Source: an uncultured Acidobacteriota bacterium
Lineage (GTDB): Bacteria > Acidobacteriota > Thermoanaerobaculia > Multivoradales > UBA5704
Direction of reading: 5' to 3'
Length of the DNA: 64,000 bases
Assembly (NCBI GenBank): GCA_963700145.1
Contig: OY969474.1
Span: forward strand, 4,644,916-4,708,915
Part shown: positions 1 to 64,000 of the stretch, in pieces
Position numbering within the stretch: the first letter of the stretch is position 1
Layout of the letters: every line of letters begins with the position of its first letter
Position numbers and translations under genes: made by a program
Notes under the pieces: model-generated
What the model was told of the DNA's origin: nothing
Seen by the model: the letters and a program-made list of their open reading frames with translations, nothing else
Databases searched by the model: none

Positions 1-1
1 G

Positions 2-157
2 GCCTGGATCAACGTCGTGCGCCTGGGCGAGATCGGCCCGGCGCTCCGCGCCTGCATCACCAACTACCGCACCCGGGAGAGCGACCTCGAGGCCCTCGTC
101 CGGGCGCTTGCCCGGGCCCGGGAGCTGTCCCACAATGTCGGCGCACGGCACTCTTGA
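2..157 (+). CDS. 3' end of an upstream gene that begins outside the window; product unknown. It directly precedes mbtH, so it may be a nonribosomal-peptide-synthetase-associated protein.
   Basis: Open frame from the window edge to TGA at 155-157. It is followed by an AAGGAG RBS and the mbtH start. Confidence 0.3.
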
Positions 158-180
158 AGTGGAAACTAAGGAGATCCGTC

Positions 181-429
181 ATGGCCTGGGACGACGAGAG
201 GGAGGACACCACGATCTACAAGGTCGTGATGAACCACGAGGAGCAGTACTCGATCTGGCCCGCCCACCGCGAGAACCCGCTGGGCTGGAACGACGTCGGG
301 AAGTCCGGCACCAAGCAGGAGTGCCTCGACTACATCAAGGAAGTCTGGACCGACATGCGGCCGCTGTCGCTGCGCAAGAAGATGGAGGAGATGGAGCGGC
401 AGCGCCAGACGGAGCAGCCGAGCAACTGA
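181..429 (+). CDS. mbtH: MbtH-like protein (nonribosomal-peptide-synthetase accessory)
   Basis: Translation [49 protein letters not shown] matches the MbtH family signature (SxWP, NPLGW, CLxYI, WTDMRP). RBS AAGGAG at about 170-175; ATG at 181. Confidence 0.9.
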
Positions 430-1196
430 GCCGCGCCACCCCCTGGCTCGCCTACCGGGAGATCGACCCGCGGGCGCGCCTCCGCCTCTTCTGCTTCCCC
501 TATGCCGGCGGCGGGGCCTCGGCCTACCGCGCCTGGGGCGCGGCGCTCCCCGCCGGCATCGAGGTCTGCCCCGTCCAGCTCCCCGGCCGCGAGGGCCGGC
601 TGCGAGAGGCGCCGTTCACGCGGATGGAGCCGCTGGTCGAGGCGCTCGCCGGCGCGCTGCCGCTCGCCGACCTCCCCTTCGCCTTCTTCGGCCACAGCCT
701 CGGGGCGCTCATCGCCTACGAGCTGGCGCGCGCCCTCCGCCGCCGCGGCGGCCCCGAGCCGCTCGCCCTCCTCCTCTCCGGTCGCCGCGGCCCGCGCGTG
801 CCGCCGCGCGAGGAGCCGATCCACGCGCTGCCGGAGGCGGAGTTCATGGCCCGCCTGCGCGAGCTCAACGGCACGCCGGAGGAGGTGCTCGAGCACGGCG
901 AGCTGATGGCGCTGCTCCTGCCTCTCCTGCGCGCCGACTTCGCCCTGCACGAGACCTGGGAGCTCCGGCCGGAGGAGCCGCTCGGGATCGGCATCTCCGC
1001 CTTCGGCGGCCTCGCCGACCCCGAGGTCACCCGCGAGGACCTGGAGGACTGGCGCGGCGAGACGCGCGGCCGCTTCCGCCTCCGCATGCTGCCCGGCGAC
1101 CACTTCTTCCTCCACTCGGAGCGGGCGCTGCTCATCGAGGCGGTGGCGCGCGACCTCTTCGAGCTGGCGCCGCTGCCCGCCGCGGCGCCCCCTTGA
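426..1196 (+). CDS. Type II thioesterase (nonribosomal-peptide/polyketide editing thioesterase, alpha/beta hydrolase)
   Basis: Carries the [17 protein letters not shown] and GHSLGA(LIAYELA) nucleophile-elbow motifs typical of GrsT/SrfAD-type TEII, and the C-terminal PGDHFF motif. The start is uncertain: there is no ATG or GTG between the mbtH stop and the conserved N-terminus (CTG at 426 or non-canonical). Confidence 0.8.
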
Positions 1197-1942
1197 CCGC
1201 CTTCGCGCCGCGCGCCGCCGGCGCGCCGCTCGAGCTGCCGCCGGGCGAGGTCCACGTCTGGGCGGCGCGCCTCGACCCGCCGCCCGAGCGGGTGGCGGCG
1301 CTGCGCTCGACCCTCGCCGCCGACGAGCGGGCGCGCGCCGACCGCTTCCGCTTCGAGGTCCACCGCCGCCGCTTCGCCGTCGGCCGCGGCCTGCTGCGCG
1401 AGCTGCTCGGCGCCTACCTGGGCGCCTCCCCCGAGCGGCTCGCCTTCGTCTACGGCGAGCGCGGCAAGCCCGACCTCGCCCCCGCCACCGCGCGCCCCGG
1501 CGCGCCGCTCCACTTCAACCTCTCCCACTCGCACGAGCTGGCGGTCCTGGCGGTGACCCGCGAGCGCGAGATCGGTGCCGACGTCGAGCAGCTCAAGCCG
1601 ATGGACGACCTCGAGCGGATCGCCGAGCGCTTCTTCTCGGCGCCGGAGAACGCGGCGCTGCGCGGGCTGCCGGCGGCGGAGCGGCAGCGCGCCTTCTTCC
1701 GCTGCTGGACGCGGAAGGAGGCGTATCTCAAGGCCGTGGGGGTCGGGCTGGCGGCGCCGCTCGACTCGTTCGTGGTGACGCTGGGGCCGGAGGAGCCGCC
1801 GCGGATGCTGTCGCTCGAAGAGGACGCGGCGCGCGGCGAGCGCTGGAACCTCTGGCACCTCGAGCCGGAGGAGGGCTACTTCGGGGCGGTGGCGGTCGAG
1901 GCGGCGGGGCTCGTGCTCCGCGCCTGGAAGATGGTGACCTGA
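1193..1942 (+). CDS. Sfp-type 4'-phosphopantetheinyl transferase
   Basis: Motifs FNLSHSHELAVLA, GADVE and KEAYLKAVGVG are characteristic of Sfp/EntD-family PPTases. The TTG start overlaps the TEII stop. Confidence 0.85.
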   Translation: MTAFAPRAAGAPLELPPGEVHVWAARLDPPPERVAALRSTLAADERARADRFRFEVHRRRFAVGRGLLRELLGAYLGASPERLAFVYGERGKPDLAPATARPGAPLHFNLSHSHELAVLAVTREREIGADVEQLKPMDDLERIAERFFSAPENAALRGLPAAERQRAFFRCWTRKEAYLKAVGVGLAAPLDSFVVTLGPEEPPRMLSLEEDAARGERWNLWHLEPEEGYFGAVAVEAAGLVLRAWKMVT

Positions 1943-3771
1943 GGCCGGCCCAGCCAGGCGTCGAGGCGCGCGGTCTGCTCGAGCGTGGCGTTGGGGTCGA
2001 CCTCCAGCCGCCAGCGCTCGGGCGGCTTCTCGCCGAGCACCACGGCGAGCGGGATCAGCCGCTCGCGGCGGGCGACCAGGAGCTCGGTCTTGTCCCCCGG
2101 CCGGAACGCCTTGAGCCGCTCCTCGAGCTTCTCCGGCGGCACGCGGTAGCCGCCCAGGGCGAGGATCTCGTCCTCGACGTTGACGCCGGCGGCGTGCCCC
2201 GGGGTGCCGCGCTTGACCTCGGTGACCAGGAGGCGCCCGTCCCGCACCTCGACCTCCACCCCCAGCCACCCCGCCGGCTCCTCGGGCTCGGCCTCCTCCT
2301 TCTTCCACTTCGAGTCCTTGAACCGCAGGCCGTACCAGGCGAGGGCCTCGCGGTAGTCGAGCTCGGCGGGGCTGGACACCGCCTGTCCCAGCCACGCCTC
2401 CTGCGGCCCGCCCGCCACCTCTGAGATCAGCGCCAGGAACTCCTCGTGGCGGTAGCCGTGGGGCGCCCCCGCCCAGCGGGCCCAGGCGCGCCGCATGACG
2501 TCGTCGAGGCTGGCCTTCCCGGCCGAGACCATGCGGATGCGGGCGTCGAGCAGGAACCCGACGAGCGACCCCTTGAGGTAGTAGCTGACCGTGGCGTTAG
2601 GGGAGTTCTCGTCGCGGCGGTAGTGCTTGATCCAGGCGTCGAACGAGGCCTCGTCGAGCGGCTGCACCAGCCGGCCCGGCTGCGTCTGCAGCCGCTCGAT
2701 GTCGCGCGACAGGCGCTTGAGGTACTCGTCGCGCGTCGAGAGCCCGGCGCGGTGCACCAGGAGGTCGTCGTAGTAGGCGGTCAGCCCCTCGGCGATCCAC
2801 AGGCTCGGGGTGTAGACCTCGGTCTCGTAGTCGAACGGCGGCTCCAGCTCGCGCGGCCGCAGCCGCTTGACGTTCCAGGCATGGAAGAGCTCGTGGCTGG
2901 CGAGGGCCAGCCAGTCGAGCCACCCCTCGCGGGTGCGCGCCTTCCAGCGGCTGGTCATGACGGTGAACGACTCGGCGTGCTCGAGCCCGCCCGTGCCCTC
3001 GACGATCAGGTTGAGGAAGACGAAGCGGTCGTACGGGAGGTTGCCCCAGAAGGCCATCTGCTCGCGCACCAGCCGCTCCAGCTCGGAGGCCGAGCGGGGG
3101 CCGTCCCAGACCCCGCCCTCCCCCTCGTTGGCCAGCAGGTGGCTGCGCCCGCCGACCTCGAAGCGGTGGAGGGCGGGGTTGCCGAGGAGGATGGGGGCGT
3201 CGACGAGGGCGTCGTAGTCGTCCGCGCGGTAGCGGTTGGGGCCGCCGACCGGCTCGAGAGCGGTCACCACCGACGCCCACTGCGGCGCCGGCTCGATCTC
3301 GACGAAGTGGGTGCGCTGGCGGTCGGCGGCGACGGTCAAGAAGGTCGCGGCGCCGTTCAAGAAGGCGAAGTCGCGCTCGATGAAGTTGCCGCGCACCGTC
3401 AGCTCCCGCCCGTAGAGACGGTAGCGGACGGCGATCAGCGGCCGCCCGCCGGCGATCACCCGCCAGCGGCTCTTGGACGTCTTCTCGATCTCCAGCGGGA
3501 ACCCTTCGGGCGTCGCGGCGGCGATCTGCTCGACGTTGCGCTCGTACTCGCGGACCAGGTAGGAGCCCGGGGTCCACACCGGCATCATCAGCTCGAGGTG
3601 ATTGACGCGGCCGGTGGGGATCAGCGCCTCGACCTCGACGGTGTGCGACTCCGGGCTCGGGAAGCGGAGGGTGTAGGTGATCGGCTCGGGCAGGGCGAGC
3701 GCGTGCCCGGCGGCCGTCGAGGCGCCGGCGAGCAGGAGGAAGGCGGCGAGGGGGAGGAGGCTGCGGCGCAT
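1876..3771 (-). CDS. M61 family glycyl aminopeptidase with a C-terminal PDZ domain; secreted (signal peptide)
   Basis: Signal-peptide-like N-terminus MRRSLLPLAAFLLLAGASTAAG. HELFHAWN (HExxH) zinc motif with downstream Glu, as in M61 peptidases. The C-terminal region is PDZ-like. The ORF-track ORF extends upstream, but the first Met followed by a signal peptide is at 3771. Confidence 0.8.
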   Translation of the reverse strand: MRRSLLPLAAFLLLAGASTAAGHALALPEPITYTLRFPSPESHTVEVEALIPTGRVNHLELMMPVWTPGSYLVREYERNVEQIAAATPEGFPLEIEKTSKSRWRVIAGGRPLIAVRYRLYGRELTVRGNFIERDFAFLNGAATFLTVAADRQRTHFVEIEPAPQWASVVTALEPVGGPNRYRADDYDALVDAPILLGNPALHRFEVGGRSHLLANEGEGGVWDGPRSASELERLVREQMAFWGNLPYDRFVFLNLIVEGTGGLEHAESFTVMTSRWKARTREGWLDWLALASHELFHAWNVKRLRPRELEPPFDYETEVYTPSLWIAEGLTAYYDDLLVHRAGLSTRDEYLKRLSRDIERLQTQPGRLVQPLDEASFDAWIKHYRRDENSPNATVSYYLKGSLVGFLLDARIRMVSAGKASLDDVMRRAWARWAGAPHGYRHEEFLALISEVAGGPQEAWLGQAVSSPAELDYREALAWYGLRFKDSKWKKEEAEPEEPAGWLGVEVEVRDGRLLVTEVKRGTPGHAAGVNVEDEILALGGYRVPPEKLEERLKAFRPGDKTELLVARRERLIPLAVVLGEKPPERWRLEVDPNATLEQTARLDAWLGRPQVTIFQARSTSPAASTATAPK

Positions 3772-3955
3772 CCATCCGGGAGCGCGTGCCACCGCACGCG
3801 CGAGAGCGACGGAGTCAGCGGCAGACCATAGCAGATCGCCCGCAGACGCCCGGCACGTAGGCCGGGCGCTACGTAGCGGCGGGCCTACGTGCCCGCCGTG
3901 TTCGCGGCGGGCGCCTGCTGGCGCTCCGCCGCGGCTTTGGGGGAGACTCCGCGCC

Positions 3956-5125
3956 GTGATCGCCCTTGGCAGCGAGCGGGAGCTGGAGCGCGAGGCGCCC
4001 TCGCTGTGGGCGGCGCTCTCGCCGCTCGGGCGGCGGCTGGCGGGCGGTGAGGCCGAGGCGGGGGCGGAGGGCGGAGCGTCCACGGGCGCGCCGGCGCTCG
4101 GCCTGCCGGAGCTGCGCCGGCGCTGGCGCGGCTGGCAGCGGCGGGAGGGGCCGGCGGCGTCGTCCACGCTGCCAGCCACGACGGTCGGGCTCTCGCACGC
4201 CCTGTCGCTGGTCGCGGACCTCTTCGCCGGGCCGGGGCGCGCGGTGGCGGTGCCGCAGCCCTTCTGGGGCAACTACCGGCAGTGCTTCGAGATGCGCAAC
4301 GGCGCGCGCCTTCTGACCGCGCCGGCCTACCGCGGCGGCCGCTTCAACCCGCACGCCTGGAGCGAGGCCCTCGCCGAGGTGCCGGCGGGGGAGCCGGCGG
4401 TGGCGATCGTCAACCTCCCCTCGAACCCCGGCGGCTACTCGCCGGCGCCGGCGGAGCGCCAGGTCATGCTCGACGCGCTGGTCGCGGAGGCCGGCCGGCG
4501 GCCGCTCCTCGTGCTCTGCGACGACGCCTACGCCGGCCTGGTCTTCGAGCCGGGCATCCCGGCGGCGTCCCCGTTCTGGGACTTGGCGGGCGCCCATCCC
4601 AACCTCGTGGCGGTCAAGGTGGACGGCGCGACCAAGGAGTTCTCCTTCTTCGGCGGCCGGGTGGGGTTCCTCACCTTCGCGCTGGAGCCGGACGGGGAGG
4701 CGGCGCGGGCGCTGGAGGCGATGGGCGGGCGGCTGGCCGCAGCGACGATGGGCGCGCCGGCCGCGGCGCCGCAGGAGGTCCTGCTCGCCGCCCTGCGCCA
4801 AGAGGGGATCGAGCGCGAGATCGAGACGGTCCGCGCCCTCCTCGCCGGCCGCTACCGCGCCCTCCGCGACGCCCTCGCCGCCGCCGACCCGGCCCTGCTC
4901 CATGCCCTGCCCTTCAACTCCGGCTGCTTCGCCCTCGTCGAGCTACCCGGGGGTCTGAAGACCGACGTCCACGCCGTCCGCCGCCACCTCCTCGACCACT
5001 GGGACACCGGCGTCATCTCCCTGGAACCCCGCTACCTCCGGATCGCCCACTGCTCGGTGGACGAAGCGGCACTGCCGGAGCTGGTACGGCGGCTGGAAGG
5101 GGGAGTAGGGGAGCTCGTCGGGTAA
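3956..5125 (+). CDS. PLP-dependent aminotransferase (class I/II fold)
   Basis: SNPGGYSP (NPxGxx) motif, LVLCDDAYAGLVFE and KEFSFFGGRVGF (Lys-containing) regions typical of fold-type I aminotransferases. GTG start at 3956 is chosen because upstream sequence overlaps the convergent peptidase gene. Confidence 0.6.
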   Translation: MIALGSERELEREAPSLWAALSPLGRRLAGGEAEAGAEGGASTGAPALGLPELRRRWRGWQRREGPAASSTLPATTVGLSHALSLVADLFAGPGRAVAVPQPFWGNYRQCFEMRNGARLLTAPAYRGGRFNPHAWSEALAEVPAGEPAVAIVNLPSNPGGYSPAPAERQVMLDALVAEAGRRPLLVLCDDAYAGLVFEPGIPAASPFWDLAGAHPNLVAVKVDGATKEFSFFGGRVGFLTFALEPDGEAARALEAMGGRLAAATMGAPAAAPQEVLLAALRQEGIEREIETVRALLAGRYRALRDALAAADPALLHALPFNSGCFALVELPGGLKTDVHAVRRHLLDHWDTGVISLEPRYLRIAHCSVDEAALPELVRRLEGGVGELVG

Positions 5126-5129
5126 AGGC

Positions 5130-5566
5130 GGAGCCGGCCGGGGAGCCTTCCCCCGCGGCGCGGGCGACTTCCCGGAGCGTCCGGGAGCTTCCCCCGAGGC
5201 CGCGGAACAATGCCCGGACGCTCCGCGCAGAGTTCCCAACGGCTCGGAACAGTGCCCGGACGGCCCGGGAACTGTTCCCCACGACTTGGAACAACGCCCG
5301 GACGGCCCGGGCAGAGTTCCCAACGCCTCGGAACAATGCCCGGACGGTTCGGGAGCTGTTCCGGACGCTTCGGGAACAGTCCCCAAGGGCTTGGAACAAT
5401 GCCCGGACGCTCCGGGCATTGTTTCCAACGGTTTGGAACTCTTCCCGGTCCGTCCGGGCATTGTTCCCGGGGGCGGGGAACTCTTCCCGAACCGTCCGGG
5501 CATTGTTCCCGAGAGCTGGGAACTCTTCCCGGTCCGTCCGGGCATTGTTCCCGAGGGCTGGGAACT
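5130..5566. repeat. Array of about 10 imperfect palindromic units (about 34 bp, core GGAACARTGCCCGGACGGYCCGGGCAKWGTTCC). Orientation switches midway through the array.
   Basis: Recurrence of GGAACAATGCCCGGACG and its reverse complement CGTCCGGGCATTGTTCC every ~40 bp (units separated by ~8-10-bp linkers), seen directly in the sequence. The ORFs in this interval translate to repetitive low-complexity peptides and are not called. Confidence 0.8.
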
Positions 5567-5574
5567 CCTCCCGG

Positions 5575-6939
5575 GGATGTGTCCCGATTCTTGTGGAGAT
5601 TCGGCGTAACCCCCTGACTGTCGGGTTGACGTTAGCTCCTCACGCGGCCTGCGTCCAAATCGTGGCGAGGAAACGTTGCAGGTCTTGGTGGCCATTGACG
5701 CTGCGTAGGCGGATCTGGCCGCAGGCCACCAGTGCCCAGAGCAGGGTCAAGGCCGCCTCTTCGGTGGCGAAGCTGGCCTGGGTCTTGGTGCGGCGTCGAA
5801 ACTCGCGATGGAGGTTTTCCAGCGCGTTGGTCGAGCGTAGGGTCCTCCACAGCGAGCGGGGAAACTCGTAGAAGGTCAACAGCTCCTCTCCGGCCTCCTC
5901 GAGCGAGCGGGCGACAGCCGGACACAGGCGAGACCACTTGGCGAGGAAGGCCGCGTAGGCCTGATGGGCCGCCCCACCGTCGCGGGCCTCGACGATCGGG
6001 CGCCAGTCGCGCCGGAGCTCGCCGCGAGCATGGCGCGGGCAGTGCTCCAGCAGGTTTCGGAGCTTGTGCTGGGTGCAACGCTGCACGCGCACCCCCGGCC
6101 ACGCCGCCAGCGCCTTGCGCAAGCCAGCGTGGCCGTCGACGATGAGCAACTCGGGCGCCGCCAAGCCCCGCCGCTGCAGATCCTCGAGCAGCTCGCCCCA
6201 CAGCCGCGCCGCCTCGCTCGTGGCCAACCGTAACGCCACCAGGACCTTGCCGCCATCGGGGCGCACGCCCAGAGCGGCCAGCACCGGCACCGCCACCACC
6301 CGCCGGGCCAGCCGCACCTTGACGTGGAACCCGTCGAGAAACAGCAGCGCGTAACGCTCGCCCGCACAATCGCGCTCCCGCCAGGCCGCAAACCGCTCTT
6401 TGAGCCGCCCCACCACGCGCGAGGCCGCGCTCTTGGACAGGTGCTCTTCTCCCAGCAGCGGCGCCAGCGCCTTGCCGATCCGTCGGCTATTGGCCCCCGC
6501 CAGATAGCACGACAGGATCGCCGCGTCGATCTCCCGCACCCGCCGCGCGTAGCGCGGCACCAACGCGCTGGCGAACTCTTCCGTCGTGCCCTCCACTGTG
6601 GCCACCCGACCGCGCGGCACCCGCAGCGGCCGGGTCCCCGCCACCGTCGTCACCCGCCGTAGCGTGGCTCCGTTGCGGTAGCCGCGGCGCACCGCCGTCC
6701 GCTCGTAGGGCTGCGCACCCAGCGCCTCCTGAAGCTCCTGCTCTAGCACCAGCTCCACGGCCTCCAGAAGCCTCTGCTCGAGCAGCCGCCGGATGTCCTG
6801 GCGCAGCGGCACCACCTCCTGCTCTGACGTGCTAGCCTCCCACATGGCGTAACCCTCCTCCGCCGCCCACGCGACGGGATGTGCTTGACAGCTAGGAGGT
6901 TACGCCACTTTCTTTTTCCACAAGAATCGGGACGGATCC
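5575..6939 (-). mobile_element. IS256-family insertion sequence (about 1365 bp) with imperfect terminal inverted repeats and an 8-bp target-site duplication
   Basis: Terminal inverted repeats GGATGTGTCCCGATTCTTGTGG (left) and GGATCCGTCCCGATTCTTGTGG (right, reverse complement) match 20 of 22. Direct repeat CCTCCCGG at 5567-5574 and 6940-6947. IS256 characteristically makes 8-bp target duplications. Confidence 0.85.
5640..6845 (-). CDS. IS256-family (Mutator-like) transposase
   Basis: LFLDGFHVKVR and TNALENLHREFRRRTK motifs are IS256-family transposase signatures. About 400 aa. Confidence 0.9.
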   Translation of the reverse strand: MWEASTSEQEVVPLRQDIRRLLEQRLLEAVELVLEQELQEALGAQPYERTAVRRGYRNGATLRRVTTVAGTRPLRVPRGRVATVEGTTEEFASALVPRYARRVREIDAAILSCYLAGANSRRIGKALAPLLGEEHLSKSAASRVVGRLKERFAAWRERDCAGERYALLFLDGFHVKVRLARRVVAVPVLAALGVRPDGGKVLVALRLATSEAARLWGELLEDLQRRGLAAPELLIVDGHAGLRKALAAWPGVRVQRCTQHKLRNLLEHCPRHARGELRRDWRPIVEARDGGAAHQAYAAFLAKWSRLCPAVARSLEEAGEELLTFYEFPRSLWRTLRSTNALENLHREFRRRTKTQASFATEEAALTLLWALVACGQIRLRSVNGHQDLQRFLATIWTQAA

Positions 6940-6947
6940 CCTCCCGG

Positions 6948-7130
6948 TCCGTCCGGGCACTGTTGCTGAGGGCTGAGAACTCTGTCCGAACCGTCCGGGC
7001 AGAGTTTCCGGGCGCTTGGAGCTCCGACCCGACGCCGCGGGAGGAGTTTCTTGCGCCTCCCGACCCGACCCGGACGCTCCGGGAAGAACTCCCGGCGCCC
7101 CGAGCTGCCTCACTGGCTGCTCGAATGTGC
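6948..7130. repeat. Continuation of the palindromic repeat array on the far side of the IS insertion
   Basis: CCGTCCGGGCACTGTTGC and CCGTCCGGGCAGAGTTTCC units of the same family as 5130..5566. Confidence 0.7.
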
Positions 7131-7147
7131 CCGTTAGCCTTTGGCGC

Positions 7148-7390
7148 ATGGCACGGCCAGCGATTCCCCCGCCCGGATTCGACGAGCTCACGGCCGACGA
7201 GAAGCTCGACTACATCCAGGCGCTCTGGGACAGTGTCGCCGCTCACCCGGACGAAGTCCCGCTGCCGGAGTGGCACCGGGAGGTGATCAGGGAGCGGTTG
7301 GCAGCCCATCGCCGCGGAGAAGGGGCGTCGCGGCCCTGGATCGAGGTTCGCGAGGAGCTGCTGTCGCGCCTTCGCTCCGCCGCGCGGTGA
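7148..7390 (+). CDS. Putative addiction-module antitoxin component (TIGR02574-like); no cognate toxin evident
   Basis: ADEKLDYIQALWDSVAAHPDEVPLPEWHREVIRERLAAHRRGE resembles the 'putative addiction module component' family (EEKLELVEALWDSL...LPEWQKEEL...). Confidence 0.55.
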   Translation: MARPAIPPPGFDELTADEKLDYIQALWDSVAAHPDEVPLPEWHREVIRERLAAHRRGEGASRPWIEVREELLSRLRSAAR

Positions 7391-7424
7391 AGCGCCTAAA
7401 CCTCTCTGGCGACGATCGGCGACT

Positions 7425-7619
7425 TCAATCCTCGAGGCCCTTGTAGAGCTCCGATTCGTCTCCCAGCTTGTTGTTTGTCGACTCGAAGAGCCGCGTGGTC
7501 GGCGGGCGGCGATCGCCGTAGAACCGCGAAGCCACCAGGCGAAGGCCCTGGCGAATCAGCTCGGAAGCGGAGTGGTAGGCCGCTCGGGCACGCTTCAAGG
7601 CCTTCACGTTCCTCTTCAC
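7425..7619 (-). CDS. Small hypothetical protein translationally coupled to the upstream nuclease-like gene
   Basis: Its GTG start overlaps the stop of the 7616..8719 gene (GTGA). No recognisable domain. Confidence 0.3.
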   Translation of the reverse strand: MKRNVKALKRARAAYHSASELIRQGLRLVASRFYGDRRPPTTRLFESTNNKLGDESELYKGLED

Positions 7620-8719
7620 TCCGCCTCTTCGGTGTACTCGTCAAGGACGGTGTCAGATAAGTGCGCGAGGTGCTTCTGCCCAGCAAGCTCGCGGAGGCTG
7701 TCGTAAGAGAGATACGTGCAGCTCTCGGCGAGCGGCCCTTTCTCCAGCAAGGAGAACACGGGGCGGCGAATCTCTTGGAAGACCTTTTCGCGCTTAACCG
7801 CGGGAGCGACGAGATGTAACTTGATGTCCATGTTTGGCTGAAGGGCCAGGAGGTCAGCCATGCGCAGGATGCCCGAATACACCGAGGTTGTGTGCTCCAC
7901 TTCAAAAGCCCGGACGATCGACCTCCCCCGCAGCCAGAGCACGTCAATCTGCTCGATCGTTCGGAGAGTGGTATCGTCATAGTTGAGCGGAAGGCGCTGA
8001 AGGAGGTCCTGACCATCGGTCTTCCACTCTTTGAGCACAGCCGCTCGGTCGGCGCGAGGAATCCAGATCGACAACCCCATGCTTGCACCGATCTGAGCAA
8101 TGAGCGCTTGGACTTTGGTCGACTCCCTCGTCTCGATTTCTGGTGCCTGTTGCGCGGCATCAATAACCCCGGAATCTTCGGGCACCGAGACTGTAACTAC
8201 CTTGTCAGGGCGGTTAACGGTATGGGTGGCTAGTTTCTTGATGTCCTGTTCATCGATTGGATAGGGCTTGAGCTCGGTGGATTGGAGCGTCAGCGTTTCG
8301 GCGAGGAACTTACCATCGCGGTCGTCGAGGCGCACCAAGCTGCTGCGGACCTTGCCGGTCCAGCCCGTAGAACCCTTCTCTAGATTTCGGGTGAAGGAGA
8401 GGCCGTTCCAAATTGCATCATCGTGGATTGGGATGGATTTGTCGATCTCCAGCCACACTCGTTCTCGAACGCGGAAGCGCAGGACGAACGGATCATCCTC
8501 GGGCAGGAAGAGCGATTTGTTATCAACGAAGGGCCCCTCAACAACCGCCAAGAGTCCAACCCACCGTGACAAGCGCGTGAGGTAGCACACGAACATATCA
8601 CCGGGTTTGACGCGCTCGGCCATTCCCTTATGGCGCAGGCGAAAGCCCGAAATGTCACGTGCTGAGCGCGTGAATGCGTCGTACGTCTCAGGAGAGCAAA
8701 TGTCGATGAAGTACGCCAT
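7616..8719 (-). CDS. Candidate modification-dependent restriction endonuclease: a PUA-like (EVE/ASCH-type) N-terminal domain fused to a C-terminal PD-(D/E)xK-like nuclease-like region
   Basis: N-terminus MAYFIDICSPETYDAFTR...KPGDMFVCYLT...WVGLLAVVEGPFVD fits the EVE/PUA pattern (YW/F..K..P..F....GD.V.FY......vG...V). C-terminus ...IDVLWLRGRSIVRAFEVEHTTS... is a possible D...ExE nuclease core. G+C is visibly lower than the flanks (by eye). Domain calls are inferred from motifs only. Confidence 0.45.
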   Translation of the reverse strand: MAYFIDICSPETYDAFTRSARDISGFRLRHKGMAERVKPGDMFVCYLTRLSRWVGLLAVVEGPFVDNKSLFLPEDDPFVLRFRVRERVWLEIDKSIPIHDDAIWNGLSFTRNLEKGSTGWTGKVRSSLVRLDDRDGKFLAETLTLQSTELKPYPIDEQDIKKLATHTVNRPDKVVTVSVPEDSGVIDAAQQAPEIETRESTKVQALIAQIGASMGLSIWIPRADRAAVLKEWKTDGQDLLQRLPLNYDDTTLRTIEQIDVLWLRGRSIVRAFEVEHTTSVYSGILRMADLLALQPNMDIKLHLVAPAVKREKVFQEIRRPVFSLLEKGPLAESCTYLSYDSLRELAGQKHLAHLSDTVLDEYTEEAE

Positions 8720-8787
8720 GTACGTTTACGCTCCCGCCTAGGTCAACCGCTCCTTGCGAGCATCTTATCCCCTGCCGGACTTCTGGC

Positions 8788-9954
8788 CTACGCTGGCTTG
8801 AGAAACCGAGCCCCCAAGCCACCGAAAACCACTCCGAAGCCGAGGAGCACCGCGGCCGGCAGGACAACCGCTTCGATCCCCCGCCCGAAGCTGATCAGGG
8901 CGTGGAAGGCGTCCATGGCCCAGGCGGTGGGGAAGACGTGGGCGGCGCGCCAGAGCCAGCGGGGCATGAGCTCGCTCGGCCACCAGCAGCCGCCGAGGGC
9001 GGCCATCACCATGCTGGCGATCCAGCCGACGGCGGAGGCCTGCTCCGGGGTGCGGAAGACGGCGCCGCAGAAGGTGGCGAGGCCGGCGACGCAGAAGGCG
9101 TAGGCGGCGAGGAGGAGGGCGAGGCCGCCGGGCGACCGCCCGAAGTCCAGGCCGAAGAGGAAGCGGCCGGCGGCGAGGAGCACGGCGACCTGGAGCGCCG
9201 CCAGGATCAGCCTCCCGGCGAGCTTCCCGAGGACGAGCGCCGGGCGCGAGAGCGGCAGGCTCACCTGCCGCCGCAGCATCCCCTCGCGCCGCTCGATCGT
9301 CAGGAAGACGCCGCCGTAGATGACGGTCATCATGAGGACCATCATCGTCAGGATGCCGGGGACGCTCTGCGCCATGCCGGCGGGGACCGGCCGGCCGTGC
9401 CCCGCCGTCGAGACGGCGACCGAGACCAACCGCGGCCGCGCCGCCAGGCGGGCCAGCTCCGCCTTGGCGGCGGCGGGGGTCGCCTGCGGCGGGAGCTTGC
9501 CCGCCGCGTTCATCTCGACCAGCAGGCCCAAGGTGCGGGTAACGGCGCGCATCAGGTTGACGTCGGCGGCACGCGAGAAGTCGCGATCGGCCTTCTCGTC
9601 GCGCTCGATGCGCAGCGTCTGCGGCTCGCCGGCGAGGACCTTGGCGGTGAAACCCGCGGGGATCGTGAGGGTGCGGACCTTCTCCTCGGCCGCCGCCGGC
9701 GCGGCGGGGGCGACCTCGCGCAGCGCGACGCTCTCGTCGGCGAGCTGCGCAACGAGAGCGCGGGCCAGGAAGCCGCCGTCGCGGTCCACGACGGTCAGGG
9801 TGACCTTCGGCGGCCCTGCATCGCCGCCGCCGCCGCCGACCTGGCCGAAGAACCACATCAGCGCCACCGGAAAGACGAGCATCCAGAGGAACGACGCCCG
9901 CTCCCGCATCGTCAGCCGGAGGTCGTTGAGCGCTAGGCGGAGAACGTTCCTCAC
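8788..9954 (-). CDS. ABC-2 type transporter permease
   Basis: Polytopic membrane protein with ABC-2 family architecture. A 4-bp overlap with the upstream permease gene suggests an operon. Confidence 0.75.
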   Translation of the reverse strand: MRNVLRLALNDLRLTMRERASFLWMLVFPVALMWFFGQVGGGGGDAGPPKVTLTVVDRDGGFLARALVAQLADESVALREVAPAAPAAAEEKVRTLTIPAGFTAKVLAGEPQTLRIERDEKADRDFSRAADVNLMRAVTRTLGLLVEMNAAGKLPPQATPAAAKAELARLAARPRLVSVAVSTAGHGRPVPAGMAQSVPGILTMMVLMMTVIYGGVFLTIERREGMLRRQVSLPLSRPALVLGKLAGRLILAALQVAVLLAAGRFLFGLDFGRSPGGLALLLAAYAFCVAGLATFCGAVFRTPEQASAVGWIASMVMAALGGCWWPSELMPRWLWRAAHVFPTAWAMDAFHALISFGRGIEAVVLPAAVLLGFGVVFGGLGARFLKPA

Positions 9955-11213
9955 GCCAACGCCCCGCGCCGCGCCGCGCGGTGGAGCAGGAAGCCGCCGA
10001 GCGCCAGGAGGGCGGCGCCGAGGCCGGCGAGGACCGCGATGTTGGGGAGGACGTCGCGCAGGGTGCCCGCCGACTCGATGAGCGTCCGGTACCCGGTCGT
10101 CCCCCAGTAGAAGGGCGACACCGGCGACACGGCGCGCACCGCCCGCGGCAGCCCCTCGAGGTTGACGAAGCTGCCGCCCGCCATCGCCAGGACGAGGTAG
10201 AGGATCGAGCCGATGGTGGCGCCGCGGCGCTCGTTGAGCGCCAGCCCGTAGATCGTCGCCGAGGTGCCGGTCACCGCCAGGACGAGCGCCAGGGAGAGCA
10301 GGAGGAAGCCCGCCGGGTCCACCCCCCGCCGCAGCACCACCGCCCCGACGGCCGCGAGCACGCCGAGCGCGATGAGCGCGAGGACCGCCGTGTAGAGCGC
10401 CTTGCCGAGCACCAGCGTGCCGCCGCCGATCGGCCCCGCGAGCTGCCGCCGCAGCGTGCCCGCCGTCGACTCGGCGATGATGTCGCGCATCGCCAGGTCG
10501 CCGACCAGGAAGAGCGCGTAGACCGAGATCCCGGGCAGGATGACGAGGAAGATCAGCGAGACCTCGGAGCCGGAGTCCTCGCCCGCCGGCTGCGGCTGGA
10601 GCGACGCGGTGTCGAAGGCGATGACCGGCGGCGAGAGGACGGCCGCGGCGCCCTCGAAGGCGCGGCGCACGGCGAGCGCGACGGCGACCGTCGTCTCCTC
10701 CGTGGGCGGCTCCGCGCCGGGCCGCGCCGAGGAGGCGATCCGCTCGAGCGGCCCGCGCAGGACGCGCGAGCCGGCGTCGAGGACGTCGGCCAGCACGCGC
10801 GCGAGCTGCTCGGCGATCTCCGGTAGGATCCCCTGTGCCGGGTTGCGGACCACGGCGAGTTGCACCGGTTTGCCGTCGAGGAGGTTTTGGGTGAAACCCT
10901 TCGGGATGCGGAGGAGGGCCGAGGCCTCGCCCTTCTCCATCCGCGCGGCGCCCTCGGTCCCCACGACCTCGACCTCGACCAGCTCGGCCAGCCGCTCCGA
11001 CTGCAGGGCGGAGAGCAGGGCGTCCGCCGCGATGCCGCCGTCGCGGTCCTCGACCAGCAGATGGGCTTGCGGCGTGCGGTCGCCCCGCGCGCCGAAGGAG
11101 AGGGCGATCAGGAACGCGAAGACCACCGGGAAGCTGAGCACGATGAGCAGCCCGAGCGGCGACCGGGCCTTGCGCCGCAGGTCCTTCCCGACCAGCAGCA
11201 GGAGGGTGCGCAT
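9951..11213 (-). CDS. ABC-2 type transporter permease (second subunit)
   Basis: Real start MRTLLLLVGKDLRRK overlaps the ATPase stop (TGATG). The track ORF 9951..14207 is an overextended frame. Hydrophobic C-terminal six-helix region. Confidence 0.75.
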   Translation of the reverse strand: MRTLLLLVGKDLRRKARSPLGLLIVLSFPVVFAFLIALSFGARGDRTPQAHLLVEDRDGGIAADALLSALQSERLAELVEVEVVGTEGAARMEKGEASALLRIPKGFTQNLLDGKPVQLAVVRNPAQGILPEIAEQLARVLADVLDAGSRVLRGPLERIASSARPGAEPPTEETTVAVALAVRRAFEGAAAVLSPPVIAFDTASLQPQPAGEDSGSEVSLIFLVILPGISVYALFLVGDLAMRDIIAESTAGTLRRQLAGPIGGGTLVLGKALYTAVLALIALGVLAAVGAVVLRRGVDPAGFLLLSLALVLAVTGTSATIYGLALNERRGATIGSILYLVLAMAGGSFVNLEGLPRAVRAVSPVSPFYWGTTGYRTLIESAGTLRDVLPNIAVLAGLGAALLALGGFLLHRAARRGALA

Positions 11214-12151
11214 CAGTCGCGCAGCTCCCTCCCGGTGAGGTCGAGGAAGACGCTGTTGAGGCTCGGCGGCTGGATCTCGACGCCGTCGAGGTCGAGCCCC
11301 GAGGCGAGCACGCCGGCGAGGGCGTCGAGGGCGGCCTTGCCGGCGCCGGCGACGGAGAGGACGATCTTGCCCGGCGTCGCGGCGACGACCTGGACGCCGG
11401 GCAGCGCCGCCAGCTTGGCGCGCGCCTCCTCGACCTCGAAGCCGCCGGAGACGGTCAAGATCTCCTTCTCGCCGACGCGGCGCTTCAGCTCGTCCACCGT
11501 CCCCTCGGCCAGGATGCGGCCGTGGTCGATGATCGCCACGCGGTCGCACAGCGTCTCGGCCTCCTCGAGGTAGTGGGTGGTGTAGACGACGGTCGTGCCG
11601 GCAGCCGCGACGGCGCGCACGGCCTCGAGGATGTTGGCTCGGGCCTGCGGGTCGATCCCCACGGTCGGCTCGTCCATGAGCACGGCGCGCGGCCCGTGGA
11701 CGAGGCCGAGCGCCAAGTTGAGCCGGCGCTTCATGCCGCCGGAGTAGGTGCGGACCTGGTCCTTGGCGCGGCCGGTGAGGCCGACCTGCTCGAGGACGCG
11801 CTCGACGGCGCGGTCGCGGTCGGCGCCGGCGAGGCCGTAGAGCCCGGCCCAGAAGCTGAGGTTCTCGCGCGCCGAGAGGGTGTCGTAGAGCGCCGTCTCC
11901 TGGGGGACGACGCCGAGCTGCGCCTTGACGCGGATCGGGTCGGAGGCGAGCTCGACGCCGTCGAAGAAGACGCGCCCCTCGTCCGGCTCGAGCAGGCCCG
12001 AGAGGATCGACATGGTCGTCGTCTTGCCAGCGCCGTTGGGCCCCAGGAGCCCGTACAGCTCCCCCTTGCGCACCTCGAAGGAGACCCCGTCCACCGCCCG
12101 CAGGTCGCCGTAGCGCTTGACCAGCCCTTCGACCCTGAACACGCGGGCCAT
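11213..12151 (-). CDS. ABC transporter ATP-binding protein (ABC-2 / DrrA-like)
   Basis: Walker A GPNGAGKTT, Q-loop, signature YSGGMKRRL, Walker B LMDEPTVGID and H-loop. Start MARVFRVEG at 12151. Confidence 0.9.
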   Translation of the reverse strand: MARVFRVEGLVKRYGDLRAVDGVSFEVRKGELYGLLGPNGAGKTTTMSILSGLLEPDEGRVFFDGVELASDPIRVKAQLGVVPQETALYDTLSARENLSFWAGLYGLAGADRDRAVERVLEQVGLTGRAKDQVRTYSGGMKRRLNLALGLVHGPRAVLMDEPTVGIDPQARANILEAVRAVAAAGTTVVYTTHYLEEAETLCDRVAIIDHGRILAEGTVDELKRRVGEKEILTVSGGFEVEEARAKLAALPGVQVVAATPGKIVLSVAGAGKAALDALAGVLASGLDLDGVEIQPPSLNSVFLDLTGRELRD

Positions 12152-12194
12152 TATGGCGCGACTCCCTGCTCGCTCGTTCGCGCACTCTTCTTTT

Positions 12195-14519
12195 ATGATG
12201 CGATCCCTCCCTCTCGCCCTCATGACCATGCTGCCGCTCGCGGCAGTCCCCGTTCCCGCCGCCGCCCAGCCGCAGCCCGAGGTCGGCATCCAGGTGCGCT
12301 TCGACGTCTCGCCGCCGCTCGCCGAGATCCCGCCCGTCGTCCCCAAGCCGGGGCCGAACCGGGAGGTCCCGAACCTGCGCTACGACCGCCCCTCCCGCCC
12401 GGCGGCCCCGGGAGGCGATCCGCTGCTCGCCTCGTCCCAGGCCTTCGGTCCCTCCACGCCGAGCACGCCCGCGCCCATCCACAACCTCGAAGGCATGTCC
12501 GCCGACGACAACTTCGCGCTCCTCGCCATGCGCTTCGCGCCCGCGGACCCGGTGGGGGACGTCGGGCCGACGCACTACGTCCAGGCGGTGAACCTGCTGC
12601 TCTCGGTGCACCTGAAGAGCACCGGCGCGCGGATCTTCGGGCCGGTGGCGCTCAAGACCCTGTGGTCCGGCTTCGGCGGCCTCTGCGAGAGCCAGAACGA
12701 CGGCGACCCGATCGTGCTCTACGACGACGCCGCCGACCGCTGGGTGATCAGCCAGTTCGCGATCGATTCGAGCTTCTCCGGCCACCAGTGCATCGCCGTC
12801 TCGACCACCGGCAACCCCACCGGCTCCTACCACCGCTACGACTTCGCGATGACCCCCGGCTTCCTCAACGACTACCCCAAGATCGCCGTCTGGCCGGACG
12901 GCTACTACATGAGCGTCAACGAGTTCGACGACCTGGGCTACTTCTACGGCGTGACGGTGGTCGCGTTCGAGCGCGCGCCGATGTTGGCCGGCGCCTCGGC
13001 CCAGATGGTCCTGTTCCATCCCTACCCCTGCGGCATGTTCAACCCCCCCGTGCCCGAGTGCCCGTTCAGCCTGCAGCCGGCGCACTGGGAGGGCGGGACG
13101 CCGCCCCCCGGCGGGACGCCCAACCCCTTCCTCATGGCCTGGGACGACGAGGTCAACGGCACCGGCGCCAACCCGGACGGCTACCGCCTCTACGACTTCG
13201 CGGTCAACTGGGCGACTCCGGCAAGCTCCACCTTCACCGCCCGGCCGCACGTCACGTCCCCGGAGCTCGACCGCCAGATCGTCGACGTGCCGCAGCCCGG
13301 GTCCGGCGAGGACCTCGACGCGCTGGCCGACTACACGATGTACCGCCTGCAGTACCGCAGCTTCGGCGGCTACGAGGCCCTGGTGACCAACCACACGGTC
13401 GACGTCAACGGCGCGGACCTCGCCGGCATCCGCTGGGCGGAGCTGCGCCGCAGCGGCGGCGGCGGCTGGACCCTGCACCAGACCGGCACCCACGCGCCGG
13501 CCGACGGCCTCCACCGCTGGAACGGCAGCATCGCGATGGACGGCTTCGGGCACATCGCCCTCGGCTACAACGTGGTCTCGTCGTCGAAGCACGCCTCGAT
13601 CCGCTACGTCAGCCGGGCGGCGGCCGATCCGCTCGGCACCCTGCCCGGCGGCGAGATCGAGCTGGTCGCCGGCTCGGGCGTGCAGCGGGACTCGGGCAAC
13701 CGCTGGGGGGACTACGCGGCGCTGAGCGTCGACCCGGCCGACGACTGCACCTTCTGGCTCACCCAGGAGTACCTGACCGACACCGGCCAGTACGACTGGA
13801 AGACCCGCATCGGCGCCTTCGACCTGTGCGGCGCCGGCTGCACGCCGACGGAGAGCCCGGAGGTGAGCTGCGCCGACGGCCTCGACAACGACTGCGACGG
13901 CCTGACCGACGCGGCCGACCCCGACTGCGGCGGCCCGCCGCCGCCCACCACCACCACCTTCACCTCGGTGGCGGCCGACGACGGCTACGTCCTCGAGTCG
14001 GGCGAGAACACCAACGTCGGCGGCTCGAACAAGAGCAACGACAGCGGCACCAGCGCCCTCCGCGCCGGCGACAACCAGCAGGACCGGCAGTACCGCAGCG
14101 TCCTCTCGTTCGACACCGCGCCGATCCCGGACGGCGCCACGGTCCAGACCGTGACCCTGCGCGTGCGGCGCGGGTCGCTGACCGGCACCAGTCCCTTCAC
14201 CACCCACGGCAGCCTGACCGCGGACGTCCGCACCGGCGGCTTCAACGGCAACGCCGCCCTGGAGAACGCCGACTTCCAGGCCGCGGCGACCGCGACGGCC
14301 GTCTGCACGCTGTCCAACGCCCCGGCCAACGGCGACTGGTCGGAGTGCACACTCGACGCCGCCGGCCTCGCGGCCGTCAACAAGACCGGCAAGACCCAGG
14401 TCCGCATCCGCTTCACGACTGACGACAACGACGACACCGGCAACGACTACCTGGGCTATTACTCGGGCGACAACGGGACCGCGGCGAACCGGCCGCAGCT
14501 GGTGGTGACGTACCAGTAG
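12195..14519 (+). CDS. Secreted hypothetical protein (signal peptide) with a cysteine-rich DNDCDG-type putative metal-binding motif
   Basis: Signal peptide MMRSLPLALMTMLPLAAVPVPAAAQ. CADGLDNDCDGLTDAADPDC motif. About 774 aa with no enzymatic motif recognised. Confidence 0.6.
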   Translation: MMRSLPLALMTMLPLAAVPVPAAAQPQPEVGIQVRFDVSPPLAEIPPVVPKPGPNREVPNLRYDRPSRPAAPGGDPLLASSQAFGPSTPSTPAPIHNLEGMSADDNFALLAMRFAPADPVGDVGPTHYVQAVNLLLSVHLKSTGARIFGPVALKTLWSGFGGLCESQNDGDPIVLYDDAADRWVISQFAIDSSFSGHQCIAVSTTGNPTGSYHRYDFAMTPGFLNDYPKIAVWPDGYYMSVNEFDDLGYFYGVTVVAFERAPMLAGASAQMVLFHPYPCGMFNPPVPECPFSLQPAHWEGGTPPPGGTPNPFLMAWDDEVNGTGANPDGYRLYDFAVNWATPASSTFTARPHVTSPELDRQIVDVPQPGSGEDLDALADYTMYRLQYRSFGGYEALVTNHTVDVNGADLAGIRWAELRRSGGGGWTLHQTGTHAPADGLHRWNGSIAMDGFGHIALGYNVVSSSKHASIRYVSRAAADPLGTLPGGEIELVAGSGVQRDSGNRWGDYAALSVDPADDCTFWLTQEYLTDTGQYDWKTRIGAFDLCGAGCTPTESPEVSCADGLDNDCDGLTDAADPDCGGPPPPTTTTFTSVAADDGYVLESGENTNVGGSNKSNDSGTSALRAGDNQQDRQYRSVLSFDTAPIPDGATVQTVTLRVRRGSLTGTSPFTTHGSLTADVRTGGFNGNAALENADFQAAATATAVCTLSNAPANGDWSECTLDAAGLAAVNKTGKTQVRIRFTTDDNDDTGNDYLGYYSGDNGTAANRPQLVVTYQ

Positions 14520-14590
14520 CCGCCGGGCCGGGGCGCGGTTTGACCGCTCCGCCCGCGGCGGAGTAGTTTCTGCGGCCGACTCTCCCGGTC

Positions 14591-16621
14591 ATGCCGAGCA
14601 GCGCCTCTCTCGCGGTCAGCCTCGCCCTGCTCGCGGCCCCGCTGGCCGCGGCGCCGCGCCCGGTCACCGTCGCCGACCTGATGGCGCTGCGCTCCATCCT
14701 CGAGGTGCGGATCTCGCCCGACGGCCGGCAGGTGGCCTACGTCGTCTCTACGCCCTCCTTCGAGAAGGCCGAGCACGAGGCGGCGCTCTGGCTGGTGCCG
14801 GCGGCCGGCGGCGCGCCGGTGCGGCTGACCTGGGGCACCCGCATCTTCAACAAGCCGCGCCCCGTGCCGCGCCTGCGCTGGTCGCCGGACGGCACCCGCC
14901 TCTCCTTCCTCGCCTTCGCCGGCGAGCAGCCGCAGGTCTTCGCCCTCGACGTGCGCGGCGGCGAGGCCCGGGCCTTGACCGCCAGCCCGCAGGGGGTCGG
15001 CGACTACGCCTGGTCGCCCGACGGCGCGCACCTCGCCTACCTGGCCCAGGACCCGCCCTCGGCCGAGGAGGAGAAGCGGCGCAAGGAGAGGTCGTTCGTC
15101 GTCGAGGTGGACCGCCAGGACCGCCCGCCGCGGCTCTGGGTGCAGGACCTCGCCGGCGGCGCCGCGCGGGCGCTGAGCCCGCAGGAGCACTTCGTGGCCG
15201 GCCTCGACTGGTCGCCCGACGGCGCCAGCGTCGCCTACGCCGCTTCGCTGCAGCCCGGCTTCGTGGGGCAGTTCCACACCCGGATCTACGCCGTCCCCGC
15301 CGCCGGCGGCGCGCCGCGCGTCGTCGTCGACCGCGACGGCATGAACACCTCGCCGCAGTGGTCGCCCGACGGCCGCTGGCTCGCCTTCGTCTCCACCGAC
15401 GGCCGGCCGGAGATGGTCTCGGCCTGGGGGCTGCACCTGGCGCCGGCCGCGGGCGGCGACCCGCGGCGCATCCGCAACCTGACGCCCGACGGCTGGGTGG
15501 CCGAATTCGCCTGGGCGCCGGACAGCGGCTCGCTCCTCGCCGTGACCGCCATGAGCCCGTCGCAGCGCGGGGCGCGCATGTTCGAGCAGCCGCTCCTGCG
15601 CCTCTGGCTCGACGGGCGCCGCGAGGAGCTGGACCCCGGGCCCTACGTCCACTTCGCGCCGTCGCTCAGCCGCGACGGGCGGCGGCTCGCCTTCCGGTCG
15701 GTCGAGGCGCTCACCATGGGCGACGTCTTCGTCCTCGACCTCGACGCCCGGGGCGGCGGCGGCCGGCCGCGGCGCCTGACCGAGGTCAACCCGGAGCTCG
15801 CGGAGCTGGCGCTGGGGAAGCTCGAGCCGATCCGCTGGACCTCATCCGCCGGCGGCATGGAGATCTGGGGGCTGCTGCTCATGCCGCCCGGCGCGGCGCC
15901 CGGGCGCCGCCTGCCGCTGGTGGTCTACGTCCACGGCGGGCCGATGGGCGGCTTCACCTACGGCGTCTTCCCGCAGTTCATCCACGCGGTGGGACAGGTC
16001 GAGCCCTACGCGGTGCAGGCGATGGCCAGCGCCGGCATGGCGGTCCTGATGCCGATGCCGCGCGGCGGCGCGGGGTACGGCGAGGCCGGCTTCCACATGA
16101 TCAAGAACGCCTGGGGCGAGGACGACTACCGGGACATCCTGAGCGGCGTCGATCACCTGGTGAAGCAGGGGATCGCCGATCCCGACCGCCTGGGCGTCAT
16201 GGGCGCCTCCTACGGCGGCTACATGACCAACTGGATCGTCACCCAGACCGACCGCTTCAAGGCGGCCTCGGCGATGTGCGGCATCAGCGACATCACCGAC
16301 CTCTACTACCTCTCGGACGCCGGCGAGGTCACGCGCGAGTACTTCGGCCTGCCCTGGGAGGCGCCGGCGGCCTACGCCGAGCACTCGGCCCTGACCTACG
16401 TCTCCCGGGTGACGACGCCGCTCCTCATCCAGCACGGCGAGAACGACCGCCGCGTGCCGATCGCCGGCAGCACCAAGCTTTACCGGGCGCTCCGCGACCA
16501 GGGGAAGGTCGTCGAGATGGAGATCTACCCGCGCGGCGGGCACGTCATCTACGAGCCCGCGCTCGAGCAGGAGATCATGCGCCGCAACCTCGAATGGTTT
16601 CGGAGGTGGCTGAAGCCCTGA
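14591..16621 (+). CDS. S9 family serine peptidase (prolyl oligopeptidase/acylaminoacyl-peptidase type) with N-terminal beta-propeller; secreted
   Basis: Signal peptide. Repeated WSPDG propeller blades. C-terminal alpha/beta hydrolase with the GASYGGYMT nucleophile motif. Confidence 0.85.
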   Translation: MPSSASLAVSLALLAAPLAAAPRPVTVADLMALRSILEVRISPDGRQVAYVVSTPSFEKAEHEAALWLVPAAGGAPVRLTWGTRIFNKPRPVPRLRWSPDGTRLSFLAFAGEQPQVFALDVRGGEARALTASPQGVGDYAWSPDGAHLAYLAQDPPSAEEEKRRKERSFVVEVDRQDRPPRLWVQDLAGGAARALSPQEHFVAGLDWSPDGASVAYAASLQPGFVGQFHTRIYAVPAAGGAPRVVVDRDGMNTSPQWSPDGRWLAFVSTDGRPEMVSAWGLHLAPAAGGDPRRIRNLTPDGWVAEFAWAPDSGSLLAVTAMSPSQRGARMFEQPLLRLWLDGRREELDPGPYVHFAPSLSRDGRRLAFRSVEALTMGDVFVLDLDARGGGGRPRRLTEVNPELAELALGKLEPIRWTSSAGGMEIWGLLLMPPGAAPGRRLPLVVYVHGGPMGGFTYGVFPQFIHAVGQVEPYAVQAMASAGMAVLMPMPRGGAGYGEAGFHMIKNAWGEDDYRDILSGVDHLVKQGIADPDRLGVMGASYGGYMTNWIVTQTDRFKAASAMCGISDITDLYYLSDAGEVTREYFGLPWEAPAAYAEHSALTYVSRVTTPLLIQHGENDRRVPIAGSTKLYRALRDQGKVVEMEIYPRGGHVIYEPALEQEIMRRNLEWFRRWLKP

Positions 16622-16624
16622 GGC

Positions 16625-17410
16625 TCAGGGCAGGCCGCGGACGTAGCCGCCGTCGACCGGGATCGCCTGGCCGGTGACGAAGGAAGCCGCCGGGGAGCAG
16701 AGGAAGGCGACCACTTCGCCGATCTCCTCCGGCTCGCCGAGGCGGCCGATCGGGGCGCTGGCCGCCCAGGCGGCGATGAGCTCCTCGGCGGGGCGGCCGG
16801 TGCGTTGCGAGGTGGCCGCCGCCAGCTCCTGCTGGCGCTCGGTGCGGGTGTGGCCGGGGAGGACGGCGTTGACCGTCACCCCCTCCGCCGCCACTTCCTG
16901 CGACAACGTCTTGAGGTAGCCGAGGACCGCCGGGCGGAGGGCGTTCGAGAGGGCGAGGTTGGGGATCGGCTGGCGCGCCGAGACCGAGTTGATCGCCACG
17001 ATGCGGCCCCAGCGCCGGGCGCGCATGCCGGGCAAGACGAGGTTGCAGAGGCGCGGCACGAAAAGGAGGGTGAGCGGGATGGCCGCCTGCCAGTCCTCGT
17101 CGGTCAGCTCGAGCGCCGGCTTCGCCGTCGGCCCGCCGCCGTTGGCGACCAGGACGTCCACCCCGCCGGCGGCGCGCTCGGCCTCGGCGACGAGGCGCGC
17201 CAGCGCCTCGGGGTCGCGAACGTCGGCGGGGACGGCGAAGACCTCGCCACCCTCGCCGGCCAGCTCCTCCCGCGCCCGCTCCAGGTGCTCCCCGCCGCGG
17301 CTGGCGACCACCAGCCGCGCCCCCCGCCGCGCCAGCGCCCGCGCGCAAGCGAACCCCAGCCCGCGCGAGGCCCCGGTCACCAGCGCCGTCTTGCCGGTGA
17401 GGTCGGTCAG
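16625..17410 (-). CDS. SDR family oxidoreductase (3-oxoacyl-ACP reductase-like)
   Basis: TGASRGLG Rossmann motif, NNAG-equivalent, and YxxxK catalytic region. The start is anomalous: the conserved [12 protein letters not shown] strand lies upstream of the first ATG or GTG, and only a CTG at 17410 is in frame. Confidence 0.7.
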
Positions 17411-17529
17411 GGCAGGAGCTTCCGCCGCAGGTCCTCCCTTTTGGCGCGCCGGTCATGCCATGTGACGAAGACCGTGAACAGGAGGGCAGACAGCGCGACC
17501 CCGCCGAGCATGAAGTAAAGGGGTTCCAT
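17407..17529 (-). CDS. Possible small membrane ORF (40 aa, [24 protein letters not shown]...); may instead be a frameshifted N-terminal anchor of the SDR gene
   Basis: ATG start with one predicted transmembrane helix. Its stop overlaps the SDR CTG (CTGA). Low confidence. Confidence 0.25.
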
Positions 17530-17745
17530 CAGCTTGCTCCTTCCGCAGAGTACAGCAACCAGGCTGCCATACCGAAAAGGGCCAACCAGATTGCGAAGCC
17601 CACTAGGGCGAGCCGCCAGTCGAAGCCGCCGGCGCCGAAGAACTGCGCCACCACCAGGCCGCCCAGGACCAGGTTGCCCGTGTCCATGAGCTTCTCGGCC
17701 AGCGGCGGGCGCAGCGTGTTGAACGAGCCGCGGCGGCCCCCATTT

Positions 17746-18624
17746 TCACCCGATCCTCTCTCCATGCTCGTTATAGACGTAAACGCCGCGTCCAACTTTG
17801 CGCCCCAGCCGCCCGGCGCGGACGTGCTGGACGAGGAGGTTGCTCGGGCGGTAGGCCTCGCCGAGGGTCTTGTGCAGGAACTCCAGGATCGAAAGGCGCA
17901 CGTCGAGGCCGACGAGGTCCACCATCTCGAACGGGCCCATCGGGTGGTTCAAGCCGAGCTTGAGCGCCTTGTCGATGTCCTCGGCGCTCGCCACCCCCTC
18001 CTGCAGCATGCGGAAGGCTTCGTTGCCGATCAGGGCGTTGATGCGCGAGGTCACGAACCCCGGCGCCTCGTTGACCAGCACGACCTCCTTGCCCATCCGC
18101 TCGCCGACGGCGCGCATGGCCGCGAGCGTCTCCTCCGAGGTCTGGAGCCCGCGCACCAGCTCGATCAGCCGCATCAAGTGCACCGGGTTGAAGAAGTGCA
18201 TGCCGGCGAAGCGCTCGGGGCGGCCGGAGGCGGCGGCCATCTCCGTCACCGACAGGGCTGAGGTGTTGGTGGCGAAGAGCGCCTCCGCCGGCGCGTGCCG
18301 CGCCACCTCGCGGAAGGTCTCGACCTTGAGCGCGATGTCCTCGGGCACGGCCTCGATGACCAGGTCCGCGCCGGTCACCGCCTCGCCGAGGTCGGTGTGG
18401 GTCGAGATCGCCCCCCTCGCCCGCTCGGCGACGTCGGCGTCGAGCTTCTTCAGCTCCACCCCCTTCGCCAGGTTCTTCTCGATCGACGCCCGCGCCTTCT
18501 CCAGCACGGCCTCGGCGACGTCGAAGAGCCGCGTCCCGTACCCCGCCACCGCCGCCACGTGCGCGATCCCGCGCCCCATGGTGCCCGCCCCCAGCGCCGC
18601 GACGGTGCGGATCTCCGGGTTCAT
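17746..18624 (-). CDS. 3-hydroxyacyl-CoA / 3-hydroxybutyryl-CoA dehydrogenase
   Basis: N-terminal GAGTMGRGIA Rossmann motif. FNPVHLMRLIELV and GFVTSRINALI match the HBD family. RBS GAGGAAGAA before ATG 18624. The track ORF 17746..19878 is overextended. Confidence 0.85.
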   Translation of the reverse strand: MNPEIRTVAALGAGTMGRGIAHVAAVAGYGTRLFDVAEAVLEKARASIEKNLAKGVELKKLDADVAERARGAISTHTDLGEAVTGADLVIEAVPEDIALKVETFREVARHAPAEALFATNTSALSVTEMAAASGRPERFAGMHFFNPVHLMRLIELVRGLQTSEETLAAMRAVGERMGKEVVLVNEAPGFVTSRINALIGNEAFRMLQEGVASAEDIDKALKLGLNHPMGPFEMVDLVGLDVRLSILEFLHKTLGEAYRPSNLLVQHVRAGRLGRKVGRGVYVYNEHGERIG

Positions 18625-18632
18625 TTCTTCCT

Positions 18633-19292
18633 CTAGGAAACGGGCAGGTTGTGCAGGCCGGTGGCCTTGGCCGAGAGGTTGCGCAGCTCGTCGGCGATCG
18701 CCAGGGTGTTGCGCACCGCCGCGGCCGCCAGCTCCTGCAGCTCGGGGGTGGTGGCGTACTTCTCGACGATCTCGCGGCCGAGCAGGTGGTGGTGGTACTC
18801 CTCGGGCTGGATCACCTCGTCGTAGAGGCGCGCCGTCTCGCGGTCGCCGACCGACTCGCAGAAGCGGACGAACTGCTGGTTGCGGACGTGGGCGATCGCC
18901 TCGCTGGCGAAGGGCCCGGCGGCGATCCGCTCGACGGTGGTCCGCAGGCCGCGCTGGTACTGGTAGAGCGGGCTGTGGCCGTCGGCCAGCGGGTCGAAGC
19001 CGGCGAGGTGCTCGCCCAGCTCGGCCAGGCGCTGGCTGATCAGGCCGTAGTGGCGCATCTCGTCGCCGCACTGCTGCGCCAAGACCACCTTGGCGTCCAG
19101 CTCGGCGGTCGAGGGGAGCCAGAAGGCGGCCAGCTCGCTCGCCTCGAGCTCGCTCTTGAGCGCCAGCTTGAGGAGCGTCACGACGTCGATCGGGCCGCCC
19201 GACTCCGACTCCAGCGCCTCGGTCTCGCCGAGACGGGCGAAGAGCGTCTGCATCTCCTCGACCAGGCTGGTGACGAACTCCTTGCCGTCCAC
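18633..19292 (-). CDS. Ferritin-like di-iron-carboxylate domain protein
   Basis: ExxH-type motifs (CGDEMRHY, EPEEYHHH). 9 bp upstream of the dehydrogenase gene, which suggests an operon. Confidence 0.5.
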   Translation of the reverse strand: MDGKEFVTSLVEEMQTLFARLGETEALESESGGPIDVVTLLKLALKSELEASELAAFWLPSTAELDAKVVLAQQCGDEMRHYGLISQRLAELGEHLAGFDPLADGHSPLYQYQRGLRTTVERIAAGPFASEAIAHVRNQQFVRFCESVGDRETARLYDEVIQPEEYHHHLLGREIVEKYATTPELQELAAAAVRNTLAIADELRNLSAKATGLHNLPVS

Positions 19293-19301
19293 GGGGCGAG
19301 C

Positions 19302-19922
19302 CTACTCCAAACTCCGCAGCACCGCCCGCACCGGCGAGGCGTCCATGCCGGCGAGCTTGAGCGGCAGGGCGATCAGCTCGTAGACCCCCTCGGGCACGCC
19401 GTCGAGCACCAGCCCCTCGAGGATGGCGACGCCGCCGCGCACCAGGGCGTGGTGCGCCGGCAGCTCCGTGCTGCCGAAGGGATCGACCGACGGCGTGTCG
19501 AGGCCGACCAGGAGCACGCCGTGCGCAGCGAGGAGCGCCGCCAGCTCGGGCGACAGCGCGGTGAAGCGCTCGGGGAAGGCGCGGCGGTCGCGCACGCTCT
19601 CTGTGCGTAAAAGCAGGCGGCCGGGGACGGCGAGGTCGATCCCGGCGAGGTGCCGCGGCTCGACCAGCGGCGGCGCCGGCACCTTGACCACCCGGCAGGC
19701 GCCGAGGAAGGGCTCGAGCGGCAGCGCGTCGATCGCGGCGCCGCCCGCTGCGACGTGGCAGGGCGCGTCGACGTGCGCGCCGAGGTGCAGCGTTGTCGTC
19801 ACCGTCGCCACGCTCGCCGGATCGCCGGCCGCGAGCGAGGCGGCCGGCCGCGCCGAAAAGTGCTCGTCGCCCGGCCACACCGGCGTCTCCGGGCGGACGG
19901 TGGGGGAGATGTCGTAGAGCAC
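19302..19922 (-). CDS. Cyclase family protein / kynurenine formamidase-like (KynB)
   Basis: HLGAHVDAPCH matches the HxGTHxDxPxH metal-binding motif of the cyclase/arylformamidase family. Confidence 0.7.
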   Translation of the reverse strand: MLYDISPTVRPETPVWPGDEHFSARPAASLAAGDPASVATVTTTLHLGAHVDAPCHVAAGGAAIDALPLEPFLGACRVVKVPAPPLVEPRHLAGIDLAVPGRLLLRTESVRDRRAFPERFTALSPELAALLAAHGVLLVGLDTPSVDPFGSTELPAHHALVRGGVAILEGLVLDGVPEGVYELIALPLKLAGMDASPVRAVLRSLE

Positions 19923-19959
19923 GAGGGGGGCCTCCTGGCGTGGATCATAGGCGCGGGGG

Positions 19960-21834
19960 TTGCACTTGCCCGCCGCCGTGGCCTCCTACCCGCCGATCGG
20001 CGACTACGCCCTGCTGGGCGACTGCCGGAGCGCCGCGCTGGTCTCGCGCGGCGGGTCGCTCGACTGGCTCTGCCTGCCGCGCTTCGACGGGCCGTCGGTC
20101 TTCGGCGCCCTCCTCGACGCCGAGCGCGGCGGGCGCTTCGCGGTCGGCCCGGCGGTGCCGGCGCAAGCCCGCCGCCGCTACCTCCCGAACAGCAACGTCC
20201 TCGAGACCACCTTCGAGGGGGCCGGCGGCGTCCTCCGCCTGACCGACGCGATGACCGTCGCCGCCGAGGCGGACAAGCGGCGCGAGCTGCTGCCCGAGCA
20301 CGAGGTGCTGCGCGCCGTCGAGTGCCTGGAGGGGGAGGTGGAGGTCGCGGTGGTCTTCGACCCGCGCCCCGACTACGGCCGACGCGTGCCGGAGATCCGC
20401 GCCGGCCGGCCGGGCGAGTTCTACGTCGGCGACGCGCGCGACGTCCTCGTGCTGCGCAGCGAGATCGACCTCGCCGCCGCCCCCGGGCGCCCCGGCTTGT
20501 CCGGCCGCGCGCGCCTCCGCGCCGGCGAGCGGCGGCTCCTCTCGCTCGCCGCCGACCGCGGCGACCCGGCGGTGCTGCCGCCGCTCGGCGACGCCGCCCT
20601 GGCCCGCCTCGACCGCACTCGCCGCTGGTGGGAGGCGTGGGCCGGGCGCTGCCGCTACGAGGGGCCGCAGGCGGCGGCGGTGGTGCGCAGCGCCCTCGCC
20701 CTGCGGCTGCTGCTCTACGCCCCCTCGGGGGCCTTCGTCGCCGCGCCGACCACCTCGCTCCCCGAGTCGCCGGGCGGCATCCGCAACTGGGACTACCGCT
20801 ACTGCTGGCTGCGCGACGCCTCCTGGACGCTCGAAGCGCTCCTCGACCTCGGGTACGAGGAGGAGGCCACGGCCTTCTTCTCCTGGCTCCTCCACGCCAC
20901 CCACTGCCACCGCCGCGGGCTGCGCGTCGTCTACGACCTGCACGGCGAGGAGGCGCCGGACGAGCGCGAGCTGGCGCACCTCGCGGGCTACGGCGGGGCG
21001 CGGCCGGTGCGGGTAGGCAACGGCGCCAAGCAGCAGCTGCAGCTCGATATCTTCGGCGAGGTGGTGGACACGGCCTACCAGTTCGTCGCCCGCGGCGGCA
21101 CGCTCGACGGCGCCCAGGGGCGGCTCCTCGCCGCGATGGGGGAGGCGGTCTGCCGCCTCTGGCGCGAGCCCGACCAGGGCCTCTGGGAGCAGCGCGCCGG
21201 CGCCCGCCACCACACCTTCTCGAAAGCGATGTGCTGGGTGGCGCTCGACCGGCTGGTCAAGCTCGCCGAGCGCGGGCTGGTGCGCCTGCCGGCCGCAGGC
21301 TTCCGGCGCCAGCGCGACGCGATCCGCGCCGTGGTCGAGAGCCGCGGCTGGAGCGAGCGGCTCGGCAGCTACGTCGACGAGCTGGACGGCGAGGAGCTGG
21401 ACGCGACGCTGCTCCTCCTTGGCGTCTACGGCTTCGAGGCGGCCGGCTCGCCGCGCATGCGCGCGACGCTGGCGCGGGTGCAGGAGCGGCTCGGGGCAGG
21501 TGACAGCGGGCTCCTCTACCGCTACCCGATGGGGCGCGACGGCCTGCCGCCGCACGAGGGGGCCTTCGGCGTCTGCGGCTTCTGGGCGGTCGAGCTGCTG
21601 GCGCGGGCCGGCGACACGGCGGCGGCGGCGGAGCGGCTCGCGCGGCTGGTCGGCTACGCCAACGACGTCGGGCTCTTCGCCGAGGAGATCGACCCCGCGA
21701 CCGGCGCCGCGCTCGGCAACTTCCCGCAGGCCTTCACCCACCTGGGGCTGATCAACGCCGCGCTGGTCCTGGCCGAGTGCCTGGGGCAGGCGGCGGCGCC
21801 GGCGCGGCCGCGCAAGGCGGCGGCGCGGCTGTGA
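19960..21834 (+). CDS. Glycoside hydrolase family 15 protein (glucoamylase/trehalase-like)
   Basis: N-terminus PIGDYALLGDCRSAALVSRGGSLDWLCLPRFDGPSVF is characteristic of bacterial GH15 proteins. (alpha/alpha)6 catalytic region. Confidence 0.8.
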   Translation: MHLPAAVASYPPIGDYALLGDCRSAALVSRGGSLDWLCLPRFDGPSVFGALLDAERGGRFAVGPAVPAQARRRYLPNSNVLETTFEGAGGVLRLTDAMTVAAEADKRRELLPEHEVLRAVECLEGEVEVAVVFDPRPDYGRRVPEIRAGRPGEFYVGDARDVLVLRSEIDLAAAPGRPGLSGRARLRAGERRLLSLAADRGDPAVLPPLGDAALARLDRTRRWWEAWAGRCRYEGPQAAAVVRSALALRLLLYAPSGAFVAAPTTSLPESPGGIRNWDYRYCWLRDASWTLEALLDLGYEEEATAFFSWLLHATHCHRRGLRVVYDLHGEEAPDERELAHLAGYGGARPVRVGNGAKQQLQLDIFGEVVDTAYQFVARGGTLDGAQGRLLAAMGEAVCRLWREPDQGLWEQRAGARHHTFSKAMCWVALDRLVKLAERGLVRLPAAGFRRQRDAIRAVVESRGWSERLGSYVDELDGEELDATLLLLGVYGFEAAGSPRMRATLARVQERLGAGDSGLLYRYPMGRDGLPPHEGAFGVCGFWAVELLARAGDTAAAAERLARLVGYANDVGLFAEEIDPATGAALGNFPQAFTHLGLINAALVLAECLGQAAAPARPRKAAARL

Positions 21835-22328
21835 GCGGCGGCTGGGCGATCGACTGGCCGAGCATCCTCCTCTGGGGGTTTTTCTCGACCGTCGTGCTGA
21901 CGACGACGATGGCGGCGAGCCAGGGGCTGGGGCTGTCGCGGATGGGGATCCCGTTCCTGCTCGGCACGATGCTGACGCCCGACCGCAAGCGGGCCAACCT
22001 CGTCGGCTTTGCCCTCCACTTCGCCAACGGCTGGCTCTTCGCGGTCCTCTACGCCCTCGCCTTCGAGGCCTGGGGGCGGGCGACCTGGTGGCTGGGGGCG
22101 GCGCTGGGCCTGGTGCACGGCTTCGCGGTCCTGGCGGCGCTGATGCCGTTGCTGCCGAGCCTCCACCCGCGGATGGCCTCGGAGGACCACGGCCCCGCCC
22201 CCACGCCCCAGCTCGAGCCCCCGGGCTTCCTCGCCCTCCACTACGGCCGCGGCACGCCGGCGACGACGCTTCTGGCCCACCTCCTCTACGGGGCGATCCT
22301 GGGCGGCTTCTACACGCTCTCGCGGTAA
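21831..22328 (+). CDS. Hypothetical membrane protein
   Basis: GTG start overlapping the GH15 stop (GTGA). Four hydrophobic helices. Confidence 0.45.
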   Translation: MSGGWAIDWPSILLWGFFSTVVLTTTMAASQGLGLSRMGIPFLLGTMLTPDRKRANLVGFALHFANGWLFAVLYALAFEAWGRATWWLGAALGLVHGFAVLAALMPLLPSLHPRMASEDHGPAPTPQLEPPGFLALHYGRGTPATTLLAHLLYGAILGGFYTLSR

Positions 22329-22349
22329 GATCGCCGGCCGAGGCCAACC

Positions 22350-22979
22350 ATGCCCAGCAACCACGAGCTCCTCCTCCACGACCCTCCAGTCGACCTCGCC
22401 GACCTCGGCGAGCGGGACCAGGAGAAGATCGCCCGCATCGGCCACCACGTGCGGGGGATCCTGACGGCGCTCGGCCTCGACCTCGCCGACCCGAACCTGG
22501 CCGAGACCGACCGGCGGGTCGCCAAGATGTACCTCGAGATGTTCCACGGCCTCGAGGAGGGGGCCGAGCCCAAGGTCACCTGCTTCCCCAACGACGAGTC
22601 CTACAGCCACATGGTGATGGAGAAGCAGATCCCCTTCTACTCCATGTGCGCCCACCACCTGGTGCCCTTCTACGGCCACGCCCACATCGCCTACATCCCG
22701 CGCGACCGCATCCTCGGCCTCTCGAAGTTCGCGCGCATCCTCGAGTTCTACGCCAAGCGGCCGCAGCTCCAGGAGCGGCTCACCGAGCAGGTGGTGACCT
22801 ACTTCGAGGAGAAGCTGCAGCCGCAGGGGGCGATGGTGGTCATCGAGGCGCGCCACCTCTGCGTCGAGATGCGCGGCGTCAAGAAGCCCGGCGCGCTGAC
22901 CGTCACCTCCGCCATCCGCGGCATCTTCCACGAGAGGTCGGCGCGTGAAGAGTTCCTCGATCTGCTGCGCCGGCCGTAG
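22350..22979 (+). CDS. folE: GTP cyclohydrolase I
   Basis: CAHHLVPFYG and HLCVEMRGV active-site motifs. Confidence 0.9.
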   Translation: MPSNHELLLHDPPVDLADLGERDQEKIARIGHHVRGILTALGLDLADPNLAETDRRVAKMYLEMFHGLEEGAEPKVTCFPNDESYSHMVMEKQIPFYSMCAHHLVPFYGHAHIAYIPRDRILGLSKFARILEFYAKRPQLQERLTEQVVTYFEEKLQPQGAMVVIEARHLCVEMRGVKKPGALTVTSAIRGIFHERSAREEFLDLLRRP

Positions 22980-23571
22980 CCTCGCCCGCGCCGCGCTGCT
23001 GGCCGCCCTCGTCGCCGCGGGCGCCTGCGCCGGCGGCACGACGCCGCGCACGATCGAAGACCTCACCAACCCCTACCTCGGGCCCGAGCACTCGCAGTGG
23101 CTGATCGGCGCCGTGTCGCGCCTCGCCAGCCCCGAGGAGGTCCAGGGGTACCTGGCGCTGCGCGACGGCGCCGCGGCGGAGGCCTTCATCCGCGACTTCT
23201 GGACGCGGCGCGACGCGACCCCCGCCGCCCCGGGCAACCCGCTGCGCGAGACCTTCGAGGCCCGCTCCGCCGACGCCGACCGCCTCTACAGCGAGGCCGG
23301 CGTGGTCGGGCGGCGGACGGCGCGCGGCACCGTCCACATCCTCTACGGGCGGCCGTCCAACATCGACTTCGAGGTGTCGCCGAGCCCCGGCGAGGGGCCG
23401 ATCGAGCTCTGGCTCTACGCCGAGGGGAGCCCGGCCGGGCTCGACGCGCGCACCCCGGCGCGCTTCTACCGCTTCATCCGCCGCGGCGACCTGACCGTCC
23501 CCTACACGCCGCGCGAGCGGGACCCGCGCTTCCCGCGTGACGCGACGCGGCCGCCGTCGCCGCCGCGCTGA
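22945..23571 (+). CDS. GWxTD-domain-like lipoprotein
   Basis: Lipobox LVAAGAC. Region EARSADADRLY...GRRTARGTVHILYGRPSNIDFE resembles the GWxTD domain (GWxTDRG, YILYGxPD). Confidence 0.5.
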   Translation: MKSSSICCAGRSLARAALLAALVAAGACAGGTTPRTIEDLTNPYLGPEHSQWLIGAVSRLASPEEVQGYLALRDGAAAEAFIRDFWTRRDATPAAPGNPLRETFEARSADADRLYSEAGVVGRRTARGTVHILYGRPSNIDFEVSPSPGEGPIELWLYAEGSPAGLDARTPARFYRFIRRGDLTVPYTPRERDPRFPRDATRPPSPPR

Positions 23572-23599
23572 GCCCGGCGCGAGGAGCCACCGGCCGATC

Positions 23600-24670
23600 A
23601 TGAGCGAGCTGCGCGCGCTGCTGGCCGGGACCGGCGTCGCCGTGCCGCCGCGGCAGGTGGACAACCACATGCTGGCGCGGATCCTCGACACCAACGACGC
23701 GTGGATCCGCGAGCGCAGCGGCGTCGTCACCCGCCACTACGTCGAGCCCGGCATCGCCTCCTCGGACCTGGGGACGGAGGCGGCGCGCGCCGCCCTCGCC
23801 GACGCCGGGGTCGCGCCGGAGGAGCTCGACTACATCGTCTGCGCCACCGCGACCCCCGACCACTACCTGCCGGGGATCGGCACGATGGTGCAGCAGAAGC
23901 TCGGGATCGGCGCCGTGCCGTCGCTCGACATCCGCCAGCAGTGCGCCGGTTTCGCCTACGGCCTGCAGGTGGTGGACGCCCTGGTGCGCAGCGGCATCGC
24001 GAAGACCGTGCTCCTCGTCGGGGTGGACATCCACACCTCGCTCATGCCCTTCTCCAAGCGCACCTGGGAGGTGCTCTACGACCCCGCCGCCGGGCCGCTC
24101 GAGGAGGCGGAGCGCGAGTGGAACACCCGCTACCGCTACATCGTGGTGCTCTTCGGCGACGCCGCCGGCGCGATGGTCTTCCGCGCCGGGCGCGAGGACG
24201 GGCGCGGCATCCTGCGCTCCGCCCTCTGGGGCGACGGCAACCACAAGGAGATCCTCTACACCCCCGGCGGCGGCTCGGTCTTCCGCCCCTGGGTGGACCA
24301 CGAGCAGATCGCGCGCGGCGACCTGGTGCCGGTGATGGACGGCCGGCAGGTCTTCCGCCTGGCGGTGACGCGCATGCCCGAGGCGGTGCGCCAGCTCCTG
24401 GCGCAGGAGGGGGCGGCGGTCGAGGACCTCGACCTGGTGGTGATGCACCAGGCCAACCTGCGGATCAACGAAGCGGCGCAGAAGGCGCTCGGTCTGCCCG
24501 ACGAGAAGGTCTGGAACAACATCCAGCGCTACGGCAACACCACCTCCGCCACCATCCCCCTCGCCTTCCACGAGGCGCGCCAGGCCGGCAAGGCCCCGGA
24601 AGGCGCCCTCGTCGCCTTCGCCGCCCTGGGCGCCGGCCTCCACTGGGGGGCGGTGCTGATGCGGGCGTAG
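23600..24670 (+). CDS. fabH: 3-oxoacyl-ACP synthase III (FabH-like KAS III)
   Basis: Active-site Cys region DIRQQCAGFAYGL, HQANLRI, and YGNTTSATIPLA motifs. Confidence 0.85.
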   Translation: MSELRALLAGTGVAVPPRQVDNHMLARILDTNDAWIRERSGVVTRHYVEPGIASSDLGTEAARAALADAGVAPEELDYIVCATATPDHYLPGIGTMVQQKLGIGAVPSLDIRQQCAGFAYGLQVVDALVRSGIAKTVLLVGVDIHTSLMPFSKRTWEVLYDPAAGPLEEAEREWNTRYRYIVVLFGDAAGAMVFRAGREDGRGILRSALWGDGNHKEILYTPGGGSVFRPWVDHEQIARGDLVPVMDGRQVFRLAVTRMPEAVRQLLAQEGAAVEDLDLVVMHQANLRINEAAQKALGLPDEKVWNNIQRYGNTTSATIPLAFHEARQAGKAPEGALVAFAALGAGLHWGAVLMRA

Positions 24671-24744
24671 CTCAGCGCCCGGCTACTCGACGATGCCGGC
24701 CCGCAGGGTGCCGCCGTCCAGGTGGCCGGCTCGACGTCCTCGGC

Positions 24745-24990
24745 GGAGTACGAAAAGCCGGTATCAGAGCTTGATACCTCGGTATCGAGCCCTGATACCT
24801 CCGTATCAGCCGCCGCTACCCAGGTATCAGGCGCCGCTACCTAGGTATCAGGCGCTGCGACCTAGGTATCGGGCGCCGATACCTCCGTATCAGGCGCCGC
24901 TCCCCCTGTGTCGAGCGCTGATACTCAGGTATCACGGGCCGATACCCCCGTATGGAGCGCTCATACCTCCGTATCGACGCTCCCGACCTC
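24745..24990. repeat. Tandem array of about 11 units with a period of about 21 bp (consensus GGTATCAGGCGCCGCTACCTA)
   Basis: Direct visual periodicity. Each unit carries GTATC/GATAC half-sites. The overlapping ORF gives a heptad-like PRYQAPL repeat and is not called as coding. Confidence 0.8.
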
Positions 24991-25275
24991 TTCCTCCACC
25001 TACGTCCCCCGACTCGCGGAACACCAGCCGCTGGGGTTGCCGGGGCTGCCACCATCCCCCTCGCCTTCCACGAGGCGCGCCAGGCCGGCAAGGCGCCGGA
25101 AGGCGCCCTCGTCGCCTTCGCCGCCTTGGGCGCCAGGCGGATCTTCTTGAGCGACTCGGTGCTGTGCCCGGCGAAGAACGGCCCGAGCTGCGGGTCGGCC
25201 GCCATCCGCCCGATGAAGTCGTCGGTCACGGCGGCGAACGCGTACAATCGGGAAACGGGATCGTGAGGTGACGCC

Positions 25276-25476
25276 GTGATGAAGGGGATCGAAGAAGCAG
25301 TCGCCGCGCTCAGGCGCGACCCCGATCAGCCGGTGACGGCCGAGATCGACGGCCTGGTCATCGAGCTGCGGCACAAAGCCGACTCGACGCGGAGAGCTCG
25401 GCGGACGGCCGATGATGTCTTCAGGGAAGTGGGGAGCTGGGAAGGGGAGACACCAACACGGTCATCGCCCGCCTGA
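25276..25476 (+). CDS. Type II antitoxin (VapB-like) upstream of a PIN-domain toxin
   Basis: Small ORF immediately 5' of vapC. C-terminal ...FREVGSWEGE resembles VapB C-termini. No strong family call. Confidence 0.4.
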   Translation: MMKGIEEAVAALRRDPDQPVTAEIDGLVIELRHKADSTRRARRTADDVFREVGSWEGETPTRSSPA

Positions 25477-25844
25477 ACGGCAATCTCGCCGTCTCGGAGC
25501 GGCTTGCAGCGCTCAAACCGGAGGAAGTCGTCCTCTGCGCGCCGGTACTGGCCGAGCTCCACTTCGGCGCGAGCCTCTCGGCGCGCAGAGAGCAGAACCT
25601 CGGACGGCTGGAGCGATTGGCGGAGAGCATGCGCTTCCAGTCGTTCGATGCCGGGGCGGCTCGCCGCTTTGGAGACTTGAAAGCCTCGCTCCGTCGCCGC
25701 GGGGTCACCAAATCCGACTTCGATCTGGCCATCGCCGCCATCGCGCTCGAACTCGGCGCGATCCTCGTTTCTGAAGACGGCGCGTTCCACGGCGGCTCAA
25801 TAGCGGGGCTCCAGGCGGAGAACTGGCTGCTGAACGCCAGATAA
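25437..25844 (+). CDS. vapC: PIN-domain toxin VapC (start uncertain)
   Basis: The in-frame upstream extension gives GDTNTVIARL (the DTN motif of the PIN N-terminus) and FDLAIAAIALELGAILVSEDGAF (the conserved D of the PIN C-terminus). There is no ATG or GTG before the DTN motif; the first listed Met (TTG 25617) would truncate the PIN domain. It overlaps the vapB frame. Confidence 0.55.
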   Translation: MGRGDTNTVIARLNGNLAVSERLAALKPEEVVLCAPVLAELHFGASLSARREQNLGRLERLAESMRFQSFDAGAARRFGDLKASLRRRGVTKSDFDLAIAAIALELGAILVSEDGAFHGGSIAGLQAENWLLNAR

Positions 25845-25891
25845 GACGCTCCGCCGTCTAAGGGACCGGCGCTTCAGCGGCGTGCCCGCGC

Positions 25892-26335
25892 CTACTGCTC
25901 GACGATGTCGGCGCGCAGGGTGCCGACGGCGGCGAAGAGCTCCTCGCGCTCCTTCTGCCCGACCTTGAACTTGTCGAGCGTCGCCGTCAGGTGCTTGACC
26001 GCGGTGTCCCAGTGGGCCGCCGAGATCTTCATCCCCGCGTGCGACGCCTTCATGCTCCGCCCCGTGTAGTAGCAGGGGCCGCCGCTCATCTCGCAGAGCT
26101 GCTCGACGACGAGCTGCCGGATCTTCTTGAGCGACTCGGTGCTGTGCCCAGCGAAGAACGGCCCGAGCTGCGGGTCCGCCGCCATCCGTCCGATGAAGTC
26201 GTCGGTCACGGCGGCGATGGCGTCGTAGCCGCCCAGGCGCTTGTAGAGCGACGCGTCGTCAGCCGCGGCGAGCGGCGCCGCGAGGGCGGCCGAGAGCAGC
26301 AATGCGGCGGCGATGAGAGCCTTGGTTCGGATCAT
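25892..26335 (-). CDS. Truncated (2/2) hemoglobin, group I, with signal peptide
   Basis: YKRLGGYDAIAAVTDDFIGRMAADPQLGPFF and the HAGMKIS heme-pocket region match trHbN. N-terminal signal peptide. Confidence 0.8.
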   Translation of the reverse strand: MIRTKALIAAALLLSAALAAPLAAADDASLYKRLGGYDAIAAVTDDFIGRMAADPQLGPFFAGHSTESLKKIRQLVVEQLCEMSGGPCYYTGRSMKASHAGMKISAAHWDTAVKHLTATLDKFKVGQKEREELFAAVGTLRADIVEQ

Positions 26336-26431
26336 GGTTCCCTCCCGAGAGAGCTCGACTGCAGTCCATTGGCTTCTACGCGCGGGCCGAGCGCCCGGAT
26401 GAGTCCGAGTAGCGGCCGAACCGACTCCGAA

Positions 26432-26705
26432 TCAGTCGACGTTGAACACCGGACGTTCGCAGGTTGGACCGGCCTGTAGCTCGCTCTGCGTGTATCGGCT
26501 GTCTTGGTACAGCCGAATGGGATAGCAGCCTGTACCGAGACCGAACTCGACGACGTAGTCGCCTGGAAGCAGGCTGGTCCGAAGAACGCCGCGTTCCTTC
26601 TGGACGAGGCTCCCTCCATCGTCACCAAGCCAGATGTCCACCGATTTGGAGTTGCCGGTGATCTCGAGCTCGAGGTACGTGCGGCTCTCGTAGACGTGGC
26701 TCATT
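26432..26705 (-). CDS. Small hypothetical protein (island gene 4)
   Basis: ORF beginning MSHVYESRTYLELEITG. Low-G+C island. No domain recognised. Confidence 0.35.
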
Positions 26706-26875
26706 GTGCCGACCGTAGGAGAGAGTGAACTATCTAAGCGTGGGCATGGTAGCACCGTGACCGCGACCCTCTGCCTCCGACGCGATGCTGGCCTGTCACT
26801 GCCGGCTCCGTGCCGCCCTAACGTTCACGCTTCACCGGCGGATGGCAACGCCAGCCGTCCGGCGGAAGCTGGGGG

Positions 26876-27778
26876 TTAAACGGCACCGCTTCTGGCCTCG
26901 AGTTCACGTCTCACCTCGCTACGGAACACCGGCAACCATTCAGTAATGAGCTGTTGGAAAGCCTCGTCTAGCTGGGGCTCTCGCTCAGGAACTATCGAGT
27001 TCATCCGAATCGCCAGTGCCAAACCTGCTATGTTGGCTGCCGCCTTGGCGACTGGTTCTGATGCGAAGAGGTGAATCTCCTGGTTGAGCTCACTCACGCG
27101 CCGACCCTGCAGCTGGAGATCTTCTTCTACGCGAGGGAGCATGAGCTGAGCAGCCGGTCCACCCTGCTTCATAACGATGACGCGATTCTTCGCTGCTTGG
27201 TGGGCTCTTAGAGCGGCATTGACAAAGTCGGCATAGACCTTCTGGTGGGTCACTCCGGCCATATCGATCGAAGGACTGACTGGAGCTAACGGCGTAGTGC
27301 CTAAAGGCGGTGCTTGAGCGAGAACTCCGCGAAGTGCGCTAAGAAGTTGCCGATAGTTCTCCTCCGAGTATGGATCACCGCGCAGGTCAAAGTAGACCTT
27401 TCCTCGAAGAAATGAGGGAGCCGCCTCTCTCCAGTCACCTGACCGAAGTAGAGGAACGAACTTCCTGTCGTTGCGGTCAGTCATCACTTCGGCCGTAATG
27501 ATATGCCCTTCGTAACCGACGCCACCGATGCGTCGATCTGACTTCTCTTGGTACTTAGGGGTGCAGATCATGAGGACGAAGTCGCTGTCTCGGATGGCAG
27601 TTTCAATAAACTGAGGCAGTTGATCACCGGGAGCAACCTTCCACTCGTCCAAGATCAGGTCGATGCCGTCACTGCGGAGACGGGCACCAAGTCTCTTGAC
27701 CCAATCCTTGTGCTCCTCGCTATCCCACGAGTACGAGATGAACGCCGTGGGTATCTGTTTAAGAAGTTCGCTTGTCAC
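26876..27778 (-). CDS. TIR-domain protein (N-terminal TIR plus a C-terminal domain of about 160 aa with unknown function)
   Basis: AFISYSWDSEEHKDWVKRLGARLRSDGIDLILDEWKVAPGDQLPQFIETAIRDSDFVLMICTPKYQEKS matches the bacterial TIR pattern (FISYS, D, L, G, D, PG, I, AI, S, S, Y). G+C visibly low. Confidence 0.65.
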   Translation of the reverse strand: MTSELLKQIPTAFISYSWDSEEHKDWVKRLGARLRSDGIDLILDEWKVAPGDQLPQFIETAIRDSDFVLMICTPKYQEKSDRRIGGVGYEGHIITAEVMTDRNDRKFVPLLRSGDWREAAPSFLRGKVYFDLRGDPYSEENYRQLLSALRGVLAQAPPLGTTPLAPVSPSIDMAGVTHQKVYADFVNAALRAHQAAKNRVIVMKQGGPAAQLMLPRVEEDLQLQGRRVSELNQEIHLFASEPVAKAAANIAGLALAIRMNSIVPEREPQLDEAFQQLITEWLPVFRSEVRRELEARSGAV

Positions 27779-27861
27779 GGTCGATTCTTGTGCCGTTTAA
27801 CGGCGTATGAGTTCCGCTGCAACGAGGTTAGGTGACCCGCCGCGACTGTCGAGCAAAGGGT

Positions 27862-28347
27862 TCAGGTCGTTCGCTGGTAGTCGTCCAGCAGCTGAGTGAT
27901 GTCTCGCTGTGTGACGGTGAGATGATGAAGCAGGGAGTCGACTGGCGAAGGGCTGACGTGACTGCTTGAGCCAGTGGCGATGTGTGTGTGCAGGTAGTCG
28001 AGTTTAGCGTTGATGTGGTCAAGCTGGTAGCGCTGCCAGTCGAACCTGTCGAACAGACCCTCGTCGGCGAACAGTTCGCGACCGCTAAGCAGGACTTGTG
28101 CTGGGGTTGTCGTATCTAGGCGGAAGTTTGGAATCACAACCGGGGAACGCTGCAGGTAGTCGAGGCATTGCGCAATGCGATCGAGATTGAAGCGAAACGC
28201 CTTGAGGAGATTGGCGCGGAGCTGATGAGCTCGCGCTACGCGCTCCCGTTTCCATTGCTGCCGTGCCCAGAGCACGCCGAACACTGTTCCAGCGAAGGCG
28301 CTTAGGAAGGCGAAGAGGAGATTCCAGAGCAGCTGTTCCGTTGTCAT
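27862..28347 (-). CDS. Single-pass membrane protein (island gene 2)
   Basis: MTTEQLLWNLLFAFLSAFAGTVFGVLWARQQW is an N-terminal transmembrane helix, followed by a helical soluble region. An alternative start at 28407 is possible. Confidence 0.45.
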   Translation of the reverse strand: MTTEQLLWNLLFAFLSAFAGTVFGVLWARQQWKRERVARAHQLRANLLKAFRFNLDRIAQCLDYLQRSPVVIPNFRLDTTTPAQVLLSGRELFADEGLFDRFDWQRYQLDHINAKLDYLHTHIATGSSSHVSPSPVDSLLHHLTVTQRDITQLLDDYQRTT

Positions 28348-28431
28348 GAATGCTATCCGGGTCCTAACGCTACTGGGCTTCAGCGACGGCGGAGCCGCTC
28401 GCTGCAAGCCCTTGGTTAGGCTGCTGATTGA

Positions 28432-28935
28432 TCACCGAGCCTTTCCAAGCGTGCTTAACGCAACGATGGCTTCCCTAATGTTGGCGGCGACAATATTAGA
28501 TTGATCGAGGCGCCACCTGTTGTAGTGTGCACGAAGGACATCGACGAGCCTGGCTGCCTGCTGAATATCGCGCTGTGCTGGACCGAGATCGACCTCGTCA
28601 GGGATGCCTAGGCTCCTCATGAAGCCGATGACTCGCTCAAGATGAGCGACCAGTTGGCGGTGAGGACGTGTGAGTCGACCTTCTCGGAATTGCTTTGCCT
28701 TGTCCGTGTCCTCGAACCATGTTGGGTCCCACATCAAGGAGTCATTCGCAATCTTGGTCACATGAGCCACCACGGGCTCACCAATGAGCGAGTCGAATTC
28801 ACGATCATTGCGCTCCATGACCTCGCGATATGTCCGGACAATCTCCTGAAGGCCGGAGAGCGAAGTGAGGGACTGCATGTCCTGTGTGAGTACCAACGGG
28901 GATAGGAAGGCAGGTCGCGATGCATTATCTGTCAT
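28432..28935 (-). CDS. Hypothetical protein (island gene 1)
   Basis: 167-aa ORF in the low-G+C island. AT-rich putative promoter upstream (28940-29100). Confidence 0.4.
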   Translation of the reverse strand: MTDNASRPAFLSPLVLTQDMQSLTSLSGLQEIVRTYREVMERNDREFDSLIGEPVVAHVTKIANDSLMWDPTWFEDTDKAKQFREGRLTRPHRQLVAHLERVIGFMRSLGIPDEVDLGPAQRDIQQAARLVDVLRAHYNRWRLDQSNIVAANIREAIVALSTLGKAR

Positions 28936-29147
28936 GGCATTTCATCCTTGTTCTAGAATACTGAATCCTGCTCGCATGGTCAGCAGCCTAACCTCTGCTT
29001 ATACGGATTGGCCGGCTGTGGGTGGCGAGACGGGAGCCTCAGCCGCATCTCACGCCTGGTTATGAGTTAGGAGAGTGTAGCAGAGACTGCGTGCGAACAG
29101 GTGCGACGGACGTGTCGTCTATGCGGCGCTGGACGGGGTCAGAGTTT

Positions 29148-29190
29148 CGAGACCCCCGCCCAGATCCTTCGCTACGCTCAGGATGACGGC
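29148..29190. repeat. REP-like palindromic repeat family, half copy (CCCCGCCCAGATCCTTCGCTACGCTCAGGATGAC)
   Basis: The same family recurs at 30903, 49385, 56211 and 59672. Confidence 0.7.
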
Positions 29191-29221
29191 GCTGCGAGCT
29201 TCGGTCGGCTGGGCGCTACGT

Positions 29222-30889
29222 CTACGTCCCCGACTCGCGGAACACCAACCGCTGGTTCCCGGCGACGTTGGCGCGTTGCTGGACCTTCCCTGACGGCCAG
29301 CGCACGACCACCCGATCGGCCTTCGCGGCCCGCCCCAACCCGAAGACAGGCTCGACCTGCGACTGCGAGAGGTAGCTGCTGCCGGTGCGCACCAGCCAGC
29401 GCTGGGTGGCGCCGCCGGTGGTGACCTCGACGACCGTCCCCAGGCCGTCGCGGTTGCTCTTCGAGCCCTCGAGCCCGATCTTGAGCCAGCGGCCCTGCCC
29501 GCCGCCGGCGTTGGCGAAGACCTGGGCCGGGCCGCCGTTGTTGGTCAGCACCAGGTCGAGGTCGCCGTCGTTGTCGAGGTCGCCGTAGGCGGCGCCGCGG
29601 GCGACGCGCGGCTTGGCGAGGTCGCCGCCGGCGGTCGCCGTCACCTCTTCGTAGCGGCCGGCGCCGGCGTTGCGGAAGAGCTGCGTCGGCTGGCGGAACT
29701 TGACCTTGGTCTGCACGTTCTCGACCTCGGGGTCGAGGTGGCCGTTGCCGAGCAGGATGTCGAGCCAGCCGTCGAGGTCGTAGTCGAAGAAGAAGGCGGC
29801 GAAGGCGAGGGTCAGGAGGGTGCGGCGGCCGATCTGCGAGGCCGGCGCCACGTCGACGAAGAGCTGATTGCCCTCGTTGCGGTAGAGCGCCACCATCTCG
29901 TTGGCGAAGTTGCCGATCACCAGGCTGTGGCGGCCGCTGCGGTCGTAGTCGGCGGCGTCGATGCCCATGCCGCCGCGCGCCACGCCGGTCTCGGAGAAGG
30001 CCATGCCGGAGGCCACGCCCACCTCCTCGAACGTGCCGTTGCCGCGGTTGCGGTAGAGGAGGTTGGGCTGGGTGTCGTTGGCGACCGCGAGGTCGGGCCA
30101 GCCGTCCCCATCGAGGTCGAGCACCGCCACGCCGAGCGACTTGGCGGAGGGCTTGGAGATCCCCGCCTTCTTGGTCGCGTCCTCGAGCTTCAAGCCCCCC
30201 TTGTTGCGGTAGAAGCGCGGCGAGGCGCCGGGGTAGGACTCCGGCGTGCAGTAGGACTTGCTCTTGCCGTCGAGGGTGCAGAAGAGGTCGGTCTCCGGCG
30301 TCCAGGTGACGTAGCGGGTGGCGAGGACGTCGAGCCGCCCGTCCTTGTCGGCGTCGAGGAGAGCAACCGAGGCGCCGAACTCGTAGTCGCGCGACAGGCC
30401 GGCCGCCGCGGAGACGTCCGCGAACTTCCCGCCGTCGTTGCGCAGCAGGTAGTCCTGCCCGACGCAGGAGAGGTAGAGGTCGGCGTCGCCGTCGTTGTCG
30501 AGGTCGCCGGCGGCGCCGCCCAGGCAGTAGGCGGCGATGCCGAGACCGCTCTTCGCCGTCGCGTTGGCGAACTTGAGGCCCCCTTGGTTGGTGTAGAGCT
30601 CCTGCGTCGTCGCCTTCCCGGGCTTGCCCGGGAAGTTGCGGCCGTTGAGAAACAGCACGTCGAGCCGGTCGTCGCCGTTGGCGTCGAAGAGGACGACGCC
30701 CGGCCCCATCGTCTCCGGCAGCCACTTCTTGCCGAAGGCGCCGGTGTTGTGGGTGAACTTGATGCCGCTCGCGGCGGTGACGTCGGCGAATCGCGGGCCG
30801 GCGGGCCTCGCCGGCTGCCCCTGCCGAGCGAAGAGAGGCACGGCGAGCAAGAGACAGGTAACGAGGTACAACAAGGGTCGTCTGGTCAT
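29222..30889 (-). CDS. CRTAC1-family protein (FG-GAP/VCBS repeats plus ASPIC/UnbV C-terminal domain); secreted
   Basis: Signal peptide. Repeated DxDGDGxxDL motifs. C-terminal RWLKIGLEG...GLGTVVEV...SGSSYLSQSQVEPVFGLG matches ASPIC/UnbV. Confidence 0.8.
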   Translation of the reverse strand: MTRRPLLYLVTCLLLAVPLFARQGQPARPAGPRFADVTAASGIKFTHNTGAFGKKWLPETMGPGVVLFDANGDDRLDVLFLNGRNFPGKPGKATTQELYTNQGGLKFANATAKSGLGIAAYCLGGAAGDLDNDGDADLYLSCVGQDYLLRNDGGKFADVSAAAGLSRDYEFGASVALLDADKDGRLDVLATRYVTWTPETDLFCTLDGKSKSYCTPESYPGASPRFYRNKGGLKLEDATKKAGISKPSAKSLGVAVLDLDGDGWPDLAVANDTQPNLLYRNRGNGTFEEVGVASGMAFSETGVARGGMGIDAADYDRSGRHSLVIGNFANEMVALYRNEGNQLFVDVAPASQIGRRTLLTLAFAAFFFDYDLDGWLDILLGNGHLDPEVENVQTKVKFRQPTQLFRNAGAGRYEEVTATAGGDLAKPRVARGAAYGDLDNDGDLDLVLTNNGGPAQVFANAGGGQGRWLKIGLEGSKSNRDGLGTVVEVTTGGATQRWLVRTGSSYLSQSQVEPVFGLGRAAKADRVVVRWPSGKVQQRANVAGNQRLVFRESGT

Positions 30890-30902
30890 ACGTCTCCCGA
30901 GG

Positions 30903-30992
30903 TCCTTCTTGTCATCCCGAGCCTAGCGAGGGATCTGGGCGGGGGCTCCGCTGCGCAACCTTCCCGCCCCCAGATTCCTCGCTTCGCTCGGA
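30903..30992. repeat. REP-like palindromic repeat, full dyad copy
   Basis: GTCATCCCGAGCCTAGCGAGGGATCTGGGCGGGGG ... CCCGCCCCCAGATTCCTCGCTTCGCTCGGAATGACAG. Confidence 0.75.
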
Positions 30993-31008
30993 ATGACAGG
31001 TCGTAGCT

Positions 31009-33885
31009 CTACCCGCCGGCGCTGACCACCGTCTCCGCCCCCGCCGGCGCGCGGCGGCGGCGCGGGTCGAGGAAGGCGCGGATCTCCTCCGGCGGCACCG
31101 TGCGGTGCTCGTGGATGGACTGCCGCTCGTTGTTGTCGTGCGGGTGCTTCTCGCGGTACTCGCCGGTCAGCTCCTGCGCCGACTCGTCCACCTTGAAGCG
31201 CTCGTAGAGCTTCTGGTGGTAAGCGGCCTTCTGCGTGTCGCCGAGGCCGCGCCGGGCGAGCATCAGCGTGTAGTGGGCCATCAGGTCCTCGGGGTCGATG
31301 GCGAGCACCTTGTCGAGCTCGCGCACGGCGCCCTTGTAGTCGCGCTTCAAGAACAGCACGCGGCCGATCTGGTTGAGCACCACGCGGTCGCGCGGGTACT
31401 TCGCCACGGCGGCGCGGAAGTGGGCGAGCGACTTGTCGTAGGCGCCGAGCGCCTTTTCGAGCACCCCCAGGAAGTGGTGCGTGCGCGCCAGCTCGGGGTC
31501 CATCTTGAGGGCGCGCCCGAGCACCCGGCGCGCCTCCTCGAGGTCGCCCTCGCCGAGCGCCACCCGCCCGAGGTTCACCCAGCCGTCCACGTACTTGGGC
31601 TCGATCTCGGTCACCTTGGCGAAGGCGACGCGGGCGCCGCGCAGGTCGCCCTGCAGGAACAGCCCGATGCCGTAGTCGTTCCAGCGCTCCCGGTCGCCCT
31701 CCTGGAGGGCCGGCCGGCCCATCGCCGGCAGCGGCGCGCCGCCGTCCACGACCTTGAGCTCCTGGGTGTCCTCGGCCACGAGCACGATCGGCAGCCGCGG
31801 CACGCCCTTGACCTTCCCCGAGACGCGCGAGGTGTCGCCGGTGAAGACCATCGGGCGGTCGTCGAAGTGCTTGCTCACCTCGCCCGGCAGCGATTCGCCG
31901 GCAAAGGAGAAGTGGGTGTTGAACCAGGAGAACTTCCGGTAGTTGAGCTTGGCGTGCAGGCGGATCTTGTCGCCGGCGTCGGGCGGCACCTGGAGCCGGA
32001 AGTGGACGGTGTCGGCGGCGCCGGGCGGGATCAGGCGGACGTAGACCGTCGCGCGAGCGGCCCAGGCGTTCCGCTTGTTGATCGGGTTGCCGCTCTGGTC
32101 GATGAGCAGCGAGCGGTAGAAGTGAGCTCCCGGCTCGACCGGCGAGTCCTCGTCCGCCATGCCGCTCCAGTAGACGACCCTACCGCGGTCGTCCACCGCC
32201 TTGAGCTCCAGCCAGCAGTCGTAGGCGTCCACCGTGCCGCCGGGGAAGAAGTGGCCGACGCCGCGCGTCCGCACCACGACGTCGACGCGCGTCGACTCGC
32301 CGCGCCGCACGGTCGCGGGGATGCGGTCGAGCGGCGCGTAGATCGTCTCGGCGGGGCCGGCGGCGGCGCCGCCGCTGCCGACCGCCATGTCGCTCTCCTC
32401 GCCGATCGCGAAGGAGGTGGCGAGCTGCGGGCCTTCGCTCGCGGGGCCGCGCTCGTCCTCGCCGGCCGCGGCGGCGCGCGCCTCGGTCATGGCGAAGATG
32501 TCCACGGTGAGCTGGCGCGCCTGCAGGAAGTCGACGACCGCCTTGAGCTGCTCGGGATCGCGGTTGGCGATCGGCAGCGCGGTGTTGGCGGCGGCGAAGC
32601 GGTGGGAGCGGATCATCCCCTGCTTGGCGCCGGCGTCCTCGGAGGCGACCTTCGGCATGTGGCAGTCGATGCAGTTCTTCGCCTCGGGCGGGTAGTAGAA
32701 GGAGCGCGCCCCCTCGCCCGAGACGCCGCTCGCCTGCCAGTTGTCGTACTCGTTGAAGCCGCGGATCCAGCGGTAGCTGTTGACCGGCACGTCGAGGTGC
32801 ACCTTGTGGCAGGAGGAGCAGAACTCCGGCGAGTAGGTGCCGCGGAAGAAGGGCTTCAGGAAGGTGCGGCGGTGCGGCTCGGGGTCCATGCGCACGAGCA
32901 GGTCGTGGACGGCGTTGAGCGCGCGGTTGTCGCTCGTCGCCATGCCGTGGAGGGCCGGGACCTCGATCTCGTAGTCCCCCTGCCCCATCGAGCTGCGGAC
33001 GTTGGAGATCATGTGGCAGGCGGTGCAGGTCAGGCCGGCCTGCGCCTCCGGGCGGTCGACGATCTCCTTGATCGGCGTGTTCATCAGGCCGGACTGCAGG
33101 ATCGCCGGGTCGTGGCAGCCGCCGCACCACTTCGAGGAGGTGACGCCCGCCACCTCCTGCATGTACTCGATCGACTTGCGGTACCACTGGTTGTTGAAGC
33201 TCGAGAAGTGGTGCGCCGAGCTGTCCCACTGCTTGACCAGGTCCGGATGGCAGCCGGAACGGCCGCAGCTCTGCGGGTCCATGTAGATGCGCGACGGCAC
33301 GACGTCCTTGTTCGAGGTGTGGACCGACGACGGGAAGAAGGGGCCCTCCTTGCCGCCCATCGACTCCTGCTGCATGACGAGCGAGGCGGGCGGGTTCTCG
33401 AAGACCACCTGGTTCTTCGCGCGGTAGCTCTGGAAGCCGGTGGCGAGGGCCGGGATCAGGAGCGCGGCGGCGACGCCGGCGGCGGCGAGCCGCCAGGTGC
33501 GCGGCGCGAGCTGGCCGCGGAGCGCCCAGAGGAGGGCGAGGAGCCCGACGACCGAGAGCGCGATGTGGGTCCAGAGGAGCGGGCGCATCGGGCGGGTGTT
33601 GCCCACCCAGACGAGGGCGATGCCGGAGAGCGCGGCGGCGAAGAGGAGGAGCCCGGCCGGGAGCATGCCCGGCCGCGTGCGGCGCCGCCACCACCAGATC
33701 GCGAACGGCACCGCCACCCCCACCCCGAGGAAGAAGTGGAGGGCGACGCTGGCGAAATAGATCATGTGCGGGTCGCCCTCGGACGCCAGGTAGGCGCTGT
33801 TGGCGACCAGGAGCGCACCCAGGATGGCTAACCAGCGGGTGCCGCGGCGGGTCTCTTCAGGCATGTTCGACGGCCTCGTGCTCAT
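31009..33885 (-). CDS. Membrane-anchored multiheme cytochrome c fused to C-terminal TPR repeats
   Basis: N-terminal transmembrane helices. CxxCH motifs (CGGCHDP, CTACHM, CSSCHKV, CIDCHMP). C-terminal TPR-like helical repeats. Confidence 0.75.
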   Translation of the reverse strand: MSTRPSNMPEETRRGTRWLAILGALLVANSAYLASEGDPHMIYFASVALHFFLGVGVAVPFAIWWWRRRTRPGMLPAGLLLFAAALSGIALVWVGNTRPMRPLLWTHIALSVVGLLALLWALRGQLAPRTWRLAAAGVAAALLIPALATGFQSYRAKNQVVFENPPASLVMQQESMGGKEGPFFPSSVHTSNKDVVPSRIYMDPQSCGRSGCHPDLVKQWDSSAHHFSSFNNQWYRKSIEYMQEVAGVTSSKWCGGCHDPAILQSGLMNTPIKEIVDRPEAQAGLTCTACHMISNVRSSMGQGDYEIEVPALHGMATSDNRALNAVHDLLVRMDPEPHRRTFLKPFFRGTYSPEFCSSCHKVHLDVPVNSYRWIRGFNEYDNWQASGVSGEGARSFYYPPEAKNCIDCHMPKVASEDAGAKQGMIRSHRFAAANTALPIANRDPEQLKAVVDFLQARQLTVDIFAMTEARAAAAGEDERGPASEGPQLATSFAIGEESDMAVGSGGAAAGPAETIYAPLDRIPATVRRGESTRVDVVVRTRGVGHFFPGGTVDAYDCWLELKAVDDRGRVVYWSGMADEDSPVEPGAHFYRSLLIDQSGNPINKRNAWAARATVYVRLIPPGAADTVHFRLQVPPDAGDKIRLHAKLNYRKFSWFNTHFSFAGESLPGEVSKHFDDRPMVFTGDTSRVSGKVKGVPRLPIVLVAEDTQELKVVDGGAPLPAMGRPALQEGDRERWNDYGIGLFLQGDLRGARVAFAKVTEIEPKYVDGWVNLGRVALGEGDLEEARRVLGRALKMDPELARTHHFLGVLEKALGAYDKSLAHFRAAVAKYPRDRVVLNQIGRVLFLKRDYKGAVRELDKVLAIDPEDLMAHYTLMLARRGLGDTQKAAYHQKLYERFKVDESAQELTGEYREKHPHDNNERQSIHEHRTVPPEEIRAFLDPRRRRAPAGAETVVSAGG

Positions 33886-34028
33886 AGTAAGTCAGTCGTC
33901 CTCATAGAGCTTACGCTGAGCGGCCGGCCGGCCGCTGGTGCCTGCCCAGGAGGACTCGCGAACCCTACCAGGGTCGCACAAACCGGGTGCCAGCGGCGTG
34001 CCAGAAGGGGACGCGTAGAATCCGCCGC

Positions 34029-35102
34029 ATGCCCCCCGCCACGCCCGGACCGGTGGAGATCGCCGGCGCGCTCTCGCGGCGCGTCATCGGCCAGGAGACC
34101 GCCGTGCGCGAGCTGGCGGTGGCGCTGGCCAAGAAGCTCGCCGGGCTGCGCGTCGGCAACATCCTGCTCATCGGCTCGTCCGGCACCGGCAAGACGACGC
34201 TGATGCGCGCCGTCGAGGCCTACCTCGCCGCCGACCCGGCGCTCGCCGGGCGCTCGACGGTAGTGCGCATCCACGCCAACGTGCTGGGCGAGGAGGCGGG
34301 GCGCGGCCGGCCCGGCCAGGCGGTCCTGGCGCGTCTCCTCGAGCGGGCGCGCGAGCAGCTCGGCGCGGGCGCCGCGCCGGAGGCGATCCTCACTCGCGCC
34401 GCCTCGGGGATCGTCTTCGTCGACGAGGTGGACAAGATCCGCTCCCACGTCGGCGGCCAGGCCAACGTGCCCGGCATCCGCGCCCAGGAGGCGCTGCTGA
34501 CGCTGATCGAGAACGAAGCGGTGCAGCTCGACCTGCCGGCCTGGGCGGGGGGCGGCACCACGACGGTCGACTCGAGCGGCCTGGTCTTCGTCTGCGGCGG
34601 CGCCTTCGAGGGGCTCTACGACGCGGTCTACGACCGGGTGACCATCGGCCGCGACCGCGGCGCGCTGCAGCCGGTGACGGTGGTCGACGACGGCCGGGTG
34701 CGCGAGGAGACGACCTTCGACCTCCGCCACTGGCTGCGCAACGAGGACCTCTTCGAGTACGGCATGAGCCCGCAGTTCCTGTCGCGCTTCGACGCCGTGG
34801 TGCTGCTCGAGAACCTCACCCGCGACGAGCTGGTGCGGATCTTCCTCGAGGCCCCCGACTCCGCCTTCCACCAGACCCGCGCCTACTTCGAGAGCCGCGG
34901 CGTGCACCTGGCGCTCTCGCCCGCCGCCGTGCGCCGCATCGCCGCCGAGGCCGCCCGCCAGCCACGCCTCGGCGCCCGCGCCCTCAAGGAGGTCTTCCGC
35001 CGCGTGATCCGCGACTACGAGTACGACCCCGCCGGGACCGCCAACGGCGGCGTCCTGCCGATCGACCTGGCCGAGGTCGAGGCGGCGCTCGGCGCGGCCT
35101 AG
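34029..35102 (+). CDS. AAA+ ATPase of the ClpX/HslU-like family (standalone)
   Basis: VIGQETAVRELAVAL, Walker A GSSGTGKTT, Walker B IVFVDEVDKI, and the sensor region. Confidence 0.7.
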   Translation: MPPATPGPVEIAGALSRRVIGQETAVRELAVALAKKLAGLRVGNILLIGSSGTGKTTLMRAVEAYLAADPALAGRSTVVRIHANVLGEEAGRGRPGQAVLARLLERAREQLGAGAAPEAILTRAASGIVFVDEVDKIRSHVGGQANVPGIRAQEALLTLIENEAVQLDLPAWAGGGTTTVDSSGLVFVCGGAFEGLYDAVYDRVTIGRDRGALQPVTVVDDGRVREETTFDLRHWLRNEDLFEYGMSPQFLSRFDAVVLLENLTRDELVRIFLEAPDSAFHQTRAYFESRGVHLALSPAAVRRIAAEAARQPRLGARALKEVFRRVIRDYEYDPAGTANGGVLPIDLAEVEAALGAA

Positions 35103-36133
35103 TTGCCGGCGGCCTCGCGCCGCCGCCGCCAGGCGGCGGGGGAGGCGCCCACCAGCTTCTTGAAGGCGCGGCTGAACGCCGCCTCGGACTCGTAGCCGAC
35201 CTCGTGGGCCACGGCCGCGACCTTGGCGGCGCGGTCGGCGAGCCGCCGCGCGCCGAGCTGCAGGCGCCAGTGCGAGAGGTACTGCATCGGCGGCTGGCCG
35301 ACCAGCGCGGCGAAGCGCTCGGCCAGCGCTGTGCGCGAGACTCCTGCGTCCTTCGCCAGCCCGCCCAGGGTCCAAGGCTCCGCCGGGCGCGCGTGGAGCA
35401 GCGCCAGGGCCCGGCCGACGACCGGATCGCGCAGGCCGGCGAGCCAGCCGCGGCCGCCGGCCGGCAGATCGGCGAGGTACTGCCGCACGACCTCGACGAA
35501 CATCAGCTCGCCCAGGCGCTGGATCACGCACTCGCCGCCGGCGCGCGGCTCGCGCGACTCGCCGATCACCAGCTCGATCAGGGCGCTCAGCCGGTCGGCG
35601 GCGCCCGCACCGCGCCGCACGTGGAGCAGCCGCGGCAGCGCCGCGAGGACCGGGTTGAACGGGCGCGCGTCGCAGCCCAGGAAGCCGCAGACGACGCCGA
35701 TCCGCCCGTCGCCACCGCCCCCTTCCTCGACGACCAGGGGCAGCTCGCCGCAGAGCATGCAGCGGAAGAAGCTCAGGACCGCCTCGGGGCCGCTCTCGTC
35801 GCGCAGCTCCGGCGCGCTCGCCAGCTGGTAGGGGTCGCCGTGCGGGAAGACGACGACGTCGCCCGGCTCCAGCCGGACGGGCGGCTCGCCCGCCACCTCG
35901 CCCCAACAGCCCCCCTCGGTGACGATGTGGTACGAGATCAGGTGGTCGGCGCCCGGGAGCAGGACGGGCAGGACCGCCGCGCCGGCCGGCACCGCCGCCG
36001 TCCACGGCGTCGAGGCGTCGACGATGAAGAACAGCGCGCCGGTCAGGCGGACCGTGCGCAGCACCTCCGAGAGCACGTCCGCGCCGGACGCGGCGGCAAG
36101 CGAACCGGACGCTCGGTCATGGCCAGTCGCCAC
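35099..36133 (-). CDS. AraC family transcriptional regulator (cupin sensor plus HTH)
   Basis: C-terminal AraC-type HTH (LAKDAGVSRTALAERFAALVGQPPMQYLSHWRLQLGARRL...GYESEAAFSRAFKK). Confidence 0.85.
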   Translation of the reverse strand: MATGHDRASGSLAAASGADVLSEVLRTVRLTGALFFIVDASTPWTAAVPAGAAVLPVLLPGADHLISYHIVTEGGCWGEVAGEPPVRLEPGDVVVFPHGDPYQLASAPELRDESGPEAVLSFFRCMLCGELPLVVEEGGGGDGRIGVVCGFLGCDARPFNPVLAALPRLLHVRRGAGAADRLSALIELVIGESREPRAGGECVIQRLGELMFVEVVRQYLADLPAGGRGWLAGLRDPVVGRALALLHARPAEPWTLGGLAKDAGVSRTALAERFAALVGQPPMQYLSHWRLQLGARRLADRAAKVAAVAHEVGYESEAAFSRAFKKLVGASPAAWRRRREAAGN

Positions 36134-36157
36134 GGCACGATCCTACAGTCCGGCTCC

Positions 36158-37408
36158 ATGAAGACCTTCATTGCGCTCCCGCTCACGCTGCTCGCCGTGC
36201 ACGCGCCGGCGGCCGCCGCAGGCCCGCCTGTCGGCCGCGACGCCGCGGTCGTCACGGCCTGGAACGACCTGGCGAACGAGCTCGCCTTCGCCGAGGAGAG
36301 GGCACCGGTGTTCAAGCCGGTGCGCGCCCCCGCGCTGATGCACCTGGCGATGCACGACGCCCTCAACGCCGTGGAGCCGCGCTTTGCGCAGTACGCGCCG
36401 CTCGCCACCGACGCGGCGGCGGACCCGATCGCCGCGGCCGCGCAGGCGGCGCACGACGTCCTCGCCGCGCACTACCCGGCGGCGCGGCAGGACCTGGCGG
36501 CCGCGCTCGCCTCGTGGCTGGCGCGGGTCCCCGACGGCGAGGCCGAAGCGCGCGGCGTCGCGCTCGGAGGGCGCAGCGCCGCCGCCCTCCTCGGCCTGCG
36601 CCGCGACGACGGCTGGGACGTCGAGGGGACGTACGTCTTCGCCCGCGGGGCGGGTGCCTACCAGACGACGCCGTCCTGGAACGGCTTCATGCTCCAGCCC
36701 GGCTTCCGCTTCGCCAAGCCCCTGGCGCTCGCGCGGCCGGACGAGCTGCGGCCGCCGGCGCCGCCGCCGCTCGCGAGCGCCGAGTACGCGGCGGCCTACG
36801 CCGAGGTCAAGGAGCACGGGGCGCGCGCGAGCGCCGCGCGCACCGCCGACCAGTCCGGCTACGCGCGCTGGTGGATGGAGTTCTCCGAGACGGCGGTCAA
36901 CCGGCTGGTGCGGGAGCTCGCCGGGCGCCGCGGGTTGGACGCGTGGCAGGCCGCGCGCCTCTTCGCCCTGCTCAACACGGCGCTGCATGACGCCTACGTC
37001 GCCGTCTGGGACGCGAAGTACGAGTACAACCTCTGGCGGCCGTACACCGCGATCCGCGAAGCGGAGGCCGACGGCAACCCCGCCACGGCGCCCGACCCGG
37101 AGTGGGAGCCGCTGCTCGCCACGCCGCCCCACCCGGAGTACCCGTCGGCCCACGGCGCGGGCTGCGCCGCCACCTTCGCGGTGCTCGAGCACGTCCTCGG
37201 CGACGGCGTCGCCTTCACCATGGCGACGCGCACCGCGCCGCCCGAGATGCCAACCCGCTCCTTCCCCCGCTTCCGCGCCGCCGCCGCCGAGTGCGCCGAC
37301 TCGCGGGTGCGGCTCGGCTGGCACTTCCGCTTCGCCACCGACGCGGGCCTCACCCTCGGCCGCGCCGTCGCCGAGCGGGTCGTCCGCGGCGCCCTCGCGC
37401 CGCGCTAG
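36158..37408 (+). CDS. PAP2-superfamily vanadium-dependent haloperoxidase-like protein; secreted
   Basis: Signal peptide MKTFIALPLTLLAVHA. Motifs PEYPSAHG and SRVRLGWHF (PAP2/vanadium haloperoxidase active-site signatures). Confidence 0.65.
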   Translation: MKTFIALPLTLLAVHAPAAAAGPPVGRDAAVVTAWNDLANELAFAEERAPVFKPVRAPALMHLAMHDALNAVEPRFAQYAPLATDAAADPIAAAAQAAHDVLAAHYPAARQDLAAALASWLARVPDGEAEARGVALGGRSAAALLGLRRDDGWDVEGTYVFARGAGAYQTTPSWNGFMLQPGFRFAKPLALARPDELRPPAPPPLASAEYAAAYAEVKEHGARASAARTADQSGYARWWMEFSETAVNRLVRELAGRRGLDAWQAARLFALLNTALHDAYVAVWDAKYEYNLWRPYTAIREAEADGNPATAPDPEWEPLLATPPHPEYPSAHGAGCAATFAVLEHVLGDGVAFTMATRTAPPEMPTRSFPRFRAAAAECADSRVRLGWHFRFATDAGLTLGRAVAERVVRGALAPR

Positions 37409-37606
37409 CGCGGGCGGGCGCTACTTCCGCGCCTGCGGCCGTCGATGCGAGTAGCGGGTCGGCTGTCGCTAGCAGAGCATCATGCGAACGGGTCGCGCGG
37501 CTCTTGCTGCTTGAGCCGCGGGATCTCGCCGGACCACGCCCCCAGGCAGGCGCGGAACTCGGCGGGCCACTCGTCCAGAGGCTCGTGAATGATCGGGCGC
37601 CTCCTT

Positions 37607-37966
37607 TCACGCCAGCAGCATCGGCAGCGGCTTCAGCTCACGGCGGAAGGGGTCGAGGATCAGGCCGAAGCCTTCCAGGGTCGTCGCTCCCAGCAGCGGG
37701 CTGTCGCCCTCCTCGCCGAAGATCACCAGCGAGTCGCCGCGCTGGCCTTGGTACTCGAAGATGGCGCTGCCGATCTCCCGCTCGATCCTCTCGCCGTTGG
37801 CGAGGATGAAACTGCGGCGGGAGTGGGGCTCGATGCCGATCTTCTCGAGCTCGCTCCGCGGCACCAGGGAATAGACGGCTCCGGAATCGACCAGGAAGGT
37901 CTCTTCGATCGCGCGCGAAGGATCGGCGGGGTTGGCCACTCTCAGCTTGACGAACGTCAGGCCCAT
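37607..37966 (-). CDS. Retropepsin-like (clan AA) aspartic protease
   Basis: FLVDSGAVYSLVP (DSG active-site motif). Size about 119 aa. Confidence 0.7.
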   Translation of the reverse strand: MGLTFVKLRVANPADPSRAIEETFLVDSGAVYSLVPRSELEKIGIEPHSRRSFILANGERIEREIGSAIFEYQGQRGDSLVIFGEEGDSPLLGATTLEGFGLILDPFRRELKPLPMLLA

Positions 37967-38011
37967 CGGTCCCTCGCCTCCTGGGGATTCAGCACTCCGA
38001 CCGGAAGCGTA

Positions 38012-39097
38012 TCAGTGCCCGCGCTTCCGCGCCTTGCGGCCGCCCACGCGGGTGGCGGTCGCGGGGTCGTTGCGGTCGTCGCGCCAGGTGGGGTGGTTGA
38101 AGTGGATCACGAAGTCGCCGTTATACGAGGCGACGGCGCGGTCGAAGGTCAGCTTCCCGAGGCGGCGCCAGTTCTCGAAGGTGCGGCGCTGGAAGAGCGG
38201 CGTGCCGCGGACCGCGCCGTCGTCCGTCACTTCGATGTCGAAGGCGAGGGTGCGGCGCGGCGTCGGGTCGCCGCGGTCGTAGATCTGGGCCAGCACCTCG
38301 TCGCGAAAGTCCAGGCCGTCGCCGGCGATCCGCGGCTGGTCGGGGGCGACGAGGAGGCGCATGAAGGTGGGCGCCCGCGTCGGCTCGCCGGCGGGCTTGC
38401 CGAGCTCGGCGACGGCGTAGAGCTGGCGGTGCGCGGGCTCCCGGTCGGCCTTCATCAGGACCGCCCCCGTCACGAGGAAGACCGGCACCCCGGCGCCGCG
38501 CCGCCAGGCGCGAGTGTCAGGGGCGTTGCGCAGCTCCGCGTCGTTGATGAAGTCGGTGCGCTCGCCGCCGAAGTCCTCCTGGGTGATGAAGTTGGCGGTG
38601 CGCAGCGGCTCGGCGTGCTGCGGGTCGGTGGTGGGGAAGAGCTTGCCGACCAGCGCCAGCGACCGCGTGTGGCCGCGCCGGGTCTCGGTGCAGCAGGTGG
38701 AGTAGCGCCCCACCGCCAGCGCGCGGCTGCCCTGGCGGAAGTAGCCCGAGTAGCCGCTCTCCTCGGTGATCTCCCAGAGCCCGGTGAGGCAGACGCCGTT
38801 CGGGTGCAGCAGCCGGCGAAACCCCTTGCCGTCCGGCCCCGGGCGCAGGTCGGCGTTCGAATCGACGGTGCGCTCGCTGGCCCGCAGGAACGGATAGGGG
38901 CGCCCGGACGGCAGCACGCCGCGCAGGACGCGCGACAGGGTGACGTCGTAGACCGGCAGCGGCGGCTCGCCGGCGCCGCCCCACACTTTCTGATAGGGAT
39001 TGGCGAAGAGGGCCTCGCGCACGTCCGCGAAGCGCGATCCGGCGTAGGCGCGGTCCTCGTCACCGAGCCCTTGCGCCCCGAGGTCGTCCGGTTTCAT
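38012..39097 (-). CDS. Catalase-related heme protein (small catalase-like peroxidase family)
   Basis: FRRLLHPNGVCLTGLWEIT...AVGRYSTCC resembles the catalase core (R..HAKG.GA.G.FEVT...RFST). Confidence 0.45.
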   Translation of the reverse strand: MKPDDLGAQGLGDEDRAYAGSRFADVREALFANPYQKVWGGAGEPPLPVYDVTLSRVLRGVLPSGRPYPFLRASERTVDSNADLRPGPDGKGFRRLLHPNGVCLTGLWEITEESGYSGYFRQGSRALAVGRYSTCCTETRRGHTRSLALVGKLFPTTDPQHAEPLRTANFITQEDFGGERTDFINDAELRNAPDTRAWRRGAGVPVFLVTGAVLMKADREPAHRQLYAVAELGKPAGEPTRAPTFMRLLVAPDQPRIAGDGLDFRDEVLAQIYDRGDPTPRRTLAFDIEVTDDGAVRGTPLFQRRTFENWRRLGKLTFDRAVASYNGDFVIHFNHPTWRDDRNDPATATRVGGRKARKRGH

Positions 39098-39127
39098 CGG
39101 TCCACCCCCCGGCTCGAGTCTACGCCG

Positions 39128-39871
39128 TCAGACCCGTTGTCGGTCGCCGCGCCGCTGCCTGATCTCCCGGTAGCGCTTCCGCCGCTTGAAGGCGTTCCAG
39201 GCGTGGGGGGCCATGGAGAGGGCGATGAGGAGGACGGAGGCGGCGACGAGCTGGATCATGACCGCGGAGCGCTCGGGGCCGGCGGCGGCGGCGAGGGTGG
39301 CGGAGAAGTAGGTGAAGAAGAGGGTGGCGGGGAGGAGCCCCAGCGCGCTCGTCGCCAGGTAGAGACCGAACGGCACCCCGGCGAGCGCGGCGCCGTAGTT
39401 GACCACCGCGAACGGCAGCGGCATGAAGCGCACCCCGACGAGGCTCCAGAAGCCGCGGCGGGCGATCGCCCGCTCGACGCGCTTGAGGCGCCGCCCGAAG
39501 AGGTGCGCCACGAACTCCCGCCCCAGCACGCGCCCGAGCAGGTAGGTGACGGCGGCGGCCAGGACCGTCCCTAGGAAGCTCCACGCCCACCCCCAGAGGG
39601 TGCCGAAGACGACACCCCCGGCGATCATCATCGGCGCCGCCGGCACGCCGAGCGGGCAGAGCAGGACGTAGCTCGCCACCAGCGCCGCCGGCGCCCACCA
39701 GCTCTCTCGCAGCCGCTCGAAGGTGCGAAGGATCGCCTCGGCGGAGAGCTGGTCGGCGAGCGGCGTCCAGCGCAGGGCCGCGAAGCCGCCGCCGACGATG
39801 GCGATGAGGAACAGGAAACGGACCAGGAGGCGGCGCGGGAGGCGCGGCCGCTCGCTCGGCTCCGGCTTCAC
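39128..39871 (-). CDS. DedA/TVP38 family membrane protein
   Basis: Multi-pass membrane protein with the DedA-type G.VFGTLWGW..SFLG region. Confidence 0.7.
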   Translation of the reverse strand: MKPEPSERPRLPRRLLVRFLFLIAIVGGGFAALRWTPLADQLSAEAILRTFERLRESWWAPAALVASYVLLCPLGVPAAPMMIAGGVVFGTLWGWAWSFLGTVLAAAVTYLLGRVLGREFVAHLFGRRLKRVERAIARRGFWSLVGVRFMPLPFAVVNYGAALAGVPFGLYLATSALGLLPATLFFTYFSATLAAAAGPERSAVMIQLVAASVLLIALSMAPHAWNAFKRRKRYREIRQRRGDRQRV

Positions 39872-39881
39872 GGGCTCGGGG

Positions 39882-40158
39882 TCAGGGAGTGACGGGGAGC
39901 CCCGGCGCGCCGCCGGCCGGCCCGTCGAGGAGGAAGAACTGCCGCAGCTGCTGGTCGAGGATGGTCTGCGAGTTGGGGTCCATGAAGTTGAGGCGCAGCT
40001 CGTTGATGACCATCACCTCGACCTTCTGCCACTCCCCCCAGCAGTCGGCGCAGATCCGCTCCAGGAGCTCCCGTCCCAGCGGTCCCGGCAGCGGCGCCCG
40101 TCCGAGCGCCGGCGCGTCCGGCCGACCGCAACGCGCGCACTGCACGGTCGCCGGCGGG

Positions 40159-40169
<11 letters not shown>
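39882..40169 (-). CDS. yggX: Fe(2+)-trafficking protein YggX
   Basis: VQCARCG...[30 protein letters not shown] matches YggX. Confidence 0.8.
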
Positions 40170-41141
<972 letters not shown>

Positions 41142-41145
<4 letters not shown>

Positions 41146-42494
41146 GAGCGCGCCTCGGCGACGCTCTGCACCCCGGCCGGCTTCGGGCGGCCTTCGGCGC
41201 GCCCGATCGAGACGTAGCGGAACCCCTCCTCGGCCATGCGCTCCGGCTCGTAGAGGTTGCGCAGGTCGACGATCAGCGGCTGCCGCATCGCCGTGTGCAG
41301 CCGCTCCGGCACCAGCTTCCGGAACTGGTTCCACTCGGTGAGGATCACCAGCGCGTCCGCCCCCTCGGCCGCCTCGTAGGGGCCGTCGCAGAAGACGACC
41401 GCGGGGAACAGCAGGCGGCAGGCGTCCATCGCCTCGGGGTCGAAGGCGCGCACCGCGGCGCCGGCGTCGAGCAGCCCCTGCACGATCGGCAGCGCCGGCG
41501 ACTCGCGGATGTCGTCGGTGTTGGGCTTGAAGGAGAGGCCGAGGACCCCGATCGTCTTGCCGGCGAGCTCGCCGACCGCGCCGCGGATCTTTCCGAGCAT
41601 CCGCTCCTGCGTCGCCTCGTTGACCTCCAGCACCGCCTCGATGATGCGGAAGCGCAGCCCCTGGTCGCGGGCGATCTGCGCCGCGGCGCGGGTGTCCTTG
41701 GGGAAGCAGGAGCCGCCGAAGCCCGGGCCCGGGGCGAGGAACCTGGGGCCGATCCGGCTGTCGAGCCCCATCCCCCGGGCGACGACGTCGACGTCCGCCC
41801 CCAGCGCCTCGCACAGCTCGGCGACCTCGTTGATGAAGGAGATCTTGGTGGCGAGGAAGCCGTTCGAGGCGTACTTGATCAGCTCGGCGCTCTCGACGTC
41901 GGTGATGACGAAGGGCACGTGCGCGGCGGCGAGCGGCGAGTAGACGTCGAGCATGAGCTGCACCGCCCGCGGGTCACGCGTCCCGATGACCACCCGGTCG
42001 GGCTGCAGGAAGTCCTCGATCGCCGAGCCCTCGCGCAGGAACTCGGGGTTGCTGACGACGGCGAAGCGGTGGCGGTCGCGCGTCCCCTCCCTGACGATCT
42101 CCTCGATCATCTTGCCGGTGCCGATGGGGACCGTGCTCTTGGTGACGATGACCTTGTAGCCGTTGAGGTGCTCGGCGATCGAGGTCGCGACCTCGCGGAT
42201 GAAGGTCAGGTCGGCGGCGCCGCTCGGCAGGGGCGGCGTGCCGACGGCGATGAACACCGCCTGCGCCTCCTCGATCGCCGGGGCGAGCTCGGTCGAGAAG
42301 CGCAGGCGCCCTTCGTCCATGTTCTTGCGCACCAGCGTGCGCAGACCCGGCTCGTAGATCGGCACCTCGCCGCGTTGGAGGTCCGCGACCTTGGCGGCGT
42401 CCTTGTCGACGCCCACGACCTGCATGCCGAAGTCGGCGAGACAGGCGCCGGTGACCAGGCCGACGTAGCCGCTGCCGACGACGCAGATGTTCAT
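41142..42494 (-). CDS. ugd: UDP-glucose 6-dehydrogenase
   Basis: [20 protein letters not shown] and GGSCFPKD catalytic Cys motif. Confidence 0.9.
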
Positions 42495-43444
42495 GGTTGC
42501 TGTTCCTTGTACCAGGAAACGAACCGCCGCAGCCCCTCGCGGATCGGCACCTTGGGAGCGTATCCCAAGAGCCGGCCGGCCTTGCTCACGTCGGCGTAGG
42601 TGATCGGCACGTCGCCGGGCTGCTCGGGGAGGCGCTCGATCCGCGGCTCGACCTCGAGCTCCTCGGCGAGCCAGCGCACCAGGTCGCCGAGCGCGGTGGT
42701 CTCGGCGCCGCCGAGGTTGACGATCTCGAAGCCGGGGGCGAGGTCGAGCGCCGCCACCACGCCGTCGACGATGTCGTCGACGTAGGTGTAGTCGCGGCGG
42801 CTGCCGCCGTCGCCGTACATCGGCACCGGTTGCCCGCGCGCCAGCAGGTCGGTGAACTTGTGGATCGCCATCTCCGGCCGCTGCGCCGGCCCGTAGACGG
42901 TGAAGAAGCGCAGGCAGGCGGTGCGCAGGCCGTAGAGGTGGTGGTAGTTGAAGCAGAGCAGCTCGCCGGCGCGCTTGGTGGTGGCGTAGGGGCTGATCGG
43001 TTTGTCGACCGGGTCGTCCTCGGCGAACGGCACCTTCTCGTTGATGCCGTAGACCGAGGAGGAGGAGCCGAAGAGGAAGATCGCCGGGCCGTGCCGCCGC
43101 GCCGCTTCGAGGAGACGCAGGGTGCCGATGCAGTTGACGTCCTCGTAGAGGATCGGCTCGGCGAGGCTCGGCCGCACGCCGGCGCGCGCCGCCAGGTGGA
43201 CGACGGCGTCGAAGTGGCCGGAGGCGAAGAGACCGTCGACCAGCGCGGCGTCGCGGATGTCCCCCTCGACGATGCGCAGGTCGGGGCGGCCGCGGAAGGG
43301 CTCGACGTTGCGCCGCTTGCGCGCCGGGTCGTAGAAGTCGTTGAAGTCGTCGAGGACGGTGAGGCGGTCGCCGCGCCCGAGCAGGCGCCGGACCAGGTGG
43401 GAGCCGATGAAGCCCGCTCCGCCGGTGACCAGGACGTGGCTCAT
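42491..43444 (-). CDS. NAD-dependent epimerase/dehydratase (UDP-glucuronate 4-epimerase-like)
   Basis: VTGGAGFIGSHL, YATTKRAGE (YxxxK). 4-bp overlaps with its neighbours suggest an operon with ugd and uxs. Confidence 0.8.
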   Translation of the reverse strand: MSHVLVTGGAGFIGSHLVRRLLGRGDRLTVLDDFNDFYDPARKRRNVEPFRGRPDLRIVEGDIRDAALVDGLFASGHFDAVVHLAARAGVRPSLAEPILYEDVNCIGTLRLLEAARRHGPAIFLFGSSSSVYGINEKVPFAEDDPVDKPISPYATTKRAGELLCFNYHHLYGLRTACLRFFTVYGPAQRPEMAIHKFTDLLARGQPVPMYGDGGSRRDYTYVDDIVDGVVAALDLAPGFEIVNLGGAETTALGDLVRWLAEELEVEPRIERLPEQPGDVPITYADVSKAGRLLGYAPKVPIREGLRRFVSWYKEQQP

Positions 43445-44646
43445 CGGCCGGGCGGCGGCTCGGTGGTCGCGGCGGGCGGCGGCTCCGTCGCGCCCGGCGG
43501 CTCGGGGGCGGGCTCCCGTCCCTGCCCCTGCGCGTCCTCGTAGCGCTTCTCGATCCCCTTCTTCTGCCGGCTGCGGATCAGCCAGCGCAGCAGCGGCGAC
43601 TCGTCGACGCCGACCAGGATGTCGTTGACGGCGTCGTAGATCTGCGGGTCGTTGATCAGCTTGGCGGCCGCGCCCTCGCCGCGGTTCACCTTGTCGGCCA
43701 CCTCGTTCAGGCTGCGCACGAAGCCGCGCAGCTCGTCGGTCATCTCGCGGCCGTAGGCCTCGTCGTTGACCAGGCGCGGCAGGAGACCCTCCTGGGACTG
43801 CAGGTTGGTCGAGAACTCCTGGAGGTCCTGCACCACCTGGCGAGCGCTCGCCAGCGTCTGGTCGAACTCGGCCTTCATCTGGGGGTCGTTGATCAGGCCG
43901 GGGAGGAGCCCGGGGCCGCTCTGCGCCTGCGCGATCAGGGCCTCCAGCCGGTCCACCGCGCCGGCGAACTGGTCGGAGAGCGCCGGGTCGTTGAGCAGCC
44001 GCGGCATGAGCCCCTTGCCGGTCTCCAGTTTCTCGGCGATCCGCTCGACGGTCTCGAAGGTGCCGACCATCGACTCGCGGAGCTGGCGCCCGGCCGGGGA
44101 GTCCGAGGTGAGCTCGCCCAGGAGCCCCTCGCCGCGTTCCATCCGCCCGAGGATCGTCGACAGCGACGCGGAGATCTCCACCACGTTCGCCATCACGTCC
44201 TCGCCCGAGGCGAGGAGGGCGTCGACGTTGGTCGCCGCGGCGGGCTCGATCCGCCCGCCCTCGGGCACCGGCGGCAGCCCCTGCGAGCCGGAGGTGAGCT
44301 CGATGTACTTGTCGCCGAGGAGGCCGAGCGTCTTGATGCGCGCCCGCGTGTCGGCCCGCACGCGGTCGGCGTAGCGGCTCTCGACGGTGATCCAGACGCG
44401 GATGAAGCGCTTGGCCGGGTCCTCGGGGAGCACCACGTCCTCGACCGTGCCGGCGTCGACGCCGTTGAGCTGCACCGGGTTGCCGGTGCGCACCCCGGAG
44501 GCGTTCTGGAAGTCGATGTAGTAGCGGTTCTTGCGCGCGAAGAGGTTGTTGCGGTCGCCGATCAGGAAGACGCTCAGGGCGAGCACGGCGACCGCCGCCA
44601 GCACCAGCAACCCCACCTTCAGCTCGCGGCCGACCTTACGCCGCAT
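43441..44646 (-). CDS. mlaD: MlaD/MCE-domain protein
   Basis: N-terminal transmembrane helix plus MCE domain, and a long coiled C-terminal extension. Confidence 0.8.
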   Translation of the reverse strand: MRRKVGRELKVGLLVLAAVAVLALSVFLIGDRNNLFARKNRYYIDFQNASGVRTGNPVQLNGVDAGTVEDVVLPEDPAKRFIRVWITVESRYADRVRADTRARIKTLGLLGDKYIELTSGSQGLPPVPEGGRIEPAAATNVDALLASGEDVMANVVEISASLSTILGRMERGEGLLGELTSDSPAGRQLRESMVGTFETVERIAEKLETGKGLMPRLLNDPALSDQFAGAVDRLEALIAQAQSGPGLLPGLINDPQMKAEFDQTLASARQVVQDLQEFSTNLQSQEGLLPRLVNDEAYGREMTDELRGFVRSLNEVADKVNRGEGAAAKLINDPQIYDAVNDILVGVDESPLLRWLIRSRQKKGIEKRYEDAQGQGREPAPEPPGATEPPPAATTEPPPGR

Positions 44647-45391
44647 CCTCGTCCTCCTCGCGCCCGGCCAGGAAGGCCGCGAACTCGGGATGGCGGGTGC
44701 CGTCCGCCTCCTCCCAGCCGCCCAGGAAGGCGAAGCGGCCGCGGGTGAGGAAGCCGACGCGGTCCCCGACCTCGCGGGCGAGGTGCAGGTCGTGGGTCAC
44801 CACCACCGCCGTCACCCCCAGCTCCTGCTGGATGCCGCGGATCAGCTTGCCGATGGTGGCGGAGGTCATCGGATCGAGCCCGGTCGTCGGCTCGTCGAAG
44901 AGCATCACCTCCGGCTCGAGGGCCAGCGCGCGGGCGAGGGCCACCCGCTTCTTCATCCCCCCCGAGAGGTCGGCGGGCATCTTCCGCTCCGCCCCCTTGA
45001 GCTTCACCACTTCGAGCTTCTGCTTCACCTTCTCGGCGATCTCCTTCTCCTCGAGCCCGCTGTGCTCGCGCAGCGGGAAGGCGACGTTGTCGAAGACGGT
45101 CATCGAGTCGAACAGGGCGCCGCTCTGGAAGAGCATGCCGATCCGCCGCCGCACCGCGAAGAGCTCCCGTTCCTCCAGCGCGGAGATCGTCTGCCCGTCG
45201 AAGTCGATGGTGCCGGCGTCCGGTTTCTCGAGGCCGTTGAGCTGCCGCAGCGTCACGCTCTTGCCGCTCCCCGACCGCCCCAGGATGACCAGCGACTCGC
45301 CGCGCGCGACGTCGAAGTCGACGCGGTCGAGGACCGTCCGCCGGCCGTACCGCTTGACCAAACCGCGGACTTGGTAGAGCGCTTCCTGCAA
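44636..45391 (-). CDS. mlaF: ABC transporter ATP-binding protein MlaF-like
   Basis: GRSGSGKSV Walker A, LSGGMKKRVALARAL signature, and MLFDEPTTGLD. Confidence 0.9.
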   Translation of the reverse strand: MQEALYQVRGLVKRYGRRTVLDRVDFDVARGESLVILGRSGSGKSVTLRQLNGLEKPDAGTIDFDGQTISALEERELFAVRRRIGMLFQSGALFDSMTVFDNVAFPLREHSGLEEKEIAEKVKQKLEVVKLKGAERKMPADLSGGMKKRVALARALALEPEVMLFDEPTTGLDPMTSATIGKLIRGIQQELGVTAVVVTHDLHLAREVGDRVGFLTRGRFAFLGGWEEADGTRHPEFAAFLAGREEDEDAA

Positions 45392-45412
45392 GGACCGGAC
45401 CTCCGCGGCGAT

Positions 45413-46179
45413 TCAGGCGACGAGATAGAAGAGCTTGGTGAGGAAGAAGTCGGCGACGAGGACCAGGATCGCCGCCAGCACCACGGTGTTCGTCGTGGCG
45501 CGGCCGACCCCGTCGGCCCCCCCCTGCGTGGTGAGGCCATTGTAGCAGCCGACGATGGCGATGAAGTAGGCGAAGAAGAGCGCCTTGCCGAGGCCGGAGA
45601 AGATGTCGCCGAAGGTGAGCGAGTCGAGGACGTCGTTGAGGTACAGCCCGGCGGGCAGGCCGAGCTGCACCCGCGCCACGACGAGCCCGCCGAGGATGCC
45701 CAGGAAGTCGCCGATCATGGTCAGCGCCGGCACCATGACCAGGGTGGCGACGAGCTTCGGGACGACCAGCTTCTTGATCGGGTTGGCGGCCATCGAGCGC
45801 AGGGCGTCGATCTGCTCGGTCACCTTCATGGTGCCGATCTCGGCGGTCATGCCGGCGCCGATCCGCCCGCCGACGATGAGCGCGGTCAAGACCGGCCCCA
45901 GCTCGCGCACCAGCGACTTCGACACCACCGAGCCGATGTAGTACTTGATACCGAGCGACGGCAGGCTGTAGGCGGTCTGCAGGGCCAGCACCATGCCGGT
46001 GAAGATCGTGGTGATGCTGGCCACCCCGAGCGAGCGGACGCCGATCTGCTCCATCTGCCGGAACCACTCCCGCCAGTCGTAGGGGGGCGGACCATGGCGG
46101 CGAAGGCGCGCCCGGTCAGGATCGCCAGCTCGCCGGTGCGCTCCGCGAAGAGGCGCGCCGTCACGAGCGGATCGGCCAC
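45413..46179 (-). pseudogene. mlaE: MlaE-family ABC permease interrupted by a frameshift in a homopolymer run (possible sequencing error or genuine pseudogene)
   Basis: N-terminal segment (VTARLFAERTGELAILTGRAFAAMVRPP) and C-terminal segment (MEQIGVRSLGV...LTKLFYLVA) are in different frames. One extra C in the GGGGGG/CCCCCC run at about 46082-46087 would give a continuous ...MVRPPYDWREWFRQMEQIGV..., matching the MlaE consensus. Confidence 0.7.
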
Positions 46180-46568
46180 CAGAAGAGGGCGTGGCCGAGG
46201 GCGAAGGCGCCGTCCACCGCCGACAGCGGCAGCAGCCCGGCGAGGTCCGGGCGGGGCAGGGCCACCGCCAGGAACATGAGGCTGGCGAGCAGGCGGCCGC
46301 CGATCGCCACCGCGATCACCGCGCTGTAGCGGCGCGGGTCGCGCGCCGCCTCCAGGTAGAGCGCGGCGAGCATGGCGAGGAGGACGGCCAGCGTCCAGAG
46401 GTAGAAGCGCTCCCCGGGCAGGGGGAGGTCGAGCCAGGAGGCCGGGAGGTCCGGCCGCACCGCCAGGAGCAGCGCGAACCCGGCGTCGTAGAGCGCCCCG
46501 GCGACCAGCGAGAGCCGGAGCAGTCGGAGGAAGCGGAAGCGGCGCGCGAAGCGCGCGGGAAGGCCCAT
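46161..46568 (-). CDS. Hypothetical small membrane protein
   Basis: Four hydrophobic segments. Immediately upstream of and co-oriented with mlaE. Confidence 0.35.
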   Translation of the reverse strand: MGLPARFARRFRFLRLLRLSLVAGALYDAGFALLLAVRPDLPASWLDLPLPGERFYLWTLAVLLAMLAALYLEAARDPRRYSAVIAVAIGGRLLASLMFLAVALPRPDLAGLLPLSAVDGAFALGHALFWWPIRS

Positions 46569-46650
46569 TGGGCAAGGAGCTTAGCAACCCACGAGCCAAT
46601 CGACCGCCCGCTCCGGCGGGGCAACCCGCAAGCCAATCGACCTCCCGGCG

Positions 46651-47430
46651 GTGAGAGAATGCGCGCCCGTGCCTCCCGACAGCCCGCGCCGGACGCTCGC
46701 CGCGCGCCTCGCCACGGCGGTGGCGACGGTCTCGGGCAACGCCTTCCTGGTGGTCGGCACGGCGGTGCTGTCGACGATCGCCATCGTGGTCGCGTTCATC
46801 CCGCCGCGCGGCACCTGGTCCTTCCTCGTCGCGCGCCTCTGGTCGCGCGGTCTGCTGGCCGCGGCGGCGGTGCGAGTGCGGGCGGAGGTGGACCCGGCGA
46901 TCGACCCCGCGGGCCGCTACGTCTTCCTCGCCAACCACCAGAGCCTCTTCGACATCCCCCTCATCCTCGGAACCTCGCCGGGGCAGCTCCGCATGGTCGC
47001 CAAGCGCAGCCTCTTCAAGGTCCCGATCTTCGGCTGGGCGATCGCCGCCGCCGGCTACATCCCGGTCGACCGCGCGGACCGCTCGAGCGCCCGCCAGACC
47101 TTCAGCGGCGCGGCGGCGCACCTACGCGCCGGCACCTCGATCCTCCTCTTCCCGGAGGGTACCCGCTCGTTCACCGATGAGCTGCTGCCCTTCGAGCGCG
47201 GCGGGTTCCTGCTGGCGCTCAAGAGCGGCCTGCCGATCGTGCCGGTCGGGGTGAGCGGCACGCGGGCGATCCAGCCGCGCCGCAGCGTCGTCATCCGCCC
47301 CGGCGCCGCCGTCGTGCGCTACGGCGCGCCCATCGAGCCGGCCGAGTTCGGCGTGCGGCGGAAGGGGGAGCTGATGGAGGAGGTGCGGAGGCGGGTGGCC
47401 GAGCTGGCGGGTCTGCGCTACCCTTCGTGA
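46651..47430 (+). CDS. plsC: 1-acyl-sn-glycerol-3-phosphate acyltransferase
   Basis: NHQSLFDIP (HxxxxD) and FPEGTRS motifs. Confidence 0.85.
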   Translation: MRECAPVPPDSPRRTLAARLATAVATVSGNAFLVVGTAVLSTIAIVVAFIPPRGTWSFLVARLWSRGLLAAAAVRVRAEVDPAIDPAGRYVFLANHQSLFDIPLILGTSPGQLRMVAKRSLFKVPIFGWAIAAAGYIPVDRADRSSARQTFSGAAAHLRAGTSILLFPEGTRSFTDELLPFERGGFLLALKSGLPIVPVGVSGTRAIQPRRSVVIRPGAAVVRYGAPIEPAEFGVRRKGELMEEVRRRVAELAGLRYPS

Positions 47431-47431
47431 C

Positions 47432-48523
47432 ATGGCGAACGAGCTCGAAGACCGCGTCTGGCAGGCGCTCAAGGGAGTGAAGTACCCGGGCATGACGCGG
47501 GACATCGTCTCCTTCGGCTTCGTGCAGCGGGTGGAGGCGCGGGGCGGCGAGGTCGAGGTGGACCTCCAGCTCGCGACGCAGAAGCCCGAGGCCGCCGAGC
47601 AGGTGCGCGGCGAGGTGGAGCGGGCGGTGCGCGCGCTCCCCGGCGTCAGCGGCGCGCGCGTGGGCTTGAACGTCACGCGCCACCCGCCGCGCGAGGAGGC
47701 GGCGCAGCGGGCGATCGCGCAGGACCCGCAGCTCATCCCTGAGGTGCGCTACGTGGTGGCGGTGGCGAGCGGCAAGGGCGGGGTGGGGAAATCGACCGTC
47801 GCCGCCAACCTGGCGGTGGCGCTCTCCAAGCTCGGCCACCGCGTCGGCCTCCTCGACGCCGACATCCACGGCCCCTCGATGCCGATGATGTTCGGCATCA
47901 ACGAGCGGCCGTTCGTCGAGGGCAACCGCATCCGCCCGTTCGACAAGCACGGCGTGACGGTCATGTCGCTCGGCTTCATCCTCGACGTGGACACGCCGGT
48001 CATCTGGCGCGGCCCGATGGTCATGCGCGCCATCGAGCAGATGCTCGGCGACGTGATGTGGGGCGAGCTCGACTACCTGGTGATCGACCTGCCCCCGGGC
48101 ACCGGCGACGCGCAGCTTACGGTCACCCAGAAGATCCCGCTCTCCGGCGCGGTGATCGTCACCACACCGCAGGACGTGGCGCTGATCGACGCCCGCAAGG
48201 GGCTGGCGATGTTCAAGAAGGTCAACGTGCCGGTGGTGGGGATCGTCGAGAACATGGCGACCTTCGTCTGCCCGCACTGCGGCCAGTCGACCGACATCTT
48301 CAAGTCCGGCGGCGGCCGGCGCACCGCCGAGCTCCTCGGCACCGCTTTCCTCGGCAGCATCCCGCTCGACCCCAAGATCGTGGCGGGCGGCGACGCCGGC
48401 GTGCCGATCGTCGTCGCCGAGCCTGACGGCCCGCACGCCGCCGCCTTCCGCGACGTCGCGAGCGCGGTCGTCGCCGAGGTGGCGCGCCAGGAGGAGCTGC
48501 GGCCGAAGCTGTCCATCGTGTGA
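47432..48523 (+). CDS. apbC: Fe-S cluster carrier ATPase Mrp/ApbC (NBP35 family)
   Basis: SGKGGVGKST deviant Walker A, CPHCG cluster-binding Cys pair, and N-terminal DUF59-like domain. Confidence 0.9.
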   Translation: MANELEDRVWQALKGVKYPGMTRDIVSFGFVQRVEARGGEVEVDLQLATQKPEAAEQVRGEVERAVRALPGVSGARVGLNVTRHPPREEAAQRAIAQDPQLIPEVRYVVAVASGKGGVGKSTVAANLAVALSKLGHRVGLLDADIHGPSMPMMFGINERPFVEGNRIRPFDKHGVTVMSLGFILDVDTPVIWRGPMVMRAIEQMLGDVMWGELDYLVIDLPPGTGDAQLTVTQKIPLSGAVIVTTPQDVALIDARKGLAMFKKVNVPVVGIVENMATFVCPHCGQSTDIFKSGGGRRTAELLGTAFLGSIPLDPKIVAGGDAGVPIVVAEPDGPHAAAFRDVASAVVAEVARQEELRPKLSIV

Positions 48524-48700
48524 CCCGGAAGCCGTTCATGGACGCGGCTACGGGAAACGGCGCGCGAAAGCCGGACGGCCGGAGGAGGTCGCGCGCCTCC
48601 GCTTCGCTTCGCGCCGATTCGGCAACCGCCTGCCGTGGGATTGCCAGCGCTCGCTCAGAGGTTCCCTCCGCCGCGTCCATGAACGGCTTCCTCCGGCGGG
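48524..48700. repeat. Intergenic element with 22-bp perfect terminal inverted repeats (CCGGAAGCCGTTCATGGACGCGGC ... GCCGCGTCCATGAACGGCTTCC) flanking a GC-hairpin-containing core of about 120 nt
   Basis: Seen directly in the sequence. Its core shares a TTGCCAGCGCTYGC block with the element at 49457..49627. Confidence 0.6.
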
Positions 48701-48707
48701 AGTAAAG

Positions 48708-49382
48708 GTGCCCACCGCCCTCATCGCCGACGCCCACCTCGGAGGGCCGGGCGGCCCGCCCGGGCCGCTGGTCGAGCAGCTCGATTCCCTCCAGCCGGAG
48801 CGCTGCGACCGCTTGGTCCTTCTCGGCGACCTCTTCCAGGCCTGGGTCGGCTCGCGCAAGTTCGAGACCGCCGGCATCGCCGAGGTCGTCGCCGCCCTCC
48901 GCCGCGTCCGCGCCCGCGGCATCCCGGTCCACTACATCGAAGGCAACCGCGACTTCTTCCTCGCGAGCAGCCCGTACGCCGACGCCTTCGACACCATCGG
49001 CTCCGAGGTCGCCTTCGAGAGCGCCGGCCGCCGCTACCTAGCCGTCCACGGCGACGGCCTCAACGACCGCGACCTCCAGTACCTAGCCTGGCGCGCCCTC
49101 TCCAAGAGCCGCCTCTCCCGCCTCCTCGTCCTCCGCACCCCCCGCCGCTTCGCCCAACGCGTCGTCGAGAAGACCGAGCGGAAGCTCTCGAAGACCAACT
49201 TCAAGCACAAGGCCGCTCTCCCCGAAGCCGCCATCCGCACCTACGCCGAGCGCCGCCTCTCCGAAGGCCACGACACTCTGCTCCTGGGGCACTTCCACGA
49301 GCCGCAGACTTGGCAGGTGAAAGGTGGTGAGGTTCGCCTTCTGGATGCGTGGTTTCACTCGCACCAAATCGAGTGGGTGTAG
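48708..49382 (+). CDS. Calcineurin-like metallophosphoesterase, LpxH-like (UDP-2,3-diacylglucosamine hydrolase family)
   Basis: ADAHLGG...LVLLGDLFQAWVG...GNRDFF...HGD motifs match the LpxH-type phosphoesterase motifs. Confidence 0.65.
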   Translation: MPTALIADAHLGGPGGPPGPLVEQLDSLQPERCDRLVLLGDLFQAWVGSRKFETAGIAEVVAALRRVRARGIPVHYIEGNRDFFLASSPYADAFDTIGSEVAFESAGRRYLAVHGDGLNDRDLQYLAWRALSKSRLSRLLVLRTPRRFAQRVVEKTERKLSKTNFKHKAALPEAAIRTYAERRLSEGHDTLLLGHFHEPQTWQVKGGEVRLLDAWFHSHQIEWV

Positions 49383-49384
49383 GT

Positions 49385-49425
49385 TCCCCCGCCCAGATCC
49401 TTCGCTTCGCTCAGGATGACAGGGC
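49385..49425. repeat. REP-like palindromic repeat, half copy
   Basis: TCCCCCGCCCAGATCCTTCGCTTCGCTCAGGATGACAGG. Confidence 0.7.
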
Positions 49426-49456
49426 ACCAGCAGCGCCGTAGGCCACGGACGGTGCA

Positions 49457-49627
49457 GGCGGCCGGCGGCGGGGGACCCTGGCGGGGAGCTCTCCGCAAGC
49501 GCTGGCAACTCCCTTCGCAGTCGCCAAGCGATCCGACGCGCAGCGGAGCGCAGGCGCGCGCCTCAGATCAAGAAGTCCACTAACGCGCGCGCCGGTCCCC
49601 GCCAGGGTCCCCCGCCGCCGGCCGCCC
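49457..49627. repeat. Intergenic element with about 30-bp terminal inverted repeats (GCGGCCGGCGGCGGGGGACCCTGGCGGGGAGC ... GGTCCCCGCCAGGGTCCCCCGCCGCCGGCCGC). Its core is related, in inverted orientation, to that of the 48524 element.
   Basis: Seen directly in the sequence. Shared core block GGGAGTTGCCAGCGCTTGC versus GGGATTGCCAGCGCTCGC, and an internal GGCGCGCGC...GCGCGCGCC hairpin. Confidence 0.6.
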
Positions 49628-49654
49628 GGCAACACCCTTCGCTACAATCAGCCG

Positions 49655-50416
49655 ATGCGGGTCACGATGCTGGGAAGCGGCACTTCGACCGGCGTCCCCG
49701 TCATCGGCTGCACCTGCTCCGTCTGCACCTCCGACAACCCCCGCAACAAACGCTGGCGCGCCGGCCTCCGCCTAGAGCTCGAGCACGGCGTCGCCCTCGT
49801 CGACACGCCCACAGACTTCCGCGAGCAGGCCCTCCGCTACGGCGTCAACCGCGTCGACGCCGTCCTCTTCACCCACGCCCACGCCGACCACGTCTTCGGC
49901 CTCGACGACCTCCGAATCTTCAACTTCCGCCAGCGCACCGCCATCCGCTGCTACGCCTCCGCCCCCACCCTCGCCATGCTCCGCCGCTACTTCGCCTACG
50001 CCTTCGAGGACGGCCAGGAGGGGGGCGGCAAGCCCGTCCTCGACCTCGTCGAAGTGCGCGAGCCCTTCGACCTCCTCGGGCGGCGCATCGTGCCCGTCCC
50101 CGTCTGGCACGGCGAGCTCGAGGTCTACGGCTACCGGCTCGGCGACTTCGCCTACGTCACCGACTGCAGCCGCATCCCGGAAGAGAGCTTCCGGCTTCTC
50201 GAAGGCGTGCGCACCCTCGTCCTCGGCGCCCTGCGCTACCGCCCGCACCCCACCCACTTCACCGTCGACGAGGCGGCCGCGGCGGCGGCGCGCATCGGCG
50301 CCGAGCGCACCTTCCTGACCCACCTGGCCCACGACATCGACCACGACGCGCCCGCCGTGCCGCTGCCGGCCGGCGTGCACTTCGGTTATGACGGCCTCAC
50401 CCTCGAGGTCGACTGA
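49655..50416 (+). CDS. MBL-fold metallo-hydrolase (PhnP/GPMB-like)
   Basis: FTHAHADH motif and downstream His/Asp ligands. Confidence 0.75.
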   Translation: MRVTMLGSGTSTGVPVIGCTCSVCTSDNPRNKRWRAGLRLELEHGVALVDTPTDFREQALRYGVNRVDAVLFTHAHADHVFGLDDLRIFNFRQRTAIRCYASAPTLAMLRRYFAYAFEDGQEGGGKPVLDLVEVREPFDLLGRRIVPVPVWHGELEVYGYRLGDFAYVTDCSRIPEESFRLLEGVRTLVLGALRYRPHPTHFTVDEAAAAAARIGAERTFLTHLAHDIDHDAPAVPLPAGVHFGYDGLTLEVD

Positions 50417-51716
50417 GCCTTTCGCAGTCCCCGCCGGCCGGGTCGCCCGCGGCCGGCTGGCCGTCCCGCCGTCCAAGAGCCTCACCAACCGCTACCTGAA
50501 CCTGGCGCTCCTCGCCGGCGCGTCGGCGACGATCGAGCGGCCGTTGGAGGCCGAGGACACGGCCGCCTTCCTCGCGGCGCTGGCGGTTTGCGGATTCCGG
50601 GTAGAGAAAGAGAAGGACGAGTGGCGGCTCACCCCGGGACCGCTGCCTGCCGCCGCGGCGATCGACTGCGGCGCCTCCGGGACGATGCTCCGGTTCCTCA
50701 CCGCGGCGCTGGCCGCACTGCCCGGCAACTGGCGCCTCGACGGCGTGCCGCGCCTGCGCGAGCGGCCGGTCGGGCCGCTGGTCGATTCCCTCCAGCGGCT
50801 GGGTGCCCGCATCCGCTACCTGGGACAGGAAGGGTATGCGCCACTCGGGATCGAGGGAGGGACGCTGGGTGGAGGAGAGACGATCCTCGACGCGAGCGCC
50901 TCCAGCCAGTTCCTCTCCGCGCTGCTCATGGCGGCGCTCCGGGCGCCAGGGCTCGTGAGCGTGGAGGTCGCGGCCCTCACCTCCGAGCCCTACCTGCATC
51001 TGACGCTGGCCGCAATCGCGCAGTTCGGCGGCCGCGTGGAGCGGCCCTCCAGCCACGCTTTGGTCGTCCACCCGTCGACGCTGCGCGCCGGCCGCCTGCG
51101 CGTCGAAGGGGACTTCTCCGCCGCCTGCTACCCGGCGGCGGCGGCGGCGCTCACCGGCGGCGAGGTCGTCCTCGCCGGCCTGCCGCGCGGCTCGGCCCAG
51201 GGGGACCGCGGCTTCTTCGACCTCCTGTCGCGGATGGGCGCGGCGGTCGAGTGGCGCGGCGAGGAGGAGGTGAGCGTGCGCGGCACTCCCGGCGGCGCCC
51301 TCGTCGCCGCCGACGCCGACCTCGCCGCGATGCCCGACCAGGTGCCGACGGTCGCTGCGCTCGCCCCCTTCGCCCGCGGCACGACGCGCATCCGCAACGT
51401 GCCGCACTTGCGCCTCAAGGAGAGCGACCGCCTGCGCGCCATGGCCGGCCAGCTCGCGGCGGCGGGCGTGCCGGTCGAGGAGCGCGCGGACGGCCTGACG
51501 ATCGCGGGGGTCTGGGCCGACCGCTTGCCGGTCGACCTCCCCTCGGCGCCGGTGACGATCGACCCGCACGGCGACCACCGGATCGCCATGAGCATGGCGC
51601 TCGTCGGGTTCCGCCGGCCGGGGATCGCGATCGCCGATCCGCACGTCGTCGCCAAGTCCTATCCCGGCTTCTGGCGCGACCTCACCGCGCTGCTCGTTGC
51701 CGCTCAAGGCAACTGA
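50388..51716 (+). CDS. aroA: 3-phosphoshikimate 1-carboxyvinyltransferase (EPSP synthase)
   Basis: PPSKSLTNRYLNLALLAG, LRLKESDRLRAMA and DHRIAMSMAL motifs. Confidence 0.85.
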   Translation: MTASPSRSTEPFAVPAGRVARGRLAVPPSKSLTNRYLNLALLAGASATIERPLEAEDTAAFLAALAVCGFRVEKEKDEWRLTPGPLPAAAAIDCGASGTMLRFLTAALAALPGNWRLDGVPRLRERPVGPLVDSLQRLGARIRYLGQEGYAPLGIEGGTLGGGETILDASASSQFLSALLMAALRAPGLVSVEVAALTSEPYLHLTLAAIAQFGGRVERPSSHALVVHPSTLRAGRLRVEGDFSAACYPAAAAALTGGEVVLAGLPRGSAQGDRGFFDLLSRMGAAVEWRGEEEVSVRGTPGGALVAADADLAAMPDQVPTVAALAPFARGTTRIRNVPHLRLKESDRLRAMAGQLAAAGVPVEERADGLTIAGVWADRLPVDLPSAPVTIDPHGDHRIAMSMALVGFRRPGIAIADPHVVAKSYPGFWRDLTALLVAAQGN

Positions 51717-51824
51717 ATGCCCGAACCCGCTCGCCGCGCGGCGCAACCCGCTGATTCCGGGCGGCGCCCGCGCTTGACGGCGTTTGCGCACTGGCGTAGA
51801 GAAGCGCGCGCAAACCACCGTCCG

Positions 51825-54800
51825 ATGAGCGTCCACGCGCCCGCCGTCGAGCTGCGGCACCCGTCGCTGGTGCCGGCGCCGGGCGCACTGTCGCTCGCCG
51901 ACGCCCGCCTCACCGACCGCGAGCGGCTGGCGCTCCTCCTCCAGGGGGCGGCCCTCCTCGCGCACCTCCGGCACGCCGGCTGGGCGTTGCACGATGGTTG
52001 GCGCAGCGCCGCGGTCGCTCCGGCCGGCCGGCTCGTCGTCGCCGGCGCCGGTCCCGGCAAGTCGCGGCGCCTGCCGCAGGAGCTGCTGCGCGAGCTGCTG
52101 GCGTCGCTCTTTGGAGCGGGCGAGTCGATCGCCGGCCGCGGCGAGGCGCGGCGTGCCGCCCGCGTCCTGCTCGAGCCCTGGCGGCAGGGGCTCGTGCCGC
52201 TCGCGCCCGACGCGGCGGTGGGGCAGGTGCTGGAGGCGGCGCCCTTCCTCTGGGGTGCGCCGTTCGGCGAGGCCCGGCTGGCGCTCGCCGCCGAGCACGC
52301 GCTGAACGGCACGGTTCAGCTTTGGCTCGCCGGGCCGGCGCGCTTCCGCCGCGCCCTCCTCGCCGGCGGGCCCGACCGCGCGGCGCTGGCGGCGCTCCTC
52401 GGGTCGCCGGACGCGCGCGCCGCCTGGGAGGCGGCGGATGGGCGCGAGCCCGCCGCCCTCGCTCGCGCCGGCCGCTCGCGCGCCGCCCTCGCCGCTTGGC
52501 GGGGACGCCCGCCCCGGTCGGCAGAGGAGCGCGGCCTCCGCCTCCGCTGCCAGGCGCGGCTCGGCCGGCTGGGCGCGGCGCGGGCCGCGCTCCGCCGCCT
52601 GGAGGACGCCCCGCTCGGGCCGGACGAGCTCGTGGACCTCGCCGAGATCGCGTCGCGCGTCCTCGCCAACAGCGCCGAGCCGGAGCGCGCGGCGCGCTGG
52701 GTGGAGCGGGCGCTCGCCGCCGGACGGGAGGCCGGGCCGCCGCTCGCGCAGCGCGCCGAGCTGGTGGCCGCCGAGGCGGCCTGGGACCGGCGGGACGCCG
52801 CGGCGATGGACCGCCACCTGGAGGCGGCACGCGCGGCGCTCGACGAGCCGGCCCTCGCCTGGCGCTGGCACCACGTCGCGGCGCTGCGGGCATTCCGGCA
52901 GCCGGCGGGCGGGCCCGCCGCCGTCGCGCACCTGACGCGCGCCTTCGCCGCGCGGCGGCGGCTCTCGCCCCACGAGGCGGCCGGCCTCTGGAACGACCTC
53001 GGGCTGGCGCGCGCGCAGGCCGGCGACCTCGCCGGCACCGAGCGGGCCTTCCGCCACGCAGCGCGCCTCCTGGCCGGCGGCGACGGCCCGCGGCAGACGA
53101 CGCTGGCGCTCTACAACCTGGCGGAGGTCCGGGTGCGGCGCGGGCGGCTCGCCGGTGTGCGCGAGGTGCTGGAGCGCTCGACGGCGGCGAACCGCCTCGC
53201 CGGCAACCTGCGCGGCCTCACCCACGACATTGAGCTCTGGGTGCGCCTCGAGCTGGCGCAGGGGCGGCCGGCTGCGGCGCTCGCCCTGTGCCGCGGGCAG
53301 CTCGCCGAGCTGGACCGCCAGGGCTCGGACTGGCGGCGCGCCGAGCTGCGGGTGCTGGCGGCGCGCGCCCTCGGCTGGCTCGGCCGGGCCGACGAGGCCG
53401 CGGCCGAGTTGGCGGAGACCACCGCCGAGGCCCGCGCCGAGCTCGAGCCGGAGGAGCGGCCGGCGCTCTGGGCGCACGCCGGCCGGCGCGAGGAGGCGCT
53501 GCGCGAGGCGGCGGGGAGCCCGCTCGCGCCGCTCTGGCAGGCGCTGCTCGAAGGGCGGGCCGTGCCGGCGCCGGAATGGGACGCGCTCGGCGCCCTCGAG
53601 CCCTTCCGCGCCGCGCGGCTGGTCTTCGACGCCGAGCTGCTCCTCCCCGGCTGCGCGCCGCCGCACTGGGTGCGGCGCGCCGTGGCGGCGCTGCGCGAGG
53701 TGGGCGCCGGCCTGCCGGCCGAGCGGCTGGAGCGGCGGCACCCCGAGCCCTGGCGCGCGCTCGCCACGTACTTGGAAGCGCGCGACGGCGAGCGTGCCGA
53801 GATCGGCGCGTCCTGGCCGCGCCTCCTCGCCGAGGCCGGGCATCCGGAGGCCGAGCTGTGCTGGACGCGCGACGGCGATGACGACAGCGACGGCGAGAAG
53901 AGCGTGCTGGCGGCCGGCGCCGGTGGAGCGGAGGCGCTCTCGGCCGAGGCCGGCGGCGGCCGGCTCACCTTGCGCGCGCCGGCGGTCGACGAGGTGCTGG
54001 CGGCGCTCTTCGCCCTCGCCCGCCGCGAGCTGGACGGCGACGGCCGCCGCCATGCCGCGGGCCGCACTCCGCCCGCGGCTTCCCACCTCGCCGCCGGCCG
54101 CGGCGGCATCGCCGGCCGCAGCCCCGCGCTGCTCGCCGCGGTGGCGCGCCTGGAGAAGCTGGCCGCCACGCCGCTCGCGGTCCTGGTGCAGGGGGAGAGC
54201 GGCACCGGCAAGGAGCTGGCGGCGCGGCTCGTCCACCGCCTCTCGCCGCGCGCCCGCGCGCCCTTCGTCGCGGTCAACTGCGCCGCCCTCTCCGAGGCCC
54301 TCCTCCTCTCCGACCTCTTCGGCCACGTGCGCGGCTCCTTCACCGGCGCCGACCGCGACCGCGCCGGCGTCTTCGAGACGGCGCAGGGCGGCACCGTCTT
54401 CCTCGACGAGATCGGCGACCTGCCGCCGGCGGCACAGGGGATGCTGTTGCGCGTGCTCCAGGAGGGGGAGGTGCGGCGCGTCGGCGAGAGCTTGGCGCGC
54501 AAGGTGGACGTCCGGGTGGTGGCGGCCACCCATCGCGACCTCGCGGCGCGGGTGCGCGACGGCAGCTTCCGCGAGGACCTCTTCTACCGCCTGAAGGTGG
54601 CGAGCGTCGAGCTGCCGCCGCTGCGCGCGCGCGGCGACGACGTGCTGCTCCTCGCCGAGCACTTCCTCGCCAAGCAGGCGGCGCCGGACCCGGCGCCGGC
54701 CCTCTCGCCGGCGGCGCGGAGCGCGCTCCGGGCGCACCGCTGGCCGGGCAACGTGCGCGAGCTGGGCAACGTCCTGGCGGTGGCCGCGGCGCTGGCCGGC

Positions 54801-55037
54801 GGCGGGCCGATCCTCCCCGAGCACCTGGAGCTGCCGGCGGCGGCGGGGGCGAGCGACGGGAGCGGCGCGACGGCGGATGGACCGTCCGACTACCACCGCC
54901 GGGTGGACGCCTTCCGCCGCAAGCTGGTGGAGGACGCGCTGGCGGAGGAGGGCGGCAACCGCGCCGCGGCGGCGCGGCGGCTGGGGCTCTCGCGGCAGGC
55001 GCTGTCGTATCTGGCCCGGCAGCTCGGGCTTGTCTAG
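51825..55037 (+). CDS. Sigma-54-dependent transcriptional activator with a long N-terminal TPR-like sensory region
   Basis: C-terminal AAA+ sigma-54 interaction domain ([27 protein letters not shown]-variant, [11 protein letters not shown]) and Fis-type HTH. ATG at 51717 is an alternative start. Confidence 0.8.
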
Positions 55038-55046
55038 GAGGGGGCC

Positions 55047-55970
55047 ATGAGCCGCTACCTCCTCCGCCGCCTGGCGCAGATGCTGCCGATCGCGCTGCTG
55101 GTCGCGACGCTGGTCTTCTCGCTGCTCCACCTGATCCCTGGCGACCCGGTGGAGGTGATGCTCGGCGAGGGCGCGCAAGCCGCCGACGTCGCGGCGCTGC
55201 GCGCCGAGCTGGGGCTCGACCGGCCGCTGGGCGAGCAGTACCTGGCCTTCCTCGGCGGGCTCGGCCGCTTCGACCTCGGCACCTCGCTCCACTCCGGCGA
55301 GCCGGTGACGGCGGTGCTCCTGGCGCACCTGCCGGCGACGCTTGAGCTGGCCTGCGCGGCGATGCTGGTGGCGCTGGCGCTGTCGCTGCCGCTCGGCACG
55401 CTCGCTGCCTTCCACCACGGGCGGGCGGCGGACCACGTGTCGCGCGCGGTAGCGGTGCTCGGGGTGGCGCTGCCGAACTTCTGGCTCGGGCCGATGTTGA
55501 TCCTGCTCTTCTCGGTGCAGCTCGGATGGCTGCCGGTGTCGGGGCGGGAGGGGGTCGCGAGCCTGGTGCTGCCGGCGGTAACGCTGGGGGCGGGGCTGTC
55601 GGCGCTGTTGACGCGGCTGGTGCGGGCGTCGGTGGCGGAGGAGCTGGGGCGGCCGTATCTGGCGACGGCGTTGGCGAAGGGGGTGTCGCGGGCGCGCGCG
55701 GTGGTGGTGCACGCGCTGCGCAACGCGCTGGTGCCGGCGCTGACGGTGGCGGCGCTGCAGTTCGGGGCGCTGCTAACCGGGGCGATCGTGACGGAGACGG
55801 TGTTTTCCTGGCCGGGATTGGGGAGATTGCTGATCGAGGGGATCAGGCTGCGCGATTACCCGCTCGTCCAAGGTGGTGTGCTGCTGATCGCTTGGACCTA
55901 CTTGCTGGTGAACTTGGCCACCGACCTCGCCTACGCCTGGCTCGACCCGCGGATGCGGGAGAGCAACTAA
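55047..55970 (+). CDS. ABC transporter permease, DppB/OppB-like
   Basis: N-terminal MSRYLLRRLAQMLPIALLV. EAA-like loop region ...YLATALAKGVSRARAVVVHALRNAL. Confidence 0.85.
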   Translation: MSRYLLRRLAQMLPIALLVATLVFSLLHLIPGDPVEVMLGEGAQAADVAALRAELGLDRPLGEQYLAFLGGLGRFDLGTSLHSGEPVTAVLLAHLPATLELACAAMLVALALSLPLGTLAAFHHGRAADHVSRAVAVLGVALPNFWLGPMLILLFSVQLGWLPVSGREGVASLVLPAVTLGAGLSALLTRLVRASVAEELGRPYLATALAKGVSRARAVVVHALRNALVPALTVAALQFGALLTGAIVTETVFSWPGLGRLLIEGIRLRDYPLVQGGVLLIAWTYLLVNLATDLAYAWLDPRMRESN

Positions 55971-56210
55971 TCACTAATTTCCCCCCGCCCGCCCTTCTTG
56001 CTGCGGCCGTTCCGGTGTGGGGTCCCGCAGGTCTCCTCCGCGCCGGGCGCTCCTTTGTGTCCGCGCTTCGCGTGCTGGTACAGGGGCGGGTTGCCAGCAA
56101 ACACCGCGGTGGCTCCGGCGCCTCGCACGGTGGACTGCCAGGGGGAGCGGACGGAGCGCCCGGCGCTCCAGAGATCCTGCGGGCCCTAGAACCGGTGGTG
56201 GAGCCCCTGC

Positions 56211-56300
56211 CTATGTCATCCCGAGCGTGAGCGAGGGATCTGGGGGCAGGGTGGCGCGAAGGCCCCCGCCCAGATCCTTCGCTTCACTCAGGATGACAAG
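56211..56300. repeat. REP-like palindromic repeat, full dyad copy
   Basis: GTCATCCCGAGCGTGAGCGAGGGATCTGGGGGCAGGG ... CCCCCGCCCAGATCCTTCGCTTCACTCAGGATGACAAGG. Confidence 0.75.
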
Positions 56301-56432
56301 GAGGCGTCGTTGCGTGTGGGCGGGGGCGACGTCACTTCAGAGATTCGAGTCATGGCGCCGCGTGATGTGCCGGGCCGGGTGGCCCGGCATCTCACGCGGC
56401 ACTATCCGCCCCGCGCGGTGCCCTCTTTCTTC

Positions 56433-56894
56433 TTATATGTGTGAGCGAAGGACTTCCGTAATCTGAAGCAACCCGTCGCGATCGATCTCATCGAACGCCG
56501 CAATCTCGTGCGAATCGATATCCAGGACTGCGACGAGCGCGCCGGTGCGATCGAGAATGGGGACGACGATTTCCGAGCGCGCGGATTCGTCGCAGGCGAT
56601 GTGGCCGGGGAAGGCGTGGACGTCGGGAACGAGCTGGACAGTGCGGGTGCGCGCCGCGGCGCCGCAGACGCCGCGGTCGAAAGGGATCTCGAGGCAACCG
56701 AGCGGCCCTTGATACGGCCCGACGCGCAGCAGCCCCGGCGCCACGACGCGATAGAAACCGGTCCAGCTCGCGGCCGGCAGCGCGCGATGGATCAGACAGG
56801 CCGCCGTCGCCATCGAGGTGATCGGATCATCCACGCCTTCGAGCACCGACGCGAGCTCCACCGCCAGCCGCCGGTAGGCCTCGACCCTCTCCAT
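56433..56894 (-). CDS. GAF-domain protein, free methionine-(R)-sulfoxide reductase-like (MsrC/YebR family)
   Basis: GFYRV...GPYQGPLGCLEIPFDRGVCGAAA...VPDVHAFPGHIACDESARSEIVVPI...VLDIDS matches the MsrC GAF pattern. Confidence 0.7.
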   Translation of the reverse strand: MERVEAYRRLAVELASVLEGVDDPITSMATAACLIHRALPAASWTGFYRVVAPGLLRVGPYQGPLGCLEIPFDRGVCGAAARTRTVQLVPDVHAFPGHIACDESARSEIVVPILDRTGALVAVLDIDSHEIAAFDEIDRDGLLQITEVLRSHI

Positions 56895-56943
56895 GACGTC
56901 AGGGATCACGATCTCCACGGCGCGGCATCGTAGCATCGGCCTC

Positions 56944-57768
56944 ATGAGCCGCTGGCGGAACTTGCCGCGCGGCGCCGTCGTCGGCGGCGCCGTGCTTCTC
57001 GTGTTGTGCGCCGCCGCGCTCTTCGCGCCGTGGCTCTCGCCGTACGACCCGCTCGCGCAACAGCTCGAGCTCCGCCTCCAGCCGCCGTCGCTCGCTCATC
57101 CGCTCGGGCTCGACGAGCTCGGGCGCGACGTCCTGTCGCGGCTCCTCTTCGGCGCCCGCACCTCGCTCGCCGTCGGGCTCGCGGTGGTCCTCGTCGCCGG
57201 CTCGATCGGCACCGCCATCGGCGCCGTCGCCGGCTTCGCCGGCGGCCGCGTCGACGCTCTGCTCATGCGCGCCACCGACGTCTTCCTCGCCTTTCCGGGG
57301 ATCCTTCTCGCCATCGCTTTCGTCGCCGTGCTCGGACCGGCGCTGTCGCACGTCGTCCTGGCGTTGGTGCTGATCGGTTGGGTGGGTTACGCACGCCTGG
57401 TGCGCGCCCAGGTGCGGCAGTGGACGGCGCGCGACTTCGTGCTGGCGGCGCGCGCCGCCGGGCTGCCGCGGCGGCGGATCGTGCTGCGCCACCTGCTGCC
57501 CAACGTCCTGCCCGAGCTGACCGTGCAGGCCACGCTCGGGCTGGCCGGCGCCATCCTCGCCGAGGCCGGTCTCTCCTTCCTTGGCCTCGGCATCGAGCCG
57601 CCGGCGCCGTCGTGGGGGAGCATGATCAACGCCGGCCGCAGCCACCTCCTCGACGCGCCGCACCTTTCGCTTTTCCCGGGGCTGGCCATCGTCGTCGCCG
57701 TCGTCGGCCTGCACCTACTGGGCGACGGCGTCCTCGACCTCCTGGACCCCCGCCGCCCGCGCTCCTGA
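56944..57768 (+). CDS. ABC transporter permease, DppC/OppC-like
   Basis: Binding-protein-dependent permease fold. EAA loop AARAAGLPRRRIVLRHLLPN. Confidence 0.85.
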   Translation: MSRWRNLPRGAVVGGAVLLVLCAAALFAPWLSPYDPLAQQLELRLQPPSLAHPLGLDELGRDVLSRLLFGARTSLAVGLAVVLVAGSIGTAIGAVAGFAGGRVDALLMRATDVFLAFPGILLAIAFVAVLGPALSHVVLALVLIGWVGYARLVRAQVRQWTARDFVLAARAAGLPRRRIVLRHLLPNVLPELTVQATLGLAGAILAEAGLSFLGLGIEPPAPSWGSMINAGRSHLLDAPHLSLFPGLAIVVAVVGLHLLGDGVLDLLDPRRPRS

Positions 57769-57821
57769 CGTCTGCGATCATCGAAAGGCAAGCGATTCGC
57801 AACTTGTCTCGCAGGCGCAAC

Positions 57822-57850
57822 TTGACATTGTTCATACAGACTTTGATAAT
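57822..57850 (+). promoter_or_regulatory. Near-consensus sigma-70 promoter (TTGACA-N17-GATAAT) upstream of the HTH/AT-hook gene
   Basis: TTGACA at 57822-57827, a 17-nt spacer, and GATAAT at 57845-57850. About 70 nt upstream of ATG 57919. Confidence 0.5.
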
Positions 57851-57918
57851 GACCCGACCTTGAGCGGCCGGACCGCTCATTTCCGTTCCTTTCCAACGCG
57901 CATGGAGGACCTCTGCTA

Positions 57919-58728
57919 ATGGCAGAACCCGACACGTCGGCGTCGCAGGGCGGGGAGGGCCGCCGCACCTACACCCTCTCGGACGTCGCCAAGAAGACGG
58001 GCATCTCGATGCCCACGTTGCAGCGCTACAAGAAGCTTTATCAAAGCCGTCTCCCCTCCGTAGGACAAGGCCGCAAGCAGCGTTATCCCGAGGAAGCCCT
58101 CGCCGTCTTCGAAGAGATCAAGGTAGAGAGCGCGGGCCGCCGCGGGCGGCCGCGCAAGGATCCGTCGGCGCCGAGACCGGCGCGCACCGCCACGCCGAAG
58201 CGCCGCGCCAGGGCCGCGCGACGCGGTCGTCCTCCCGGTCGTCCGCCGGGACGTCCACGGCGCGGTCGTCCTCCCGGGCGTCCGCCGGGACGTCCCGCAC
58301 GGCGCGGTCGTCCGCCCGGTCGTCCGCCGGGACAGGCGCGGCGCGGTCGTCCCCCCGGTCGTCGCACCGGGACCGGCGGCCTGCTCACGCTGACCTCGGT
58401 CAGCGAGCGGACCGGGATCTCCTACCCGACGTTGGTGCGTTACGTGAAGCTCTACTCCAGCCGCCTGCCGCACGTCGGCAGCGGTCGCGCGCGGCGCTTC
58501 AAGCCCGAGGCGGTCGAGGTCTTCCGCGAGCTGCGGCAGCAGAGCGGCCGCGGCGGCCGCCGCCGCGGTCCCGGCCGCCCGGCCGGTGAGGGCGGGCGTC
58601 GTCGCGGGCGTCCGCCGGGGAGCGCGAGCGGCGTCGCGGGTCGCCTGCGGGCGCTCGAGAAGTCGCAGGCGGCGCTCGAGAAGCGGATGAAGCGCTTCGT
58701 GAGCAGCGTGACGAAGCTGTTCAAGTAG
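57919..58728 (+). CDS. DNA-binding protein with two MerR-like HTH repeats and AT-hook-like RGRPPG repeats
   Basis: The YTLSDVAKKTGISMPTLQRYKKLY...RLP.VG.GR..RYPEEAV.VF module occurs twice, each followed by GRPRK/RGRPPGRPPG tracts. The coding tandem repeat is at about 58225-58375. Confidence 0.6.
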   Translation: MAEPDTSASQGGEGRRTYTLSDVAKKTGISMPTLQRYKKLYQSRLPSVGQGRKQRYPEEALAVFEEIKVESAGRRGRPRKDPSAPRPARTATPKRRARAARRGRPPGRPPGRPRRGRPPGRPPGRPARRGRPPGRPPGQARRGRPPGRRTGTGGLLTLTSVSERTGISYPTLVRYVKLYSSRLPHVGSGRARRFKPEAVEVFRELRQQSGRGGRRRGPGRPAGEGGRRRGRPPGSASGVAGRLRALEKSQAALEKRMKRFVSSVTKLFK

Positions 58729-59674
58729 CCGCGGCGGTCAAGTGGTCCCAGCCGGCGGGGGGCAGCGTCCGCTGCCTCCCGCCGGTCGCCAGCCGCACAC
58801 CGCGCCCCGCGGTGATCGTTCCGATCCTCCGACAGCCAAATGCCGGCGGCGGCCCCGCGCGAGCGGGCAGCGTGAAGAGCAGCACGTAGTCCTCGCCGCC
58901 GCCGAGCGCCAGCTCCAGCGGCTCGCGCCCGAGCCGCGCGCAGAGCGCGGCGAAGCCGCGCGGCAGCGGCAGCCGTTCCGCCTCGACGACCGCTCCCACG
59001 CCGCTCGCCGCGCAGAGGCGGTGGAGGTCGCGCGCCAGGCCGTCCGAGACGTCGATCGCCGCCCCCGCCGCGCCGCGCCGCTCGCCGAGCCAGCGGCCGA
59101 GCGCGAGCTGCGGCGCCGGCGCGAGGTGCCGCCGCACCGCCCGCCGTGCGGCGGCGTCCCTGGCCGCCACGCCCGCGGCGAGGAGCAGCCGCCCGGCGGC
59201 CGACTCGCCGAGCGTCCCCCCGACCCACAGCGCCTGCCCCGGGCGGGCGCCGCCGCGGCGCAGGAACCGCCGCCCTTTCGGCAGCCGTCCGAGGAGCGTC
59301 AGCGTGGCGACCAGCCCGGCCGGCGACGCGGCGAGGTCGCCGCCCGCCAGGCGCACGCCGTGGCGGCGGCAGGCGGCGGCGAGCGCCGCGAGGAAGCGGC
59401 GGTGCGGGAAGCCCGCCGGCGCGTTGAGCGCCAGCACCGCGTAGGCCGGATCGGCACCGCACGCGGCGAGGTCGGAGAGGTTGACGGCGAGGAGGCGGCG
59501 CGCCACCACCGCCGGCTCAGTCCCGGCAAGGAAGTGGACCCCTTCGATCTGGCTGTCGACGGTGGCGACGAAGCGGCCCGGCAGAAGGGCGGCGTCGTCG
59601 CCGATCAGCGGCTCGTCACCGAGGCGGCCGCGGAGCCACCGGAGCAGGCGCTCCTCGCTGCGGTCTTCCCCCAC
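58721..59674 (-). CDS. thiL: Thiamine-monophosphate kinase
   Basis: AIR-synthase-related fold. IGDDAALL and VDSQIEGVHF N-terminal motifs and DVSDGLARDL. Confidence 0.8.
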   Translation of the reverse strand: MGEDRSEERLLRWLRGRLGDEPLIGDDAALLPGRFVATVDSQIEGVHFLAGTEPAVVARRLLAVNLSDLAACGADPAYAVLALNAPAGFPHRRFLAALAAACRRHGVRLAGGDLAASPAGLVATLTLLGRLPKGRRFLRRGGARPGQALWVGGTLGESAAGRLLLAAGVAARDAAARRAVRRHLAPAPQLALGRWLGERRGAAGAAIDVSDGLARDLHRLCAASGVGAVVEAERLPLPRGFAALCARLGREPLELALGGGEDYVLLFTLPARAGPPPAFGCRRIGTITAGRGVRLATGGRQRTLPPAGWDHLTAAAT

Positions 59675-59790
59675 CCAGATCCTTCGCTGCGCTCAGGATG
59701 ACGAGGAAGGGTTCATGCCGGGCACAACCCAACGACGTCATCCTGAGCGCAGCGTAGCGCAGCGAAGGATCTGGGGGCGGGCAGGCTCAT
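59672..59790. repeat. REP-like palindromic repeat, full dyad copy, spanning the thiL-lon intergenic region
   Basis: CAGATCCTTCGCTGCGCTCAGGATGACG ... CGTCATCCTGAGCGCAGCGTAGCGCAGCGAAGGATCTGGGGGCGGGC. Confidence 0.75.
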
Positions 59791-62240
59791 GCAGGGACTT
59801 CCACCGGTTCCTTTTCCGGCGCCGGCGCCTCCGCGGACGGGCCCTCCGCCGCGGGCCTCGTCCCTGGCGCGTCGAGGGTCGGCCGCGGCATCGGCAGCAG
59901 CGCCAGGTCCAGCACCTCGTCCATGTGCTCGACGAAGTGGAAGCTGAGCCCCTGCTTGACCTGCTGCGAGACCTCGTCGAGGTCGCGCCGGTTGAGCTTG
60001 GGGAGGGCCACGCGGGCGACGCCGGCGAGCTTGGCGGCGAGGACCTTCTCCTTGAGCCCGCCGATCGGCAGCACGTCGCCGCGCAGGGTGAGCTCGCCGG
60101 TCATCGCCAGGCGGCGGTCGACCGGGCGCTGCGTCAGCACCGAGAGGATCGCGGCGCCGATGGTGATCCCCGCCGACGGCCCGTCCTTGGGGATCGAGCC
60201 GGCCGGCACGTGGACGTGGATGTCGTGGCGGGCGAAGTAGTCGTCGGCGATGCCGTTGGCGCCGCCCCAGGCGCGGGCGTAGGAGAGCGCCGCCTGCGCC
60301 GACTCCTTCATCACTTCGCCGAGCTGGCCGGTGAGGAGGAGCAGCCCCTTCCCCGGCACCGCCACCACCTCGATGAACAGCAGATCGCCGCCGACGGCGG
60401 TCCAGGCGAGGCCGGTTGCCACGCCCACCCGGTCGCGGTCCAGGAGCTCCTCGGAGTAGTGCTTGCGGGCGCCGAGCAGCTCCTCGACCTTCGCCGCGTC
60501 CACGACGACCTGCTCGGTCTCGCCGCGCGCCACCCGGACCGCCACCTTGCGGCAGATCGCCGCCAGCTCGCGCTCCAGGTTCCGCAGCCCCGCCTCCTTG
60601 GTGTAGTCGGAGATGACCTTGCGGGTGCCCTCCTCGGTGAACAGCACCTGCTCCTCGCTGATGCCGTTCTCGCGCGTCTGCTTGGGGATCAGGTGGCGGC
60701 GGGCGATCTCGAGCTTCTCCTCCTCGGTGTAGCCGGAGAGGCGGAGCACCTCCATGCGGTCGAGGAAGGCGGGCTGGATCGGCTCGAGCAGGTTGGCGGT
60801 GGCGATGAAGAGCACCCGCGAGAGGTCGTAGGGGACGCCGAGGTAGTGGTCGACGAAGGTGTTGTTCTGCTCCGGGTCGAGCACCTCGAGCAGGGCCGAC
60901 GAGGGGTCGCCGCGGAAGTCGGCGCCGATCTTGTCGATCTCGTCGAGGACGAAGACCGGGTTGCTGGTGCCGGCCTGGCGGATGCCCTGGAGGATGCGCC
61001 CGGGCAGGGCGCCGACGTAGGTGCGGCGGTGGCCGCGGACCTCGGCCTCGTCGCGCACCCCGCCCAACGAGATGCGCACGAACTGCCGGCCGAGCGAGCG
61101 GGCGATCGAGCGCCCGAGCGAGGTCTTGCCGACGCCCGGCGGCCCGACGAAGCAGAGGATCGGCCCCTTGGTGTCCTGCTTGAGCTTGCGCACCGCCAAG
61201 TACTCGAGGATGCGCTCCTTGATCTTCTCGAGGTCGTAGTGGTCCTCGTCGAGCACCTGCTGCGCGCGGTCGAGGTCGAGGTCGTCCTGCGAGACGGTGC
61301 CCCAGGGCATCGCGGTCAGCCAGTCGAGGTAGGTGCGGATGATCTGCGTCTCGGCGCTCTCCGGGTGGCTGCGCTCGAGGCGCTTGATCTGTCGCTCCAG
61401 CTCCTCGCGGGCCTCGTCGGTCAGCCCCTTCTCGTCGGCCAGCTTGCGGTAGTTGGCGATCTCTTCCGACAGCTCCTCGCCTTCGCCCAGCTCCTGCTGG
61501 ATCGCCTTGAGCTGCTGGCGCAGGAAGTACTCGCGCTGCGAGCGGTCCATCTCGCCGCGCGCCTGCGAGGAGATCTCCTGCTGCATGGTGAGCACCTGGA
61601 TCTCGCGCACCAGGAGGTCGGACACCTTGCGCAGCCGCTCGACGGGGTCCATCGTCTCGAGGATCGCCTGCGCCTCGGGGAGCTTGAGGTCGAGGTTGCT
61701 GGCCGCGAGGTCGGCGAGGCGGCCGGGGTCCTCGAGGTTGGCGGCGATGACCATGACCTCGGCCGAGATCGCCTTGCCCAGCCCCACCGCGCGCTCCAGG
61801 CTCTCCTTGACGCTGCGCACCAGCGCCTCGGCCTCGAGCCCGCTCTCGGACGGCGCCGGCTCCTCCAGCCGCTCGATCTTGGCCTGCAGGTACGGCTCGA
61901 CCTGGCTGATGTGCTCGATGCGCGCCCGGGCGACCCCCTGGACCAGGATGCGGATGCGGCCGTCCGGGAGCTTCAACATGCGCAGGATGACCGCCGCGGT
62001 GCCGAACGGGTAGAGGTCGGCCTCGCCGGGGTTCTCGACCGCGGAGTCGCGCTGCGCCACCAGCATGATGACCCGGTTCTCGGCGAGCGCGCGGTCCACC
62101 GCCACGACGCTCTTGTCGCGCCCCACCGAGAGCGGCAGGATGATGTAGGGGAAGACGACCGTGTCTTTGAGCGGCAGGACCGGCAGGACGTCGGGGACCT
62201 TGACGCTCTCCTCCTGCGGCTCCCCCGGCGGCTTGCTCAT
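59787..62240 (-). CDS. lon: ATP-dependent Lon protease (LonA)
   Basis: N-terminal LON domain, Walker [10 protein letters not shown], and protease catalytic Ser in DGPSAGIT. Start [11 protein letters not shown] at 62240. The track ORF is overextended. Confidence 0.9.
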
Positions 62241-62728
62241 CGTTCCTCGGTCTCCGGATTGTCGGGCGGATTGTCGGCGGGTACGGGCTCCTCGACATGC
62301 AAGAGGCGAGCCTCTTGGCGCTTCTCCTGCACCTTCGGAAACGTCACGATCAGAAGGCCCGCTTCCAGCCGCGCGCTGCCCTGGTGGCTGTTGACCGGCC
62401 AAAACAGCTGCACCTCGCGCCGAAAGCGACCGTGCCCGCGCTCCATGCACTGGAAGCGGACGCGCTGGCTGGTGGGGAGCGCCGTCGTCTTGGTGCCGGA
62501 GACGACGACGAGCGTGCCCCGCACCTCGACCTTGAGGTCGGCGGCGCCGAGCCCCGGCACGTCGAGGAGGAGCTGGATCTCGTCCGGCGTCTCGACGACG
62601 TCGAGGTCCGGCTGCCACTCGCCGGCGGCGAGCGTCCCGGCGCCTAGCTGGAGGGCCTCGTGGAAGAGGCGGTCGAGCTCGGACTGGAAGCGCGAGATCA
62701 GGTGGAGCGAGGGGTAACGGCCGGCCAC
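62237..62728 (-). CDS. Hsp20/alpha-crystallin family small heat-shock protein
   Basis: Alpha-crystallin domain (PDLDVVETPDEIQLLLDVPG...LKVEVRGTLVVVSG). Its stop overlaps the lon start. Confidence 0.8.
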   Translation of the reverse strand: MAGRYPSLHLISRFQSELDRLFHEALQLGAGTLAAGEWQPDLDVVETPDEIQLLLDVPGLGAADLKVEVRGTLVVVSGTKTTALPTSQRVRFQCMERGHGRFRREVQLFWPVNSHQGSARLEAGLLIVTFPKVQEKRQEARLLHVEEPVPADNPPDNPETEER

Positions 62729-62729
62729 C

Positions 62730-63212
62730 CTAGCCCTCCTCGCGGGTGGGGACCTCTTCGCGCGGCTGCACCAGGCCGCGCAGCACGTCCATGAAGGCGT
62801 CGATGTCCTCGAAGCGGCGGTAGACCGAGGCGAAGCGCACGTAGGCCACCTGGTCGAGCTCGCGCAGCCGCTCCATGACGAAGGAGCCGATGTCGCGGGT
62901 CGAGATCTCCCGGTCCTCGCGCTCGTGGAGCATGTTCTCGGCCTCTTCCACGATCTCCTCCAGCCGCCGCTGCGCCACCGGCCGCTTCTCGCAGGCCTTG
63001 AGCAGCCCCGACATCAGCTTCTTCCTGCTGAACTCCTCGCGGCTGCCGTCGTGCTTGACCACAAGATACGGGATGTCTTCGATCTGCTCGTACGAGGTGA
63101 AGCGGCGGCCGCAGGAGAGGCACTCGCGCCGCCGGCGGATGGTGACCCCGTCGCGGCTCTCCCGGGAGTCCACCACCCGGTCCCGGTTCTCGGAGCAGAA
63201 GGGGCACCGCAT
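62730..63212 (-). CDS. nrdR: Transcriptional repressor NrdR
   Basis: MRCPFCS...C..C zinc ribbon and ATP-cone domain. Confidence 0.9.
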   Translation of the reverse strand: MRCPFCSENRDRVVDSRESRDGVTIRRRRECLSCGRRFTSYEQIEDIPYLVVKHDGSREEFSRKKLMSGLLKACEKRPVAQRRLEEIVEEAENMLHEREDREISTRDIGSFVMERLRELDQVAYVRFASVYRRFEDIDAFMDVLRGLVQPREEVPTREEG

Positions 63213-63239
63213 GGGCGCCGGCCAGCATAGCAGCGTCCG

Positions 63240-63650
63240 CGGGGAAGCCGGCCCGGAGCGTTTTGGTGCATCCGCGCGGCCTCGGATGCACGGGAAGACG
63301 GCTGGACCAAGCGCCCCGGAGACGTTTATGCACCATTTTTCGCCGCCGATGCACCACCGGGAGTGCTTGGACGGCCTCCCCCGCGCCTCGGGAGCCCGTC
63401 CAGGCCCCTCCAGCGCCCTCCCTCAAGGCAAAATGGTGCAAAGAAGGCGAAAAATGGTGCACCCCGGCCGCGGCGGCGACCGCCCCCGCGCCGGGGGTGC
63501 ACCACCACGGCGTTTTCTGGTGCATTTCGGCCGCCCGGACGCTTGCTCACGGCGCCGTACCGCTTGATCCAGCACCGCGGGCGGTCGTTCCGGCCAGCCG
63601 ATGGTGCATCCGACGCGTCGGATGGTGCATCGAAGTCCCCGGGGGCGCTT
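63240..63650. promoter_or_regulatory. Cluster of ten TGGTGCA/TGCACCA heptamers, in five pairs with about 21-bp centre-to-centre spacing, upstream of nrdR
   Basis: Examples: GGTGCATCCG-N10-CGGATGCAC; ATGCACCA-N13-ATGCACCA; ATGGTGCA-N13-ATGGTGCA; GGTGCACCA-N13-TGGTGCA; ATGGTGCATCCGACGCGTCGGATGGTGCAT. A/T tracts lie between the paired sites. Confidence 0.5.
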
Positions 63651-63682
63651 GAGGGCGGGTTCGGGGAGAACGACCGAAGCGA

Positions 63683-63946
63683 TCAGCGGAGAGGCTGGAG
63701 CGCGAGCAGATGCTCGACCTCGACTCCGTCGTCCAGTTCCTCCCAGTAGACGGCGAAGCCCCCCGGCTCGAGCGACCACCCTTCCCGCTGGTCGGGAGAC
63801 GCCCGCAGCAGCCATGCGAGCCAGGAGACCCCGGCGAGCGGCACGCCGATGTCCCGGCCGTCCGTGAGCAGCACGTGGAGCACGTCGCCCTCGAAGCGCA
63901 CGCCGGTCGCCCCAACGGTGATTTCCCTACCGGGTGAAGTGATCAT
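63683..63946 (-). CDS. DUF2442-family small protein
   Basis: VRFEGDVLHVLLTDGRDIGVPLA...W...ASPDQREGWSLEPGGFAVYWEELDDGVEVEHLL resembles DUF2442. Confidence 0.5.
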   Translation of the reverse strand: MITSPGREITVGATGVRFEGDVLHVLLTDGRDIGVPLAGVSWLAWLLRASPDQREGWSLEPGGFAVYWEELDDGVEVEHLLALQPLR

Positions 63947-64000
63947 TCCAAGCCTCCAACAACGCCGACTGATGCCACTGCGTCAACTTCACGACCCGGT

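Follow-up and report, generated by a model that had tools for sequence, protein, structure and literature searches.

Our analysis indicates that a 367-aa gene in the window (the whole 64,000-nucleotide stretch of DNA analysed here) encodes a single-protein, modification-dependent (type IV) restriction endonuclease made of two modules, an EVE/PUA-like reader and an NmeDI_C-type nuclease. This is a predicted activity, to which we assign a probability of roughly 60%. That an EVE reader is fused to a nuclease in this protein had been proposed in a first-pass annotation of the sequence, and profile matches, predicted folds and conserved residues uphold the proposal as far as computation can show. 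We found no assayed member of this EVE-NmeDI_C family in the literature.

The fusion gene and its locus

The features discussed here are as follows, in coordinates of the window.
5640..6845, IS256/Mutator-family transposase (Pfam PF00872, E 1e-86)
7148..7390, plus strand, orphan antitoxin-like Unstab_antitox gene, 80 aa (PF09720, E 7e-14; TIGR02574, E 4.5e-9)
7425..7619, minus strand, 64-aa ORF with a GTG start, overlapping the stop codon of the nuclease gene by GTGA
7425..8787, low-G+C islet from the composition profile, comprising the gene, the 68 nt that precede it and the region of the small ORF
7616..8719, minus strand, EVE-NmeDI_C fusion gene, 367 aa (ORF; stop codon 7616-7618)
8225..8719, minus strand, EVE/UPF0310-type PUA-like modified-base reader domain (residues 1-165)
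8132..8224, minus strand, poorly conserved linker, predicted to be disordered (residues 166-196; pLDDT <50)
7619..8131, minus strand, NmeDI_C-type PD-(D/E)xK nuclease domain (residues 197-367)
7943-7945, 7901-7903 and 7895-7897, minus strand, putative catalytic codons for D259, E273 and E275, respectively
8788..9954, ABC-2 permease ORF

The 367-aa ORF is present on the minus strand with the N- and C-terminal motifs that the first-pass annotation had quoted. Its G+C content, described there as lower than that of the flanks, is indeed 0.574, compared with 0.631 for the small ORF and 0.718 for the whole window; in the composition profile, values of 0.56-0.59 over 7600-8800 stand against 0.72-0.76 on either side. 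GC3 is 0.70 in the gene versus 0.95 in the ABC-2 gene alongside. Pfam matches and the ORF list also confirm the setting that had been reported, next to an antitoxin-like gene, an IS256 element and an ABC-2 gene. The Unstab_antitox gene converges on the nuclease gene, is not followed by a toxin ORF in the window and is arranged likewise in a sister contig (L006). Scanning for promoters and terminators revealed no convincing sigma-70 promoter upstream of the 367-aa gene; the sole promoter match lies inside the gene, and its occurrence is near chance expectation. For annotation, the window has here one real accessory defence-type gene, with the antitoxin gene and the IS element as mere neighbours.

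The reader and nuclease modules

Sequence, profile and fold evidence agree that the N-terminus is an EVE/PUA-like reader, as had been suggested. The window protein matches NCBIfam PRK00809 (3e-6; residues 1-141 against positions 1-143 of the 146 in the model) and PH1033 (3e-4), and has no match in a local Pfam-A older than PF27126. A profile of the family matches PH1033 at 3.5e-13 and MJECL36 at 1.3e-12, and PF01878 is matched by 21 of 32 family members (best E 6e-7). The fold of the domain is a PUA-like pseudo-barrel, with UPF0310 as its closest fold neighbour, followed by the YTH m6A-RNA readers. Conserved residues of the domain are T12, D41, Y46, R52, the aromatics at positions 71 and 78, W120 and S127. 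Those that are candidates for lining a pocket are kept among the 32 members at the following frequencies: T12 in 30, Y46 in 32, aromatic-71 in 27, aromatic-78 in 30 and W120 in 29. Alignment alone places them on the cage of MJECL36 and the loop of VcaM4I. The columns of aromatic-71 and aromatic-78 align with F79 and F90, two of the three positions of the MJECL36 aromatic cage (PMC6112328), and T12 falls in the loop that corresponds to the one carrying the base-reading residues Q10/T11 in VcaM4I (PMC7897488). MJECL36 itself, although a close structural relative, showed no binding to m6A (PMC6112328), a point against our preferred reading. Because the structures nearest to the reader domain are those of UPF0310 and YTH proteins, a specificity for 5mC or 5hmC should not be assumed; judged from sequence, the modification read may be 5mC, 5hmC, 6mA or a hypermodified base.

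The reader is followed by a linker of about 30 residues that is predicted to be flexible; mean pairwise identity is 0.18 over residues 151-196, a stretch that includes it.

At the C-terminus, the D...ExE nuclease core that the first-pass annotation had considered possible is well supported, with D259 present in all 32 diverse members and E273 and E275 each in 31. Q204, R286 and D289 of the domain are invariant. In the predicted structure, D259 starts a strand (260-264), E273-x-E275 ends another (267-274) and a helix (280-293) follows; in this model the three residues occupy the canonical PD...(D/E)xK positions, and both the core and the placement of the acidic residues are those of a PD-(D/E)xK restriction-endonuclease fold. 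The third catalytic position is E and not K, which we take to be the BamHI-type variant. Fold neighbours of the domain are DNA endonucleases, and NucS is among the matches. Mrr_cat, which had been put forward as a candidate family, does not hold, as the domain is specifically NmeDI_C: a precomputed PF27126 (NmeDI_C) tag is carried by all of the best 120 of 5,535 homologues, including one that is 100% identical (P0001). The PADLOC REase_II model, whose 351 positions equal the length of NmeDI, matches residues 197-327 with an E value of 1e-13, and matches other members of the family at 1e-6 to 1e-19. Only positions ~175-323 of this model are covered, and its N-terminal half is unmatched.

The nuclease domain also occurs in other combinations. 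It is found at 61% identity on an unrelated N-terminus (P0180), is joined to a homing-endonuclease HTH repeat (P0147) and is seen with EVE across longer linkers; an NCBIfam scan of these variant-architecture proteins gave no match. NmeDI is a tetramer that cuts at a distance (12/7) to either side of the sequence it recognises (PMC2095814), properties that fit a detachable cleavage module. The C-terminal domain of NmeDI is probably the cleavage module that enables this 12/7 cutting on both sides.

We propose that, when DNA enters the cell, the EVE domain would flip a modified base out of it and into a conserved pocket, predicted to be formed by T12, Y46, the aromatics at 71 and 78, and W120. 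Binding of the base would tether the nuclease domain with its putative BamHI-like D259/E273/E275 metal site, which may then oligomerise and make a double-strand cut a little way from the modified base. Host DNA that does not carry the modification would be spared, and so a methyltransferase would be unnecessary.

Distribution, selection and alternative readings

The 5,535 homologues of the 367-aa protein include a best 120 that are all close to 367 aa long, and the EVE-NmeDI_C family comprises 2,372 clusters at 50% identity. Among about 185,000 species representatives, carriers were found in at least 598 species genomes from more than 12 phyla, including Acidobacteriota, Nitrospirota, Chloroflexota, Planctomycetota, Proteobacteria, Bacteroidota and Firmicutes, and in an archaeon. 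The distribution is patchy, the genomic position varies, and in 52 of 80 loci the G+C content of the gene is below that of its flanks. Similarity to non-syntenic homologues at the DNA level breaks off no more than 15 nt from either end of the ORF; the gene moves horizontally as a bare ORF. A conserved mobile cassette, with flanking repeats or shared UTRs, was also considered and is ruled out by the same boundaries. PHROGs returned nothing for the protein. A tblastn search of phage genomes gave no match to it and thus no evidence of a phage-borne gene, and a tblastn search of plasmids found no full-length homologue, only distant matches to the C-terminal domain (24-37% identity).

No neighbouring gene family recurs across 85 loci, and no methyltransferase is conserved beside the gene in these loci or adjacent to it in the window. 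Methyltransferases lie near only a few loci, and their types differ. At these loci the gene has no cognate methyltransferase, as would be expected of a type IV enzyme; it is not an NmeDI-type type II restriction-modification system, which has both halves of the restriction endonuclease and an adjacent or overlapping C5 methyltransferase. One homologue lies within a defence island (L001), others are in a small integrase/Rep/TA element (L003-L005), and another is near genes for Vsr, a C5 methyltransferase and SNF2 (L092). Many loci have ordinary metabolic neighbours, which weighs against our preferred reading. In one of the loci mentioned a C5 methyltransferase is found 5 kb away, which would sit uneasily with a general dependence on 5mC. 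According to the first-pass annotation, its proposal would fail if no such folds were detected or if the homologues were core housekeeping genes of native G+C. Neither is the case: both folds were found, and the gene is solitary, low in G+C and patchily distributed, with no conserved methyltransferase.

The gene is under strong purifying selection. Compared with its counterparts in the sister contigs L006 and L007, dN/dS is 0.10 and 0.07, respectively, and substitutions at the three codon positions number 11/5/43 and 5/3/38. In comparisons with other phyla, saturation is reached at synonymous sites, while dN is 0.11-0.17. Identity across phyla is 78-84% (about 80%). Such high conservation is unusual for a defence gene and counts against our preferred reading; defence has been associated with fast-evolving EVE domains (Bell et al. 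2020, PMC7641849).

This conservation, together with the constant length of 367 aa, would suit a DNA-repair or genome-maintenance nuclease that senses a damaged or aberrant host base and incises nearby, as NucS/EndoMS or Vsr do. The presence of NucS among the fold matches, of a UvrA-like paralogue adjoining the gene in one locus (L090) and of Vsr nearby in another (L092) points in the same direction. For such a nuclease, however, vertical inheritance in a conserved operon would be expected, whereas the gene is sporadic among the species representatives, varies in position, has a G+C content below that of its flanks and moves as a bare ORF, and we regard a repair function as quite improbable. 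An invariant cellular target, which strong conservation would also suit, could equally be RNA. The protein would then be an RNA-directed or abortive-infection effector that reads a modified base in tRNA, rRNA or a phage transcript and acts as an infection-triggered toxin nuclease. After UPF0310, the nearest structures are indeed those of YTH m6A-RNA readers, EVE and PUA domains were initially seen as RNA binders (PMC6765204), and TA modules adjoin the gene in the window and in several other loci. Nevertheless, the gene has no conserved antitoxin or immunity neighbour, the nuclease domain is homologous to that of a dsDNA restriction enzyme, NmeDI, with DNA endonucleases as fold neighbours, and EVE domains fused to nucleases, where assayed, read DNA (PMC7897488); an RNA target is in our judgement improbable. 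It is very unlikely that the gene is an orphan or decayed type II restriction enzyme, inactive or only DNA binding after loss of its methyltransferase. The matching PADLOC model is that of a type II enzyme, and the distant plasmid homologues, likewise solitary, are annotated "type II restriction endonuclease", but the NmeDI-type model is matched in its C-terminal half only, with EVE in place of the N-terminal half. Moreover, invariant or nearly invariant putative catalytic residues, a dN/dS far below 1 and thousands of full-length copies with the same architecture are unlike a decaying gene.

The 64-aa ORF raises the question of a two-gene operon, in which it would be coupled to the nuclease gene in translation and serve it as a regulator, immunity or antitoxin partner. 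The GTGA overlap reported in the first-pass annotation exists in the window, the ORF has weak ParD/RHH-like similarity (TIGR02606, E 0.0015; PF03693, E 0.02) and it is still open in L006 and L007, its two closest relatives. The translational coupling proposed along with the overlap does not stand. In these two syntenic contigs (~93% DNA identity) a 2-nt indel removes the overlap, and the only start kept is the second GTG, giving 60 aa; the GTGA coupling is an accident of one sequence. Substitutions in the ORF are spread 5/3/3 over codon positions, without an excess at the third, and dN/dS is 0.95. No counterpart is found beside any of the ~85 other homologues, and the N-terminal beta-strand of the RHH fold is missing, as read from the sequence. 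This is not the conserved, constrained partner of a ParD-type or other type II TA system, and an operon of this kind is extremely unlikely. Probably the ORF is left over from a ParD-type RHH antitoxin gene and is under no constraint. Since only the two closest relatives share it, and since it has lost the overlap there and evolves at a dN/dS of 0.95, we judge that it is not part of the system and should not be annotated as a partner.

Relation to known systems

If the type IV reading is true, the gene is a one-protein barrier against phages or plasmids with modified DNA. Characterising one member would test the predicted EVE-PD(D/E)xK type IV class, would reveal the role of the NmeDI C-terminal domain and would probably indicate the ligand for UPF0310 proteins of solved structure (PH1033 and MJECL36). 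A more specific scenario, which we offer as speculative and rather doubtful, is that this slow-evolving, abundant family, mostly of soil and sediment bacteria, joins a UPF0310/YTH-like reader to an NmeDI two-sided cutter, excising short fragments of fixed length in an MspJI-like manner around a base that is perhaps not 5mC or 5hmC but, for instance, 6mA or a hypermodified one. Were this so, it would be the first functional assignment for UPF0310 proteins and might provide a new reagent to map DNA modifications. Enzymes that depend on a modification and cut at a fixed distance from it also serve well in epigenome mapping.

The type IV restriction endonuclease predicted here resembles several known systems in part. 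Among these are the EVE-PD(D/E)XK fusions for which a type IV restriction activity has been predicted (Bell, Wolf & Koonin 2020, PMC7641849) and which share an EVE domain, a PD-(D/E)xK core and the stand-alone, defence-associated logic without a methyltransferase. That class is a bioinformatic, predicted grouping, and the nuclease here is specifically of the NmeDI_C type; defence EVE domains are reported in that paper to evolve fast, whereas the EVE domain here is unusually well conserved. EVE-HNH enzymes are proven type IV enzymes (PMC6765204, PMC7897488). Those of the VcaM4I/TspA15I family likewise are single proteins without a methyltransferase, with an N-terminal EVE domain, a linker and a C-terminal nuclease, and the Thr in the base-reading loop is kept. 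Their nuclease, however, is HNH instead of PD-(D/E)xK (NmeDI_C), their linker is helical where ours is predicted to be disordered, and their EVE domains are only ~11% identical to that of the window protein. The UPF0310 proteins PH1033 and MJECL36 (PDB 1wmm and 2p5d) are stand-alone archaeal proteins of ~145 aa that lack a nuclease.

R.NmeDI of Neisseria meningitidis has a homologous C-terminal domain (PADLOC positions ~176-323 of 351), but it has its own N-terminal half, an unmodified RCCGGY site and a paired M.NmeDI, in place of which the protein here has EVE and no linked methyltransferase. The END nucleases (bioRxiv 10.1101/2025.03.31.646159) also combine a sensor of non-canonical bases with a type IIS-like cleavage domain, lack a methyltransferase and are built from recombining modules. 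Their domains, a PLD nuclease and an inactive EndoIII sensor, are unrelated to those of EVE-NmeDI_C. MspJI-type enzymes follow the same design, a modified-base sensor fused to a type IIS-like cleavage domain without a methyltransferase. The EVE-PD-(D/E)xK architecture has thus already been predicted as a class, and the EVE-NmeDI_C family is a new predicted member of it.

The low-G+C islet and its neighbours

The 367-aa ORF of the first-pass annotation was recovered on the minus strand and carries the exact peptides quoted there. It does lie in a low-G+C islet, with a G+C of 0.56-0.59 over approximately 7600-8800 and of 0.72-0.76 on either side in the composition profile of the window. The G+C of the gene is 0.574 versus 0.718 for the entire window, and its GC3 is 0.70 versus 0.95 for the adjoining ABC-2 permease gene. 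The IS, orphan antitoxin and ABC-2 neighbours were likewise identified, through Pfam matches and a permease ORF.

Features of the locus (window coordinates)
5640..6845, IS256/Mutator-family transposase (PF00872, E 1e-86)
7148..7390, plus strand, Unstab_antitox gene (PF09720, E 7e-14; real start, ATG at 7148), with no toxin ORF downstream
7425..7619, minus strand, 64-aa small ORF, GTG start, GTGA overlap with the stop codon of the large gene
7616..8719, minus strand, 367-aa nuclease gene, ATG start (six-frame ORF list)
8788..9954, ABC-2-type permease ORF

As the ORF, the G+C and the neighbours were all recovered, the sequence-level observation is real, the status of the small ORF excepted. This ORF had been proposed to be translationally coupled to the large gene. 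The GTGA overlap is present in the window, but the role of coupled partner does not hold. In L006 and L007, the nearest syntenic contigs, a 2-nt indel just past the stop codon of the large gene abolishes the overlap, and the only start conserved in all three sequences is the second GTG, giving a 60-aa product. The small ORF shows 11 differences between the window and L006/L007, distributed 5/3/3 by codon position (dN/dS 0.95), whereas over the same divergence those of the large gene are distributed 11/5/43 (L006) and 5/3/38 (L007). The only tblastn matches to it were in L006 and L007; none of the other homologues has it alongside. Because the overlap is lost, the dN/dS is 0.95 and the ORF is absent beside other homologues, we rejected it as a component of the nuclease system; it is unconstrained. 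Its only similarities are weak ParD/RHH matches centred on 'YHSASELIRQGLRL' (TIGR02606, E 0.0015; PF03693, E 0.02), and in our reading the N-terminal strand of a typical RHH fold seems to be missing from the sequence. The ORF is probably what is left of a ParD-type antitoxin gene. The spot, with this ORF, the orphan Unstab_antitox gene and the IS element, is a small accessory-gene graveyard.

Several further observations concern this region. Compared with the window copy, the Unstab_antitox gene of L006 (2080-2340, minus strand) is frameshifted at its C-terminus, suggesting decay of the gene in that lineage. The intergenic stretch between the ABC-2 and nuclease genes (8720-8787) is approximately 70 nt longer in L006 (681-749) and L007 (690-763); this indel is located at the islet's upstream edge and could represent the old insertion junction. 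The IS element (5573-6941) has terminal inverted repeats of 25 nt at its boundaries (5573-5597 and 6917-6941, 92% complementary). A 42-nt repeat array with a 21-nt sub-period and about 10 copies is present at 5130-5591 and 6944-7090. It is built of palindromic units, such as GGAACAATGCCCGGACG.CCGGGCATTGTTCC, and forms long imperfect hairpins with arms of up to 172 nt (77% complementary). As the array continues on both sides of the IS, the latter appears to have inserted into it. The array looks REP- or MITE-like and not CRISPR-like, because it has no spacers, and a similar repeat occurs at the end of L006 (2400-2627). Upstream of the array, in a stretch of 75-80% G+C, long ORFs on opposite strands overlap (1876-4272, minus; 3677-5125, plus), a pattern typical of spurious antisense ORFs in high-G+C DNA.

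Predicted reader and nuclease domains

The proposal of an EVE/PUA-like N-terminus is supported by profile matches and fold searches in agreement. The window protein alone matches NCBIfam PRK00809 over the full domain length (E 3e-6) and PH1033/UPF0310, a protein with a crystal structure (E 3e-4). A profile of 32 full-length relatives (alignment A2; identity to the window protein down to 30%) matches PH1033 (3.5e-13) and MJECL36 (1.3e-12), and YTH proteins weakly; 21 of the 32 members individually match Pfam EVE. An AlphaFold2 model built on A2 is confident (mean pLDDT 86.3) and consists of two folded domains, residues 1-165 and 197-367, with a linker of pLDDT below 50 between them. Fold searches with the modelled N-domain retrieved PH1033 (score 16.6), YTH domains (12-13), the EVE-HNH restriction enzyme VcaM4I (11.1), the EVE protein Rpa0253 (10.7), THYN1 bound to 5mC DNA (10.5) and ASCH (10.2), by which the domain is firmly predicted to belong to the EVE/YTH branch of the PUA-like superfamily. 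T12, conserved in 30/32 members, is located by alignment in the loop equivalent to that of Q10/T11, the base-reading residues of VcaM4I (PMC7897488). Positions 71 and 78, aromatic in 27/32 and 30/32 members respectively, correspond in the alignment to F79 and F90 in the aromatic cage of MJECL36 (PMC6112328). All members have D41, Y46 and S127, and 29/32 have W120. The family-conserved residues appear to cluster at the flipped-base site of the relatives, forming a candidate pocket.

In the C-terminal domain, residues 197-327 match the PADLOC type II REase model PDLC03534 (E 1e-13), the match covering only model positions 175-312 of 351; every family member tested gave the same partial match. 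Pfam now includes an NmeDI_C family, and its precomputed tag (PF27126) is found on all of the best 120 of 5,535 matches. Fold searches retrieved NgoMIV (8.4), the BspD6I small subunit (8.3), N.BspD6I (7.7), FokI and SdaI (both 7.4), BstEII (7.3), BsaWI (6.9), NucS (6.6) and EcoT38I (6.5); these are modest scores, with Rossmann-like folds scattered among the matches. The predicted order of helix 199-213, strand 217-219, strands 260-264 and 267-274, helix 280-293 and strand 300-305 is, in the model, that of a PD-(D/E)xK core. The D...ExE motif pointed out at first pass was confirmed: D259 (32/32) immediately precedes core strand two, and core strand three ends with E273-x-E275 (31/32 each). Glu replacing the canonical Lys is the arrangement of BamHI (D94/E111/E113).

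Distribution, constraint and modularity of the family

A word-indexed search gave the 5,535 matches, the best 120 of which are all approximately 367 aa, 77-100% identical and from different phyla. An exhaustive search of 50%-identity representatives gave 2,372 clusters at E <=1e-3, 354 of them at E <=1e-30, and a one-genome-per-species scan gave at least 598 carriers. Those listed include members of the Nitrospirota, Acidobacteriota, Beta- and Deltaproteobacteria, Planctomycetota, Chloroflexota, Gemmatimonadota, Cyanobacteria, Bacteroidota, Firmicutes, Sumerlaeota and Latescibacterota, and one Hadesarchaea MAG. None of the phage genomes searched carried the nuclease gene.

Across 85 loci, no recurrent neighbour gene family was found; the largest neighbour cluster, a generic ABC ATPase, is present at 6 loci. 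Homologues are found in a defence island (L001, with a KAP NTPase, an HNH protein, an MmeI-like type IIG enzyme and an SNF2-PLD protein), in a small element of approximately 4.5 kb (L003 to L005, with Rep, MazE-PIN, excisionase-like HTH and integrase genes), near a Gp49/HTH TA pair (L002), near Vsr, a C5 methyltransferase and an SNF2 helicase (L092), near an SNase and a large helicase (L096), and among ordinary metabolic genes (L090, L094). In L003 (5971-11089), from a Nitrospirota lineage, the homologue is carried as cargo by a compact element that also codes for Rep (REP_ORF2-G2P/RepSA), MazE-PIN, a NikA-like RHH protein, an HTH_17 excisionase-like protein and a tyrosine integrase. This gene order is repeated on the short metagenome contigs L004 and L005 (approximately 4.4-4.6 kb), and so may represent a small integrative or mobilisable element.

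In 52 of 80 loci, the gene has a G+C more than 3 points lower than that of its flanks; it is higher in only 2. Between the window gene and its non-syntenic homologues, similarity at the DNA level stops no more than 15 nt from the ORF ends. The mobile unit is the bare gene. L006 and L007, both metagenome contigs, share with the window the ABC-2 permease, the gene and the antitoxin, in that order, at approximately 93% DNA identity, and the gene was therefore acquired before their divergence. The dN/dS of the large gene is 0.096 (L006) and 0.070 (L007). In comparisons with homologues of other phyla, third-position identity reaches only 0.38-0.45, and synonymous sites are thus saturated, with dN at 0.11-0.17. 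This indicates strong, long-term purifying selection, and the high cross-phylum identity is a matter of constraint, not of very recent transfer.

In pairwise comparisons within A2, mean identity is 0.48 in the nuclease domain and 0.35 in the EVE domain, falling to 0.18 over residues 151-196, a segment that contains the linker. P0180, whose nuclease domain is 61% identical to that of the window protein, has an N-terminus with no profile-level similarity to the family EVE domain; P0147 bears a homing-endonuclease HTH repeat, and other proteins carry EVE on longer linkers. Distant plasmid homologues annotated as 'type II restriction endonuclease' are also solitary. Two of these, distant relatives of the nuclease domain on a Caballeronia plasmid (L088, 3302-4561; 419 aa) and an Enterococcus plasmid (L089, 3530-4813; 427 aa), stand alone amid copper and heavy-metal resistance genes, and such a gene is present on approximately 64 Enterococcus plasmids. 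The N-terminal domains of these two have no NCBIfam match, and PADLOC gave nothing beyond the nuclease model.

Proposed mode of action and relation to known systems

We consider it probable, at roughly 60%, that the window protein is a modification-dependent DNA endonuclease. The computed features are two folds, a conserved acidic triad, conserved pocket positions, the absence of a partner gene, mobility and selective constraint. The earlier interpretation as a type IV EVE-nuclease thus stands for the domains and for genomic behaviour, and the activity is predicted. The EVE domain would flip and bind a modified base of incoming DNA, as seen crystallographically for VcaM4I (PMC7897488). The flexible linker would allow the NmeDI-type domain to contact the duplex at a short distance from that base, association of two or more nuclease domains would produce a double-strand break, and host DNA without the modification would be spared. 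R.NmeDI, a 351-aa enzyme whose gene adjoins that of its C5 methyltransferase, is a tetramer that recognises RCCGGY, needs two sites and cleaves on both sides of its site, at a distance of 12/7 nt (PMC2095814). By analogy, this behaviour fits a separable cleavage module and suggests that the window protein may cut at a fixed distance. In structure, the reader domain is closer to UPF0310 and to YTH (6mA readers) than to EVE proteins that bind 5mC/5hmC; MJECL36 does not bind m6A (PMC6112328), and in one carrier a C5 methyltransferase is encoded 5 kb from the homologue.

An RNA-directed or abortive-infection effector is an unlikely reading of the same protein. A repair-type nuclease, in favour of which the unusual conservation of the family can be cited, is slightly less likely again. 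We regard a decayed orphan type II enzyme as highly improbable, and least credible is a two-gene version that includes the rejected small ORF.

A modification-dependent endonuclease of this kind falls in the predicted EVE-PD(D/E)XK class, catalogued as putative type IV enzymes by Bell, Wolf and Koonin (PMC7641849). The concept has been proven for EVE-HNH enzymes by Lutz et al. (PMC6765204) and Pastor et al. (PMC7897488). END nucleases are a proven case of the same modular logic, although their domains are unrelated (bioRxiv 10.1101/2025.03.31.646159). In the literature searched, we found EVE-NmeDI_C proteins neither mentioned nor assayed. The family is mildly unusual in its abundance, constant length and slow evolution, and is a good candidate for biochemical characterisation, although it would not surprise a specialist. 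As the EVE-PD(D/E)XK class, the EVE-HNH proof and the NmeDI_C family are already known, the window protein does not represent a new kind of system.

Follow-up and report, generated by a model that had tools for sequence, protein, structure and literature searches.

The iteron and centromere arrays of plasmids and phages, such as sopC of F and parC of pSK41, consist of units of about 20 bp that contain an inverted repeat and follow one another in tandem at a period of two helical turns, and REP/BIME elements are short palindromic units situated between convergent genes and present in many dispersed intergenic copies per genome. Homology-facilitated illegitimate recombination was reportedly described by de Vries and Wackernagel in 2002. 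In experiments seeking events of that kind, the dominant outcome was single crossover of circularised fragments, leading to duplications of the homologous segment of 109-950 bp in length (PMC3240628). Loss of toxin-antitoxin (TA) modules by deletion or by toxin pseudogenisation in high-turnover spots has also been documented and framed as an acquisition-and-erosion model (Belot et al., Mol Biol Evol 2026; PMC13617665). Here we analysed a stretch of 64,000 nucleotides from an uncultured Acidobacteriota bacterium (GCA_963700145.1, OY969474.1:4644916-4708915; hereafter the window), in which positions 24671-25891 combine a tandem array, copies of host-gene fragments and a vapBC-like pair. With a probability of roughly 0.8, we read this interval as non-functional debris of successive rearrangements at a hypervariable spot between the convergent core genes fabH and FG-GAP/CRTAC1-like. 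At least two old insertion or duplication events were followed by deletions, one of which killed the TA pair, and the whole is ordinary genome turnover.

The window was placed in Thermoanaerobaculia (Acidobacteriota) by FabH-anchored loci. Given that similarity and synteny to the closest species representatives (L001 and L002) end exactly at the fabH stop codon, and that fabH converges directly on the CRTAC1-like gene in nine distant relatives (FabH identity about 70%) across a gap of 110-1040 bp, the fabH-CRTAC interval represents a variable spot, with fabH as its left and the CRTAC1-like gene as its right core gene. In the window this spot is 4.55 kb in length (24671-29221), and GC content is about 75% in the core, 63-69% over 24750-26400 and about 55% over 26400-29100. 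The cargo to the right of the globin gene is different in every locus, including a bSEFIR-like gene in the window and Tox-REase-9, IS110 (in L088 only, elsewhere in the spot) and DUF4145 in relatives, and this shows the interval to be a cargo hotspot that takes up bSEFIR, Tox-REase-9, IS110 and TA modules. The setting is that of known high-turnover spots, in which TA and defence genes accumulate. The globin gene itself adjoins the CRTAC-like gene only in a nearer subclade and is absent from all 80 FabH-anchored loci, for which reason it was rejected as a native fabH partner throughout the class; its homologues bear the name 'group 1 truncated hemoglobin', while an exact look-up of the window protein in public assemblies found none on record.

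The history of the locus was ordered from five related Thermoanaerobaculia assemblies, with further assemblies of the locus reached via globin homologues and the array motif, and segment homologies, junctions, deletions and presence or absence of features were compared across six loci. The comparison loci are metagenome assemblies, and L089 probably contains indel errors, as judged from its fragmented fabH call. A compact arrangement was seen in L165, where no cargo separates the globin gene from the CRTAC-like gene, both being on one strand with globin 98 bp downstream. In L087, fabH is followed by an unrelated 126-aa ORF and the globin gene, with no array and no junction. In L003, the fabH stop is followed by 10 nt, the sequence TACAAT, intact vapB, intact vapC (TTG start, MIYLLDTNTVIARL), other cargo and the CRTAC-like gene, and both array and globin gene are absent. 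L121 possesses fabH, a 12-nt spacer, about 31 nt of globin 3' end and an 8-unit array, then 80 nt of CRTAC 3' end joined to 122 nt of fabH 3' end; this second fabH 3' copy continues through its stop and the 12-nt spacer into a complete, uninterrupted globin gene, so that an internal repeat of 167 nt (92% identity) exists without any vapBC. L089 is organised as L121, except that the second copy has a 329-nt 3' fragment of globin; beyond it lie, in this order, the vapB promoter and vapB, vapC (intact, 136 aa), 47 nt of spacer and a complete globin gene. L088 is organised as L089 with two deletions of its own, one of 31 bp in the fabH copy and one of 185 bp inside vapC, and with vapB intact. Alignment to L089 and L088 showed that the window has the L089 structure minus two deletions (of about 269 bp and of 81-87 bp, respectively). 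The junction of CRTAC 3' end with fabH 3' end and the array are common to four assemblies, namely the window, ENA ERZ25039586, ENA ERZ25039550 and JGI Ga0214471. The features of the window are collected in Table 1.

Table 1. Features of the fabH/CRTAC1-like interval and its borders, in window coordinates.
Feature	Position	Strand	Basis
fabH, intact, beta-ketoacyl-ACP synthase III, 356 aa	23600..24670	+	NCBIfam NF006829, 1.9e-97; Pfam ACP_syn_III/_C
12-nt fabH-globin spacer and globin 3'-end remnant (about 34 nt kept; stop complement CTA at 24683-24685)	24671..24716	-	30/34 to 25895-25928
21-bp array, about 11 decayed units, GGTATC-N7-GATACC + 2 nt	24760..24990		TRF and repeat search (family D1)
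Copy of FG-GAP/CRTAC1-like 3' end (last codons and stop), about 47 nt	25000..25046	-	matches 29222-29262, E = 1e-7
fabH 3' copy	25048..25134	+	24548-24634, 85/87 (98%), E = 2e-40
Globin internal fragment, rest of the 329-nt globin 3' fragment	25136..25243	-	102/108 to the window's own globin, 26116-26223
vapB promoter region (TACAAT) and truncated vapB	25244..25451	+	97.6% to L088 and L089
vapC (PIN) remnant, without start codon, ribosome-binding site and first 4-5 codons	25449..25844	+	Pfam PIN from profile position 4
47-nt spacer	25845..25891		common to L088 and L089 (97.9%); absent in L121, where the 12-nt fabH-globin spacer precedes globin
Group 1 truncated haemoglobin gene, intact, 147 aa, hydrophobic N-terminus	25892..26335	-	Pfam Bac_globin, 2.1e-16
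Window-specific low-GC cargo (about 55%)	26425..28985	-	GC profile; no similarity to L087-L089 between 26424 and 28986
bSEFIR-like TIR gene in cargo	26876-27778	-	PADLOC bSEFIR, 1.5e-65; Pfam TIR_2
Further cargo ORFs	26432-26755, 27862-28407, 28432-28935	-	
FG-GAP/UnbV_ASPIC (CRTAC1-like) gene, intact	29222..30889	-	Pfam on L088 orthologue

All repeats listed in a first-pass annotation of the window proved to be present, with coordinates slightly corrected. That annotation had described a copy of the globin 3' end behind the fabH stop codon at 24675-24740. The copy is real but shorter, covering 24683-24716 (E = 3e-5 within the window) and missing one codon (CTG). It is the tail of the 167-nt duplication seen in orthologous loci, which is composed of the fabH 3' end with its stop, the 12-nt spacer and 31 nt of globin, and the whole 24671-24716 segment is part of that internal duplicate in L121. 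The fabH copy on the other side of the array proved near-identical to its source as had been claimed, but it does not represent the very end of the gene because the last 36 nt of fabH (24635-24670) are missing. A further scar, absent from the first-pass annotation, is the copy at 25000-25046, whose source is the CRTAC1-like gene (25007-25034 against 29228-29255, 96%) and which abuts the fabH copy. The two copies adjoin in such a way that a right-flank sequence is joined to a left-flank sequence. In L121 the CRTAC 3' copy is longer (80 nt, L121 2100-2179 against window 29222-29301 at 91%), and only a 2-nt (GC) microhomology is seen at its junction with the fabH 3' copy.

We infer the direction and order of events as follows. 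The ancestor would have had the compact order of the L165 type, with fabH converging on globin and the CRTAC-like gene behind globin in the same orientation. In a first event (E1), a segment of under 1 kb, bounded by the last 122 nt of fabH before its stop on one side and by 80 nt of the CRTAC-like 3' end on the other, may have undergone tandem duplication, or a circular form of it may have recombined back in through one crossover; either way, one illegitimate junction (CRTAC 3' to fabH 3') would have resulted together with the 167-nt repeat. Of the globin in the first copy, all but about 34 nt would then have been lost, and it is this copy that now contains the 21-bp array. The empty site predicted by the first-pass annotation, in which fabH converges on the globin gene, does exist in the second copy of L121, whereas in distant relatives fabH converges on the CRTAC1-like gene and globin is absent.

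The internal globin fragment required only a small correction of its coordinates (Table 1) and is identical at 108 of 108 positions to the left globin fragment of L089. The left-hand globin copies and the L121 globin end in CTA-CTC-GAC after a 12-nt spacer, and so does the remnant behind fabH, unlike the full globin of the window; in full globins located right of vapC the end is CTA-CTG-CTC-GAC, after the 47-nt spacer. Because right-hand copies carry this additional codon while left-hand copies and L121 do not, the right-hand globin probably came in with vapBC, and the 47-nt spacer came with both. That vapBC was a later arrival, as had been proposed before, is supported by its absence from L121, which already possesses the array and the fabH copy; the array is older than vapBC for the same reason. 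In a second event (E2), a piece of about 1.1 kb from another allele, consisting of vapBC, the 47-nt spacer and a globin 3' end with the extra Gln codon, would have circularised via an illegitimate joint between globin nt 329 and the vapB promoter, and the circle would have integrated through one homologous crossover in the resident globin. The expected product is a 329-nt globin fragment followed by vapBC and full globin, with a 329-nt repeat.

E1 and E2 would thus share one signature, in which an illegitimate joint is accompanied by directly duplicated host sequence, and in both cases one novel junction of right with left flank and direct repeats on both sides were found, as in tandem duplication or Campbell-type integration. 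The 167-nt and 329-nt duplications of E1 and E2 fit Campbell-type integration, which leaves one illegitimate joint and a direct duplication of 100-950 bp. The difference is that the mechanism is deduced here from natural sequence alone and that tandem duplication gives the same product for E1; since both modes end in the same product, tandem duplication and circle integration are not distinguishable for E1 or E2, and for E2 a circle gives the best fit. The donor arrangement required by E2, with vapC converging on globin (with the Gln codon) and no globin fragment upstream, was found in no genome, including those reached by a search for VapC homologues, and the array was likewise found beside a full CRTAC-like gene in no genome. 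All copies differ by about 4-6%, and their identities therefore do not date the events. Recombination between strains could have shuffled the observed states, and the order of events, being drawn from presence and absence, is not a phylogeny.

In a third phase (E3), deletions occurred at microhomologies of 2-5 nt, and one of them shortened the CRTAC 3' copy by 36 nt. Another, of about 269 bp in the window, fused the fabH copy to the globin fragment. Alignment to L089 and L088 placed this deletion point at 25134/25136, precisely at the joint of the fabH::globin chimera, and what is missing is the end of the fabH copy with its stop, the spacer, and roughly the first 221 nt of the globin fragment. 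Therefore, the chimera is not an insertion scar but a deletion in a segment still carried by L089 and L121. The more general proposal that the patchwork arose through illegitimate recombination is supported.

The vapBC remnant can be compared with intact orthologues. In L003, L088 and L089, vapB encodes 75-86 aa and overlaps the start of vapC; it is called complete in L088 (82 aa) and L089 (75 aa), and in L003 the vapB ORF (1888..2148) shares 4 nt with vapC, whose start is at 2145. With an antitoxin gene of this size overlapping a gene for a 136-aa PIN toxin, the L003 and L089 orthologues resemble VapBC type II systems with a VapC of the tRNA-fMet endonuclease type, to which they probably belong. 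The window pair differs in that the VapB C-terminus and the ribosome-binding site, start and first beta-strand of vapC are deleted. As first described, a vapB-like ORF is followed by a PIN-domain vapC whose conserved N-terminus lies upstream of any ATG or GTG and overlaps the vapB frame (Pfam PIN; frame open from 25416). In the vapB-like ORF (25279-25476, 66 aa) about 58 native residues are left, after which the ORF continues out of frame and stops at 25476 inside vapC; the ORF product matched no Pfam family. The PIN frame opens after a stop at 25413-25415, and the Asp of DTN lies at 25449-25451, but no ATG, GTG or TTG start exists between that stop and 25617. PF01850 scored 4.2e-12 on the remnant, matching from profile position 4, and 6.9e-14 on the intact VapC of L089, matching from position 1; the remnant passed the Pfam PIN cut-off and fell below the cut-offs of the NCBIfam VapC models. 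The window thus retains the PIN domain of a VapBC toxin, and contains neither a complete toxin ORF with a start and an N-terminal strand before the catalytic Asp nor a complete antitoxin gene overlapping or abutting the toxin start.

The missing segment is 81 bp in length against L089 and 87 bp against L088 and L003. Its deletion point lies at 25451/25452 between GAGAC and CGAC, with GAC as microhomology. The lost sequence contained 20-odd C-terminal vapB codons as well as the ribosome-binding site of vapC and its four or five initial codons. The anomalous vapC start had been attributed to a frameshift, a non-canonical start or a decaying gene; only the last holds, since the intact orthologues reveal a plain 81-87-bp deletion, and we rejected the other two. 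The CTG at 25437, considered as a start, would give M-G-R-G-D... without the hydrophobic first strand. With vapB reading out of frame into vapC and vapC lacking a start, the pair is pseudogenised; judged by its orthologues it would be an ordinary VapBC pair, now dead. The JGI name for close VapC homologues is 'tRNA(fMet)-specific endonuclease VapC', and a VapC homologue search returned L003 as the single close relative (91%), the next being at 71%.

The C-terminus is typically the toxin-binding part of type II antitoxins, a putative role for that of the present VapB, and tolerated loss of a type II TA system removes the functions of toxin and antitoxin in one step or affects the toxin first, as in L088. 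The 81-87-bp deletion of E3, by removing the VapB C-terminus together with the ribosome-binding site, start and first beta-strand of vapC, would have inactivated toxin and antitoxin in a single step. The loci therefore offer a TA decay series at the nucleotide level in an uncultured Acidobacteriota lineage, from intact (L089 and L003) through a deletion confined to the toxin (L088) to a joint antitoxin-toxin deletion (window), which fits the published erosion model (PMC13617665). As in that model, the TA pair sits in a high-turnover spot between core genes and was lost independently: L088 has a disrupted toxin gene, and the window has a deletion that affects both partners. The present case differs in phylum, in having no TA-linked transposase or integrase, and in junctions readable at nucleotide resolution.

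The first-pass annotation had viewed the features it listed as the footprint of one TA-bearing mobile segment, carrying array and vapBC, that inserted between fabH and globin and produced every duplicate in that single event. That all features fall within 1.2 kb, with a GC content of 63-69% against about 75% in the core, is in keeping with such an insertion, as is the lack of vapBC in L121. However, L121 lacks vapBC yet contains array, globin remnant and the junction of CRTAC 3' with fabH 3', while L003 contains vapBC without array, globin remnant or fabH copy, and the fabH::globin fusion is a later deletion absent from L089 and L121. Moreover, no recombinase gene, terminal repeats or short target duplication accompanies the features: no transposase or integrase ORF was found in 24671-26335, the characters of a transposon, IS or integron cassette were not seen there, and the flanking repeats, stretches of host genes 87-329 nt in length, are not short target duplications. 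A single insertion is thus highly improbable, and the claim of one common footprint has to be given up. A chimeric or mis-joined metagenome contig is hardly credible: repeats of 87-330 nt such as those present here can confuse assemblers, but the same junction and array were recovered in four assemblies that differ in sample and source, and the differences specific to the window are clean deletions at microhomologies. The favoured reading, debris of successive rearrangements, is composed of ordinary steps, i.e. duplication or single-crossover insertion, TA arrival and microhomology deletions; none of it is of a new kind or implies a new mechanism. The locus thereby serves as a worked example and a caution, in that alignment of a few related assemblies was enough to reduce a striking patchwork in one genome to ordinary steps.

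Another possibility is that the array is a functional cis-element and the other scars its by-products, either as an orphan iteron, centromere or operator array of a lost replicon, or as a hairpin array that stalls replication or transcription and so provokes illegitimate recombination. The array itself, with its roughly 11 copies, was recovered as described before (TRF: period 21, 10.3 copies, 70% matches). Its 21-bp period corresponds to two turns of the helix, GTATC (the left half-site) is conserved at 53 of 55 positions, the array is retained in four assemblies, and its ends are 9 nt and 43 nt away from rearrangement junctions. It also folds strongly (z = -7.6), as expected of any palindromic array, and on the minus strand unit 1 is followed by TTTT, which is weakly terminator-like for the direction of the CRTAC-like gene. 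On the other hand, no Rep, Par or regulator gene is adjacent, the units are just about 70% alike with decayed right half-sites, the identity between genomes (95-98%) is no higher than that of the flanking pseudogene pieces, and the unit number varies (8 in L121 against 11 in the window, the difference of 63 bp being a step of three units). GTATC-N7-GATAC with at most one mismatch occurs 7 times in the 64-kb window against 0.30 expected, every time inside the array, and the motif is absent from the rest of the window and from 80 related loci. A functional element is therefore unlikely. Its stronger form, in which a maintained hairpin or protein-binding array blocks forks or transcription between the convergent genes and causes both the dense illegitimate junctions and the cargo turnover, we regard as quite improbable; if true, the maintained array would be a sequence-encoded recombination hotspot. 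Under the reading as rearrangement debris, the array is treated as a locus-specific minisatellite, the origin of which the proposed history leaves unexplained.

The window array resembles iteron and centromere arrays in its tandem repeats of about 20 bp, its internal inverted repeats and its period of two helical turns, and differs from them in its decayed units, its single locus and the lack of anything linking it to a replicon, no gene of Rep, ParB or ParR type being found between fabH and the CRTAC-like gene in the window. REP/BIME elements are matched in the short palindromic units between convergent genes, but not in dispersal, as 7 of 7 motif matches in 64 kb fall inside the array and 80 related loci have none. 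No Rfam family matched the array, and no BLAST match was found among plasmids. A dispersed repeat family was therefore rejected as a candidate, on account of the missing copies in the window and the 80 related loci and of the missing plasmid match.

Similar 21-bp palindromic arrays do occur in phage contigs, a point in favour of a functional element. Scanning for two adjacent GTATC-N7-GATAC units retrieved 6 viral and 47 metagenome loci, the loci carrying GGTATC-N7-GATACC outside the orthologous arrays being those retrieved by scanning for the motif itself. Except for L121, which is the same locus and the sole homologous copy in the metagenome scan, they are unrelated in sequence and mostly low in GC. 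Three control palindromes of the same composition retrieved 18, 9 and 0 viral loci compared with 6 for the array motif; the motif thus does not stand out and we claim no homology, and a relationship to phage or plasmid iterons was likewise rejected. Several of the phage arrays sit inside ORFs and encode DTxVSxx heptads (e.g. L116), and the corresponding frame of the window array is interrupted by two TAG stops.

Between the start of the globin gene (the group 1 truncated haemoglobin gene) and the stop of the CRTAC-like gene (FG-GAP/CRTAC1-like), the cargo is unlike from one related assembly to the next, as is seen for the comparison loci L087, L088, L089 and L164, while in L165, a more distant relative, this interval holds no cargo. 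The fabH-CRTAC interval of another relative, L019 (11070-11560), contains two small back-to-back reverse-strand ORFs, a pair that by eye is toxin-antitoxin-like, and one further small ORF. In the window, the segment 26425-28985 between the globin and CRTAC-like genes is window-specific and has a GC content of about 55% against about 75% for the genome. It looks like defence cargo acquired recently at the same spot as the rearrangements.

Coordinates of cargo and of palindromic arrays, each in the numbering of its own sequence
Feature	Location	Strand	Remarks
ORF without family	window 26432-26755	-	window-specific low-GC segment
TIR/SEFIR gene	window 26876-27778	-	matches PADLOC bSEFIR defence model, 1.5e-65
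ORF without family	window 27862-28407	-	window-specific low-GC segment
ORF without family	window 28432-28935	-	window-specific low-GC segment
L087 cargo	199-2927		Tox-REase-9 + three small ORFs
L088 cargo	6469-9860		DUF4145 + IS110 transposase + 447-aa ORF
L089 cargo	88-2860		Tox-REase-9 + three small ORFs
L164 cargo	839-2699		other ORFs
21-bp-period array	L085 ~8050-8120		phage-like contig
21-bp-period array	L086 ~4440-4510		phage-like contig
21-bp-period array	L109 ~1750-1830		phage-like contig
21-bp-period array	L116 1113-1979		phage-like contig

L001 and L002, the two closest species representatives, resemble the window precisely up to the stop codon of fabH and no further (11071 and 3790 onward, respectively). 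The genes 3' of fabH are unrelated ones, among them a large subtilase-like ORF and a 141-aa HTH-like ORF that occurs as two copies in inverted orientation; within 10 kb, no CRTAC-like gene was found.

L165 carries CRTAC-like gene fragments beyond the globin gene, on its far side (~10700-11010, locus orientation), including a stretch encoding FFFD.DLDGWLDILLGNGHLD, and therefore further lineages also have duplicated gene fragments at this spot. At the real CRTAC-like stop region of the window (29216-29227) the sequence reads CTACGTCTACGT, a tandem duplication of 6 nt, whereas CTACGT is single in the copy of this 3' end at 25000.

Palindromic arrays with a 21-bp period (GTATC-N7-GATAC-N4) also occur within ORFs of phage-like contigs, where they encode DTxVSxx heptads preceded by a winged-helix-like N-terminus. 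These arrays are generic, without homology to that of the window, and resemble origins embedded in replication-initiator genes.

Follow-up and report, generated by a model that had tools for sequence, protein, structure and literature searches.

The window analyzed here is the whole 64-kb stretch of DNA, and positions 26415 to 29072 of it hold four short genes, A to D, all on the minus strand, between a hemoglobin gene (25892 to 26335) and an FG-GAP/UnbV_ASPIC (CRTAC1-like) gene (29222 to 30889). This segment contains 57.3% G+C versus 72.4% for the remaining window. It is the window's minimum for 2.66-kb stretches; the next lowest stands at 0.64, with a mean of 0.718 and a standard deviation of 0.039. 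Windowed G+C is 0.54 to 0.61 from about 26400 to 29100 and 0.67 to 0.78 in the flanks, and third-codon-position G+C is 0.59 to 0.75 in the A to D ORFs and 0.96 to 0.98 in the flanking hemoglobin, CRTAC1-like, FabH, and TPR genes. An earlier sequence-only reading had described a low-G+C island of four co-oriented minus-strand genes between the hemoglobin and CRTAC1-like genes. That description holds with composition and codon usage computed, the flanks annotated, and all four ORFs confirmed (167, 161, 300, and 90 aa for A to D, respectively). A foreign origin of the island DNA is supported.

The same reading had bounded the island with a promoter-like stretch and a REP palindrome. The promoter did not bear out, as a consensus scan returned no sigma-70-like promoter and likewise no intrinsic terminator. 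A G+C-rich element does exist at about 29138 to 29221, with no strand assigned and containing GTCATCCTGAGCGTAGCGAAGGATCT, but it is better interpreted as an extra element than as a REP palindrome; it separates the stop codon of CRTAC1 from attC_0, the first of the recombination sites described below, and contig L165, from a sister strain, lacks it. No tRNA genes were found in the 64-kb window, which rejects a tRNA-linked island, and the island itself contains no phage, transposase, or tRNA genes. Searches for Rfam families between 24000 and 30000 gave matches at noise level only. Elsewhere in the window there are an IS256-family transposase and further low-G+C patches, and short duplicated fragments near the island point to illegitimate recombination.

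Three of the four genes resemble little that is known. Gene A (28432 to 28935; 167 aa; third-codon-position G+C of 0.61) has no Pfam, NCBIfam, or PADLOC match, and its homologs make up only two clusters among 5.8 billion proteins. Gene B (27862 to 28347) encodes 161 aa from its ATG, and a 181-aa extension from a TTG start would enter an attC site. It had been called a membrane protein, correctly in that it has an N-terminal transmembrane helix; a four-helix bundle accompanies it in the AlphaFold2 model (pLDDT of 90), and a fold search against the PDB gave no significant match, only generic four-helix bundles with a best E value of 0.03. The B family comprises 25 homologs with no domain match. 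One of them is embedded, in contig L172, in a series of 17 attC sites over 10.5 kb, and other copies adjoin XRE-type HTH genes or a DpnII/MboI-domain gene. Gene D (26432 to 26704; 90 aa from ATG; third-codon-position G+C of 0.75) has no Pfam domain, but it represents a real family, since its homologs fall into 139 representative clusters; nine proteins make up its own cluster at 90% identity, including one that comes from a genome bin of the Thermoanaerobaculia. Family scans of A, B, and D gave only noise.

Gene C (26876 to 27778, minus strand) encodes a protein of 300 aa that consists of a SEFIR/TIR domain (residues ∼10 to 150; nucleotides 27329 to 27751), a disordered linker (residues 153 to 167), and a C-terminal four-helix bundle (residues 173 to 298; nucleotides 26885 to 27262). 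The TIR domain claimed for this protein is present: AlphaFold2 (pLDDT of 84), Foldseek, and hmmsearch all place a TIR-superfamily fold at residues ∼10 to 150, and the peptide that had been quoted for it was located in C. The protein matches the PADLOC bSEFIR profile with an E value of 1.5e-65 (220.6 bits) over residues 7 to 183, which cover only profile positions 36 to 203 of 412. In an hmmscan against Pfam, TIR_2 (1.1e-23, 84.5 bits) scored above SEFIR (2e-12, 48.1 bits; residues 11 to 124). A profile of the C family compared with solved structures matched 5y8e at 5.1e-33 (118 bits; positions 12 to 126) and the best classical TIR at 1.8e-08 (37 bits), and Foldseek against the PDB also gave 5y8e as the best hit (7.1e-07, versus 3.0e-04 for a TIR). 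C is ∼33% identical to 5y8e across the domain, and 5y8e and 5y8f are structures of a Bacillus cereus SEFIR domain. The residues that are invariant in 44 full-length C homologs include D44, E90, and E97. D44, in the motif LDEW, aligns with the aspartate of LDRW in 5y8e and would be the counterpart of D40 in the SEFIR protein of Bacillus sp. NIO-1130, a conserved aspartate required for defense. That protein constitutes a single-protein defense system described by Millman et al. (bioRxiv 10.1101/2022.05.11.491447), where SEFIR proteins were selected by a SEFIR match exceeding the TIR match in HHsearch (bioRxiv 10.1101/2022.05.11.491447). Bacterial SEFIR defense depletes NAD+ (bioRxiv 10.1101/2024.02.11.579819).

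Only 19 of 173 loci have the C-terminal 135 aa of C. Two loci match C at 93% DNA identity as far as residue 141 and from there encode another C-terminal domain, in line with exchange of the SEFIR domain as a module. Because profile positions 204 to 412 are unmatched and the C-terminal region is rare, C is filed as a bSEFIR family member of variant architecture, solely on the strength of its N-terminal domain. A defense role for C is plausible. In the literature, the term bSEFIR returned nothing, and SEFIR combined with integron returned reviews only. Membership of C in Thoeris, CBASS, pAgo, or retron systems was considered and rejected, as matches to these were all below threshold. With Thoeris, C shares a TIR-superfamily domain and weak matches to PADLOC ThsB (6.1e-04) and NCBIfam ThcB4 (1.4e-05; 24 bits against a cutoff of 220), but the SEFIR profile fits far better and A, B, and D include no ThsA-type effector. 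The sequence-only reading had rightly called the layout non-canonical for Thoeris; no ThsA, SIR2, Macro, or other known effector occurs among the four proteins.

Three to five attC-type sites lie inside the 2.66 kb of the island, all on the minus strand. They were called with our own box-plus-hairpin heuristic (RYYYAAC...hairpin...GTTRRRY), not with IntegronFinder or a calibrated attC covariance model; a typical attC has two such boxes that pair around an imperfect hairpin of ∼55 to 140 nt. The first of the array, attC_0 (28986 to 29072; TCCTAAC ... GTTAGGC; 87 nt), has good R-box pairing and a weak hairpin center. The next, attC_A (28362 to 28421; GCCTAAC ... GTTAGGA; 60 nt), forms one clean single-stranded DNA hairpin of -19.4 kcal/mol (z = -3.6; 0 of 200 shuffles equally stable), whose 5' arm bears two single-base bulges 7 nt apart. 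Decay is evident in attC_B (27795 to 27866), which has CCTGAAC at the stop codon followed by ACCTAAC and GTTAAAC, has no stable fold (z = +0.43), and, judged by eye, resembles the attC of L088 and L089 minus the central stem. The fourth, attC_C (26816 to 26881; GTTTAAC overlapping the C stop codon ... GTTAGGG; 66 nt), again forms a single hairpin (-14.5 to -19.4 kcal/mol; z = -1.6). At the distal end of the array, attC_D (26415 to 26469; GTCCAAC ... GTTCGGC) overlaps the end of D and is a weak and uncertain candidate called by the heuristic only (-5.4 kcal/mol); G+C climbs to the host level just past it. Clean hairpins are found at two of the five sites, attC_A and attC_C. The entire 64-kb window has only 17 box pairs on each strand; among the best short pairs that fold into a single hairpin, three lie within 2.3 kb of the island. 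A consensus structure for 15 attC sites (MAFFT and RNAalifold) had no pairs, the alignment used being not structural.

The borders of these units could be read from other contigs. A, B, and C were each found in unrelated contigs with other neighbors, and the shared DNA begins or ends at, or no more than 4 nt from, an attC GTT in L173 for A, in L165 for B, and in L081, L164, L001, and L163 for C. In eleven independent contigs, the points where homology breaks off coincide with or adjoin GTTRRRY boxes. The match of the C cassette to L081, L164, L001, and L163 begins at the GTTAAAC box of attC_B (27795 to 27801), and L161 and L162 have a GTTRRRC box in the same alignment column. After the stop codon of the C homolog, L162 and L164 show a counterpart of the R'' box (G-Y-Y-TAAC), then a hairpin and a GTT box, with divergence beyond; L161 has kept the R'' box and stem with no clear GTT box, and the L081 sequence ends within the attC site. 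The flanks of the C cassette are otherwise unrelated among the compared loci. For B, homology to L165 sets in at 28371, 3 nt ahead of the GTT (GTTAGG), and the attC site in front of it is a different one. The A cassette of L173, 96.8% identical at the DNA level, starts at the same GTTAGGC as in the window behind a different attC, lies between other attC sites, and has different neighbor genes, including the gene that follows it. Past the R'' box, the window and L173 have different sequences for the attC belonging to A itself, a difference that simple cassette mobility does not predict.

Such breakpoints at or beside GTTRRRY, repeated in eleven independent contigs, are not what one would expect if the island were generic acquired DNA left behind by a phage, a transposon, or an integrative element, with hairpins that are terminators or host repeats. 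A remnant of that kind would fit the lack of an integrase in the window and the IS256-family transposase, low-G+C patches, and duplicated fragments nearby. However, the island is devoid of tRNA, phage, and transposase genes, and its relatives lie in textbook attC arrays and beside integron integrases; we regard a generic remnant as very improbable.

Those relatives give the integron context that the window itself does not. In the 64-kb window, tblastn with an IntI1 query detected no integron integrase (E = 9.4, noise), and the same query recovered true integron integrases in other loci, where they were confirmed by TIGR02249. In L136, the SEFIR gene is bracketed by three attC sites and accompanied by a frameshifted integron integrase; in L049, the integron integrase is intact (TIGR02249, 401 bits versus a cutoff of 265), but no attC adjoins the SEFIR gene; and integrase remnants are present in L001, L030, L015, and L092. 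By eye, from printed sequences and folds, an attC-like site follows the stop codon in 14 of the 19 loci that have the C-terminal domain of C. For the wider C family, an attC-like site was present in 23 of 147 loci versus 48 of 740 control regions (Fisher p = 6.5e-4).

Contig L165 shows how the array differs in a sister strain. Its TPR and CRTAC1 genes are 95 to 96% identical to those of the window, and attC_0 is common to both; the attC_0 match runs to GTTAGGC, except for a 42-nt loop indel, and the sequences diverge after it. There, L165 has two other cassettes in the place of A, followed by B (97.5% identity) and a 227-nt fragment of C, so that A is missing, C is mostly lost, and B is intact. 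This arrangement bears on whether B and C became a fixed two-gene unit after the decay of attC_B, moving and perhaps acting together as a SEFIR protein and a membrane-anchored helical protein. The truncated, non-folding state of attC_B would be consistent with such a unit, as would the position of B next to C, or to a C remnant, in the window, ERR12035939, and L165. The adjacency is limited to near-identical copies of this lineage, however; no other B homolog has a TIR neighbor, no other C homolog has a B neighbor, and the survival of an intact B beside a C cut to 227 nt argues against dependence. A fixed B and C pair thus appears improbable.

The larger proposal of the sequence-only reading was that A to D may form one new operonic TIR defense system, with the membrane protein B as its effector or sensor. 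The genes are indeed co-oriented and tightly spaced, and an independent sequencing run yielded a 2.2-kb contig that carries A, B, and C together and encodes an identical C. In Thoeris and other systems, proteins of the TIR superfamily do operate alongside effector partners. Against this, tblastn of A, B, and D versus 160 C-homolog loci gave no match, and the nearest C homologs (69 to 79% identity) have unrelated neighbors. A and B occur apart and with other neighbors, the sister strain keeps B without A and without most of C, and attC sites separate the genes. The four genes co-occur only in near-identical copies of the array, and the TIR protein, whose fold was correctly recognized, matches a system that is already known, PADLOC bSEFIR. 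We give a single four-gene system almost no credence.

The island is most likely a four-cassette integron array without a nearby integrase, or CALIN, in which C is a compact SEFIR-family member probably acting alone. The array sits directly downstream of the CRTAC1-like gene in a high-G+C chromosome, probably one of the Thermoanaerobaculia (Acidobacteriota), each cassette consisting of a short ORF and its own attC site. Cassettes would come, go, and be exchanged through recombination by an integron integrase at the G|TT of GTTRRRY, the integrase acting in trans and presumably being encoded elsewhere in the genome, or having been so in the past. Because the units move separately at attC, the adjacency of A to D reflects cassette shuffling and no operon. 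Expression may come from CRTAC1 read-through or from internal promoters. By analogy with the tested Bacillus protein, C most likely works alone; its four-helix bundle may sense infection or control self-association, after which the SEFIR domains would associate and hydrolyze NAD+, and phage replication would be aborted. A, B, and D would be unrelated cassettes.

Recent work has shown that integron cassettes and CALINs can store compact anti-phage genes (bioRxiv 10.1101/2024.07.02.601686, 10.1101/2024.07.02.601719). A CALIN has two or more attC sites within a few kilobases and no neighboring integron integrase. The island resembles a CALIN in having short ORFs that all point the same way, each with an imperfect palindrome (RYYYAAC/GTTRRRY) behind it, in its junctions at GTT, in the different cassettes of sister strains, in its foreign composition, and in having a compact defense gene among orphan cassettes. 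It differs in comprising only four cassettes, with two of five sites decayed and no integrase in 64 kb, and in its host, a high-G+C acidobacterial lineage and not Vibrio or Xanthomonas. With bSEFIR, C shares a SEFIR domain that is N-terminal and bears the motifs FISYSW, LD-x-W, and R-x-GGVG-x-E, and it stands alone in varied contexts, bounded by its own attC sites and with no conserved neighbor in at least 160 loci. C departs from bSEFIR in its length of 300 aa versus a 412-position profile whose positions 204 to 412 go unmatched, in the four-helix bundle confined to a small subfamily (19 of 173 loci), and in being carried on an integron cassette.

There is a small chance that the locus holds something more novel. 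The SEFIR domain with its four-helix bundle, mostly cassette-borne, could be a compact defense variant with a new trigger sensor, or one or more of A, B, and D could be a miniature anti-phage gene of a kind not yet described; in a weaker form of this idea, B and C have begun to cooperate. Many cassettes in Vibrio integrons that lacked an assigned function have proved to be anti-phage. In practical terms, the locus offers small genes that would be cheap to synthesize and test against phages, namely C and possibly also A, B, and D.

The locus illustrates that an apparent multigene defense operon can arise through cassette shuffling. Since integron arrays yield co-orientation and tight spacing, operon-based discovery pipelines should check for attC sites first. 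The island also adds a case, in soil Acidobacteriota, of cassettes serving as stores of compact defense genes beyond the well-studied Vibrio and clinical integrons.

The island at 26415-29072 is 57.3% G+C against 72.4% for the remainder of the window, and it ranks lowest in G+C among the 2.66-kb stretches of the window. Windowed G+C is 0.54 to 0.61 over about 26400-29100 versus 0.67 to 0.78 in the flanks. Four minus-strand open reading frames are present: A (28432-28935, 167 aa), B (27862-28347, 161 aa from the ATG, with one N-terminal transmembrane helix), C (26876-27778, 300 aa), and D (26432-26704, 90 aa). Both the four genes and the low G+C, which a sequence-only reading had judged by eye, were thus borne out. 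Third-codon-position G+C (0.59 to 0.75) is well below the 0.96 to 0.98 of the adjoining haemoglobin, CRTAC1-like, FabH, and TPR genes, indicating that A to D are foreign. A consensus scan found no promoter or terminator.

The sequence-only reading had taken the four genes for a single undescribed TIR-based anti-phage system, and the neighbourhoods of A, B, and C elsewhere do not support this. No relatives of A, B, or D were found by tblastn in 160 loci fetched around homologues of C, and the neighbours of C vary; its closest homologues on usable contigs (69 to 79% identical) lie beside toxin-antitoxin genes, an AbiEii-like gene, another TIR gene, or an HNH gene. A has just two homologue clusters among 5.8 billion proteins and B has 25 homologues; the contexts examined for both vary, and none has a TIR gene nearby. 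D has 139 representative homologue clusters, and no known domain was found in it. The AlphaFold2 model of B (pLDDT 90) is a membrane-anchored four-helix bundle with no significant match in a fold search.

On the coding strand, an imperfect palindrome lies behind each of the four genes, with RYYYAAC and GTTRRRY, the boundary boxes of attC sites, at its ends. The site after A (28421-28362, minus strand) forms a single hairpin of -19.4 kcal/mol (z = -3.6; 0 of 200 shuffles as stable), and that after C (26881-26816, minus strand) also forms a single hairpin (z = -1.6). An attC site is a hairpin with single-base bulges spaced 6 to 7 nt on its 5' arm, and both of these sites carry such bulges. The site preceding A (attC_0, 29072-28986, minus strand) has good boxes and a weak centre. 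Two sites of the array are decayed: that after B is truncated, by eye an attC site of contigs L088 and L089 minus the central stem, and that after D is weak by our box-plus-hairpin heuristic. The calls combine this uncalibrated heuristic with comparative breakpoints, which are the stronger evidence; an alignment of 15 sites gave no consensus structure.

Those breakpoints fall at or beside the boxes. DNA homology between C and four other loci (L081, L164, L001, and L163) starts at the GTT of the GTTAAAC box at 27801, and L161 and L162 have a GTTRRRC box in the same alignment column. Upstream of this GTT the DNA of the compared loci is wholly unrelated, terminating in L001, L163, and L164 in a different attC-like site. 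Downstream of the C homologue, L162 and L164 show an equivalent RYYYAAC-type (R'') box (G-Y-Y-TAAC), a hairpin, and a GTT box before diverging; L161 retains the R'' box and stem but lacks a clear GTT box. A recurs in L173 at 96.8% DNA identity, starting at GTTAGGC with a different attC site in front of it; the next gene differs from that of the window. A's own attC site also differs past the R'' box, which simple cassette movement would not predict.

The sister strain, L165, shares attC_0 with the window, and its TPR and CRTAC1-like genes are 95 to 96% identical. In place of A it carries a 254-aa gene and then a second cassette (108 or 87 aa, the ORF call being uncertain), each with its own attC site behind it. 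B comes next at 97.5% identity, starting at GTTAGG and preceded by a different attC site. C is reduced to a 227-nt piece; its junction with the end of B has an 8-nt overlap, and unrelated high-G+C DNA lies beyond the piece. Such turnover, together with the junction positions, is what cassette exchange in an integron array would be expected to produce. The best description of the island is a CALIN (a cassette array without a nearby integrase) of four cassettes, whose insertion and exchange would have been the work of an integron integrase in trans. Elsewhere in the window, about 4 kb (35092-39149) is replaced in L165 by about 0.5 kb; synteny resumes on either side at 94 to 96%, marking another strain-variable segment.

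The N-terminus of C does have the TIR-like fold first proposed for it, and by PADLOC and against solved structures its closer match is to SEFIR, although Pfam scores TIR_2 higher. Pfam gave TIR_2 at 1.1e-23 and SEFIR at 2e-12, and the top match by far was the PADLOC bSEFIR profile (1.5e-65, 220.6 bits), although residues 7-183 cover only positions 36-203 of its 412 and the C-terminal domain is different. A profile of 44 full-length homologues matched the Bacillus cereus SEFIR domain structures 5y8e/5y8f at 5.1e-33, and the best classical TIR structure at 1.8e-08. In the AlphaFold2 model (pLDDT 83.9), residues about 10-150 form a TIR-like alpha/beta domain, 153-167 a disordered linker, and 173-298 a confidently predicted four-helix bundle; Foldseek ranked 5y8e first and TIR domains lower. 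D44, E90, and E97 are invariant in the family. About 46 of 1,278 homologues are full length, and the majority of the rest match the N-terminal domain alone. In L001 and L163, 93% DNA identity with C extends from the GTT box to residue 141 and no further; another C-terminal region follows, so the SEFIR domain is exchanged as a module. SEFIR is a single-gene anti-phage system whose defence is lost in a D40A mutant (bioRxiv 10.1101/2022.05.11.491447), and it is listed among systems that deplete NAD+ via an N-terminal SEFIR domain (bioRxiv 10.1101/2024.02.11.579819).

A tblastn search with an IntI1 query found no integron integrase in the 64-kb window. In the fetched loci this query did pick up integrases, which were checked with NCBIfam TIGR02249: an intact one in L049 (401 bits, cutoff 265), a frameshifted one in L136 (264.5 bits), and remnants in L001, L030, L015, and L092. 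Two of the three attC-like sites in L136 bracket its SEFIR gene, and no such site adjoins the SEFIR gene of L049. Judged by eye from sequences and folds, an attC-like site lies behind the stop codon in 14 of 19 loci with the C-terminal domain of C; in the wider family such sites occur in 23 of 147 loci versus 48 of 740 control regions (Fisher p = 6.5e-4). In L172, where a B homologue is found, nearly every small gene of a 10.5-kb stretch has an attC site behind it, 17 sites in all (102 to 120 nt). This stretch (L172:1-10495, on a 312-kb metagenome contig) is a textbook chromosomal integron array; its sites are near-identical (GCCTAACCATGC...TTCTCGTTAGGC), and almost all the small genes between them lack a Pfam domain.

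The window has other features. Directly past the FabH stop codon, about 12 tandem copies of a 21-nt GGTATCAGGCGCCGCTACCTA-like unit (24739-25011; 60 to 77% identity between copies) together form a long imperfect palindrome. A mosaic at 25000-25243 holds three short gene fragments end to end: the last 44 nt of the CRTAC1-like gene (copy of 29222-29265), 87 nt of the FabH 3' end (copy of 24548-24634, 98%), and a 106-nt internal haemoglobin segment (copy of 26118-26223, 95%). Their order resembles what nested tandem duplications would leave at their junctions and suggests that illegitimate recombination has occurred repeatedly near the array. At 25276-25844 (plus strand), a VapB-like gene (66 aa) is paired with a VapC-like one; the codon usage of both is foreign (third-position G+C 0.76 to 0.79), and the native-looking haemoglobin gene separates them from the array. 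The VapC-like ORF matches just positions 65-129 of a 130-position profile, and the toxin gene is therefore probably truncated or frameshifted. An IS256/Mutator-family transposase (5640-6845, minus strand; Pfam 1e-86) adjoins a second low-G+C patch (0.60 to 0.64, 7-9 kb), where a 367-aa ORF (7616-8719, minus strand) weakly matches a PADLOC type II restriction enzyme profile (1e-13). Hairpins resembling attC sites occur at 6847-6905 and 8554-8611, and ORF translations in several frames at 5000-5700 and 6900-7200 show a repeated peptide-like periodicity (…NSSRTVRALFP…), which indicates a further DNA repeat, tandem or dispersed, close to the transposase.

Compact defence genes on integron cassettes and CALINs have already been described (bioRxiv 10.1101/2024.07.02.601686, 10.1101/2024.07.02.601719), and this array, in an Acidobacteriota host, is of that known kind. 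Within the literature covered, a search for SEFIR together with integrons returned two reviews and nothing else. The novelty is limited to a cassette-borne SEFIR variant with a different C-terminal domain, the Acidobacteriota host, and three orphan cassettes. The cassettes may be expressed by read-through from the CRTAC1-like gene or from internal promoters. C would act alone, as an abortive-infection NADase, with its helical C-terminal domain perhaps serving as a sensor or controlling oligomerisation.

Follow-up and report, generated by a model that had tools for sequence, protein, structure and literature searches.

A family of intergenic palindromic repeats in Thermoanaerobaculia with a conserved core inside variable, paired stems

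The elements E1 and E2, which lie in the spacers on either side of an lpxH-like gene, are two old, diverged copies of one repeat family, E1 belonging to subfamily B and E2 to subfamily A. Both lie in the 64-kb window, the whole stretch of Thermoanaerobaculia DNA that was analysed. Close relatives differ by gain and loss of the whole unit, arms included, at fixed sites. The unit inserts into any type of intergenic region and in either orientation, travels with its arms, and decays via internal deletion. The family is probably a selfish-DNA-like, non-autonomous, hairpin-dependent mobile palindromic repeat, resembling MITEs and REPINs, that is recognised via its core or structure and not via its termini. 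Among the matches listed, it is known so far only from Thermoanaerobaculia, a group of abundant, mostly uncultured soil and sediment Acidobacteriota in which small mobile DNA is essentially uncharted.

Architecture of the two elements

The unit is a non-coding stretch of about 165 to 200 bp, in which a conserved core of about 105 to 120 nt lies inside a long, GC-rich outer stem of 15 to 31 bp. The sequence of the outer stem is free, yet the stem is perfectly paired in intact copies. Inside the core are a GC-clamped hairpin, whose loop of 20 to 25 nt is conserved and less GC-rich, and a second, imperfect hairpin around GCGC..TTGCCAGCGC. The first-pass annotation of this DNA had described long perfect terminal inverted repeats and a GC hairpin in each element. 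Both were found: the perfect repeats measured 22 nt in E1 and 31 nt in E2, and the hairpin, P2, was located at 48559-48597 in E1 and at 49553-49593 in E2. The features, in window coordinates, are as follows.

48524..48707, plus strand: E1, complete copy, subfamily B; the reference for "E1 orientation"
48527..48548, plus strand: left arm of the E1 outer stem, GGAAGCCGTTCATGGACGCGGC, 22 nt, perfect complement of 48670-48691
48559..48597, plus strand: GC-clamped hairpin P2 of E1, GGCGCGCG, loop of 23 to 24 nt, CGCGCGCC
48597..48661, plus strand: conserved core blocks of E1, CTCCGCTTCGCTTCGCGCC ... GGGATTGCCAGCGCTCGCTCAGAGG, from copy alignments
48670..48691, plus strand: right arm of the E1 outer stem, GCCGCGTCCATGAACGGCTTCC, pairing with 48527-48548
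48692..48707, plus strand: 3' tail of E1, TCCGGCGGGAGTAAAG, with a Shine-Dalgarno-like GGGAG motif just 5' of the GTG start of the lpxH-like gene
49441..49626, minus strand: E2, complete copy, subfamily A, including the conserved outer flank; reverse complement of the E1 orientation
49441..49456, plus strand: flank GGCCACGGACGGTGCA outside the E2 arm, with a small CACC..GGTG hairpin
49457..49487, plus strand: arm of the E2 outer stem, GGCGGCCGGCGGCGGGGGACCCTGGCGGGGA, 31 nt, 100% complementary to 49596-49626
49488..49595, minus strand: core of E2, including P2 and the AGCGCTGGCAA block
49596..49626, plus strand: arm of the E2 outer stem, TCCCCGCCAGGGTCCCCCGCCGCCGGCCGCC, with a T:A to C:G compensatory pair relative to L152

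E1 wholly occupies the spacer between mrp and the lpxH-like gene. Covariance model R1 scored 135 bits on it over 48527-48691, and its fold was much more stable than those of shuffled sequences (z -4.9). The inverted repeat can be extended from the 22 perfect nucleotides to 48 nt at 77%, and the P2 strands are GGCGCGCG at 48559-48566 and CGCGCGCC at 48590-48597. The 3' tail accompanies a stump of E1 in the relative L156, where it reads TTCGGCGGGCGTGAAG, and is missing at the empty sites of L152 and L157; judged from these sequences, the tail at 48692-48707 is probably part of E1.

E2 scored 164 bits with the same model over 49458-49625 on the minus strand, and its fold was likewise much more stable than shuffles (z -9.9). 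Its P2 strands are GGCGCGCGCC at 49553-49562 and GCGCGCGCC at 49585-49593. In subfamily A, the unit extends beyond the span bounded by the repeats, the E2 flank at 49441-49456 lying outside the arms. The same flank motif adjoins the copies L050a, L116, L147a, L152 and L156, so that subfamily-A copies share it across unrelated loci, and it was not seen after the other copies of the CTCAGGATGAC repeat that neighbours E2. That neighbouring repeat was considered as a component of E2 and rejected, the downstream sequence being different at its 5 other copies. A GTAG stands immediately 5' of the E2 flank hairpin (49437-49440) and a few bases upstream of the flank hairpin in L156; the corresponding tetranucleotide is GAAG in L152, and other bases precede the hairpin in L050a and L116. 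REP palindromes are tagged at one end by a GTAG or CGTC tetranucleotide (PMC3733652). The E2 site contains several nested inserts.

Family members and stem pairing

The interior of E1 on the plus strand aligned with that of E2 on the minus strand over its entire length, with a global core identity of 63%, and each pair of arms encloses a related core of about 110 nt, in opposite orientations as the first-pass annotation had noted. A repeat search paired the elements over 51 nt at 71% and 29 nt at 79%, and the 11-mer TTGCCAGCGCT is identical in both. The similarity goes beyond chance, as the core recurs with the same architecture in four contigs from other genomes. Within the window there are only these two copies; the proposed check for further ones yielded 7 more copies or fragments, giving 9 in total on six independent contigs. 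The named contigs that carry copies are all Thermoanaerobaculia MAGs, and the rest are metagenome contigs. A scan of genome contigs with an 18-nt core pattern returned 2 true members among the 119 matches listed, and a more specific two-block pattern, scanned against metagenome contigs, returned 2 true members among 32 stretches. The palindromic repeat family may therefore be small, this specific pattern having given two true metagenome loci. Copies were not seen in 35 kb from relatives at 78 to 81% LpxH-like identity, nor was the family found in viral contigs (two DNA-pattern scans) or in plasmids and phages (blastn).

The copies stand in varied contexts: L116 lies between divergent genes, L050b is 3' of glyA, L050a is 5' of a carboxyltransferase gene, and E1 and E2 are oppositely oriented inside one co-directional gene string. 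A simple promoter and terminator scan of 48300-49800 found no sigma-70-like promoter and no intrinsic terminator. Hexamers resembling a -10 box downstream of three copies were rejected as part of the element, since the empty L153 site already holds GCTAAACT. A conserved small peptide was likewise rejected, the reading frames shifting between copies with none shared, and a six-frame pseudo-protein of the core, which would match any spurious ORFs called over other copies, gave no hit. Rfam 15 gave no hit in the 64-kb window at the gathering threshold and, at E <= 10, only nonsensical plant and animal miRNA models at 18 to 19 bits; nothing was matched at the copies in L050, L116, L143 and L147.

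Between paralogues, the cores were 62 to 81% identical and the arms 35 to 69%, compared with 38 to 63% for shuffled arms. Contrary to the earlier statement, the arms are not entirely unrelated: those of one subfamily can be aligned faintly, and a few inner pairs, GGGRA / TYCCC, are shared. When the aligned copies were examined for covariation, 25 of the 28 P1 stem pairs showed changes on both sides. P1 cells were paired in 91% of cases, versus 38 to 54% with the partners slid, a level reached by none of 500 shuffles. Over the 9 copies, 96% of the P2 cells were paired, and three P2 pairs covaried. The arms of L050b and L147a are 27/28 identical, while their flanks are different; elsewhere, across about 190 kb of related DNA, the arms were not seen and arm-only copies were not found.

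The arms of E2 and of its orthologue in L152 differ by only two substitutions, which fall in the same pair and are complementary; by our calculation, the chance of such a double change in the E2 arms is about 0.5 to 1%. The orthologous copies thus offer a clean natural case of compensated evolution, or of templated correction, of a long DNA palindrome. Over the whole element, 5.3% of sites differ between the window and L152, compared with 15.2% of the four-fold degenerate sites in the genes on either side (p about 1e-4). This slowness would suit host-level constraint better than pure selfish DNA, but it is weakened as proof of function because the truncated E2 remnant in L157 is equally slow (4/42 versus 27%).

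Filled and empty sites in relatives

The mrp-lpxH-MBL-aroA loci of relatives were compared with that of the window, each relative being described by the amino acid identity of its LpxH-like protein to that of the window. E1 was absent from L152 (95%), and the spacer that measures 184 nt in the window is there 10 nt long; it was also absent from L153 and from L157, where the spacer is a single nucleotide. In L156 (86%), E1 is represented by a stump with one internal-deletion junction, at which GGAAGCCGT is joined to CCATGAACGGCTTCC, retaining the first 9 nt of the left arm and the last 15 nt of the right arm. The E2 orthologue is intact in L152 (10794-10960). In L156, its left arm and core are present as far as P2, where the contig ends, and in L157 and L158 (85%) the right arm (49596-49626) stands alone. 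At 81% and 78%, E2 is absent, and the empty sites in L153 and L155 measure 21 and 9 nt. From these filled and empty orthologous sites it follows that E1 and E2 are insertions, and not conserved leaders. The empty sites of L152, L153, L155 and L157 are short, without a palindrome, and unlike the arms; the possibility that the arms were copied from the target site was rejected on that ground.

Mobility, known repeat systems and rival readings

A mobile palindromic repeat of this kind would depend on an enzyme acting in trans on a folded hairpin intermediate, probably single-stranded. The enzyme would read the conserved core or the structure, and not the termini, in the way that RAYT acts on REPINs and IS200/IS605 TnpA on subterminal hairpins. 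Recognition of structure or core would account for the missing conserved terminal repeats and target duplications. If only lineages with a paired stem propagate, compensated changes would let the arms diverge without the core becoming unrecognisable. After insertion, selection may keep the stem perfect, or intra-strand template switching (quasipalindrome correction) may do so. As a likely by-product, copies co-transcribed within the mrp-lpxH-MBL-aroA string would form a perfect RNA duplex of 22 to 31 bp, which by analogy with Correia and REP elements could be a target for processing or form a barrier at 3' ends. Most of the window ORFs were scanned against Pfam, and none of those scanned was a transposase, RAYT or other partner gene for the element. 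The sole insertion sequence in the window, of the IS256 family (5573-6941, TIR GGGGATGTGTCCCGATTCTTGTGGA), has ends unrelated to the element, and homologues of its transposase are all on collapsed contigs of 1.3 to 2 kb. Direct repeats were not found flanking E1, E2, L050a, L116 or L143; a loose CCGG beside E1 was the only candidate at these few junctions.

The first-pass annotation had compared the elements with MITEs. They are indeed multi-copy, non-coding and intergenic, occur in both orientations, and vary in presence between close relatives, with some copies decaying, but conserved terminal repeats and target-site duplications were not found. REPINs are mobile hairpins in which compensatory changes are common (PMC3116915). 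The family resembles the REPIN/RAYT system in its short non-coding intergenic units, long hairpin and compensatory changes, in its lack of classical terminal repeats and target duplications, in the occasional clustering of copies, and in the solo remnants of decayed ones. In REPINs, however, the ends (REP 16-mers) are most conserved and the spacer is variable, whereas this family has variable ends around a conserved interior; the unit is also longer (165 to 200 nt versus about 100 nt), its core is no simple doublet, and the copy number appears low. Correia elements of Neisseria (CREE/NEMIS) are likewise intergenic, about 100 to 160 bp, with inverted repeats around a conserved core, and often co-transcribed; PMC2649163 describes binding or cutting of the Correia repeat RNA duplex by RNase III, with effects on neighbouring genes. 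Correia repeats, unlike the arms here, are 26 bp long and conserved in sequence across copies, and the host is of a different phylum with no sequence similarity between the elements. Correia elements have TA duplications, an IHF site and promoter elements, none of which was seen in this family: the flanks are GC-rich without a TA duplication, and the E2 P2 loop, ATCAAGAAGTCC, does not match WATCAANNNNTTR and is not conserved as such. Classical bacterial MITEs (PMC10969869, PMC2229807) share the small, non-coding, non-autonomous character, the inverted repeats at the ends, the intergenic position and the insertion polymorphism, but the terminal repeats here are not conserved between copies, there is no target-site duplication, and we found no parent insertion sequence with the same ends, those of the window's IS256-family element being unrelated. 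The one unusual trait of the family, a conserved core inside a free but perfectly paired stem, reverses the layout of MITEs and REPINs. For palindrome-associated elements (PATEs), which are derived from IS200/IS605, structure-recognised, hairpin-dependent, single-strand transposition without terminal repeats or duplications would explain the absent MITE hallmarks; PATEs, however, carry a pair of subterminal hairpins and lack a long terminal stem, whereas the present unit has one GC hairpin plus a small hairpin in the flank, within or beside a long stem. The few junctions at hand showed no conserved tetranucleotide at the target. ERIC (IRU) sequences are imperfect palindromes of about 127 bp found in transcribed intergenic regions, in either orientation, and present or absent between related species; they are not known to have a transposase. 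ERIC is conserved over its full length including the ends, in contrast to the perfect, copy-specific stems here.

We consider it unlikely that the copies are a free-standing family of structured non-coding RNA genes, mobile or duplicated, in which the three-way-junction core would be the RNA and the stem a processing or closing helix. Covariation is strong in P1 with some in P2 and P3, the P2 loop sequence is conserved, the E1 and E2 folds are very stable, and E2 evolves more slowly than synonymous sites; moreover, the strand in E1 orientation folds better in 5 of 7 copies, by 6 to 16 kcal/mol, and one G.U pair is kept in that orientation in 7 of 8 copies. Nothing in this speaks specifically for a free-standing RNA, however. 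The better fold of one strand may simply reflect its G excess, about 220 P1 cells of intact copies are essentially without G.U and so resemble DNA-level complementarity, and the truncated L157 remnant evolves as slowly as an intact copy. Promoter-like and terminator-like signals are lacking, the copies have no consistent direction with respect to the transcription around them, some are missing or cut short in close relatives, and Rfam has no match. The suggestion of a riboswitch-like leader, extended here to any cis-regulatory leader of the lpxH-like and MBL-fold genes, is scarcely credible. The location of the elements in intergenic DNA upstream of genes and their stable, conserved fold would fit it, but the two elements are oppositely oriented in one gene string, family members adjoin unrelated genes, some 3' of them and one between divergent genes, and there is no Rfam hit; the empty orthologous positions in L152 (E1), L153, L155 and L157 refute it.

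The conserved core and differing arms could also mean that only the core of about 110 nt is mobile and targets the loops of pre-existing hairpin repeats, the arms being the target halves. Small hairpin repeats that come and go are abundant in these genomes, and L156 has a short coreless hairpin of E1 arm sequence. Such nested insertion is nonetheless very improbable: the empty sites of L152, L153, L155 and L157 hold no palindrome, there are no arm-only copies in about 190 kb, and identical arms together with the core are found at two unrelated loci (L050b and L147a). The L156 stump is E1 with a single deletion junction at a CGT microhomology, and an insert there would need TCATGG as its first bases, the complement of the CCATGA already in place, which by chance happens once in 4096. 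Also distinctly unlikely is a host-maintained operon element, such as an mRNA processing or stability site or a transcriptional insulator, selected at the locus and not selfish DNA. The compensated change in the E2 stem, the substitution rate three-fold below that of four-fold sites between the window and L152, and the Shine-Dalgarno-like motif that the E1 tail supplies to the lpxH-like gene would favour it, and Correia elements demonstrate that such effects occur (PMC2649163). The operon, however, lacks copies at 78 to 81%, has lost or truncated them at 85 to 86% and is missing E1 at 95%, other copies stand in unrelated contexts, and the reading covers a possible consequence of the element and not its origin.

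It is possible, though on balance doubtful, that the family is an undescribed, structure-defined mobile hairpin, whose three-way-junction core is read by its machinery or by the host and whose stem is actively kept a perfect duplex. It might then be a new class of hairpin-dependent non-autonomous transposon, HUH-type or other, with its own enzyme, or a mobile module, of structured RNA or of single-stranded DNA, that has a function for the host. The one compensated E2 pair, the absence of stem G.U in intact copies, and the evolution of resident copies about three times more slowly than synonymous sites all permit this reading. A dedicated enzyme, if one exists, would recognise structure plus an internal site.

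Together with three or more further families of small palindromic repeats present in the same 64-kb window, this family reshapes operon-internal spacers, and it breaks the translational coupling of mrp to the lpxH-like gene. Contigs L050, L143 and L156 terminate inside or at an element, in keeping with a repeat or hairpin that interrupts short-read assembly. Since elements coincide with the ends of MAG contigs, recognition of the family would aid both annotation and assembly.

Two palindromic elements beside the lpxH-like gene and their relatives

The two intergenic elements, E1 and E2, lie in the spacers on either side of the lpxH-like gene, in a window of about 72% G+C:

47432-48523, +, Mrp/NUBPL-type ATPase
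48524-48707, +, E1
48708-49382, +, metallophosphoesterase (lpxH-like), labelled UDP-2,3-diacylglucosamine hydrolase by the sources
49441-49626, -, E2
49655-50416, +, MBL-fold protein
50388-51716, +, EPSP synthase

The first-pass annotation had described perfect terminal repeats, a GC-clamped hairpin and a shared core in opposite orientations, and all three were recovered. A repeat finder, with 48300-49900 read, gave perfect arms of 22 nt in E1 (48527-48548 and 48670-48691, extendable to 48 nt at 77%) and of 31 nt in E2 (49457-49487 and 49596-49626). The hairpin pairs 48559-48566 with 48590-48597 in E1 and 49553-49562 with 49585-49593 in E2, and E1 (+) can be aligned with E2 (-) over the entire interior. 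The folds are strong against dinucleotide shuffles (E1, -103.9 kcal/mol, z -4.9; E2, -130.3 kcal/mol, z -9.9). In the 64-kb window the core motif occurs in E1 and E2 only. No sigma-70-like promoter or intrinsic terminator was detected around them, and no reading frame is common to the copies, indels shifting the frames from copy to copy. A cmscan-type search of the whole window against Rfam 15 returned nothing at gathering threshold, and permissive settings gave only meaningless sub-threshold matches.

Scanning genome contigs with an 18-nt core pattern yielded mostly chance matches, from which true members were picked by BLAST filtering. Among the listed genome-contig matches, at least two Thermoanaerobaculia MAGs hold true members, L050 (a complete copy and another truncated at the contig end) and L116 (one copy); the window is itself from Thermoanaerobaculia, and the closest named homologues of its lpxH-like protein come from MAGs of that class. 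A two-block pattern run on metagenome contigs added L143 (one copy) and L147 (two copies). Pairs in inverted orientation are 760 nt apart in the window, 54 nt in L147 and 3.3 kb in L050. A covariance model, R1, built from nine copies recovers all nine at 76 to 164 bits and found no further copies in 144 kb of related sequence; the viral contigs, plasmids and phages searched gave no family matches.

In alignments A4 and A5, a copy in E1 orientation reads arm, P2 (the GC-clamped hairpin), CTCCGCTYCGCTGCGCGCCGGATCG, a variable hairpin, GGGAGTTGCCAGCGCTTGC(GG/TC)AGAGG and arm, the paired arms forming the outer stem, P1. P2 consists of GGCGCGCGC, a 20- to 25-nt loop and GCGCGCGCC, with ..TTGTGGACT.C..GATCTGAGG kept in the loop of most copies. 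Perfect arms measure 15 to 31 nt in intact copies; the left arm of L147a is degenerate. Two subfamilies are seen in the alignments:

Subfamily A: E2, L152, L050a, L116, L147a, L050b; inner helix P3 TCCGC/GCGGA (compensated TTTGC/GCAAA in L050a); conserved 16-nt flank outside the arm, GGYCACC.N.GGTGCM (window 49441-49456), wherever sequence is available
Subfamily B: E1, L143, L147b; GCTCAGAGG in place of P3

Directly left of L050a, the subfamily A flank and ~17 nt from the start of the arm are tandemly duplicated (L050 ~945-1020, reading GTCACCGACGGTGCCCGGGCCATTCGGGGGCGCC, then GTCACCGACGGTGCCCGGGCCGTTCGGGGGGG...). This is probably what a second copy left behind on deletion, a hint that copies insert side by side.

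Insertion and decay at orthologous loci

Orthologous mrp-lpxH-MBL-aroA loci were obtained via homologues of the lpxH-like gene.

Table. State of the two sites in each locus (percentages, LpxH-like amino-acid identity to the window)
Window, 100%: E1 full; E2 full
L152, 95%: E1 absent, 10-nt spacer; E2 full
L156, 86%: E1 stump; E2 left flank, left arm and core, contig end inside P2
L157/L158, 85%: E1 absent, genes abut; E2 last P2 bases and right arm only
L153, 81%: no E-family copy at E1 site, another repeat there; E2 site empty, 21 nt
L155, 78%: E1 site not comparable (mrp ~5 kb from lpxH-like gene); E2 site empty, 9 nt

E1 and E2 are insertions that decay. The empty sites are short and non-palindromic, so the arms arrived with the element. 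The L156 stump, GGAAGCCGT joined to CCATGAACGGCTTCC and followed by a tail identical to that of the window, is E1 minus one 141-nt internal deletion with its junction at a CGT microhomology. The 3' end of mrp is GTGTGA in the window and L156 and GTCTAG in L152 and L157, from which we infer that the distribution of E1 probably reflects a local genealogy unlike the LpxH-like ranking. Three contigs (L050, L143 and L156) end inside or at an element, an expected effect of a repeat or GC-rich hairpin on short-read assemblies.

Maintenance of pairing and nature of the element

The covariation check among paralogues (RNAalifold and pair counts) was positive, 25 of 28 P1 pairs having changed on both sides. 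P1 cells are paired in 91% of cases, versus 38 to 54% when partners are slid by one to three columns, and none of 500 shuffles reached the observed values. Paralogous cores are 62 to 81% identical, and arms are no closer than shuffled arms. Even so, the arms pass on together with the unit: those of L050b and L147a are identical at 27 of 28 positions in different flanks and ~190 kb contained no arm-only copies. Between the window and L152, the E2 interior (108 positions) differs by seven substitutions and one indel, and the arms (62 positions) by exactly two substitutions that make one compensated pair, T:A versus C:G, the ancestral right-arm base being G according to L157. By our own calculation, two changes in 62 positions would fall on partner bases and be complementary with a chance of about 0.5 to 1%. 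Perfect pairing is thus kept up after insertion. This could be the work of selection or of intra-strand template switching, a process known to make quasipalindromes perfect (PMC7202029).

The window and L152 copies of E2 differ at 5.3% of sites, versus 15.2% (121/794) of four-fold degenerate sites in the four flanking genes (binomial p about 1e-4), a slowness that hints at constraint. The surviving E2 core of L156 shows 8 substitutions and 5 gap columns in 78 relative to the window, with a four-fold rate of 26%. The truncated right arm of L157, presumably functionless, is equally slow (4 of 42 positions, versus a four-fold rate of 27%), and no function can therefore be argued from the slow rate. 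Possible causes are a recent deletion, conversion by other copies or local gene flow.

Copies lie between divergently oriented genes (L116), upstream of a carboxyltransferase gene (L050a), 8 nt past the glyA stop (L050b) and upstream of a minus-strand gene (L143), in no consistent orientation to their neighbours. This inconsistency, with insertion and decay at orthologous loci, rules out the riboswitch-like leader proposed initially. A dedicated RNA gene would accord with the better fold of the E1-orientation strand in 5 of 7 copies and with one inner G.U pair conserved in that orientation. In E2 this strand is G-rich too, and that would have the same effect on folding; the inner helices offer too few sequences for an RNA-versus-DNA verdict. 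G.U pairs are nearly lacking in the P1 stem of intact copies, and this, with the independence of orientation and the pattern of decay, leads us to favor a DNA-level (or single-stranded-DNA) hairpin over an RNA gene.

The evidence as a whole agrees with a mobile palindromic element that is non-autonomous. In common with MITEs, Correia elements and REPINs, it is small, non-coding, intergenic, found in either orientation, hairpin-forming and polymorphic between relatives, and to that extent the MITE reading of the first-pass annotation stands. With unconserved termini and no target duplication seen, it cannot be counted as a classical MITE or as a Correia element; nor is it a REPIN, since the interior is conserved and not the ends. 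It thus lies outside all three families. REPINs are nevertheless a precedent for mobile hairpins in which compensatory changes are common (PMC3116915), and Correia elements are one for co-transcribed repeat duplexes that affect neighbouring genes (PMC2649163). The most economical mechanism we can infer is that an enzyme acting in trans would recognize the folded core and mobilize the element, whose stem would be held paired by lineage-level selection. No partner gene for the element was found among the window ORFs scanned against Pfam (most of them), and the ends of the IS256-family element in the window are unrelated to it.

Other repeats and features nearby

A second repeat, CCCCCGCCCAGATCCTTCGCTKCGCTCAGGATGAC, is commoner than the E family (21-nt core, six copies in the window versus 0 expected):

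Window: 49386-49420; 29167, 30977, 56277, 59682 (+); 59737 (-)
Relatives: L050 ~910-945; L153 ~9960-9995

It stands solo directly left of E2, occurs in the L153 mrp-lpxH spacer and beside L050a, and as an inverted pair forms a ~120-bp palindromic element (59665-59784). What lies downstream differs from copy to copy, which marks the repeat as a family separate from E1 and E2. A small hairpin repeat, CGCCCGGCACGTAGGCCGGGCG, at window 3841-3904 and L152 ~10985-11010, gives these genomes a third family of small mobile hairpins; the L152 copy sits between E2 and the -10-like sequence CTACAAT that precedes the MBL gene, a spot without a copy in the window.

A tandem palindromic array of about nine units with a ~42-nt period (GGAACAATGCCCGGACG..CCGGGCATTGTTCC type; 5135-5575 and 6942-7084) looks like a REP/BIME-like cluster. 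It is interrupted by a complete IS256-family insertion sequence (5573-6941) with 25-nt terminal inverted repeats, GGGGATGTGTCCCGATTCTTGTGGA / TCCACAAGAATCGGGACGGATCCCC, and a Mutator-family transposase gene (5640-6845, -; Pfam E 1e-86); close homologues (96% and 91%) are on collapsed metagenome contigs of 1.3 to 1.5 kb. On L116, from a Thermoanaerobaculia MAG, a sub-threshold Rfam match to Ysr251 (5627-5798, -; 42 bits versus a gathering threshold of 100, E 4.5e-8) is unrelated to the E-family element and is probably spurious or from a protein-coding region. A low-GC island at 26000-30000 (60 to 63% versus ~72%) encodes a TIR/SEFIR-domain protein (26876-27778, -) and several ORFs that match nothing in Pfam; it is possibly a defence island gained by horizontal transfer. 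At 63329-63461, a 28-nt inverted repeat (86%; TGCACCATTTTTCGCCGCCGATGCACCA / TGGTGCAAAGAAGGCGAAAAATGGTGCA, arms 77 nt apart), unusually AT-rich for the genome, adjoins the start-codon side of an nrdR-like gene (62730-63212, -) and is a possible operator or regulatory region.
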